DNA of 54,858 bases, from the NCBI GenBank assembly GCA_016202395.1, contig JACQOV010000013.1, positions 1-54,858 of the forward strand, in the 5' to 3' direction. Source of the stretch: Deltaproteobacteria bacterium (lineage in GTDB: Bacteria > JACQOV01). Both the position numbers and the translations under genes were made by a program. Below are positions 1-54,858 of this stretch, piece by piece. How positions within the stretch are numbered: the first letter of the stretch is position 1; every line of letters begins with the position of its first letter. Under the pieces are notes generated by a model. It was given only the letters and a program-made list of their open reading frames with translations, did not search any database and was not told the origin of the DNA.

Positions 1-4
1 CTAC

Positions 5-184
5 AGGGCACCTCTAAAAACTATGTTCGTGACGAAAATTCAAGCTCTGGCCTGCGCCTACGTCGGATTGCACAAAAAGTCCTCAACGTACCTGCCAGGG
101 ACGCCTCCGGGCTTTTTGCTCATCCTCCTTGTCTCGGCTCAGATCATGATTTTTCGTCACGAACATAGTTTTTAGAGGTGCCCT
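5..184. mobile_element. MITE-like non-coding element with 34-bp perfect terminal inverted repeats
   Basis: AGGGCACCTCTAAAAACTATGTTCGTGACGAAAA at 5-38 and its exact reverse complement at 151-184; 180 bp, no coding capacity. Confidence 0.75.
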
Positions 185-209
185 CAATAAAATTTAGAAC
201 GTACAATAG

Positions 210-1244
210 TCAACCTCGGAATGTGGTGAGAAAAAGTTGGTGGAGGAGTTTGAGAGGGTCTTTGGGGCGAGGGTGATTGAAACGAACGATGGGGCCAGCG
301 AGATCTCCTTGAGAATCGAATTCCGCTCGAATTCCCCACAGTCCTCTATCTGGCGTCTCTGGGAGGCCATAACGAATGTCGTCGAGCTCTACAACGAAGC
401 CATCCCCTTTTTTCAAGAGATGAGGGACGATTTGGCCCATTGAAAACCAAGTAAAAATCTCCCCTTCGCGAGTTCGGCAGAGTTTGTCGATCAAAGAGTG
501 TTGAGGGGGGATATAGGTTTGCCAGTCCATAGAGTGGGACTTCCATAAACTCAGATGTCCTACGAGTATTTCCTCCGGTCTTCTCACAACGATGCGGCGC
601 AGAAAAACCTGAAGGAGGGTGGGGTACGATTGGATTTGGGAGGCTGGTGTTTCCTCCATAGAAAGTTGGCGCGCTGCCTCTTTTTCCGCACGGAGATTTA
701 AAGAGAGCCCATAGAATAGATAAGCGGTCGAGAGGAGAAGGGCGCTGATGGCGACGCCGATCTTTATTTTGGAAGCGATTTGCTTTCGGGCTCCTATCAT
801 TAAGGGAATGAGGAGGAGAAAACTGTAGAAGGGATCGAGGATTGGCACGGCATCCCACGCGAAGCGATCGTTTGAGAAAGGGGCAAGGAGCTGCGTTCCG
901 TAGCTTGTAAAAGCGTCCAGCAAAGGGTGGGAGAGAAGAGTTAGAACAAAAAGTCCAATCCAAATTTTAAGGGTGTGTGCAGCCGCTTCTCCCCTCCGTT
1001 GATGCCAGCGCCAGGTCGTATACCCTAGCAGCAACCCCACGATCGGCCCAAACCCCAGAGAGTGGGTGAGGCCTCGGTGATAGACAAACTCTCCCCAGGT
1101 TCCCATCGGAAGGATTGCAAGAATATCGATATCCGGTAGCATCGCTGCCAACGCTCCAAGCCAGACCGCGCGAGATCCTAGTCGGTCTTTAAATCCGGCG
1201 TGGGCAACGGTTCCGCCTAGGAATGCGTGTGTGAGTGGATCCAT
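210..1244 (-). CDS. Membrane-bound metal-dependent hydrolase (YdjM/DUF457-like)
   Basis: MDPLTH start, PDID and HRGLTHS motifs, SHPLLDAFTSYGT; several TM segments; start moved to ATG at 1244. Confidence 0.85.
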   Translation of the reverse strand: MDPLTHAFLGGTVAHAGFKDRLGSRAVWLGALAAMLPDIDILAILPMGTWGEFVYHRGLTHSLGFGPIVGLLLGYTTWRWHQRRGEAAAHTLKIWIGLFVLTLLSHPLLDAFTSYGTQLLAPFSNDRFAWDAVPILDPFYSFLLLIPLMIGARKQIASKIKIGVAISALLLSTAYLFYGLSLNLRAEKEAARQLSMEETPASQIQSYPTLLQVFLRRIVVRRPEEILVGHLSLWKSHSMDWQTYIPPQHSLIDKLCRTREGEIFTWFSMGQIVPHLLKKGDGFVVELDDIRYGLPETPDRGLWGIRAEFDSQGDLAGPIVRFNHPRPKDPLKLLHQLFLTTFRG

Positions 1245-1248
1245 CTCT

Positions 1249-2031
1249 TTAAATCCATCCGAGGGCAAGGCCCATTGCGATTAAAAAGAGCATCGATGAG
1301 ACGGTAATTTGAATCCCCCGTAACGTAACCTTTTTCAAGAGGCGATTTCCGAGATACGATCCCAGAAAAGCGGAAGTGGCTGCGGTCAGGAGAAGCGGAG
1401 TGTGAGAGTTCATGTTTTTCAACAAGAGTTGGGAACTATAAACCGAGATTCGGGAGAGATCGACCAGGCAAGCAATCACCACACCCGTTCCAATGAAGCT
1501 TTCCTTGGAAAGACCCAATCGCAGGAGGAATGCAGCTCGGAGAGCCCCTTGGTGTCCTGAAAGCCCTCCTAAAAAACCGCTCAAGATCCCGCCGATAGGA
1601 AGAGCCTTTTCGCCAAAAGAGATCTTAGCCATTCGGGGGCTCAAATCGTAAATGACAAAAAGTATCATCAGGCCTGCGATGATGAGATTGAGAGAGGTGA
1701 TTTGAAGCTCGTGTCCCCAGAGGGTGTATCGTTGGAGAGGCGTTTGGTGGGAGAGCCACAGGAGGAGCCATGCGCCAACGAAAGCGGAGAGGAGGGCCGG
1801 CAGGCCGAATTGGAGAACCGCCTTTTTATCCGCATGTCGGCCCAGCAGCGTGAGTTTAAAAAGGTTGTTAAGGAAATGAACGATGGCCGTCAGGGCGATT
1901 GCAATATTGACCTCAAAGAAGATTGCAAACACCGGCATAAGGAGAGTTCCCAACCCAAAACCAGAGAAAAGAGTGAGGCCTGCCGTAACAAAAGAGGCGA
2001 TGCCAATGATCCCATACTCCATCGTCTTCAT
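1249..2031 (-). CDS. Sulfite exporter TauE/SafE family membrane protein
   Basis: About 260 aa, very hydrophobic, SGFGLG...P and GFLGGLSGHQG motifs. Confidence 0.8.
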   Translation of the reverse strand: MKTMEYGIIGIASFVTAGLTLFSGFGLGTLLMPVFAIFFEVNIAIALTAIVHFLNNLFKLTLLGRHADKKAVLQFGLPALLSAFVGAWLLLWLSHQTPLQRYTLWGHELQITSLNLIIAGLMILFVIYDLSPRMAKISFGEKALPIGGILSGFLGGLSGHQGALRAAFLLRLGLSKESFIGTGVVIACLVDLSRISVYSSQLLLKNMNSHTPLLLTAATSAFLGSYLGNRLLKKVTLRGIQITVSSMLFLIAMGLALGWI

Positions 2032-2089
2032 TCCTATCTGAACTCGGTCCGAATAGCAAGGGAATGGGGCGATCTAGGGGTTGATGCAA

Positions 2090-2196
2090 TGTGAACAGAT
2101 ATTCACAGAGGGGGTGTCAGGTTTTTTTACATAAAAAACCTTCTAAAATCATAGAGTTAAATTTTTATTTGTAAAAATTGTTAAATTTCTTTGACA
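2090..2196. promoter_or_regulatory. Three palindromic TGT-N11/12-ACA sites (candidate enhancer) with an IHF-like site
   Basis: TGTGAACAGATATTCACA 2090-2107, TGTCAGGTTTTTTTACA 2115-2131, TGTTAAATTTCTTTGACA 2179-2196; AATCATAGAGTTA 2147-2159. Confidence 0.65.
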
Positions 2197-2232
2197 GAGG
2201 GGTGATCAGGAAAAGTTTAGAATTATTATATA

Positions 2233-2245
2233 AATCAACGGGTTA
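2233..2245 (+). promoter_or_regulatory. IHF binding site
   Basis: AATCAACGGGTTA matches WATCAANNNNTTR exactly, with an AT-rich 5' flank, between the enhancer and the sigma54 promoter. Confidence 0.65.
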
Positions 2246-2260
2246 TATTTTATAGGCTCT

Positions 2261-2277
2261 TGGCATGGTATTTGCAT
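2261..2277 (+). promoter_or_regulatory. Sigma54 -24/-12 promoter of the activator gene
   Basis: TGGCATGGTATTTGCAT, GG-N10-GC spacing, 26 nt before the start codon. Confidence 0.8.
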
Positions 2278-2303
2278 AGTTTATAGATTCTAAGGGGGGC
2301 CCC

Positions 2304-5126
2304 TTGTTGAGTTCCCAAAATCGCAAATTACTTTCTCTCCGAAATGTGATCCTGTTAGGCCTCATTGTAGCAGGCCTATCCTATGGGGGGGCTGTCTACC
2401 ATTTTCTGGCCCAAACCCCCGATTTTGGGTGGATACTGGATCCTCAGCGCAAGATCGGTTGGATCAACGAAGGGGGATCTGCTTCTCAAGCGGGTCTTCA
2501 GGTGGGGGATCAAATCGTGGCCGTAGGTGGAGAGCCTATTCTCAGCGCTCCAAGCTATTTTGAGACGGTCCGAAGACATCGGGTTTTAGGGGTTGAGGTT
2601 CCCATAGAGGTCGTTCGGGAAGAGGTCAATCTAGGCTACACTCTTGTGGCTCAGCCCCACGCATTTTCAAAGAACTCCAGATGCTCTTTTCTAGTCGTTG
2701 TTTTGTCTCTTTTACTTGCCCTTTTTATTCTTTTCAAGAAGCCCACGGAAAAGGCGGCCTTTTTATTTTCCCTTATTTTAGTCACGGGATCCGTTTTACG
2801 GATAGGGTTTGGGCATCTTTGGTATCTCTTGGAGCAGCCCTTTTTGAGTGTGGTTTGGGTGCTGGCAGGCCTTGCCGTTGTTCCTTTATCGCTTCACTTT
2901 GCTTGTATCTTTCCTCGTGAAAGGAGATTACTAACACGGAAGAAGTACCTTTACCCTTTGCTCTATCTTCCTTCCGTTGTATTGAGTTTAGTTGGACTCG
3001 TTCTTTATCACCAGGCCCTTGCAGTGGATCCGCTAAAGGGGGACGAGCACCTTGTTTTTCAGCGCATTTTCCGTCTCGGCATCGGTTTTCAACTGTATTA
3101 TCAGTCTTATCTTTTAACAGTTTTTGGCTTGTTCTTATTGAGTTTCTTCAGATCTCCGGCAGTTCGGGAAAGAAAACAACTGGTTTGGATCGTGGCGGCA
3201 TTGCTTTTTGCTGTTTGCAATCAAACCTATCTCTTTTTCCAGTTTCAAGCGCATCCTTCCCCCTCTCATCTGCTTTTCACCCTGCAGGATCTCACGCCAC
3301 TTCCGATGGTCTTCTTGTGGCCGTTTGCTATAGCCTTATCTATTTTTAAATACCGCCTTCTAGACATCGATCGGATTATCTCTCGAGGGATGGCATACCT
3401 GATGGTTAGCGCTATTTCAGTGGCCCTGTACCTTGGCTTTGTGGGTGGATTCAGTGGGTCGCTGGGGCAGGTGATTGATTTTTCCTCTTGGGGTTTGGTG
3501 GGGGCGACTCTGGTGATTGCCCTCCTCTTTTTTCCGATCAAGCAAAAGATACAGAAGGTCATCGATCGGCATTTTTATCGGGATCGGTATCGATATCAAA
3601 ACACGATTTATGAATTAAGCCAGCGGCTCACCACTTTCCTCAAAGAAGAGCCTCTGTTTCAAACGATCAACGAAACTCTTCAGAAAGCGTTCCCGATTTC
3701 TCATGTGACGACTCATGTTTGTTCTAAAGAAGAAGATCCGTCAAGTTTCCATGCCCTCCATGAATTTTTGCCGAAGTATCCCAAGGCCATTAGCCGTTTT
3801 GAGATTGAGAATCAGAGCTTGTTTGCTTCTCAGAGGGAGACACTTTTATCTCAGATGGATTCGCTGGGCGCGGAGCTGTTGTTGCCTTTTTTCTATGAAA
3901 GGAAGCTTCGAGGATGGATTGTTTTAGGGGAAAGAGAGGATGGAGATGTTTACTCCACAACAGATATCGAGCTCCTCACCACTTTGGCCGATCAGGTAGC
4001 GGTCGCTCTTCAGAATGCCTCTTCTTACCAGCAGATTGAACGGCTCAATGAGGATTTGCGAGAGAAGGTTCAAAAGATCGAGGTCCTTCAGGAGAAGCTA
4101 TTCCAGGAGAATGCCTCTTTGAAACAAGAGATTCAGCAGCAGTCTCATTTTTGGGAGATCGTGGGAACTAGTTTTGCGATGCGGGAGGTTTTTCAAAAAG
4201 TTCAGAAGATAGCTTCTACTTCTTCGTCGGTATTCATCCATGGGGAAAGCGGGACTGGCAAGGAGCTCATCGCGAGCGCCATTCATTACAATAGTTCTCG
4301 AAAAGATAAGCCCTTTATTAAAGTGAACTGTGCGGCCTTACCCGAGGGAACTCTGGAAAGTGAGCTTTTTGGGCATGAACGGGGAGCATTTACCGGTGCG
4401 GTGGCAAGGCGACAAGGGCGGTTTGAGTTGGCCGATAGCGGGACATTGTTTCTGGATGAGATTGGGGAGATCCCTGCGCATATGCAACTGCGGTTGCTTC
4501 GAGTGTTGCAGGAGAAGCAATTTGAGAGGGTAGGAGGGACGCAAACTTTAGAGACAGATGTTCGAGTGATTGCCGCCACCAATCGGGATTTAGAGGAGGC
4601 GGTGGCAGAGGGGCGTTTCCGGGAAGATCTCTACTTTCGTCTCAATGTTATTTCGATTGAGATCCCTCCTCTTCGGGAGAGGATGGAGGACCTGTATCCT
4701 TTGGCGCTTCATTTTATAGAAAAGTACAATCGGCAAACGGGTAAAGCCTTTTGCAAAATTACGGAAGACGGTTGGGACGTATTGAAGCGGTACCATTGGC
4801 CAGGGAACGTACGGGAGTTGGAAAACCTGATCCACCGAGCCATTGTCCTTGGGGAAGGAGAAGAATTGACTCTGAAAGATCTTTCCAGCGGTTTGAATAC
4901 TGAAAGAAGCGAAGGTTTTGATGCCCGTGAGGAGGCTCCGCATCCTTTGAATTACGAAGGTTTATTTCATCTCCCCTATTGGGATCAGATTCGTTACTAT
5001 GAAAAAATTATCCTCCAAGAGGCCCTCAAGAAGACAGGAGGGATTAAAGAAAGAACGGCCCGTTCTTTAGGGATTAGTCGATCCCACTTTTTCAGGAAAC
5101 TCAAAGAGCATGGCTTCCTTTCCTAG
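2304..5126 (+). CDS. Membrane-bound sigma54-dependent transcriptional activator (TM-PDZ-multiTM-GAF-AAA+-HTH)
   Basis: PDZ signature GSASQAGLQVGDQIVAVGG; many TM helices; GAF-like DIELLTTLADQVAVAL; Walker A GESGTGKE, GAFTGA, LFLDEIG, WPGNVREL; Fis-type HTH at the C-terminus. Confidence 0.93.
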   Translation: MLSSQNRKLLSLRNVILLGLIVAGLSYGGAVYHFLAQTPDFGWILDPQRKIGWINEGGSASQAGLQVGDQIVAVGGEPILSAPSYFETVRRHRVLGVEVPIEVVREEVNLGYTLVAQPHAFSKNSRCSFLVVVLSLLLALFILFKKPTEKAAFLFSLILVTGSVLRIGFGHLWYLLEQPFLSVVWVLAGLAVVPLSLHFACIFPRERRLLTRKKYLYPLLYLPSVVLSLVGLVLYHQALAVDPLKGDEHLVFQRIFRLGIGFQLYYQSYLLTVFGLFLLSFFRSPAVRERKQLVWIVAALLFAVCNQTYLFFQFQAHPSPSHLLFTLQDLTPLPMVFLWPFAIALSIFKYRLLDIDRIISRGMAYLMVSAISVALYLGFVGGFSGSLGQVIDFSSWGLVGATLVIALLFFPIKQKIQKVIDRHFYRDRYRYQNTIYELSQRLTTFLKEEPLFQTINETLQKAFPISHVTTHVCSKEEDPSSFHALHEFLPKYPKAISRFEIENQSLFASQRETLLSQMDSLGAELLLPFFYERKLRGWIVLGEREDGDVYSTTDIELLTTLADQVAVALQNASSYQQIERLNEDLREKVQKIEVLQEKLFQENASLKQEIQQQSHFWEIVGTSFAMREVFQKVQKIASTSSSVFIHGESGTGKELIASAIHYNSSRKDKPFIKVNCAALPEGTLESELFGHERGAFTGAVARRQGRFELADSGTLFLDEIGEIPAHMQLRLLRVLQEKQFERVGGTQTLETDVRVIAATNRDLEEAVAEGRFREDLYFRLNVISIEIPPLRERMEDLYPLALHFIEKYNRQTGKAFCKITEDGWDVLKRYHWPGNVRELENLIHRAIVLGEGEELTLKDLSSGLNTERSEGFDAREEAPHPLNYEGLFHLPYWDQIRYYEKIILQEALKKTGGIKERTARSLGISRSHFFRKLKEHGFLS

Positions 5127-5153
5127 TAGACCCCATTCGATACCCCCTTGACC

Positions 5154-5188
5154 GTCCCAAAAATGAGACGATATCTCTGAAATGGGAT
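5154..5188. promoter_or_regulatory. Tandem imperfect palindromes, candidate upstream activator sequence for the Rhs operon
   Basis: GTCCCAAAAATGAGAC 5154-5169 and ATCTCTGAAATGGGAT 5173-5188, 90-125 bp upstream of the sigma54 promoter. Confidence 0.5.
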
Positions 5189-5278
5189 GGTTGAGACCTC
5201 CAAGCCCTCCTCTCCGTATCTATTATAACTACCTAATAACAAATAGTATTTTTGATTTTCCCACCGTTACTTCTGTTT

Positions 5279-5295
5279 TGGCACGCCGTTTGCAT
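5279..5295 (+). promoter_or_regulatory. Sigma54 -24/-12 promoter of the Rhs operon
   Basis: TGGCACGCCGTTTGCAT, perfect TGGCACG-N4-TTGCW consensus. Confidence 0.88.
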
Positions 5296-5331
5296 AGATC
5301 CTCCTTCGGGTCACCAAAGGGGGGGCCGGGA

Positions 5332-8300
5332 ATGGTTTCAAAAATAAAGAGCAATCGGTTTTTTGTTACAACTCATAAAATCTTCTCGTGGGTGTTGGTA
5401 TTTGCGCTTGTTTATGGGCCCCTACCAACTCGTGAAGCACATGCAAGCTTCAATTATTCTAGTGCGGCAGCCCATGCTTCTGATGAAAGTGCCTTAAAAG
5501 CCTCGAGCAACTCCGTTGGTTCTACATTGGTCGATGCCAAAGGGAATCTGACCTATTCTCTTTCCTTTCCTTCTATCCCTGTCGTTGCTCGGGATGGGAG
5601 TTCCCCTAGCGTTTCGGTAACCTACAACAGCGCCAATCATCAGGTGGATGGATTTATGGGGTACGGTTGGAACTTAGATGTTCCTTCAATTCGACGGATT
5701 GGTCCTGACGAAACACTTCCTCTACCAACCTACGGAACAGACGATCGTTTTAGTACCCCATGGGGAATCGTTGTTCCTATCGAAAATCCCGATCAATCGG
5801 AAACAGGGTATCGATTGATTTCAGGCCCTTTCGCAATTCACTTTACCTTCGATAGGGTAGAAAATGTTTGGACGGTACGCAACCTGGAGAATGGAACAAA
5901 ACAGATCTTCAGAGATATGAAGGGGAATCCTGCAACAAAACCCGATGTAACAGATCCTGCCTGCCAGTTAGAGCTCCCTTTAGGGGATAGTTCTTCAGGT
6001 TGCCCTCCCGGTAGAGAACTTTTGTGCGAAGCGCTCGATAATTTTGATCCAACCTCTTACGGCATGAAGGAACTCAATGAAGATCTTTTGGAAGAAGGGA
6101 CTATCGATTATGGAGCATTTCTTGAAGATTATGAAGACCAAGGGGGGGGGATAAGAATTTGGGACGTTCTTGTGACAGATGCCGCAAAACAGATTGAAGA
6201 AACACAGCATGAGCCGAGGGTCGGTGATCTGGATGGAACGGTTTTCGATGAAGGGGATATTGGGGGATCGGGCCCTACAAATCCGGAAGGTGTAGGGGGA
6301 GGAGTCGAAGGAGAAGAAACGAACGGGGTTGTTACTAAAAACCTTGATCCTACAGTGCAAGAAGACATAGAAAGATCTCGAATCACTCAGAATCCTGTTA
6401 TCTCTCCGTCTTGGGTGGATATTAACGAGTCCAATGTGCCCCTTGAGGCTAACAAAACAGCAGAATGGCAGATTCAAGAGATCCAGAATGGATCGAACTG
6501 GACCCGGCACTACTATGCTTCTTGCTCGACGGCTGATGGCAAATACAATGTCTTCCATTGGAATGGTGTGGCTTCGGGTGGATATGCTTTCGGAGATTCG
6601 GATGGGCCTTCGTTTGCTATTCGAGCCCTTTATGATCTTCGGCAAAATTATTACCCCATTTCAATTTCCAATCACACTTTTTCTCCTGAAATTCTTTCAG
6701 CTCTTGAATTGAGACCTGTAGTGGCATACTACGATTCTTCAGGTCCCTATCTGGATGAAGATTATCTTAATATGCGAATGAAATTTGTTTATGAGAGTGA
6801 TTCCGATGCTCATCATGCCCCACTTGTAGTCAAAATCAAATTTGAAACGGAGGAGGATGGAGAGACCGAATCTTTTCAGCCCCCTTTAGAGATGGCATAT
6901 ATTGAGAAACAAGAGAATTCAGGTACGGTAAAAGCTTTCTGTAAGGATCCGGTTGTCCTTCCATTTTTTAAACCTCTGAACACAAAAGGATTTAAAGAAG
7001 GGGAGACGGATGCTTACGAATGGGTTCGCTCTTCACGATCTTATTACAATCCGGAAACAGAGGATCCCTTGACGGGGACAATCCTCCCTTTTGCCTCACC
7101 GGAAGTTGATCCCGCCTTTATCGGGCGTCTCTATAATGGAGCGGGGTATTCCTTAGAGCTTACAGGACTGCATGAGATCGGAAACGTCGATTGCGAAGAG
7201 TCCCATTGCGAGTCAGGTGATCGCTATCAAGTGGAGGCTCCTAACATCTCTGCTCGATTCGCAGGGGCCCCTCTCTTTGGGGAAGAACAGGACAACCGTC
7301 CTGATTTTGTCATCGCAACGGAGATGGAAAGATTTACCTACGATCCGGACTATTTTGGATTTGAAGGGAGTGGAGAGTCGAAGAAGGTATGTCTCAAAGA
7401 CGGGGAGGGTTGCTGGGATTATTACGGGAAAAGCGGGACAACTTACGTAACCCAGAATGTCTATACAGGGGTAGGCATGATCGACCCTTACAGTCAAGAG
7501 GGCACTCCCTATGGTTCCTTGGAGGGGGGGCCTGTTAATTATGACCCTGGGCAGGTTCCAACCCCTTTTGTCCGTGTTTACTATGGCGTCCCTAAAAAAG
7601 AGCTCCCTCAAGATCTCATCTGTGATTCTGAAGAGAATACCCCTTGTAGCAGCCAAGACGATTACTTTGGAGGCGGATTTATTCTAGGCCCTTATCACTT
7701 TTTCCAAAACTTTTCATTGGAAGGGTTGAGTCAAAGGAACAAAGAGGCTGACGAAGTTTACAGCTTTATGGATATTGATGGGGATGGACTTGAGGAACCG
7801 ATCCTAAAAGAGGGGGAATGTCATATTGTTACCTCAAGAAATGGATTCAGCTTGAGAAAAAGTGATGTCCCCGAATGTGCTCAATGGGACGATGGCCAAG
7901 GAGCTATCGATGAAGCAGATTGCGTACAGCCCCAACCCCTTTTTGTGGGTCAGGACCGGCTTGTAGAGACGGAAAGCACAGGAATCGTGAGTCAAGAGTG
8001 TGATCCCGATGGGCGCTTCCGTTCCTCTTTCAATAACACCTGTAATGATACGGCGAGCCAATGTTATCGATTTTCAGGGCTTCCTTCTACGCCGATAGGG
8101 GCTCTTACATTGCCTGTACAAGATGATGAGGAACAGCAGAGCCAGAACTCCGGATTTGAAGGTTTTACTATCGATGGATTTAGTGGGGCTCATTGGATCT
8201 CGGGGAGCGTGTGTGACGGAAACGATTGTAGTTGGCAAGTCTGGTGGAATAATAGCCAACTCCTTTGGACTGCTTCCCAAGGATCTATCAAATATGATCC

Positions 8301-11300
8301 TTCCAAATCCGCCTTTTGTAGCATCCCTTCGAATTCCATTACAGGACCAGCCATTGCTGATCCCAGTCTCCGAGAGGCGTTGAAGTGTCCTGTGTTGGTA
8401 AAAAATGCTCCAGCCGCACTTCACCAATCCGCAGATAATCGCACCGTAATGACCTTAATGGATCTCGTCGGTGATGACAATCCTGATGTGGTCAGTACAA
8501 AAAGTGGTTCTGATTGTTGGAGTGTGAATGCCTACGATTACAACGCGATAGAAGGGAATTATATTGCCCAGTTTATTGAGGAGGGGGTCTGGGTTTATGT
8601 TCCACGAGATCCAGACGAGCCTGAGGATCGCAAGATCGCCACCCGTGAGGATGACGAGGACCACTGGTCCGGAGTTTTTTCCTTTGGTAGCCAGTCTTTC
8701 GCCTTTTCTCTAGGAGAAGAGTCAGGGGCTCGAATGTACTGCTCGACATGGGGGGAGTCTACCGATGAGGAGCGGAGCCCCGGTGTATCGGCGACATGGA
8801 CCTGTTACCCTTTTTATAAGGGGGAGGTGAACCCCAGCTATACCTGTGAGGGGGAGGATGCGGTGAGTTATTTCCATCCTGGGGAGGTTTTTCGTATCGA
8901 AGCCCCGACCATTGCACAACATGTGACTTGTAACGATTCAAATTGGTGCCCTGACGGAGATGCTGATGAGCTTCCCGGTGTGATGGATACCATTCGTGGA
9001 AGTACTCTGCTTGCCCCTGCGGATGTCAATGGGGATGGGATTGTAGATATTATTGATATTCGACCTGAAAAAGGGAATCACGCGAGTCATAGTACTTGGG
9101 ACAAAAAAGGGATGAGTGTCTATTTCGGTTGTCGCGATGATCAGTTTGAAGAGGGGGAAGACGATACTCGCTCTTGTGACCGTTGCCCTGAGGAGAGATT
9201 AGTCGGGGATGATGATGAGGGTTCTGGGACGAATGCCCAATGGGTAGGGCTTTTGACGGAGGTCAGTGACGGTTCCGGATTAAGAAAAGTTTTTGAATGG
9301 GCAGATGTCAAGGATTATCGCTTTGTTCCCCCTGCAGATCATTCTTACAAAAATCTTCTGGAAGGGATTCCCATTCTCAAGTCGGTGACGGAGTACCGTT
9401 TCGAGGATGGTTTAGAATCTTATCAAGTGAGTTCGGAAAATGTGCCGATTTATCGCACCTATGATTATTTGAGCTGCTTTAAAAATTCCAACGGTGTTTT
9501 TGCAGGATGTCCCGCAATCCGAGAAATTTCTAATTCCGGGGAGGGGAATCAGAGTGAAACCACAACCTATTATCTTTTGCAATTTCCAGAGGGACTGGAT
9601 GTTACCGATTATTCGGAACTCAATCCCCCAAGCTCTGCAGTGAGCACCGTTATTTGGCCCAGCTCTACGGTCCGAAAGCTTAGAGAGATCCAAGGGGCTC
9701 CTTGGGCTCAATCCGTTAGCGTAGGAAAGAAGACAGTCATTTGGGTGGGGGATATTCCAGAAGAAGATTATGATGTGATTCATGAATCGTATGGAGTGCT
9801 TGTATTTCCAGAGGGATCTACCACCGATCCGATCACTCAGGTAGGAACTTATCGTCGAGATAAAATTCTTTCCTTTCAACCGAAGAAAAGTATCAATATC
9901 CAGATAGAAGGGGATTATAAAGTGGTGCGGGAGAAACAACTCCTTTATGAAACTTTTTCTTCTTCAGACCCTAAAGGATTCGTTGGTTATTTAATGGCTA
10001 CCCGTCAGCTAGAGACCCCGACATCCGGAGGAGTCCCGTACTACCGAGATTTAACGGTGTACAACAAGTTGGACGATGGGAATGGTCATCTCACTCAGAT
10101 TGTCCCCAACGTTCGCTGTCGAGACACTCAATCTCTGAGCGCTACGATTACGTGTGATCCAAGCAGCAGCTTTTTATATCGAGACTACGATTATAATGAT
10201 GATGGCACTTTAAGATGGGTTCAAACCGTATCGGATACCCCTCTTTCCTCCGTTCAATCCCAGATAGAGCAAGAGTATGAGTACGATGGCTACGGCCATC
10301 TTACCCATTCAATCACAACCGTAAAGCACGGAAGTAGCGGATTAAGAAGCATGGAGGAAGAATTTATCTATGATGATTATTCTTTCAGCCCGGGATTAAA
10401 CATCGATAAAGAACGGTTCTTGGCGAAAGAGATCACGCGGGGTTCGGATATGGAATCAATGGTCCAGTATTTTGTATGGGATCGAAAAACGAGCAAAATC
10501 GCTTTTGAGTCCAGACTCTTCCTTGAGGGTCAAGATCCTCTAGGGGAGAGTTCTGGAGGGGAATCGGCAGAATCTTGTTGGGAAGATGAAAGTTGTAGAG
10601 AAGGAGGAACGGAGCGTGTTTATGATCATTTAGGGCGACCGGTTCGGGAGACTCAGTTTGTCCCTTTGGGAACGGATCGTCAAAAGGCGTTAAGCCAATG
10701 TTATTATTATTCGGGTGCTAGCGGCCCTCTCATGTGGAGTGCTTCAGTTTCGATTCGAGGGAGCAATTGTTGGGGAAGCCTCCCTGATTCAGACACCTTG
10801 GCGAAATACCCCTACGAAAAGGTTTATCGAAATTCCTGGGCTTCTTTTAAATCAGAACGATCCAGCGATGGCTCTTATTTGCTTCGGAAGCAGGCCCGAT
10901 TCGATGGCGACGGAGCTATCGTTGCTGAATCTTTGTGGGACGATTTAGAGGATTGGGATGCTGAAAGAGTGGAGTGGGCGTCTCAAACTCATGATTCTTT
11001 AGGAAGGATCACAGGGATCACACTCCCCACAGGTTATATGGCTCAAATCACCCCTGGATTAGAGGAGACGAGTGTTGCCGATCCCAATTGGGTTGCCGAT
11101 AGCTGGACCGGTTCCACCGGGGTCACTGTGGATGGAATGCAACGGACTTTCAAGGCAGGAATTGGAGGAAAATTGAGCCATGTTGCTTTGGGGACGAACA
11201 CGAGTCAAATGGTTGAAGCGGATTACGAAGATTACGATGTCGTAGGAGATGCAAATACCATTACGTTAAATCCTCTGTTTTGTTTACTCAACGGAGGAGG

Positions 11301-20405: not shown

Positions 20406-21530
20406 ATGGGTAAGCGATGGAGTTTCATTTTTGCGTTGTATTTTGGCATGGCTCATGCGGAGGTTCAGTATTTTCATTCGGATCATTTGGGATCGACGGC
20501 AGTCGTCAGCAATTCGTCTGGCGCGGTACAGCAAATAGAATGCTACACCCCTTTTGGCGAGAGTGTGAGCGGTTCACGTTCCACGTCCCATGCTTCATCT
20601 TTCACGTACACTAACCAAGAATTCGACCGCGAATCCACTCTCTATGCCTACGGCGCTCGGTATTATGATGCTGCATTCTCTCGATTTGTGAGTGTCGATC
20701 CCGCGCGCGATGGGCTCAATGTCTACGCCTATGTCGGCGGCAACCCCATCTCCCGCACCGACCCCACCGGGATGTATTTTAAAGTCGATACAGGAAATCC
20801 AGAGGTCGATGTCGCCATTTGGGATAAGATTACGGCCATTTTAGATGATGATGAACATCCCTATTATCCTGGCGTGAGCGCTCTTAATAACAGGAGTGAA
20901 GGAGTGTTTATTGGATCCCAGAGTCAAATTACAGAAGGATATTTGGATAGCATTGTCATGCATTTTATAGATCCGGAGGCTATGGGAGATTATGTTAATT
21001 TTCGACCTTTGAACGCAACGTTAATCTTACTTCGCACCTTGGAGATCATAAACGCAAAGCTAGGTTATGAATCGACAGAAGAAGGCATAAATCGAGAATT
21101 AGACGGATTGGAAAAGACCGTGTTAAACCTTGCGAATGGCATGCCCGACGGGATCTTTTTCTCAAGCTCTCTCGTAGAAGGTGACGAAGGGAAGACCTTT
21201 GCAACAATAGGAGCAGCATTCGATGCCGCTTTGGGTTCTTTCTTAGCCGCTCAGAAAGAGGGGAAAGTGACTGGGAATGGTGCACTTGCGGATAAGTATT
21301 CTTATGAGTTAATCGGAGGATTGTTGGCAAGTCCTGGAGGTGTGACGAAGTACCTTCAAGATCCCGGACCCCAACATCGTCAGACGGTACTAAACTATTG
21401 GCACGGAAACCCAGAGACAGGTGATCAGATGGGGTCGTATGCAGGATTTAAACAGAGAGGGGAGCAGCTTCCCCCCTTTTTGCAATGGATGGTTCGTCAT
21501 GATTTGATTCCTGATGCGGCACAAAAGTAG
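20406..21530 (+). CDS. Signal peptide + Rhs core + variable tip, cassette 1
   Basis: MGKRWSFIFALYFGMAHA|EVQYFHSDHLGS...ARYYD..NPISRTDPTG; 252-aa tip. Confidence 0.85.
   Translation: MGKRWSFIFALYFGMAHAEVQYFHSDHLGSTAVVSNSSGAVQQIECYTPFGESVSGSRSTSHASSFTYTNQEFDRESTLYAYGARYYDAAFSRFVSVDPARDGLNVYAYVGGNPISRTDPTGMYFKVDTGNPEVDVAIWDKITAILDDDEHPYYPGVSALNNRSEGVFIGSQSQITEGYLDSIVMHFIDPEAMGDYVNFRPLNATLILLRTLEIINAKLGYESTEEGINRELDGLEKTVLNLANGMPDGIFFSSSLVEGDEGKTFATIGAAFDAALGSFLAAQKEGKVTGNGALADKYSYELIGGLLASPGGVTKYLQDPGPQHRQTVLNYWHGNPETGDQMGSYAGFKQRGEQLPPFLQWMVRHDLIPDAAQK
20469..20561 (+). repeat. Near-identical ~93-bp Rhs core 5' segment, 4 copies (starting 20469, 22469, 23724, 24878)
   Basis: TATTTTCATTCGGATC(A/G)TTTGGGATCGACGGCAGT..TACACCCC.TTTGG.GAG repeated with only a few substitutions. 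Confidence 0.92.
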
Positions 21531-21564
21531 TGTAAACGGGGGTCAGGCTTCTGTAATTTTAGTA
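21528..21564 (+). repeat. Cassette-junction repeat TAAAYGGGGTCAGGCTT (copies at 21528, 22332, 24762)
   Basis: TAGTGTAAACGGGGGTCAGGCTTCTGTAATT; TAGTGTAAATGGGGTCATAAATGGGGTCAGGCTTCGGTAATT; TAAATGGGGTCAGGCTTTGATAATT; each at or just after a stop codon. Confidence 0.8.
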
Positions 21565-21593
21565 AGAAACATATCCATAAAAGGAGGGATATC

Positions 21594-22328
21594 ATGAAAA
21601 TGGGCAAGAAAATAACAAAAAGGATCTGTTCGATTTTAACGGCGAGTATGTTGATGGGATCCGTTCCTGCTTCGGCAACGAGAACGATCCCGGTGCGTGG
21701 AATTAACGATGCGATCGTATCGGATATTTTGGGGAATCTACGAGGAGGAGGATTGGAAGCGCTTGAAGAAGAGTATCCCGCATTACGTAAGGCACAGGAT
21801 CAGGTTCAGATTTTTGGGGTGACTCCGTCCACTGTGAAGCATTTTGCGGAATCGGTTGAGGAGTGTGGGATATTAGGAACGGCGGAGCTGTTTGAATGCG
21901 CGGGTTATCGTGTTTCTCGGCAGAACACCGATGTGACAACCCTCCACATGTTCCGAAGAGAGATAGAGTTTCCGGAAACGGAAACGCCGATTCTCTACTT
22001 GGTCTTTCTTAAGATGGCTAAGGAGATACAGCAGGGAATTTCCGATCCGGATATTCATCGTGATTTTATTGAAAAAGTGGCTTCGGCTTTAGGGAGAGCC
22101 TTGGAGGATGGAACGCTTCTCACTTCTCAGGTTACTTTGGATGGCAGTGGGTGTTTAGACCTAGAGTGGCTCATCTGTGGCGGTTTGCTTGTTGCGGCCG
22201 CATTCGGATGGTTCTTGGGGTGTGTTTTAGACGGAGGCGATTGTTTAGATGTGTTCCTGGAATTTCTCGGAGCCATCATGCTTGCTTTCTTATTTGCCTG
22301 TGGGTTGAACGATTGTCTCTCAGCGTAA
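21594..22328 (+). CDS. Exported hypothetical protein with a Cys-rich hydrophobic C-terminal hairpin
   Basis: RBS AAGGAGG; signal peptide ending ASA; C-terminal two hydrophobic helices with 6 Cys. Confidence 0.75.
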   Translation: MKMGKKITKRICSILTASMLMGSVPASATRTIPVRGINDAIVSDILGNLRGGGLEALEEEYPALRKAQDQVQIFGVTPSTVKHFAESVEECGILGTAELFECAGYRVSRQNTDVTTLHMFRREIEFPETETPILYLVFLKMAKEIQQGISDPDIHRDFIEKVASALGRALEDGTLLTSQVTLDGSGCLDLEWLICGGLLVAAAFGWFLGCVLDGGDCLDVFLEFLGAIMLAFLFACGLNDCLSA

Positions 22329-22396
22329 GACTAGTGTAAATGGGGTCATAAATGGGGTCAGGCTTCGGTAATTCGGTATTTATTAAGGAAGGGTGC

Positions 22397-23575
22397 ATGA
22401 AACGGTGGCTTGTAAGCATCGGATGGGTGGGTGTGGTTGCGTGGCAGATGGCCTCGGGGGAGGTGATCTATTTTCATTCGGATCATTTGGGATCGACGGC
22501 AGTCGTCAGCAATTCGTCTGGCGCGGTACAGCAAATAGAATGCTACACCCCGTTTGGTGAGACTGTCATTGTGAGGGAGCGCAGCGACCGAAGCAATCTC
22601 CCAACCAACCATCTCTACACCAACCAAGAATTCAACCACGAATCCACTCTCTATGACTATGGCGCCCGGTATTATGATCCTGCGCTTTCCCGATTTGTGA
22701 GCGTCGACCCCGTTTTGGATAGTCCCAACCCTTACGCTTATGTTGCGGGTAATCCGGTTCAGTATAGGGATCCAACAGGTGAGATTCGAGATGACATTGA
22801 GAGTATTTACGACTACGCATCAGGTATGGCGACTGGCTCTGATCAGCGCACATTTATAGTTGAAGTCGATGCTTCAGGGTTGTGGGAGCAGAATGATTAC
22901 CTTGGCGAAATAGCAGGAGATGATTATGTAGAAGATGCAAAAGCTGCCGTTAGACAGATTGAAGGTAAGGCAGGACTAGAGGCCATTCATCCTCATGGTG
23001 CTGGAAGTGATGAATGGTATTGGGTGACTCATGATGAAAAACAAGCTGGGGAAATAGCAAGTCGTTTTAGAAAAGATGTGTGGAGTGTAAATAGTGCCGA
23101 GGTTACAAGTAAATCTCCGCAAGAGGTTAGTGACATTGTTGCGAATTTTTCGAAGAAGCCAATGCACTCTCTCATGAAGGCTCAGAAAGCGCGTTATCGT
23201 AAGCTTGCGGAAAGAGCTGTAGAAGGGGTCACTGATCCTCAGGAGCGGATGGCCATACGGCGTGCTATAGCGAAAAGATCAAGGTTAGCAATGCGTAGAA
23301 CTGCAGAGGCCCTGATAAAAAACGGTTTCTGGAAAGGTGCCACTGATATTGGTAAGAAAGTAGTCCCTGGGGTGAGTATCGCTTGTGGTTTGCAGTGTTT
23401 AGCGGAAGGGGATGCTTTTGGTGCATTTTTGAATTTTGCGGGGGAATTTCCTCCTCCGTTTGGTCCGGCGGCCGATTATTTTTCCATAATATATGCAGTG
23501 GAAGGGGATCCGAGTTATCGTTCTCCTTATTTAGTTGGAAATGGATGTCCTAACAATCGCTGTCATGGTTTCTGA
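22397..23575 (+). CDS. Signal peptide + Rhs core + variable tip, cassette 2
   Basis: RBS AAGGAAGG, ATG 22397; MKRWLVSIGWVGVVAWQMASG|EVIYFHSDHLGS..NPVQYRDPTG; 264-aa tip. Confidence 0.87.
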   Translation: MKRWLVSIGWVGVVAWQMASGEVIYFHSDHLGSTAVVSNSSGAVQQIECYTPFGETVIVRERSDRSNLPTNHLYTNQEFNHESTLYDYGARYYDPALSRFVSVDPVLDSPNPYAYVAGNPVQYRDPTGEIRDDIESIYDYASGMATGSDQRTFIVEVDASGLWEQNDYLGEIAGDDYVEDAKAAVRQIEGKAGLEAIHPHGAGSDEWYWVTHDEKQAGEIASRFRKDVWSVNSAEVTSKSPQEVSDIVANFSKKPMHSLMKAQKARYRKLAERAVEGVTDPQERMAIRRAIAKRSRLAMRRTAEALIKNGFWKGATDIGKKVVPGVSIACGLQCLAEGDAFGAFLNFAGEFPPPFGPAADYFSIIYAVEGDPSYRSPYLVGNGCPNNRCHGF

Positions 23576-23589
23576 TTCTTTTGATGGGT

Positions 23590-23616
23590 CTGGATTCCCG
23601 CTTTCGCGGGAATGAC
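23590..23616. repeat. REP/dRS3-like palindrome
   Basis: CTGG-ATTCCCGCTTTCGCGGGAAT-GAC; matches the ATTCCC-N8-GGGAAT pattern. Confidence 0.75.
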
Positions 23617-23663
23617 CATAAATAACTGGGGGTCCTTGCGTGTTGACTAGTTTTTTAAATTCA

Positions 23664-24764
23664 ATGATACGATGGAGTTTCATTTTTGCGTTGTGTTTTA
23701 GCATGGCTCATGCCGAGGTGATCTATTTTCATTCGGATCGTTTGGGATCGACGGCAGTTGTCAGCGATTCGTCTGGCGCGGTACAGCAAATCGAATGTTA
23801 CACCCCGTTTGGTGAGATTGTAACCCCTCACCCCTTCGGAGGTGAGGGGGCTACCCCTTATCTCTATACCAACCAAGAACTTGACCGCGCCTCGGAGCTT
23901 TACTACTACGGCGCCCGTTTTTATGATGCCACACTAAACCGCTTTCTTTCAGTAGACACGTATTTTGATGGCCTCAATCCGTACTCCTACGTACACAACA
24001 ATCCAATTTTACTCACCGATCCTACAGGAAGCACGAGCAAATGTTCCGGTTTCTTTTCTTGTTTCGATCTAGGAGCACAGGAGCAAGCGGATTCTCCTGG
24101 ATTTGGTCCTGGCAATCCTGTCGATATGAATGAGGATCTTCCAGGACGGATAGGGTACGCTCTAGGTTCTGCCTTGTTTTTTGGTCAGAAGTTATTGACG
24201 CGAAATCCCGAAGGAAAAGGTGTGCCCGCGATTCCAGTAGGTGGACCGACCTCGAGTGGCATCACCTGGGGAGGTGGACCCACCGCAGGAGCCGTTGTTA
24301 CAACGGCCCAAACCTTAGGATTCATAGGATTCACGAGCGGGGCAACAACAGACCCACTCCGTTCAACCTCTTACGCAACCTCCGAAGGGAGTGAAGGATC
24401 AGGGAATCAAGAAAGCAGGCCGAAAATTTATACAAGTCTAGGCAAAAGCGAAAGACTCCGCTTTTGGGATCCCGTTGAACCGGTGCAAGGGGCTCAAGAC
24501 ATTCAGGGAGAGGGAAAATTTGTAGTAACACAAGATCCAGAAACTGGCCAGCTTGCTTTGTATTTGGGTCGTGGAAAAGATGTTTATCATAATTTTTTGG
24601 CGCCTCGTGAAGCAAATATTATTGATGCTGGAATGTACCGACTTCTTCCGGAAGGAGAAGTGCAATTATTTGATGTATCTGGTCGCTATGGTTACAGTAC
24701 GCAGAGAGGGGAAATATCAGAAGCTCTAGGAAGATCGTTAGACATAACTTTTACTTCAGAATAA
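23664..24764 (+). CDS. Signal peptide + Rhs core + variable tip, cassette 3
   Basis: MIRWSFIFALCFSMAHA|EVIYFHSDRLGS..NPILLTDPTG; 244-aa tip; alternative start GTG 23640. Confidence 0.83.
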   Translation: MIRWSFIFALCFSMAHAEVIYFHSDRLGSTAVVSDSSGAVQQIECYTPFGEIVTPHPFGGEGATPYLYTNQELDRASELYYYGARFYDATLNRFLSVDTYFDGLNPYSYVHNNPILLTDPTGSTSKCSGFFSCFDLGAQEQADSPGFGPGNPVDMNEDLPGRIGYALGSALFFGQKLLTRNPEGKGVPAIPVGGPTSSGITWGGGPTAGAVVTTAQTLGFIGFTSGATTDPLRSTSYATSEGSEGSGNQESRPKIYTSLGKSERLRFWDPVEPVQGAQDIQGEGKFVVTQDPETGQLALYLGRGKDVYHNFLAPREANIIDAGMYRLLPEGEVQLFDVSGRYGYSTQRGEISEALGRSLDITFTSE

Positions 24765-24805
24765 ATGGGGTCAGGCTTTGATAATTCGGTATTCAGGGAG
24801 AATGC

Positions 24806-25867
24806 ATGAAACTATGGTTTGTAAGCATCGGATTTGTGGGTGTGGTTGCGTGGCAGATGGCCTCGGGGGAGGCGATCTATTTTCATTCGGATCATTTGGG
24901 ATCGACGGCAGTTGTCAGCGATTCGTCTGGCGCGGTACAGCAAATAGAATGCTACACCCCTTTTGGTGAGAGTGTGAGCGGTTCACGTTCCACGTCCCAT
25001 GCTTCATCTTTCACGTACACCAACCAGGAATTCGACCGCGAATCCACTCTCTATGACTACGGCGCCCGCTATTACGATCCTGTGGTGGCCAGATTTCAAT
25101 CCAGCGATCCCGCAATGGAGGATCGATACACTATCGATCCTCAACAGCAAAATCCTTATAGTTACGTTAGGAACAATCCCCTGCGCTACATCGATCCCGA
25201 TGGACGTGTGCTAAAGGAAGTGGCGAAATACACCGCGGACCAACTTCCGATTCTTGACAAAAATCTCATGGATGCCCAGGAAGCTTTAAGGTATCTATTC
25301 GAACAAGAGCAGATACTTGCGGATCGCCTAGCAACATTATTAGAACATCCCAACATTCGCATCCTCGAAATGGAAGCACAACATCCACACTTGCGAGGCC
25401 AAACCGACTTATTAGAGAAACTTGTAGCGGATGAGGCCAAAAGTGTTCAAGAACGACTTATCGGAACGAAGAGGTGGATATGGTGGGTGCGCTGGAAAAT
25501 GATAGCGACGAAGTTCACGAGAGGAGCTACCCAAGGGTTGCAGCGCGTTTCATCCGCTTTGGCAGAAGGTGTAGTCACCACGGAGGCCACGGCCACAAAC
25601 ACAAGCGTCGCAGAGGGGGGAGCGGCAGCTGCTCGAGCAGCCTCCGCACTAAAGGGTACCGGAATCTTATCCGTAGCGTGGACTGGACTGAGATTGGGAT
25701 CTACGGGGCTTGCTGCACTCCAAGCGATTGAATGGTACACGGAAGCGAATGAAGCGCTGCAGTGTGACCCTGGAGCTTCTTGCCCCGGAACCTCAACGCC
25801 GCTTCAAGGTCCAGAAGAAAGAATAAGGTTGGGCACTAGCCCCGGCCAAATCTCACCTTATGAGTAA
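24806..25867 (+). CDS. Signal peptide + Rhs core + variable tip, cassette 4
   Basis: RBS AGGGAG; MKLWFVSIGFVGVVAWQMASG|EAIYFHSDHLGS..NPLRYIDPDG; 220-aa tip. Confidence 0.87.
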   Translation: MKLWFVSIGFVGVVAWQMASGEAIYFHSDHLGSTAVVSDSSGAVQQIECYTPFGESVSGSRSTSHASSFTYTNQEFDRESTLYDYGARYYDPVVARFQSSDPAMEDRYTIDPQQQNPYSYVRNNPLRYIDPDGRVLKEVAKYTADQLPILDKNLMDAQEALRYLFEQEQILADRLATLLEHPNIRILEMEAQHPHLRGQTDLLEKLVADEAKSVQERLIGTKRWIWWVRWKMIATKFTRGATQGLQRVSSALAEGVVTTEATATNTSVAEGGAAAARAASALKGTGILSVAWTGLRLGSTGLAALQAIEWYTEANEALQCDPGASCPGTSTPLQGPEERIRLGTSPGQISPYE

Positions 25868-25881
25868 AGAACAGGAAAGCG

Positions 25882-26541
25882 CTAGAACTGATAGCCCACC
25901 AGAATGGAGAAGAGACTCGTTCGGATATCCAGCTGGTCTTGGACGCCAAAAGCCTTGGCAAGATCCAGCAGCTCCTCATTCACTAAGGAAGTAAACCCTC
26001 GCTCATAGCGAAGGTCGAAGGTAATGGCTCCGGGGTTCCACTTCTTTTCCACTCCAAAATTCAGGACCAATCCAATCTCTCGTTCATTGACAAAATCGTC
26101 AAGCTGGAGATTCGCAGGGGCCCCTTCCATGTGCACGTTGGCCTTCGTTAGGAGGTTAAAGGTGGGGCCTATTAAAAGGTAGGGGGCTAAATCTTTTCCA
26201 TAACGGAAATCCCATCGGGCGAGCACGGGAAATTCCACGTAGCGAAGATCGGCTGCAATCTTGTACGATTGATCCAAAAGCTCCAGAGGGTGTTCTCCTC
26301 CACGCACGCTGTAGAGAATCTCCGGCTGAATAGCAAGGTTTCGGTTCAAATGATAGGTGAGAGAAAGGCCTCCGGCAAAGCCGAGTTTCGTGGAAATATT
26401 CCGCGTTCCGTTTTCCACAATGCTGATAGGGTTTATCCCCAGTTTCACTCCGTAGTTTAAATCCCCCGCAGGGGTCACAGAGGCCTGGAGGACTAGAGCG
26501 CTAAGAAATAGGATCGTAAATTTGAACCTTCTTTGTTGCAT
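25882..26541 (-). CDS. Outer membrane beta-barrel protein (porin family, PorT/OMP_b-brl_2-like)
   Basis: Signal peptide, YGVKLGIN, IQPEILYSVRG, YVEFPVLAR, DLRYERG, C-terminal VGYQF. Confidence 0.85.
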   Translation of the reverse strand: MQQRRFKFTILFLSALVLQASVTPAGDLNYGVKLGINPISIVENGTRNISTKLGFAGGLSLTYHLNRNLAIQPEILYSVRGGEHPLELLDQSYKIAADLRYVEFPVLARWDFRYGKDLAPYLLIGPTFNLLTKANVHMEGAPANLQLDDFVNEREIGLVLNFGVEKKWNPGAITFDLRYERGFTSLVNEELLDLAKAFGVQDQLDIRTSLFSILVGYQF

Positions 26542-26554
26542 CCTCTATTTTCTA

Positions 26555-26571
26555 ATGCAAGATTCGTGCCA
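26555..26571 (-). promoter_or_regulatory. Sigma54 -24/-12 promoter of the porin gene
   Basis: Minus strand TGGCACGAATCTTGCAT, perfect consensus. Confidence 0.85.
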
Positions 26572-26640
26572 ACACGCTAAGCATAACCCTTTGGATTTAA
26601 AAGGTATTTTTTGCTATGGGTCGGCGCTAAACTTTGCAAC

Positions 26641-26762
26641 TGTGAAGTAAATTTAACACAAAAGGGGCGTTCTGTCGAGGATTCGCATTTAACTCGTTGA
26701 AATCTAAAGAGAATAACGCTGTTCAATAATTTTAACAGTGGGGCTGTTAACGAAATTTAACA
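26641..26762. promoter_or_regulatory. Three TGT-N12-ACA palindromes with an IHF-like site
   Basis: TGTGAAGTAAATTTAACA 26641-26658, TGTTCAATAATTTTAACA 26720-26737, TGTTAACGAAATTTAACA 26745-26762; TTTCAACGAGTTA on minus strand 26690-26702. Confidence 0.7.
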
Positions 26763-26863
26763 CGACGTCTAAAATTTATCTTGCTTGTTTTCTCGTTTTG
26801 TGATTAGGATCGGGACACCACGTAAGGTGGGCCCTTACAACTCATGCACAAGGGAGGTGGAAA

Positions 26864-27556
26864 ATGGCCAGGCATTCTGTTTTTCAACGAGCTGCCGATG
26901 CAATCGTTTTAGTCGCATTCTTTTTTACTTTCGGTTGTGGTTCGGAAGATCCTTTTTCGGAGACCCCCCCTTCAAATGAGGCCACCCCCTCGGAGAATGA
27001 AAGTTCGCCTTTAAATGTTACCTCCTTGGATTATGGGGTCTTGTTAGTGAGAAGCGCTGTTGTTTCATCCGAGGAGGATCCTTCAGTGATTCTCCAATCG
27101 GTTGAAGCACAAGCCGCAGAGGAGTTGAGGCAATCCTCTTTCCTCGTTGTTCTACCGGAGGGTGAACAGGGAGAAAAGGTGGTTCAATCCCTGTTAGGGG
27201 AGGCTGATCTCTCCAATCCTGAGGAAATCCATCAGAATCTTCTAGATCGTCTCCATGTAGTGAAGAAAGATCTTGGAGCCGAAGGGCCTCGGGCTGTTCT
27301 GGTGCTCTCTGAGGAGGGGATTGAGGGCTATGTGAATCAGACTGAAGGAATGGAGGGGGCTTTAGCGCTCGAAACCACCGAAGCATTGGGGGGAATCGAT
27401 TTGAGACTCCTCGTTCTGTGTATTGCTGCTTTTGTTCTGATATGGCTGATCTGTGCGGTTTACGGTCTAGGGAAGGAGTGTATTGAGGAGCTATGGTCTA
27501 TATTTTTATTCGATTTCTTTTGTAGCTACATTGTCGATCCATCGGAAGGAATTTAA
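26864..27556 (+). CDS. Putative lipoprotein with a Cys-rich hydrophobic C-terminal hairpin
   Basis: RBS GGAGGT; lipobox-like FTFG-C; C-terminal hydrophobic helices with 4 Cys. Confidence 0.72.
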   Translation: MARHSVFQRAADAIVLVAFFFTFGCGSEDPFSETPPSNEATPSENESSPLNVTSLDYGVLLVRSAVVSSEEDPSVILQSVEAQAAEELRQSSFLVVLPEGEQGEKVVQSLLGEADLSNPEEIHQNLLDRLHVVKKDLGAEGPRAVLVLSEEGIEGYVNQTEGMEGALALETTEALGGIDLRLLVLCIAAFVLIWLICAVYGLGKECIEELWSIFLFDFFCSYIVDPSEGI

Positions 27557-27562
27557 GAGCCC

Positions 27563-30500
27563 TTAGGGAGGAGGAAAATCAGCCCATGGGCACGAGGCAT
27601 CCATCAAGCAAGGATCGTCACTCAATTTTCCTGTCAAGAAATAGTACCCCATCTGGTTGATTAAGAACGATCCGACATCCGAAGGGATATCCTCGTACGG
27701 CTCTGGGAGCGGGATCTTGTACTTGGGATCGGGGCCGTTGAGGCCATGGTAACCGTCGGTATCTCCGATAAGAGCGAATCGAGCCGAGGTTTCCACAGGG
27801 GTGGAATTGCCGACCTTCGTGGGAGGGACAGGGCCTGGGACGGAAGCAGGATCGTTCTCTACATGAACGATCCGACGATCGAGATCGGGGACATGCGCAG
27901 TCTTCGGCGAGCAGAGGTTAGCCCCTTGGGGGCTTGCGGGATCGATGGGTGAACACTCTGAAGGAGGCTCTTCAGAGTTTTTTCCGTTGGGGATCCAAAG
28001 AATCGGGTCGACAATGGCCGGAACCAGGTCGTAACAAGGGGTTGGCCTTCCTTCCTCGTCCAAAGGACAAAGGGTTCCATTTTCATCATAGGTGTTAGCG
28101 CAATCGGGGCTCCCTTCCATACAGATCTTTCCTTCCGCGTTCACATACGCAGGTCCATCCACCATCGCTCCTCGATAGATCCCTTTTCGAATGAGCTCTT
28201 CGTTCGTTGCTTCATCGATGGTTCCGATGATCCGAGGCGTCGCCAGTTCTGTGCTAATAGGAACGAAATTGTCATAAACCGTGGCTACGTTCACAACCCC
28301 TCGATTACTGGGAATCTCCTCAAACCGTCGGTTGTGGATCACGAAGCCGGTTTCAGGATCGTTCGTTGGAAGATCGGCGGTAAAGTAATGGTTCAGATAG
28401 TTGTGAGGGCTAATGGGATCGAGCAGATGTTGCCCCACGCTTAAGAAACGTCGGAATCGCGGGCTGTTTCTCTCCATGCCGTACCCTCGAATGGGTGAGG
28501 TGAGATCTCTCTCCAGCAGGATGTTTTGATTTTCATCCTTTAGGATGAGATGAAGTGGGTCTCCGATATCGGTCGCGACTGAAACACGGAATCTTCCGTC
28601 ACTGTGGATTCGGACCTGTTTTTCCTCTCCATTACGCAGATTTTTGAGGGTGGCGTAGCCCCGCGGCATCTGCGAGGTCAAGCTTGTATCTTTAAAATAC
28701 TCTAAATGGGAAAGATCGGCCTGCTTGGGGTCATCCGGATGAACCATACGAGTCAAATCAGAGAAGGTTAAGAAGAGCTGGTACTCCTCTCCTTGGAATC
28801 GGCCGGCCACACAAGGGGTGCAGATGGGGGAGAAGCCGATCTCCCAATAAGGCTCTTGACGGGTGCGAACGGCGATATCGGTGAGGATCGCTCCGCCGGA
28901 AAAAGAGAGGCTCGCTTCGGCCTCGGGGATGAGCGGGCCATAGATGTTAGCGCCAATGCTTCCTAGCGAGGATCCGGAGAGATGAAAATCAGGTCCGAGG
29001 TCGACGACCCCATCCTCATTAAAATCGCACTCGAAAGGAGAGGGCCTGCCTTTGCTGTCCTTCCCATCGCATTGGAGGATTGTTTGGATGAACATCTGTT
29101 GGTCGACTGCCGCTTGAATCATATTGGCCCAGGTGTGAAAGGGGTTTGTGGTATCCATCAACTTGCCCCCGGAGGCGATCTCTCCATGGAGATCGATCCC
29201 TCGAGCGCGTCCTTCTCCACCGACCACCTCTCCGAGCAGCGGACAGTGCCAGAGTTGATCCATGAGATCGGTCATCTCGGTAGAGGCAGGGATCTCCCAG
29301 ATATGTTTCACATCGGGACAGAACCGTGCGATCTCCCGGATGACGAGCTCTTTCAAAACGGTAAAAAGGATCTTCTTTAGCGCGTCGAATGCTTCCGGAA
29401 GTTTCTCACGAATGGCGTTGAGGTCTAATGTTTTTCCCGAGGCTGCAAGCTTTTGCGCGCAAGTTTTTTCTAGCTGTTTCGTGAGCGTATTTCCAGTAAA
29501 TAGATCGATTCCTAGAATCTCATCCATCCCTTGAAGGTCCTGGATCAATCGATCACAAAAGAGGGAGGGATCCTCTTCGGATCTCCCCGACGAAAGTTCC
29601 TCGAGTAGTAGGAGGGCTAAATCCTCGATTGCGGCCTCCGAGCAGGTTTCCCCGAACTGTTCCATACAGTCCTCATCCGATAGATCCAATCCTTGGGCGA
29701 TTGTCTCTTTGAAGAGAAGGTCCAAGAGATTTAAAAAATCCTCATCGCTACAAAGTCCCAGGTCGCCGCAGATGTAATTCACGAAGTTCTCAGGACGGAG
29801 ATTGTCCATGGGGCCATGGTCCGGGAAGTCCATTCCGCAGGTCGCGAAGCCCAACCGAGCGAGCGGCCCTGCGAGCAAGGTTGCTTTCACACGGCTCGCT
29901 GAGAACCCATGACCAAAGAAGATCACCGGAAAAGGGGGCTCGATGCCATGCTGCGGCCTTGCTTTCGGGATGGAGCAGACAAAGACCACATCCGTATTCT
30001 TATAAGCGGCTCGCTTACCATTCCGAAGATCGATGCCGGTCGCGTAATCAACGAGGAAGACCCCTTCCGTAGAGGGGATCTCTGGGAAGTCGGTCGATTC
30101 GGTAAAGGAGGGGGAATTAAATGTTCCGTAGACGAAGTAATCGACGTACTCCACCATAAGCTTTCCAGAGGCTCTTCCCCCGGAGAGGCTCCCTTTGGAT
30201 AGGAAGAAAAAGAGGGTGGTCGCCAACCGTTGAAACGGTTCTGCCTTGAGGATGTAAGGACTCCCGGTCTCCCCCCCGAGCTCTTCAGGAGCCTGAAGAT
30301 CACTCAGCGAATTAATCTTGGCGGGGAACTCCTCTTTAAGGAGTGCCATCGGGCCCTGGCCCCGAAGCCCTTCCAGCACGGCTCGGACGTACTTCGTTTG
30401 AGTTCCTGTGGTGTATTTCCAGGCGATGGCGATCTCCTCCGCTTCGACTCCAAACTTCTCAAGATGGGGAAGAGCCTGTTTTAGAGATTCTGTTTGCGTG

Positions 30501-31345
30501 GTGTGGTTGACGTATTGGAAGGGGGATTTAATGGGGAATTGGTTCAGACCTTTGATCCCTCGGGTGAGGACGACCACGTATTCACATTGTTCATCCAAGG
30601 TGTACTTGGGGCGAATGAGGAGCGTGTTCGTTTGCAAGTCATAGAAGTCAACGTACTCAAGCTCTGCGTCGTCGTCCAGATTAAACCGATTTCCCACGAA
30701 GTTGCATTTTCCATCGCCATTGAGATCCTCGTCCACGGGATCACACTGGCCGTCACCATTGGTATCGGGCTCTTGGTTGAAGATCGTATCCTCCGCGCAT
30801 CGATAAGGGTCGTTCGCAAAGATCTCTCGACATTCCCCTCGCAGTGCGGTTTGAAGTTGGGTGGGATAATTCCCTTCCCCTAGATCGAGTGGAAACCGTG
30901 TCCCTGCGGAGTACCGTTCACAGTCTTTGAGTGAAAGGAGATAGACACTCTGATTGCTCACTGTTTTGAGATCGAGTGGTTGATCGAACGAGACCCAGAT
31001 GGGGGCGATAGTTCCAAAGCCATCGATCAAGAGGTTGGCTTGGCGATTGATCTCCTTTTGGAAATCGGTGGGGGCATTCTCAACCGAGATATTCAAGCGG
31101 AGACCGGTGGGGGAGGAGGAATCCACTCTCATGGCGATGTCGTTGGGGAAGGGGAGATCGGGGATCTCTCCACGCTCCGTAGCGATGGGGTCCCAGATTA
31201 CGGTAGGCCCTTCCCCGGGAATCGTGAGGGCCAGCCCTACCGATTCGTTCCCATCGCTATCGAGGTTAAAACAGGCCATCTCCCCGATCATGAAGAGTGG
31301 GAGGATCGCCGTACCCTGAACAACCCTGACCCATGAGTTTTTCAT
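27563..31345 (-). CDS. Large lipoprotein alpha/beta hydrolase (bacterial virulence-lipase-like, N-terminal Ig-like region)
   Basis: Lipobox-like MAC; LPFPND and DGFGT motifs; PVIFFGHG oxyanion region; nucleophile elbow GSSLG; DxNGDG Ca-binding loops. Confidence 0.75.
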   Translation of the reverse strand: MKNSWVRVVQGTAILPLFMIGEMACFNLDSDGNESVGLALTIPGEGPTVIWDPIATERGEIPDLPFPNDIAMRVDSSSPTGLRLNISVENAPTDFQKEINRQANLLIDGFGTIAPIWVSFDQPLDLKTVSNQSVYLLSLKDCERYSAGTRFPLDLGEGNYPTQLQTALRGECREIFANDPYRCAEDTIFNQEPDTNGDGQCDPVDEDLNGDGKCNFVGNRFNLDDDAELEYVDFYDLQTNTLLIRPKYTLDEQCEYVVVLTRGIKGLNQFPIKSPFQYVNHTTQTESLKQALPHLEKFGVEAEEIAIAWKYTTGTQTKYVRAVLEGLRGQGPMALLKEEFPAKINSLSDLQAPEELGGETGSPYILKAEPFQRLATTLFFFLSKGSLSGGRASGKLMVEYVDYFVYGTFNSPSFTESTDFPEIPSTEGVFLVDYATGIDLRNGKRAAYKNTDVVFVCSIPKARPQHGIEPPFPVIFFGHGFSASRVKATLLAGPLARLGFATCGMDFPDHGPMDNLRPENFVNYICGDLGLCSDEDFLNLLDLLFKETIAQGLDLSDEDCMEQFGETCSEAAIEDLALLLLEELSSGRSEEDPSLFCDRLIQDLQGMDEILGIDLFTGNTLTKQLEKTCAQKLAASGKTLDLNAIREKLPEAFDALKKILFTVLKELVIREIARFCPDVKHIWEIPASTEMTDLMDQLWHCPLLGEVVGGEGRARGIDLHGEIASGGKLMDTTNPFHTWANMIQAAVDQQMFIQTILQCDGKDSKGRPSPFECDFNEDGVVDLGPDFHLSGSSLGSIGANIYGPLIPEAEASLSFSGGAILTDIAVRTRQEPYWEIGFSPICTPCVAGRFQGEEYQLFLTFSDLTRMVHPDDPKQADLSHLEYFKDTSLTSQMPRGYATLKNLRNGEEKQVRIHSDGRFRVSVATDIGDPLHLILKDENQNILLERDLTSPIRGYGMERNSPRFRRFLSVGQHLLDPISPHNYLNHYFTADLPTNDPETGFVIHNRRFEEIPSNRGVVNVATVYDNFVPISTELATPRIIGTIDEATNEELIRKGIYRGAMVDGPAYVNAEGKICMEGSPDCANTYDENGTLCPLDEEGRPTPCYDLVPAIVDPILWIPNGKNSEEPPSECSPIDPASPQGANLCSPKTAHVPDLDRRIVHVENDPASVPGPVPPTKVGNSTPVETSARFALIGDTDGYHGLNGPDPKYKIPLPEPYEDIPSDVGSFLINQMGYYFLTGKLSDDPCLMDASCPWADFPPP

Positions 31346-34020
31346 AAGAATCGGACAACGCCGTAGCGTCGCTCACACTTATTTTTAGAGAGGGCAAGCC
31401 GACAGGCTTTGCCATCTTTATCTCGACTTTGGATAAAATAGATCTCGCCATTGTGGATTCCCACACTGTGAGTGATCCACCCGCCTCTTTCAGGCTCCGG
31501 GCCGGTGATCAGCTCTTGATCGGTCCCGTCGATGTTCGAGATCCAGTATCGGATGTAGTAAGGGGTAAAATCCTCGGTGTAGTAACCGGGCACCGACAAG
31601 AACCGAACCTCTGCCAGTGAGAGTCCTTGATAAAAACCATCATAGTAGGGGGGGGATTGGAGAAAGGCATCAAAACGCTCTCCAAAATGGAGGTTCTTTT
31701 CAGAGTAGGAAGGGTCTCCTTGACTGCTGATAAAAAAGAGTTGACGACCGTTATCGAGAAGCTTGGTATGTTCATACCACGCGGGATGGTTGTCTATCAC
31801 GAAGGACTCTGAAGAGATCTCTGCCGGCCAATTCAATTTTGTAAATTTTTGAATGATTCCGTTTTCGCCCAGTGTTCCCATAAAAGTGCGAAGCGAATGT
31901 TTAGAGAAAGAGCTTGTTGTAAAGAAGAGGCTTGGATCGTCTGGCCATTGAGGGGAGATGCCATTGGCCTCATAGATCCCCTGATCCACCGCCGGCAACA
32001 CTAATCGGATGTTTTTGAGTTGGAAAGAAGGATCCGTATCGGTGTTGTATCGGAGATCTCCGAGAAGTAAGGTGTTGGCGGTTAATAGCTCCGAGGTGGG
32101 ATTCCAGTTGCCGGTCCAGAATAGGTTTTGACCATCGGGAGAAACGTGGGCCTGGAAACCCCAGGCGGAGGGGGGGATGTTTTCAGGCAACAGAGGGGAG
32201 AGTCCCGTCCCATCTAATCGAATGGCATAAAACTGCGCTCCTTGAGCTTGTCCTTGCCATCCCCAGGAGGAAGGATGATCGTTAGCCAAAAAGAATAGCG
32301 CTACCGGCTCCCCATTGAGATCATGGATCCATTGAGGCAGCGCCCCCAGATTGGGTTGATTCTCGAAGAGCCCGGTTTGGAATCCGCCCGGCCACACGGC
32401 GCAAGTAACACAACATTGCGTCAAATCTTGCTTTTCCCCGTCCTTGTAACAAGGGGCCTCTGTGATGCCAATCTTTTCCTCTTCCAGGTTCACAAAACCA
32501 AGGGCCTCTTGGATCTCCGTAGAAACTGAATCGATTTCGCTGAGGTCGATGAACTCTGAGATCTCCGGAGTTTGTGTAACGTCAGTCTTCTCATACAGTT
32601 TGGGGATCTCGGTCACATAGATCTGGTGAAATCCCCCCTCGATCTCTTTCGTGTAGGCCAGTTTTTTCCCATCCGGGGAGAGAACGTATTCATTCGGTAT
32701 CGGTAGCGGGGGGAAGGCCCCGTGGAGCGCTCTTTCCCCTTCAAACACAGGGCAGGGCTCTCCTCCTTCATCATAGGGACCACAGAAGATCTCGATCCTT
32801 CTCGGAGAAGGGGCCACGGGAGCGGGCGCTGGCTCGTATTTCCACTGGGCCCCCACGGTGACGTTGGAGAAGTCATACACCGATTTTCCTGTTGTCGGAT
32901 CACAAGCGCGGATGATCGCTTTGTCTCCTAAACTGCCCGATCCATCTTGATCGGTGTCTTCATAGGCAAAGACCGTGTTGGGGTTTCGATCCGGATCATC
33001 GAGGGTTCGAAGGGTCAAATCGTTTAAAGCCAGAAACTCTTCCGCATCTTTGGGTAATCGCGGGATCTCGTAGGACGAACCCTCCGGATCAATCACAAAG
33101 AGAGGGTCACAAATCCCCGTGTCCGAAGGGCAATCTCCCTCATTGGGGCCGCTGTAGAGATTTGCCACGGTGGCTCGAATGGTGACGGGAGGATTCCCTG
33201 GGCCGAACTGATAGATGAGAGCAGCATCGACCTTGTCCCACACGCCGGCATAGACGGCGTCGCTCAGAGGCGCTTCACATTTCCCTTGGACCCAACGGAT
33301 CGGCAACGGCTCCCCCTGGAGGTCGGCGAGGGTGCAATCGTTGGCCCAAATCTCTTGGAGATCCTGTTCGATGAGAGTGGGTTGAGAGGTCCGTTCCCAG
33401 AACTGATCTCGGTTCAGGCAATCGAAATGCTTGTGGAACGTGGCTCCCAGAGGGGAGGTCGGCATGTAGAGGGCGCGGAGTCTTTTGTGTCGATTGAGAT
33501 TGAGCTCGATCACATCATCGAAGAAAAGGTGGTTCGCATCGGCGTAAAGTCGAAAGAGTCGCGCCAAGAATCGCCCGTAGGTGGCTTCACAAAGATTGAT
33601 CCCTTCAGCCTCCCCCGTTGAAAACTGTTCCAGCGCGGTTTCCCAATCCCCGGATTCCAACGCTCGCTTGCCGCAACTGAGGGCGTTCTCATCCGTGGCG
33701 CATTCTACGAGGACGGAATGGCAAGACTGAACATAAAGATCCACCGCTTCTTCATCCTCTCCGTCCATAAATTTTTCAGGGCAGGCATTCGCTACTGTTC
33801 GTGGTCTTGAAGCGGTGGGTTCCCCCTCATTCGCCGTTCTCTGAATCACTTCCGGTGGAGGACACACCCCTTCGATTGGAGTGGATACCGTTGGACTCTC
33901 CGGAGAAGGTTCCGCCGGTTCCGAACTACTTGTATCCGGCGCATTTTCAGGGTGGCTACAACCGAGTACGGCAACGATTCCCAGCATGCCTAGCAGTAAC
34001 CATTGAAGGCGATTTTTCAT
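31342..34020 (-). CDS. Lipoprotein with a probable C-terminal TolB-like beta-propeller
   Basis: ATG 34020 after AAGGGGGG; lipobox VLGC; LSPDGKKLAY, VSPDGQNLFW, IRLDGTG, SNIDGTDQE repeats; stop overlaps the next start. Confidence 0.7.
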   Translation of the reverse strand: MKNRLQWLLLGMLGIVAVLGCSHPENAPDTSSSEPAEPSPESPTVSTPIEGVCPPPEVIQRTANEGEPTASRPRTVANACPEKFMDGEDEEAVDLYVQSCHSVLVECATDENALSCGKRALESGDWETALEQFSTGEAEGINLCEATYGRFLARLFRLYADANHLFFDDVIELNLNRHKRLRALYMPTSPLGATFHKHFDCLNRDQFWERTSQPTLIEQDLQEIWANDCTLADLQGEPLPIRWVQGKCEAPLSDAVYAGVWDKVDAALIYQFGPGNPPVTIRATVANLYSGPNEGDCPSDTGICDPLFVIDPEGSSYEIPRLPKDAEEFLALNDLTLRTLDDPDRNPNTVFAYEDTDQDGSGSLGDKAIIRACDPTTGKSVYDFSNVTVGAQWKYEPAPAPVAPSPRRIEIFCGPYDEGGEPCPVFEGERALHGAFPPLPIPNEYVLSPDGKKLAYTKEIEGGFHQIYVTEIPKLYEKTDVTQTPEISEFIDLSEIDSVSTEIQEALGFVNLEEEKIGITEAPCYKDGEKQDLTQCCVTCAVWPGGFQTGLFENQPNLGALPQWIHDLNGEPVALFFLANDHPSSWGWQGQAQGAQFYAIRLDGTGLSPLLPENIPPSAWGFQAHVSPDGQNLFWTGNWNPTSELLTANTLLLGDLRYNTDTDPSFQLKNIRLVLPAVDQGIYEANGISPQWPDDPSLFFTTSSFSKHSLRTFMGTLGENGIIQKFTKLNWPAEISSESFVIDNHPAWYEHTKLLDNGRQLFFISSQGDPSYSEKNLHFGERFDAFLQSPPYYDGFYQGLSLAEVRFLSVPGYYTEDFTPYYIRYWISNIDGTDQELITGPEPERGGWITHSVGIHNGEIYFIQSRDKDGKACRLALSKNKCERRYGVVRFL

Positions 34021-34044
34021 GGTGGCCCCCCTTTTTCTGCTTTG

Positions 34045-34123
34045 CCCCCTCATCCTAACCTTCTCCCCAACGGGGAGAAGGGATTTTTCCTCTCCCCCTT
34101 GGGGAGAGGATTGAGGTGAGGGG
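34045..34123. repeat. REP-like double-hairpin intergenic element
   Basis: CCTTCTCCCC/GGGGAGAAGG and TCCTCTCCCC/GGGGAGAGGA hairpins enclosed by CCCCTCA..TGAGGGG. Confidence 0.75.
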
Positions 34124-34134
34124 AATTCACTTCA

Positions 34135-35607
34135 TCACCACTGCAGCGTGAGACGCCCTTGGACGGTCCAGAGATTATCGAGTCCATTCCCATTGGCGTC
34201 GTTAAAGGCATCGCCCGGCAGGAAATAACCCCCTTGGACTCCGCCGATGAATTTAAGACCTCCCAGTGATTCTGCGATCTGGCTGTAACTCAATCCACCA
34301 TCGATCTCCATGCCAAGACTTTCATCGGGGATTCCGCCATAGTGATTGGTTGGAGTTCCACCCGCTAAGCCGGTTTGGAATGCATCGATCAATTTCTGGG
34401 GCGCGTAGGCGTAAAGAAATCCAAAGATTGCTTCCCAACCTTTGGCCGGCCAGACTTTTACTGTGGGATTCACATAGAAAGCGTTGGTCACCGATCCATC
34501 CGTCGGGATGAGAGTATGACCATCCGACGGCACGGCTCGAAGCAAAGGATCTTCAGCATTGCTTGCCGATTTTTCAGAAAGAGAGGCCAAGAGTTGCTCA
34601 AATAAAATGAGTCCCACGTTGTAGTCCGGACTGAAACTAAAAGCAGTTACTTCGTTGTCCAAAACGTCAGAATCCCCGGAGGCCCAGCCAACTTCGGTGG
34701 CGGTTTGGGACCACAAGTTTTTATATCCTCCACGTCCAACAAGCCCTGCCTGTCGAATCTCTCCTTCTTGCGGAGGATTATGAAGTTTGTCAACCGCGAG
34801 ATCCGTGGTTCCAACGATGTACACCCCTTCTCCTTGCGCAAATAGAGAGTTTTCTTCATCAATTTCATAATTCAGGTTCAGGTAGGCATCAAAGCCCCAG
34901 GCATTGAGGTCTTTCTCTTCTTCGATGTATTGGGTGCGGCGGACGATGTAGGTTCCTGCAGTGACCGGTTTGGTTTGATAGAGATTGGCAAAGATAAAAT
35001 TGAATGCGTCGTCATCGGTTGTGGCCAGAGGGTCTTGGACCACGCGGTCAAAAGCAAGAATCAGATTCCAAGGGATTTCCTGGCCCATGGGGCGTGTGGC
35101 AATCAAAAATCGATCCGAGGTGTTGCCGAACTGATTGTCGCCAAAATCGTCATCAAAACCATCGCCGGAGTTGGCGAGGATCCCCATCCCCCAGTGCGAG
35201 GGAGCCCGACCTCCTCGAATGAGGCCAATGGGAGTTCGCAAATCAAACCATGCTCGATTAAACTCCGCTTCATCCAGGTCGCCCCCCTCCGGGCTTCCTG
35301 TTGGAACCGTGACGCCATCGACCTCTTGGCTTAAGGTTCCATTAAAGAAATCCCCTTGCGCCTGGATTTTAAGAAACTTCCCAAAGGTTAAAACAGGCTC
35401 CAGGCGAAGCCGATTCGTCCAAGTCGTGTTGGAGTCGATGGTATCGTTATCGTCGATGGCAAATCCCTCTGTGCTGATTCCGCGCAGCCGATCGTAGCCA
35501 TCGAGGTCGAAGAAGCCATAAGTAAAAGCATCCTGTGGCTCTTCAGCAAAGCTCAGAGAGCTGGCTAGAAGAAAAGTTGCAAAAATTGAGATCCATTTTT
35601 TAGTCAT
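34135..35607 (-). CDS. Outer membrane beta-barrel channel (alginate-export-like)
   Basis: Signal peptide ending SFA; RLRLEP, GRAPSHWGMGILAN, amphipathic strands, YFLPGDAF, C-terminal RLTLQW. Confidence 0.78.
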   Translation of the reverse strand: MTKKWISIFATFLLASSLSFAEEPQDAFTYGFFDLDGYDRLRGISTEGFAIDDNDTIDSNTTWTNRLRLEPVLTFGKFLKIQAQGDFFNGTLSQEVDGVTVPTGSPEGGDLDEAEFNRAWFDLRTPIGLIRGGRAPSHWGMGILANSGDGFDDDFGDNQFGNTSDRFLIATRPMGQEIPWNLILAFDRVVQDPLATTDDDAFNFIFANLYQTKPVTAGTYIVRRTQYIEEEKDLNAWGFDAYLNLNYEIDEENSLFAQGEGVYIVGTTDLAVDKLHNPPQEGEIRQAGLVGRGGYKNLWSQTATEVGWASGDSDVLDNEVTAFSFSPDYNVGLILFEQLLASLSEKSASNAEDPLLRAVPSDGHTLIPTDGSVTNAFYVNPTVKVWPAKGWEAIFGFLYAYAPQKLIDAFQTGLAGGTPTNHYGGIPDESLGMEIDGGLSYSQIAESLGGLKFIGGVQGGYFLPGDAFNDANGNGLDNLWTVQGRLTLQW

Positions 35608-35622
35608 CTTTTTCTCCTTTTG

Positions 35623-38600
35623 CTAATTTCCAAGCTTTAAGATCCCTTTCAAAGTTGTTCCTAAATTGATCTCAGCCGTAGGGGGAAACCCATCAATGTA
35701 TTTGTCGCAGGTGTAGAGCCCCGTTTCGGGATCCGATTTTGAAACAGCCATGCAAGCATCATCAATTAGATTTCCCGTTTTAAAAAACCAGGCAATCCGA
35801 TTCGTTTCATACGTCCCCCAGTCAAAATAGAGCCAGTTGTAATAGGTCTTAGGTTCGTTTGGATTTTCTTGGGGGTTTACCTCAACAGCATCGGTCTCAT
35901 TTGGCATTTTCACTGTAAAACCAGGAATGTCCAGATCTTCATTGCGTGGCGAAGCAGGCCAGACCCCATGCCATCCTTCAATTCCGCTCATTAAGGTTGC
36001 CCGAGATACAATCTGAAATGGCTCACCGGAGTCATTGGGGGTAATTTCCATTGGAGCACGGAAAACGGAAGGTACACCACTGACTGGAACAACATTCCCA
36101 TCCGGAGCTGTAACGAAGTATTGAGATGGTGTACAGGCACTTGCATCCTCTCCCGCTCGGCTTGAGGGATCGACAGGACTACAGCCTTCTGGGGATGGAT
36201 TGTTTGTGGATTCATCGGAAACAGGGAAAGCTATGGGGTCGGAACTTACAGGAATAATGTCATAACAGGGTTCGCCTGGATCACAAGATTGTCCGAAACG
36301 GTTGTAGGTTACTTCGCAACCGGGAGTTCCTTCCATGCAGACCTTCCCTTCTGCATTAACAAAGGCTGAGCCCACCACACACTCTGTAATTCCTGATTGG
36401 ACATCTTGCTGACTTTGTGCATGGCTAATTGCGCCCATGACACGGCTGTAAGTCCATCCCGTATTGCAAGGGACATTAGAATCGCCAATCGAAAATAGAT
36501 TATAAATTCCAAGGTCATTGGTTCGTGTAGAGAATCTCCTTGCCTCGACAGTAAAAGGGTTCCCTTCAAAATCGACAACAGAATGGTCAATAGGGACTCT
36601 TCCTGTGAAACCATGAATTCCAAAATTCACCCCATCACGACTATCGATTACATGTTGAGCAATGGAATAAAACCGTCGAAAACCAGGAGTATTTCTTTCA
36701 AATCCCCATCCTCTCACAGGGGACTTAAATTCTATCTCATAGAACTTGTTTTTGTTGGGATCGAAATTCTTGAGATCCACAAATTCGTTGTCCGCATATC
36801 CTTCATTCGAGGAAAGAATGAGCCTCAGTGGATCATGCAGATCGGTTCTAACGGAAACACGCCATATTCCACCACTATTAATTCTAACGGTTTTTCTATC
36901 ACCATTCCGGAGATTTTCAAGTGTGGCAAAGCCTTTAGGAATTTTGATGGCAAGGTCTGCCGAAATTTGAGCAAGGGGCACATTGACGTCATCATTCACA
37001 TCGGAGAAACTTAACATCAATTGATGTTCTCCTCCCTCACCACGAATGCTACTCACGCAGGGAGAACACCAAAGCTCACCGTTCACAGCTTGCCACACTC
37101 CTCCTTGAAAGGTTCGAACACCTACATCCGTTGCTCCTGCAAATCCTGAGGAAGGGGCCGTAGAGGTGAAGTGGGGAATGATTGGAGCAGCCACTTGACA
37201 GAGAATTCCACCCAACGAAGAACCCGTACAGTGAAAAGGACCCCCGATGTCTACTACTCCATCTTCGTTGAAATCACCATTATAGGGGGGCTCAAACTTT
37301 GAAGTTGAAAAAGAAAGGATTGTGTTTATAACAAAATTAAAGTCAATAACACTTTGTTCAACGACAGAACGGGTGTGACCGATATCGGCGCTCCAGAAAT
37401 CTCCGCCCGATTTTAGAGTTCCTTTTCCATATCCCGACTCTAAATCAATATTTCCTTCCGCATCCCTGCCATAAGCCCGAGCTACAGCTTCGCCTGTTCC
37501 AAGGATGTCATAGAAAAGAGGAGAGAATGCGATCTTTTCTAGAATGTCAGAAGCATCGGTATTAATGGGAATATCTGAGATTCTATCAACACCGGGCACA
37601 TAAAATGTGGCTTGCCAAATAAAGAATGTTTTAATCACATTGATCACCAGATCGACAGCCTTTGTCAGAATTTCATCGAGATTGTCTCCATGCTTTGAGA
37701 GGTATTTTTCAACTTTTGCTTTACAGTCTTTGGAAACATCCACTCCTAGGGTTTTTTCTGCAAAAGCGCTTAGATCAATAGCATTGAGGATTTGTTGGAT
37801 CTCGCTTACAGAATTATCAGTTTTGGAAACGGACCCCCCGGGTTGAATGAGATTACAAAGCGACTCTGCGAGATACTTTTCACTATCCGCCAACGCTGAT
37901 AGAAGCTCTTGAGCTGTTGCCTCCGAACAATCCTTTTGCCAAAGGGCTTGACATTGCGCATTGATAACATCGACGCAGCTTTCCTTATACAAACTTTGAC
38001 ATTTCTCTTCACTCGAAACTTCCAAGCAATCCTTTTCAAATGTTTCATTGCACTTTTCATTGCTGGAGTATGTCTCCTTGAATGTTTTCTCGATGATCTC
38101 TTCTTCGACAAACTCTTCAAAAAGTGCGAGAATCTCAGGGCGTATCATGTCGTCAAGAAAAAGGCTTCTAAGGGCTGCGTCACTAAGCTCACCTCCTACA
38201 AGATCACCTACGACATTAACAAGCCCTCCTTGAACAAAATCTTCTTGAGGACCATGATGAGCTGCGTTCATAGTACAGGCCGCAAAGCAATGTTTGTTAT
38301 AGCTAGCAGCAAATCCAAAAAGTTCTAAAAAGTCGGACGTGTAGCCATGCTCGTGAAAAATAATGGGGAAGGGAGCTTCGCATCCTAGCTCGGGTCTTGG
38401 TTTTGGTATTACACAAGCAACCCGTTTTTTTGTATTTACCTTAGGAGCAACCTTTTTCCCAGTGGTATAGTTCGTGCCATCTAGTTCGATCAAAATAGCC
38501 GATTTTGTTGGATCGTTTTCAGGGTGATCTTCGGGTAAATTTTCATCTTGGAGGAAGTAAGGGGCTTGGACATCGAATATCACAAAATAATCCGTGTATC

Positions 38601-39816
38601 GAAGGAGATTGGATGAAAGTTCTACCCCCGCTGAACCATCAATAATTAAACCTCCTAAAATGAGTCCCAACACAGCGAATGGCTCTGCTTTAATAATGTA
38701 AGGATTCCCTTGTCCCAGTTCTTTGGGTTTACCATGTTCATATACTTTTGTAATTTTGGTCTCAAATTTGGGGTCGGCACACAAAAACTCGAAAGGCCCT
38801 TCACATGCAATCATCTTTTCTAACACTTTTGTTTGCGTACCGGTGGTGTAAGTCATTGCAAAAGCAATATCTTCATCATTAACACCATAAGATTCCAAAT
38901 AGGGGAGAACTTTTTCCAGCTTGTTCGTTTGCGTGGTGTGATTGACAAATTCCCATGGAGAGCGAATTGGCAAACCCAGGGCACTCCCTTCTGAAGGGAC
39001 CCCTGTGATGCCTCTTGTAAGAACGATGGCAAACGAGCATTGCTGATCCAAAGGATGAGTGGGTCTCAATAAAAGAGTATTGGTTTCCATTTCATAGTAG
39101 GTGATGTAATCCAGATCCCCGTCCTTATCAATGTCAAAATGATTTCCAGCCCACTCACATTTTCCGTTGAAGTTCCAGTCTTCATCGATGTAGTCACAGG
39201 TCCCGTTTTGATTGAGGTCATATTCCTGGATAAAGAGGCTATCGAGACTGCGATCTTGAAGATCGTTCAAGAAGAAATCCCTTCGATGCCCTAAAGAAGC
39301 GGTTTGAAGTTTTGTCGGGAAATAGCCTCGATGGTCCAATTCAGGTCGAGGATCATAAATAGCCACGGGCCATCGTGTCCCCGCCTTGTGTCGTTCACAA
39401 TCTTCAAGCTGTATCCAATAGACGGTGTCATAGTTCACGGTGGATAAATCGATGGCTCTATCGAAAGAAATGGGAACCGTGGAAAAGGTTCCAAGCCCAT
39501 CCATAAAATTGATTCGATGGCGGAGAGATTTTTCGAAATCAGCGACACCAGCCTCTTCCGAGATATTGAAACGCTTTCCTGTAGGTGTTGTAGAATCGTT
39601 TCGCAGAAGGAAATCACCATAGGGGACATTGGGAGCCTCCCCCTTTTCGACGATCGGTTCAAAGACAACTTGGGGGCCTTCTCCTGGAAGAGTTGGAGCC
39701 AGCCCTGTGGTGGACTCTTCCCCATCGTCATCGAGATTAAAGCAACCGCTCGAGTGGAGAGCCAGGATAAGAGAGAAAAACGTGATAAAACCGAATCGAG
39801 AATAGCTTTTGCTCAT
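35623..39816 (-). CDS. Large lipoprotein alpha/beta hydrolase, paralog of 27563-31345
   Basis: ATG 39816 after GGGGG RBS and sigma54 promoter; lipobox SSGC; PIIFHEHG, GSSLGG; shares FVNHTTQT, YTTGTQTK, DFNEDGVVD, VNAEGK.CMEG.P with the paralog. Confidence 0.78.
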   Translation of the reverse strand: MSKSYSRFGFITFFSLILALHSSGCFNLDDDGEESTTGLAPTLPGEGPQVVFEPIVEKGEAPNVPYGDFLLRNDSTTPTGKRFNISEEAGVADFEKSLRHRINFMDGLGTFSTVPISFDRAIDLSTVNYDTVYWIQLEDCERHKAGTRWPVAIYDPRPELDHRGYFPTKLQTASLGHRRDFFLNDLQDRSLDSLFIQEYDLNQNGTCDYIDEDWNFNGKCEWAGNHFDIDKDGDLDYITYYEMETNTLLLRPTHPLDQQCSFAIVLTRGITGVPSEGSALGLPIRSPWEFVNHTTQTNKLEKVLPYLESYGVNDEDIAFAMTYTTGTQTKVLEKMIACEGPFEFLCADPKFETKITKVYEHGKPKELGQGNPYIIKAEPFAVLGLILGGLIIDGSAGVELSSNLLRYTDYFVIFDVQAPYFLQDENLPEDHPENDPTKSAILIELDGTNYTTGKKVAPKVNTKKRVACVIPKPRPELGCEAPFPIIFHEHGYTSDFLELFGFAASYNKHCFAACTMNAAHHGPQEDFVQGGLVNVVGDLVGGELSDAALRSLFLDDMIRPEILALFEEFVEEEIIEKTFKETYSSNEKCNETFEKDCLEVSSEEKCQSLYKESCVDVINAQCQALWQKDCSEATAQELLSALADSEKYLAESLCNLIQPGGSVSKTDNSVSEIQQILNAIDLSAFAEKTLGVDVSKDCKAKVEKYLSKHGDNLDEILTKAVDLVINVIKTFFIWQATFYVPGVDRISDIPINTDASDILEKIAFSPLFYDILGTGEAVARAYGRDAEGNIDLESGYGKGTLKSGGDFWSADIGHTRSVVEQSVIDFNFVINTILSFSTSKFEPPYNGDFNEDGVVDIGGPFHCTGSSLGGILCQVAAPIIPHFTSTAPSSGFAGATDVGVRTFQGGVWQAVNGELWCSPCVSSIRGEGGEHQLMLSFSDVNDDVNVPLAQISADLAIKIPKGFATLENLRNGDRKTVRINSGGIWRVSVRTDLHDPLRLILSSNEGYADNEFVDLKNFDPNKNKFYEIEFKSPVRGWGFERNTPGFRRFYSIAQHVIDSRDGVNFGIHGFTGRVPIDHSVVDFEGNPFTVEARRFSTRTNDLGIYNLFSIGDSNVPCNTGWTYSRVMGAISHAQSQQDVQSGITECVVGSAFVNAEGKVCMEGTPGCEVTYNRFGQSCDPGEPCYDIIPVSSDPIAFPVSDESTNNPSPEGCSPVDPSSRAGEDASACTPSQYFVTAPDGNVVPVSGVPSVFRAPMEITPNDSGEPFQIVSRATLMSGIEGWHGVWPASPRNEDLDIPGFTVKMPNETDAVEVNPQENPNEPKTYYNWLYFDWGTYETNRIAWFFKTGNLIDDACMAVSKSDPETGLYTCDKYIDGFPPTAEINLGTTLKGILKLGN

Positions 39817-39856
39817 GTCATAAACCCCCATTCTGGTTTGGTGCACCTGTTATTTT

Positions 39857-39873
39857 TTGCAAGATCCGTGCCA
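39857..39873 (-). promoter_or_regulatory. Sigma54 -24/-12 promoter of the lipase/barrel operon
   Basis: Minus strand TGGCACGGATCTTGCAA, perfect consensus. Confidence 0.87.
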
Positions 39874-39957
39874 GCAGGCTACTTTTTGGGGTTTTCTGCT
39901 ATCCATTTGATTTTAAAATGGATTTTAGCACTACTCTGAAATCGCATCAAGTCAATC

Positions 39958-40066
39958 TGTTAAAAAAAGTTTACACCCTATCGGAAGAAAAACATCTAAC
40001 CTGTTGAAATTCAATATGAAAATGGTGTTAAATTATTTTATCCCCTCTTGTGGACAAACCTTCACA
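39958..40066. promoter_or_regulatory. Three TGT-N12-ACA-type sites with an IHF-like site
   Basis: TGTTAAAAAAAGTTTACA 39958-39975, TGTTAAATTATTTTATCC 40026-40043 (degenerate), TGTGGACAAACCTTCACA 40049-40066; TTTCAACAGGTTA on minus strand 39997-40009. Confidence 0.65.
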
Positions 40067-40113
40067 GTCACCCCTTTACATCCAAAAAACCTCATGCTAC
40101 TTGTTCAGGAACG

Positions 40114-41028
40114 ATGTTGTTGGGCGGGGTCTATCGAGTTGCCAAAGAAAGAGGGGGTTATCTCGTTTTAAGCGATTGGGAACTTTTGCGCGTTTCCGGC
40201 AAAGAACGGATTACTTTCCTCCACAACATGACGACGATTAACGTTCGGGATCTTCCCGATCACCACGCGACTTACGGCCTCACTCTTACGGATCGTGGGA
40301 AAATCCAGGCTGACTTTTGGCTCTATCGGGCCGATCCCTTTGTTTGGCTCCTTTTTCAGCCCACCTTAGGGACAAAGACCCAAGCTTTTTTAGAAAGATA
40401 CATCATCATGGAGGATGTTGTTATTGAGAATGTATCCGGAGAATGGGGCGCTTTTTTACTCATCGGATCTGTTGCGAAGGCGGTCCTGGAGTTAAAATCC
40501 GAAGTAGGGTGGGGATTTTCGGGACGAGGGATTGCATCGCAGAATTTTTATTTTATAACTCCTAAGAATTTGATAACACTTTTCCAGGAAAAGATTCTCG
40601 CGCTTGATATCCCTTTGCTTCCGGATCCTCTGTATGAAATCTTGAGGATAGAATCGGGCATCCCGCGTTATGGAATTGATTTTAATGAATCGAATATTCC
40701 ATGGGAGGCTCGACTGGATGAAGCGATTCATCATGGGAAGGGGTGTTACATCGGTCAAGAGATTGTGGAACGCGCTTTTTCTAGAGGTGAGATCAAGAAA
40801 GAGTTATTCCAATTTCGGATGAAAGGAGAGAGGTCGATCCCTTTGGGAACAAAACTTTTTATCGACGATCATGAAGCGGGGTTTGTGACTTCGAGCGCTG
40901 TTTTGCCGGATTCTCAAAATGTGGTAGGTCTTGCTTATATTCAGAAAAAACTGTTAGGAAAGGATAGAAAATTTCATCTCCAAGGGGGAGCGGAAGGTTT
41001 TTTAATCGAGATTTCGAAAGGAGATTGA
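40114..41028 (+). CDS. ygfZ: YgfZ/GcvT family folate-binding protein
   Basis: VSGKERITFLH, LRIESGIP, KGCYIGQE signature; start placed at ATG 40114 after CAGGA. Confidence 0.85.
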   Translation: MLLGGVYRVAKERGGYLVLSDWELLRVSGKERITFLHNMTTINVRDLPDHHATYGLTLTDRGKIQADFWLYRADPFVWLLFQPTLGTKTQAFLERYIIMEDVVIENVSGEWGAFLLIGSVAKAVLELKSEVGWGFSGRGIASQNFYFITPKNLITLFQEKILALDIPLLPDPLYEILRIESGIPRYGIDFNESNIPWEARLDEAIHHGKGCYIGQEIVERAFSRGEIKKELFQFRMKGERSIPLGTKLFIDDHEAGFVTSSAVLPDSQNVVGLAYIQKKLLGKDRKFHLQGGAEGFLIEISKGD

Positions 41029-41030
41029 TC

Positions 41031-41750
41031 ATGTCTTTACTCCAAGGAAAAATCGCATGGGTGACAGGAGCAGGGCGCGGGATTGGAAAAGCAATTGCGT
41101 TGCGTTTGGCTCGGGCTGGGTCTGATCTCGCGATCTGTTCTAGAACTGTGAGTGAACTTCACGAAGTCGCTCAAGAGATTGAAAAAATGGGGCGCAAGGT
41201 TTTTTACCAATCGGTCGACGTTGCGCAGTCTCAGGCCTTGATTCAGTTCCATGAATCCGCGGTCCAAGCGTTAGGCCCAATCGATATTTTAGTCAACAAC
41301 GCCGGAGGAGGGGGATTTGGCTTTATTGCCCAAACCGAGATTCAGGAGTGGGATCAAGCGATAGCTACCAATCTTCGAGCCACCATGATTGGCTCCAAAC
41401 TGGTTTTGGCTTCCATGATTGAGAGGAATGGCGGAGCGATTATTAACATGAGCTCCGTTCTTGGCAAGATGGGGGCTAAAGGGGCTGGAGCTTACTCTGC
41501 TGCCAAATTCGGGGTGATCGGTTTTAGTCAATGTCTCTTTGAGGAAGTGCGAGAGTTTAACATTAAAGTTTGTGTGATTTGCCCCGGTTACGTTGATACC
41601 CCGTTAATCCCCGATTTCTTAGGTTTAGCTCGTGAAAAGATGATCGATCCCGAGGAGATTGCAGCGGTGGTGGAAAGTCTCGTTTCGGACTTCACGCGGG
41701 GCTGTCCCGTCGAGGTCGTCATTCGTCCTCAGCTCTCTCCCGGGGCATAG
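41031..41750 (+). CDS. Short-chain dehydrogenase/reductase
   Basis: TGAGRGIG, NNAG, YSAAK motifs; RBS AAGGAG. Confidence 0.92.
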   Translation: MSLLQGKIAWVTGAGRGIGKAIALRLARAGSDLAICSRTVSELHEVAQEIEKMGRKVFYQSVDVAQSQALIQFHESAVQALGPIDILVNNAGGGGFGFIAQTEIQEWDQAIATNLRATMIGSKLVLASMIERNGGAIINMSSVLGKMGAKGAGAYSAAKFGVIGFSQCLFEEVREFNIKVCVICPGYVDTPLIPDFLGLAREKMIDPEEIAAVVESLVSDFTRGCPVEVVIRPQLSPGA

Positions 41751-41759
41751 AACCTTCGC

Positions 41760-41789
41760 TTGACAAGCGGTTTCAGAAACGATTAACCT
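41760..41789 (+). promoter_or_regulatory. Possible sigma70 promoter for the yceD-rpmF operon
   Basis: TTGACA-N18-TAACCT upstream of the TTG at 41818. Confidence 0.4.
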
Positions 41790-41817
41790 AAAACGTTAAT
41801 AGGAACAGGGCAACCTT

Positions 41818-42372
41818 TTGATTCTACGACTAGAAAATATCCCTGAGCAGGGGCTGGATCTTCGATACGAAGAGGGAAAAGAGTGGTTTGATGAGCATCT
41901 CAAGGAGGTCGCAGGGTCCGACTACGTTTATAGAGCCGCCATTCTCATTCATTTATTGGCGCACCGGTCCGTTGAAAAAGAAATTTTTTTGACGGGGTCG
42001 ATCACCACAGAGATCGAGATGCTTTGCTCTCGTTGTCTGGAACGATTTTGTGTTCCCGTTGTTTCGGAGGTTCATTATGCTTACCTCCCTGAATCGGAGA
42101 AGAAACTGGATGCAGAATGGGATCCCAAAGATTTGGAAGGACCCGATATGGGATATTACAATGGGGAGTCGGTGGAACTTTCTCCTCTGGTTGCAGAGCA
42201 GCTTTTGCTGGATATTCCAAGGTTTCCGATCTGTCGAGAGGACTGTCGGGGGTTGTGTCCCCAGTGTGGAACGAATTTGAACGAGAAGGCTTGTCATTGT
42301 GCGTTGAGTGCGCCGACGCCGGTAGAAGGGCCTTTTTCAACCCTCAAAGGTTTTAAGCCGAAGAAAGGATAA
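41818..42372 (+). CDS. yceD: DUF177/YceD family protein
   Basis: CSRCL and CREDCRGLCPQCGTNLN motifs; directly upstream of rpmF. Confidence 0.9.
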   Translation: MILRLENIPEQGLDLRYEEGKEWFDEHLKEVAGSDYVYRAAILIHLLAHRSVEKEIFLTGSITTEIEMLCSRCLERFCVPVVSEVHYAYLPESEKKLDAEWDPKDLEGPDMGYYNGESVELSPLVAEQLLLDIPRFPICREDCRGLCPQCGTNLNEKACHCALSAPTPVEGPFSTLKGFKPKKG

Positions 42373-42377
42373 TCACT

Positions 42378-42557
42378 ATGCCGAATCCAAAAAGGAAACA
42401 TTCTCGATCTCGTCGTGATAAACGGAGAGCCAATTACCGGCTTTCTAAACCCACATTGGTTGCTTGCTCTCAGTGCAAGACGCTGAAGCCACCCCATATT
42501 GTTTGTCCGGAGTGTGGGACTTATGGCGGCGAATCGGTTCTCAAGATTGAAGAGTAA
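42378..42557 (+). CDS. rpmF: 50S ribosomal protein L32 (59 aa, absent from the ORF track)
   Basis: Translated by hand: MPNPKRKHSRSRRDKRRANYRLSKPTLVACSQCKTLKPPHIVCPECGTYGGESVLKIEE. Confidence 0.95.
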   Translation: MPNPKRKHSRSRRDKRRANYRLSKPTLVACSQCKTLKPPHIVCPECGTYGGESVLKIEE

Positions 42558-42558
42558 T

Positions 42559-42750
42559 GCAAACGCAATAAATGCCGTTATACTTCGTTGCCCTCCCCTT
42601 CGACAGCCAACCGTTCGTCCTGAGCGGAGTCGAAGGAAAACGGTTGGCATGCTCAGGACAGGCTTCGGCGCTCGTTGAGGCGTACTAACCCAGTACGCCT
42701 CACTCGGCCTCAGTCGGGCGTCTCGTCTAACGGGCATTTCTTGCGTTTGC
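42559..42750. repeat. Composite nested palindromic element (MITE/REP-like)
   Basis: Outer imperfect IR GCAAACGCAATAAATGCCGTTA / TAACGGGCATTTCTTGCGTTTGC; inner GCCAACCGTT/AACGGTTGGC and GAGGCGTACT/AGTACGCCTC hairpins. Confidence 0.7.
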
Positions 42751-42770
42751 GGGAAAGGACAGCAATTACT

Positions 42771-43670
42771 TTGCCGACGGCATTTTTGTTTCCCGGACAG
42801 GGATCTCAGAAAGTGGAGATGGGGAAATGGCTTTGCAAAACCTATCCTCAGGCTCGATCGCTTTTTGAGGAGGCCAGCGATACCTTGGGGAAAGACCTTT
42901 ATCGACTTTGTGTCGAGGGGCCTGCCTCGGAGTTGGATCTTACGGAGAATGCTCAGCCGGCGATTCTCACGGTCAGTGTCGCGGCCCATGCCATTTACTC
43001 CTTGCAGTTCGGGAAACTTCCCGATTTTGTTTTGGGTCATAGTTTGGGGGAGTATTCGGCCCTAGTGGTTGCGGGGGTTCTTCGCTTTCGGGATGCTGTG
43101 AAGGCGGTATCGTTGCGAGGAAGATGGATGCAAGAAGCCGTCCCTCCGGGAGAGGGCTCGATGGTGGCGGTGATGGGGTTGCCTGAGATGGAGGTGCGTG
43201 AGATCTGTTTAGCCGTGAACTCGGGGAGAATCGTGGTAGTAGCCAACGTGAATGGAGAGAATCAAATGGTCCTTTCTGGACATCGAGATGCGGTAGAGGA
43301 GGTAGCCTCTCAAGTCCAAGGGAGGGGGGCTCGCACCCGTTCTCTTCCTGTTAGCGCCCCTTTTCATTCCCCTTTGATGAGGCCGGCGGAGACCCAACTT
43401 CGAAAACATCTGGAGGATTTGCGATGGGGTTCGGCGCAAGTTCGTTGGGTTTCCAATGTCGATGCTCAGGTTTATCAAGAACCTCAGCTCATCCGAGAGA
43501 AGCTGATCGAACAGGTTTGTGCTCCAGTGCGATTTAAAGATTGTGTGGGGGTTGTTGCGAAGGCCGGTGTAGAACAATTTGTCGAGTTAGGAGCAGGGCG
43601 AGTCCTTTCAGGGCTCGTTCGTCGGATTGTTTCGGGAGCTCAAATAGAACAGTTTGGAGATGGGGAGTAA
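42771..43670 (+). CDS. fabD: Malonyl-CoA:ACP transacylase
   Basis: FLFPGQGSQ, AQPAI, GHSLGEY, VSAPFHS; start TTG 42771. Confidence 0.95.
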   Translation: MPTAFLFPGQGSQKVEMGKWLCKTYPQARSLFEEASDTLGKDLYRLCVEGPASELDLTENAQPAILTVSVAAHAIYSLQFGKLPDFVLGHSLGEYSALVVAGVLRFRDAVKAVSLRGRWMQEAVPPGEGSMVAVMGLPEMEVREICLAVNSGRIVVVANVNGENQMVLSGHRDAVEEVASQVQGRGARTRSLPVSAPFHSPLMRPAETQLRKHLEDLRWGSAQVRWVSNVDAQVYQEPQLIREKLIEQVCAPVRFKDCVGVVAKAGVEQFVELGAGRVLSGLVRRIVSGAQIEQFGDGE

Positions 43671-43675
43671 GCGGA

Positions 43676-44422
43676 ATGGAACAAGATTTTATAGGCAAGA
43701 TTATTGTCGTTACGGGGGGAACGCGCGGCATTGGGGCGGCTATTTCAAAGGAACTGATTCAAAGAGGGGCCATCGTTGTTGCCATTTATGCCCAGAATGA
43801 TGCTGCTGCCAGGCGTTTCTTGGAGGGGGCGTTGGATCGATCGCGGGTGCGAACGATTAAAGCGGATGTGACCGATGTGGCCGCGATTCAGTCGGCATTC
43901 GATCAGATTCTTAAGGAATTTGAAAAGATCGATGGATTGGTGAATAATGCGGGGATCGTTCGAGATGGATTAATTATTCGAATGAAAGAGGAGGATTGGG
44001 ACTCCGTCCTCAATGTGAATCTCACTGGAGCATTTCGGTGCACTCGGCTTGCCGCCCGGGCTATGATGCGGCAACGAGCCGGGGCCATTGTTAATATCTG
44101 TTCTGTGGTTGCAGAGCTTGGGAATATCGGTCAAGCCAATTACGTGACTTCTAAAGCGGGGTTGGTCGGATTGACCAAGGCCTCCGCGCGAGAGTTAGCT
44201 CCTCGCGGAGTGATTGTTAATGCGGTCGCTCCGGGATGGATTGAAACGGAGATGACGCAAAAGATTCCTCAAGAGGTTCGCGATCATTGGTTAAAATTGA
44301 TTCCACTTCAACGTTTGGGGAAACCGGAAGAGGTTTCCGCTTTGGTTTGCTTTTTGTTATCGGATCGAGCTAAGTATATTACGGGGCAGTTGTTCCATAT
44401 GGGTGGCGGTTTATACATGTAA
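43676..44422 (+). CDS. fabG: 3-oxoacyl-ACP reductase
   Basis: TGGTRGIG, NNAGIVRD, GNIGQANYVTSK; between fabD and acpP; start ATG 43676. Confidence 0.93.
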   Translation: MEQDFIGKIIVVTGGTRGIGAAISKELIQRGAIVVAIYAQNDAAARRFLEGALDRSRVRTIKADVTDVAAIQSAFDQILKEFEKIDGLVNNAGIVRDGLIIRMKEEDWDSVLNVNLTGAFRCTRLAARAMMRQRAGAIVNICSVVAELGNIGQANYVTSKAGLVGLTKASARELAPRGVIVNAVAPGWIETEMTQKIPQEVRDHWLKLIPLQRLGKPEEVSALVCFLLSDRAKYITGQLFHMGGGLYM

Positions 44423-44443
44423 TTTTAATGAAGGAGGGTCATC

Positions 44444-44680
44444 ATGGCGACTTCAGTGGAAGATCGTGTTCGAAAAATTGTCGCAAAACAACTGGGACTT
44501 CAGGAGGATGAAATCACCCTGGACAAGGCATTCATCGATGATCTTGGGGCAGATTCCCTGGATATCGTGGAGTTGGTGATGGCGATGGAAGAGGAATTTG
44601 GAATCGAGATTCCAGATGAAGAAGCTGAAAAGATTCAAACGGTTAAAGACGTCGTCGATTATATTACTGAAAATTCATAA
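44444..44680 (+). CDS. acpP: Acyl carrier protein
   Basis: [20 protein letters not shown]. Confidence 0.97.
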
Positions 44681-44697
44681 GAGAACAGAAAGTTTAT

Positions 44698-45933
44698 ATG
44701 CTGGAATTGGAGAGAATCGATCCTGAGATAGCGGAGGTCATCCGTCGCGAGACGGAGCGGCAGTTGAGCCGCCTGGAGCTCATCGCTTCCGAGAACTTTG
44801 TCAGTCCCGCTGTGTTGGAAGCTATGGGCACGGTTCTCACCAATAAATACGCTGAAGGGTTGCCAGGCAAGCGGTACTATGGAGGATGCGAGTTTGTCGA
44901 TCAGGCGGAGAACTTAGCGATTGATCGGGCCAAGAGGCTCTTTGGAGCCGATTTCGTGAATGTGCAGCCCCACTCCGGTTCTCAGGCCAATATGGCGGTT
45001 TACTTTGCCGCGCTCAAGCCCGGTGAGACTGTCTTAGGGATGAATCTTACTCATGGCGGCCATCTCACTCATGGCAGCCCCGTCAATTTTTCAGGGTTTC
45101 TTTTCAATGTTGTTTCCTATGGAGTTCGGAAAGAGGATGGAAGGATCGATTTCGATCAGGTGCGGGGGTTGGCCCGCGAGCATCGCCCTAAACTGATTGT
45201 TGTGGGGGCAAGCGCTTATCCTCGAATCATCGATTTTAAATCTTTTCGTGATATTGCGGACGAGGTGGAAGCGAAGGTGATGGTGGACATCGCCCATATT
45301 GCCGGTTTGGTAGCCACAGGGCTTCATCCGAGTCCCATCCCCCATGCCGAGTTTGTAACGACCACCACCCACAAAACCCTTCGAGGACCCCGAGGAGGGA
45401 TGGTCATGGGGAAAGCCGACTTTGAGAAGGCTCTCAATAGCAAGATTTTCCCTGGAATTCAGGGGGGGCCTCTCATGCATATCATTGCCGCCAAGGCGGT
45501 CGCTTTTAAGGAGGCTTTGTCCCCGCAATTTAAGGACTATCAGAATCAGATTGTAAAGAATGCTAAAAAACTGGCTGAGGTTCTTCTGGAACAAGGATAT
45601 CAACTGGTGTCTGGAGGGACCGACAATCATCTTCTCTTGGTGGATCTTCGCAACAAAGGGCTTACAGGTAAAGAGGCTGAAGAGGCTCTGGATAAGGCGG
45701 GGATCACTGTCAACAAAAACACCGTCCCTTTTGAGACCCAAAAACCGTTTATTACGAGTGGAATCCGGATCGGAACCCCCGCGGTGACCACGCGCGGAAT
45801 GAAAGAGGCCGAGATGGAGAGAATCGGTCGGATGATCGACGACGTATTGAGCCATCCCGCTGATTTTGATATGCTATCCTCGGTTTCGAAGAAGGTCCGG
45901 GAGCTTTGCGAAGGGTTCCCATTATTTCGCTAG
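44698..45933 (+). CDS. glyA: Serine hydroxymethyltransferase
   Basis: [26 protein letters not shown]. Confidence 0.98.
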
Positions 45934-45951
45934 CTAGAGGGAGGGAGTTTT

Positions 45952-46488
45952 ATGAAATGTCCTTTTTGTTCTCATCCGGAAAGCTCCGTGATCGATTCTC
46001 GAACGAGTAAGGACAATCTTTCAATCCGACGTCGCCGAGTGTGCGATGAATGTGGCAATCGTTTTACCACCTATGAACGCGTGGAAGAGGCGGTTCCCCT
46101 CGTTGCTAAAAAAGATGGCCGACTCGAGGCTTTTGATCGCAGCAAGATCTTGAATGGAGTCATTAAAGCGTGCGAGAAGAGGCCGGTCACTTTAAATCAG
46201 ATCGAGAAATTAGTGGAACGGGTGGAGCATCGCGTTCAAGATTCAGGGGACAAAGAGATCAAAAGCTCTCAGATCGGCCAAGAGATCATGAAAGAATTGC
46301 ACGAACTAGATCAGGTCGCCTATGTGAGATTTGCATCCGTTTACCGGCAATTTAAAGATATCAATGAATTTATGGATGAGTTAAAGGATCTCATTGAGAA
46401 GGATAAGCAGAAACGCGTTAAGCAGCAACAAGAATTTCGTGGAGTTCTGTCCTCTGAAAAAATGGGAGGACAGGGTCGATTGTTTTGA
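45952..46488 (+). CDS. nrdR: Transcriptional repressor NrdR
   Basis: MKCPFC..IRRRRVC..RFTTYE, ATP cone, [10 protein letters not shown]. Confidence 0.97.
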
Positions 46489-47588
46489 AAGCTCAAGATG
46501 AATTTTTCATCGAAAGGACGTTGCAATTAGCTCGAAAGGGGATTGGTTGGGCCTCTCCGAATCCCCAGGTGGGGGCTGTGGTCGTCCATGAAGGCAAGGT
46601 TTTAGCGGAAGGTTACCACCGTCGGGTGGGGGTTCCCCATGCCGAGGTGGAGGCTTTGAAGAGGTTGTCAGGGAAGTTGCCGTCAGGGGCGATCCTCTAC
46701 GTCAATTTGGAGCCTTGCGATCATCATGGCAGAACCCCTCCTTGTACGGATCTCTTATTGAAGTCAGGGCTCCAGAGGGTGGTGGTGGGCATGATCGATC
46801 CAAATCCTCGGGTGCGAGGACGGGGTGTTCGTCGCTTGAGAGAGGCGGGGGTGGATGTTACGGTTGGTGTTTTGCGAGAGAAATGCTACCGTCTCAATGA
46901 GTCTTACGCGAAGTGGATTCGGAGAGGGATCCCCTTCGTCACGTTAAAGATGGCGGCCAGTTTGGATGGAGGGATTGCCGCGGCTGATGGTTCTTCTCGT
47001 TGGGTTACCGGTCCGTTGGCTCGCCAGAAAGTTCATCGGCTACGAAGTGAGGTGGATGCGGTTTTAGTGGGGGTTGGCACGGTTTTGAAGGATGATCCCT
47101 ATTTGACGACGCGGCCCCTGCGGAGCGCTCATCAGCCGGTTCGAGTTATTTTGGATACTCACCTTCGAATCCCTGAGCGTTCTCGGTTGGTTCGGGGAGC
47201 CTCTCAAGTTCCGGTTTGGGTGGTCTGTGGCGTGAAGATCGTGACATCGAAGGTCCAGAGATTGAAGGATCGAGGGGTTCGCATCATTCCTGTGATCTCC
47301 AAGCAGGGAGAGGTTTTGTGGCGGCCTTTGTTGAAGCGATTAGGGGCGGAAGGGATCACGAATCTGTTAGTGGAAGGGGGAGGGGAGGTTGCCTCGAGCG
47401 CTCTGGGCGCAGGGGTGGTGGATAAGCTTCTGTACTTTGTGGCGCCCAAACTTTTTGGGGGAAAAGGGACGCTCTCTTCTTTTCCAAAGTGGGGAGTACG
47501 CAACATCCGGCAAGCTTTAGAACTTGAAGAGATTTGTGTGGAGAAAATTGGCGAGGATTATTTGTTCGAAGGATATTTAAAGAGGTAA
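46485..47588 (+). CDS. ribD: Riboflavin biosynthesis deaminase/reductase
   Basis: [29 protein letters not shown]. Confidence 0.96.
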
Positions 47589-47592
47589 TGGG

Positions 47593-54858: not shown

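Follow-up and report, generated by a model that had tools for sequence, protein, structure and literature searches.

An uncultured groundwater bacterium, represented by a metagenome bin of 108 contigs (1.9 Mb, 89% complete), appears to encode Tc/Rhs-type cocoons whose YD shell never runs straight into the closing core: membrane-targeting segments always break the junction. The closest named relatives of its SHMT, at 72-75% identity, come from 'Deltaproteobacteria' and Thermodesulfobacteriota MAGs. Assembly of the two halves in trans, after separate Sec export, is the best reading of this arrangement, and we give it about an even chance. Rhs, Tc and teneurin cocoons are seen as containers for a payload carried on the closing core's own chain, and in the cocoons known so far the chain that forms the shell also includes core and cargo. 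We know of no precedent for the filling of an already formed shell once translocation has taken place.

The Rhs locus was analyzed in a window of 54,858 nt (the whole stretch of DNA under study), and all of its features given below are on the + strand. Directly 5′ of the locus lies a gene for a sigma-54 enhancer-binding protein with PDZ, GAF, AAA+ and HTH_8 regions (2304..5126; Pfam Sigma54_activat, 2.3e-73). A sigma-54 promoter consensus with 0 mismatches (TGGCAC-N5-TTGCA, 5279..5294) was found 38 nt 5′ of the start of protein 1 (5332). The 1.9 Mb genome contains 20 such mismatch-free sites, and two of the others are located 5′ of the fused gene and 5′ of the cassette array of contig C28. Its location and the presence of the promoter at 5279 make the enhancer-binding protein the likely regulator of the Rhs locus, which is probably transcribed from this sigma-54 promoter.

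Protein 2 (P0002, 14807..20305, 1832 aa) begins with a signal peptide and continues as a YD shell of TcB/TcC-like type, which has RHS repeats (PF05593) and from which the Rhs core (TIGR03696) is absent. Its C-terminus reads ...RRIATFEFED-FDYPHVDIGGCSG-(19 aa)-LLFLLLPLGFVIVL-RRRRRS. Here the last shell strand, RRIATFE (residues 1774-1780, 20126..20146), is the predicted partner of the first strand of the cassettes, and it is followed by a tail that, in translation, comprises a GGCSG motif, a 19-residue spacer, a membrane segment, RRRRRS and the stop codon (20153..20305). The sequence-only reading, which took protein 2 for an SpvB/YD shell ending before the core in a Cys-membrane-RRRRR tail, is confirmed on this point. 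Residues R1774, R1775 and I1776 are invariant in the four core-less shells aligned. A profile of protein 2 and three relatives matched TcdB2-TccC3 (E 2.4e-22) and also the N-terminus of YenB, and residues 107-294 of P0002 aligned with YenB 33-229 in profile comparison. PDB searches with the single sequences of P0001 and P0002, or with a profile built from two sequences of fused proteins, gave no match, and PF25023 was too insensitive a model, failing to match even the genome's own shells.

In total, the genome holds six shells: three are core-less, and three belong to fused proteins with a hairpin. PF05593 repeats are present in P0001, P0002, P0067 and P0068, and SpvB in four of the six shells, with P0068 bearing both SpvB and TcdB_toxin_midN. 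The paralogues P0067 and P0068 and a foreign core-less shell, P0066 (39% identity), stop before the core at the boundary of protein 2. The shell/core break falls at one structural boundary in six shells of the genome and one foreign homologue, and the three loci share the design despite their divergence (26-43% identity). In each of the three loci a fused Rhs protein with a multi-segment hydrophobic tip precedes the core-less shell, and cassettes lie downstream of the core-less shells of C95 and C28 but not of the third.

The membrane segment and RRRRR tail recur in P0067, and five proteins of the genome have tails in which a Cys and a membrane segment are combined with a basic cluster. MYXO-CTERM-type signals, according to the available part of the source, consist of a Cys-containing motif followed by a membrane segment and then an Arg cluster, and are processed by CPBP-family myxosortases (10.1101/2023.06.07.544157). 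The three-part layout is the same here, and the genome has, besides the five tails, one CPBP/Rce1-like protease gene (C62:27452-27736). The Cys-membrane spacer differs (∼19 residues), and none of the curated CTERM models matched the tail of protein 2 over its cut-off, the best being Loki-CTERM (13.3 bits, cut-off 19.9), with MYXO-CTERM at 7.1 bits (cut-off 20). The shell had been called surface-anchored, and this part of the proposal found no support: the membrane segment and RRRRR alone would keep the shell in the inner membrane. In P0066 the membrane tail is missing, which shows that a shell can be core-less without an anchor.

Protein 1 (P0001, 5332..14745) carries on a single chain a signal peptide, an SpvB-like N-terminus, a large divergent shell, a membrane hairpin, an Rhs core and a hydrophobic tip (matches to SpvB, RHS_repeat and TIGR03696, the last at residues 2823-2901). 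The hairpin (13075..13230, by hydropathy) leads from the shell end towards the core and is formed by a PCG motif, membrane segment 1, a WRWKR loop and membrane segment 2, which ends VYA↓R and looks like an internal signal peptide. The core (13630..13884) is of a divergent type, RFFMNDYRGN...DPSG (TIGR03696, 54.8 bits). The two membrane-like segments and the WRWKR loop before the core agree with the view that protein 1 has the equivalent break within one polypeptide. A membrane hairpin occupies the shell/core junction in all three fused paralogues (protein 1 and those of C29 and C28), which suggests that both halves would be on one side of the membrane in cis too. In a MAFFT alignment analyzed with FastTree, the three fused cores formed a clade separate from every cassette core.

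Four genes downstream of protein 2 had been described as signal peptide, core and unrelated tips, and this is what we found. Cassette 1 (20406..21530) has a signal peptide (residues 1-18, AHA↓E), a core at residues ∼19-123 and a tip of ∼250 aa (TIGR03696, 77.9 bits). Cassette 2 (22397..23575, frame open from 22352; ASG↓E, 74.2 bits) has AGGAAGG 5 nt 5′ of its ATG at 22397. They are followed by cassette 3 (23664..24764, frame open from a GTG at 23640; AHA↓E, 71.4 bits) and cassette 4 (24806..25867; ASG↓E, 73.8 bits), the latter with GGGAG 5′ of its ATG. In all four, a hydrophobic N-terminus stands immediately before a core that scores 71-78 bits with TIGR03696, the tips are mutually unrelated, and a block of ∼100 nt is common and near-identical. 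Between cassettes 1 and 2 lies a further ORF, which the sequence-only reading did not mention (21594..22328; no Pfam or NCBIfam match). Its 244-aa product is not a cassette protein; it starts with a signal peptide, its C-terminus is hydrophobic and rich in Cys, and its one weak paralogue (24% identity) is on C52. The tip of cassette 1 also has one paralogue, on C28, and no neighbor like the 244-aa ORF is found there. The product of this ORF may or may not serve cassette 1.

Genome-wide, 61 core matches were found; 58 lie in short frames, of 246-456 aa. These 58 of the 59 short core ORFs make up the cassette set, a 105-aa fragment at a contig end being left out, and they are spread over 25 contigs. 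With a mean of 372 codons, this one effector family takes up ∼3.6% of the 1.9 Mb genome, which is an outlier: no more than 18 core matches were found in any of 301 Omnitrophota genomes, and no more than 7 in 40 others. The core begins 18-64 residues (median 27) from the cassette N-terminus, and the cassettes have no shell repeats. Signal-peptide features were scored by a rule-based scan (n-region charge, hydropathy and small-x-small site) in the 57 cassettes with at least 12 residues before the core. Hydropathy of at least 2.0 over 10 residues before the core was observed in 55, a small-x-small site no more than 2 residues from the core start in 54, and a net-positive n-region in 48, whereas the equivalent window of ordinary Rhs proteins reached this hydropathy in 1 of 28 and 0 of 48 cases (two control sets), so that the pattern lies far outside chance. 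An ATG stands ahead of a typical n-region in 54 of the 58 cassettes, Shine-Dalgarno-like motifs were found in 38 of 56 (26% at random positions), and 57 of 58 are intact to the stop codon. As judged from these features, shells and cassettes appear to carry Sec-type signals and the cassettes to be independent genes. By blastn, the cassettes had no nucleotide homology to the 3′ parts of the fused and core-less genes, and hence no route for cassette swapping into such a full-length gene is apparent.

The cassette cores are strongly conserved. Residues S30, P49, G51, R85, D98, Y107, Y109 and P114 are invariant, D119 of DPxG is retained in at least 90% of cassettes, and most core residues, the first aspartate included, are invariant or nearly so. 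The 58 tips fall into 52 clusters of unrelated tips. Their length is narrowly distributed (233 ± 27 aa, maximum 277, n = 57), consistent with a size limit imposed by a container, and they are acidic (median pI 5.1). Pfam toxin families were not detected in any of the 58 tips, and HTH domains were found in one. Downstream of the cassettes, the next cassette follows directly in 25 of 58 cases, and there is no ORF in 7; no recurring family was seen among the downstream frames of the other 25. A cognate immunity gene directly 3′ of each toxin is thus not what the genome offers, at least 25 of the 58 cassettes leaving no space for one.

Of the best 150 representatives in public data, 113 are foreign proteins, and at least 39 of these have a signal peptide directly before the core, one being assigned to a Candidatus Omnitrophota MAG. 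A ...RIA... shell end stands ahead of the core in 48 foreign full-length Rhs proteins; here the shells end ...RRIA-x6, and the cassettes start at the residue that normally comes next. Scans of genome and metagenome contigs with the shell alignment returned generic Rhs only (22-30% identity in aligned segments of >100 residues), and an Atlas search gave only generic clusters of the short core-plus-toxin proteins that are common across many phyla. No account of core-less shells paired with signal-peptide-core genes was found in the literature covered, which lay outside subscription journals.

In the complex model, computed with alignments made within this analysis, the first strand of the cassette docks on the last strand of the shell with an ipSAE of 0.88 (0.87-0.89 in three runs; best of three controls, 0.00), a pass that may show likeness only, because the modelled halves belong to a fold solved as a single chain (Tc BC, Rhs). 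Among solved complexes, 58 of 80 came up to this ipSAE mark, as did 2 of 110 mismatched pairs. At least 78% of contacts agreed among runs, and the modelled contacts of RRIATFE (1774-1780) with cassette residues 19-27 had errors of 0.8-1.0 Å. The pLDDT of the partner was 75-77 in the complex and 29 when the shell was swapped out, and AlphaFold2 gave cassette 1 alone a pLDDT <50 for residues 102-126. The shell-core interaction anticipated earlier is thus predicted by the model. Invariant shell residues were more frequent at the modelled interface (38 of 97) than elsewhere (85 of 764), but the invariant positions of the interface are mostly YD-repeat consensus, so this enrichment is not discriminating and was not counted as support.

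The junction thus has two forms. In the fused form it is a membrane hairpin, with a second segment resembling an internal signal peptide, and in the split form the shell gene ends after the first membrane segment, the free genes supplying a signal peptide, the core and a payload of ∼233 residues. We propose that shell and core-payload cross the inner membrane separately. Signal peptidase would then free the first strand of the core for addition to the last strand of the shell, itself tethered in the membrane, after which the core would plug the cocoon and cut the payload off. Few shells might in this way serve many payloads, with no need for DNA rearrangement.

The proposal of separate Sec export and trans assembly thus stands in part. 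Sec-type signals on both halves, a break at the exact boundary in three loci and a foreign homologue, the cassettes' own starts and a complex model that passes its controls all agree with it, and the assembly step itself is an inference from them. We counted for trans assembly (i) the exact complementarity of shell end and cassette start; (ii) the hairpins, the signal-peptide features and the Shine-Dalgarno-like motifs; (iii) P0066, the foreign signal-peptide-core proteins, the missing nucleotide homology and the separate core clade; and (iv) the conserved core, the tip length, the complex model and the junction recovered free of indels in several runs. The odd stoichiometry (∼58 cassettes on 25 contigs and three shells), the genome G040, the want of a precedent for such loading, the single-chain fold behind the complex model, the acidic tips and P0066 without a tail were counted against it.

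The alternative that survives best, which we judge unlikely yet worth taking seriously, is that the signal-peptide-core-tip proteins are stand-alone secreted effectors. Their core would be a self-cleaving pro-domain or export helper that never meets a shell, and the core-less shells would be, for example, adhesins or empty cages. Such a shell-independent role is favored by G040 (86% complete), which has a signal-peptide-core-tip gene and no RHS repeat at E ≤ 0.01, and the excess and dispersal of the cassettes and the frequency of short core-plus-toxin proteins in many phyla point the same way. However, the core alone is not confidently folded, either in cassette 1 by AlphaFold2 or in the shell-swap control, and the tight upper bound on tip length would be left aside. 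The cassettes also start exactly where the shells stop, with the invariant RRIA end strand kept in the shells, and the fused paralogues with an equally interrupted junction argue that shell and core cooperate in this lineage.

It is much less probable that the cassettes are ordinary orphan rhs modules, that is, silent displaced 3′ ends activated by recombination, whose hydrophobic N-termini are relics of the second hairpin segment. The fused genes do bear a signal-peptide-like second segment ahead of the core, the near-identical block in the four window cassettes points to recombination among cassettes, and orphan arrays are the textbook layout in the available part of PMC4436062. Orphan modules are recognized by the lack of a start or trafficking signal and by 5′ homology to the main gene, whereas signal features were present in 54-56 of 57 cassettes, an ATG precedes the n-region in nearly all, ribosome-binding-like motifs are enriched, and nucleotide homology to fused or core-less genes was absent, the fused cores being a separate clade. 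The missing space for immunity genes also argues against this explanation. By comparison, 18 of 20 orphan-like short frames in seven Omnitrophota genomes begin within shell-end sequence common to the main gene and lack a signal peptide, the other 2 being ambiguous. An assembly artefact, frameshift or decaying pseudogenes, suggested by the fragmented bin and by repeats that split per-run contigs at conserved core blocks, is hardly credible, given a design repeated at three diverged loci with the RRRRR tail again in P0067, a foreign homologue ending at the equivalent position, intact cassettes and a junction free of indels in contigs from four runs of one study, with one contig that spans 20187-20498 and bridges the stop codon and the start of cassette 1.

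Trans assembly after separate export, the reading that we prefer, sets the system beside several known ones. The closest structural relative of the shell is the BC cocoon of Tc (ABC) toxins (TcdB2-TccC3, YenB and YenC1-3), by the profile match given above; the cassette profile matches the TccC3 and YenC2 cores, and a TcB-type N-terminus (SpvB, TcdB mid-N) is present. In contrast, the split is here at shell/core and not at TcB/TcC, the exchanged module is core plus cargo (∼350 aa) and not a TcC half-shell (∼680 residues), Sec signals are found on all parts, and a membrane segment lies at the junction. The TcA families PF18276 and PF03538 had no match in the genome, a weak result because neither model matched in any control genome. 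That payloads are interchangeable at the protein level, as had been proposed, would not be new in principle: in the Yersinia ABC toxin, according to the part of PMC11067744 available, YenB can package any of three TcC proteins, each encoded at its own locus, the cocoon being two polypeptides.

T6SS Rhs effectors and orphan rhs-CT/immunity arrays share with this system the YD shell, TIGR03696, DPxG, hypervariable tips and short core-tip arrays 3′ of long genes. The sequence-only reading saw no T6SS in the window, and this now extends to the 89% complete genome, where the PAAR motif (PF05488) and the TssC sheath (PF05943, VipB model) gave no match, with both models matching in control genomes. 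Unlike those arrays, the cassettes have their own starts and signal peptides, no homology to the long genes, in most cases no immunity gene, and no Pfam toxin. As in Rhs polymorphic toxins there are a YD shell and a variable tip after DPxG, but the core is not on the shell chain, or in protein 1 only after the hairpin.

WapA is grouped with the teneurin-like proteins as a Sec-exported single-chain YD-shell toxin. With these proteins the system has in common an N-terminal Sec signal, an exported YD cocoon, envelope anchoring and an unknown delivery route; theirs is a single chain with the core in cis and immunity genes, whereas here the core-payload is separate or behind a membrane hairpin. Bacterial teneurin-like proteins are described, in the accessible part of PMC13018210, as having a Sec signal, an exported YD cocoon with an enclosed C-terminal toxin, and envelope anchoring.

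A wider reading, which is possible but which we hold only tentatively, is that a Tc-like cocoon is built outside the cytoplasm. A tethered core-less BC-type shell would take any of ∼58 Sec-exported core-payloads, the hairpin would be an evolutionary intermediate of the gene fission, and the fused Rhs protein, with its hydrophobic tip, may provide the membrane insertion or translocation for which ABC toxins use TcA. On this reading, the absence of immunity genes and the unrecognizable acidic tips suggest that the repertoire is directed against a foreign host or prey and not against kin. If assembly in trans is correct, toxins would diversify without DNA rearrangement, a separately exported shell and core-payload would make cocoon loading testable with two purified parts, and the core would offer a minimal cargo adaptor of ∼110 residues for engineered cocoon-based protein delivery.

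The window comes from the ordinary chromosome of a diderm bacterium: it carries housekeeping genes (SHMT, NrdR, riboflavin synthesis, RelA/SpoT) as well as one for an OMP beta-barrel, and forms contig C95 of a 1.9-Mb bin (108 contigs, 89% complete). A gene for a sigma-54 enhancer-binding protein (2304-5126, + strand) precedes a perfect-consensus sigma-54 promoter (5279-5294, +), directly upstream of protein 1 (5332-14745, +; SpvB, RHS repeats and core). Protein 2 (14807-20305; RHS repeats without core), cassette 1 (20406-21530), a 244-aa ORF of no family (21594-22328) and cassettes 2 (22397-23575), 3 (23664-24764) and 4 (24806-25867) follow on the same strand. The sequence-only reading had described this locus correctly, except that it omitted the ORF between cassettes 1 and 2. 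As it had noted, the four downstream genes join a signal peptide to the missing core: each matched TIGR03696 with a score of 71-78 bits, the match beginning 19-37 residues into the protein, behind a short hydrophobic peptide ending in AHA/E or ASG/E.

Perfect sigma-54 sites number only 20 genome-wide. Two others in the window, both on the - strand, lie directly upstream of the OMP beta-barrel gene (site 26556-26571; gene 25882-26541) and of a 1407-aa gene (site 39858-39873; gene 35623-39846). The sites C28:29951 and C28:15045 precede a fused Rhs gene and the nine-cassette array's leader ORF. The 1407-aa protein is one of three large secreted paralogues (33-48% identity) with no Pfam family found, the others having 1260 aa (27563-31345, -) and ~1300 aa (C85:9779-13621); one is sigma-54 driven, and they adjoin the Rhs locus along with a PD40-repeat protein (31342-34053).

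The family models detected RHS repeats but no Rhs-associated core in protein 2, which ends in RRIATFEFED followed by GGCSG, 19 spacer residues, a membrane segment and RRRRRS, so that the proposed shell stopping before the core, with a Cys motif-membrane segment-RRRRR tail, is borne out. The surface anchoring claimed for it is not, as none of the curated CTERM models fits this tail; the genome holds five tails of this type and one CPBP protease. Two further core-less shells, P0067 and P0068, share 26-43% pairwise identity with protein 2 and each other, and all three end a few residues past an invariant RRI(A) strand, followed by one or two membrane segments. The order of a fused long protein and then a core-less shell is common to three loci (C95, C29 and C28), and cassettes follow only two of the three shells. 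The best solved relative of the core-less-shell profile was TcdB2-TccC3 (2.4e-22); the profile aligned residues 107-294 of protein 2 with YenB 33-229, and P0068 carries SpvB and TcdB_toxin_midN. The cassette profile aligned with the TccC3 and YenC2 cores. Judged by sequence, protein 2 and a cassette together correspond to a TcB-TcC cocoon cut at a new place.

Protein 1 (core at residues 2823-2901) is indeed broken at the same point within one chain: between shell end and core lie a PCG motif, a membrane segment, WRWKR and a second membrane segment ending in VYA/R. Such a hairpin occupies the shell/core junction in all three fused proteins, and the N-termini of all six long proteins (three fused, three core-less) are signal-peptide-like by inspection. 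Strongly hydrophobic multi-segment tips follow DPxG directly in the three fused proteins (residues ~2903-2981 in protein 1; C29; C28), and at least one hydrophobic segment occurs in only 8 of 58 cassette tips.

TIGR03696 matched 61 times in the genome: 58 of the matched open frames are 246-456 aa long, and the other three have 2485, 3061 and 3192 aa. With our own core HMM, 59 short ORFs were recovered; one, a 105-aa fragment truncated at the end of a contig, was left out, and the other 58 were analyzed. Among the 57 cassettes with at least 12 residues ahead of the core (median 27, range 18-64), 56 had 10 or more consecutive uncharged residues, 55 a 10-residue hydropathy of at least 2.0, 48 a net-positive n-region (with the start codon as we chose it) and 54 a small-x-small site no more than 2 residues from the core start. 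The equivalent window of ordinary Rhs proteins reached hydropathy 2.0 in 1/28 and 0/48. SD-like motifs preceded 38/56 cassette starts, vs. 26% of random positions. The signal peptides are diverse in sequence, and hence a feature kept by selection rather than by recent copying. The 58 tips fell into 52 clusters (233 ± 27 aa, 122-277, n = 57; mostly acidic), and a Pfam scan matched no toxin family and found HTH domains in one. The next cassette directly follows in 25/58 cases, leaving no space for an immunity gene there.

A ~100-nt block (YFHSDHLGS...YTPFGE) is near-identical in the four window cassettes (20469-20570, 22469-22570, 23724-23825 and 24878-24979), whose signal-peptide regions are of two types (1 and 3 vs. 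2 and 4) and whose tips are unrelated; this sequence pattern points to gene conversion or shuffling among cassettes. The interval from cassette 2 to cassette 3 contains a short palindrome, ATTCCCGC-TTTC-GCGGGAAT (23586-23616), which may be a widespread repeat or terminator: its position bin had a summed contig depth of 1,258 to 21,336 across four metagenome runs, vs. ~5-15 nearby, and two other cassettes (C5:1265 and C30:7445) have a similar CCCG...CGGGAATGAC element ahead of them. A lone cassette (C22:4192-5283) directly follows the gene for a secreted M36 fungalysin-type metallopeptidase (1161 aa, locus L004:650-4132). Locus L009 on C30 holds a 170-aa remnant with a cassette-type signal peptide but no core (1773-2282), and two small frames between cassettes (4832-5086 and 6799-7050) that, by eye, resemble antitoxins (Phd/YefM-like and ribbon-helix-helix-like).

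A frameshift artefact is made unlikely by contigs from four groundwater runs (one study) that match the stretch with zero indels, one spanning the protein 2 stop and cassette 1 start. Ordinary orphan modules lack trafficking modules and work via recombination, according to passages of PMC4436062. Among eight Omnitrophota loci (seven genomes), 18/20 short core frames were such orphans, beginning within shell-end sequence common to the main gene and without a signal peptide (2/20 were ambiguous). The cassettes are very probably not of this kind, since blastn against the six long genes, at the junction and in the 3′ parts, found nothing similar to any cassette, and the three fused cores formed their own long-branched clade in the core-domain tree. 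All 16 C28 cassettes formed one clade. In an unrelated 5.1-Mb genome, a 366-aa short Rhs frame (L069, G022:C6, 1941-3038, -) runs from a signal-peptide-like N-terminus through ~50 shell-end residues, which the longer gene next to it also has, to the core. Short Rhs genes that bear signals may arise repeatedly.

A signal-peptide-plus-core profile was searched against 1.84 billion representatives. Among the best 150, 37 were proteins of this genome, 39 were foreign and met a strict signal-peptide-core rule (one, from a Candidatus Omnitrophota MAG, is named TNT-related glycohydrolase toxin), 26 were foreign with a core near the N-terminus and failed the rule (at least eight look like signal peptides by eye), and 48 were foreign with internal cores. 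A foreign core-less shell was also found (P0066, 1834 aa; 39% identical across the C-terminal part used as query), ending in RRIGSVDLDD plus 35 residues without a membrane segment. Together with the 39 foreign signal-peptide-core proteins it indicates that the arrangement is not unique to this assembly. The core expansion is unusual: 61 matches here vs. a maximum of 18 across 301 Omnitrophota genomes and of 7 across 40 other genomes. A stand-alone role of signal-peptide-core-tip proteins is favoured by genome G040 (86% complete), where such a gene occurs alone and a search for RHS repeats found none.

Assembly of a cassette core with a shell was modelled with protein 2 residues 930-1790, cassette 1 residues 19-140 and our own alignments. 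The complex reached an ipSAE of 0.88 (three runs, 0.87-0.89, sharing at least 78% of contacts), vs. 0.00 for the best of three controls; the mark was attained by 58/80 solved complexes and 2/110 mismatched pairs. The partner had a pLDDT of 75-77 in the complex and 29 with an unrelated protein in place of the shell. AlphaFold2 gave cassette 1 alone a mean pLDDT of 56, below 50 at residues 102-126 around the cleavage motif. Modelled contacts between shell residues 1774-1780 and cassette residues 19-27 are, in the prediction, the strand continuation expected for an intact cocoon. Because the model splits a fold solved as one chain and used our own alignments, the complex prediction proposed earlier supports complementarity of shell and core, not binding.

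The system would work like a Tc BC cocoon or an Rhs toxin. It departs from those families in three defining features: the core is off the chain that forms the shell, an immunity gene is missing for most cassettes, and neither a T6SS nor a canonical TcB/TcC split is present. The lack of a T6SS noted in the window holds genome-wide, as neither sheath nor PAAR was found in the 89% complete genome; TcA models matched nothing here and were also silent in control genomes. WapA is a Sec-exported single-chain YD-shell toxin. Bacterial teneurin-like proteins are described likewise in passages of PMC13018210. Full-text searches of the literature outside subscription journals and supplements yielded no description of core-less shells paired with signal-peptide-core genes.

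A folded cocoon of BC size seems too large for a secretin, of which the genome encodes three. Since all parts appear from their sequences to be Sec substrates, any assembly would take place past the inner membrane. Transfer of the fused form would halt at the first membrane segment and resume at the second, which would leave shell and core-payload on one side of the membrane, linked through a hairpin that could be cleaved by signal peptidase; in the split form, two genes would encode the same two products. Sec export of separate parts, followed by strand addition and plugging, is the most likely course: the freed first core strand would add onto the last shell strand, and the core would then plug the shell and cleave the payload off, so that a few shells could accept many payloads. 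The novelty lies in the place of the cut, the minimal cargo module, Sec export and the membrane junction. The principle of the interchangeable payloads suggested earlier is not new: for a choice of payload at the protein level there is a precedent in YenB, by which three TcC proteins encoded at separate loci are packaged (passages of PMC11067744).
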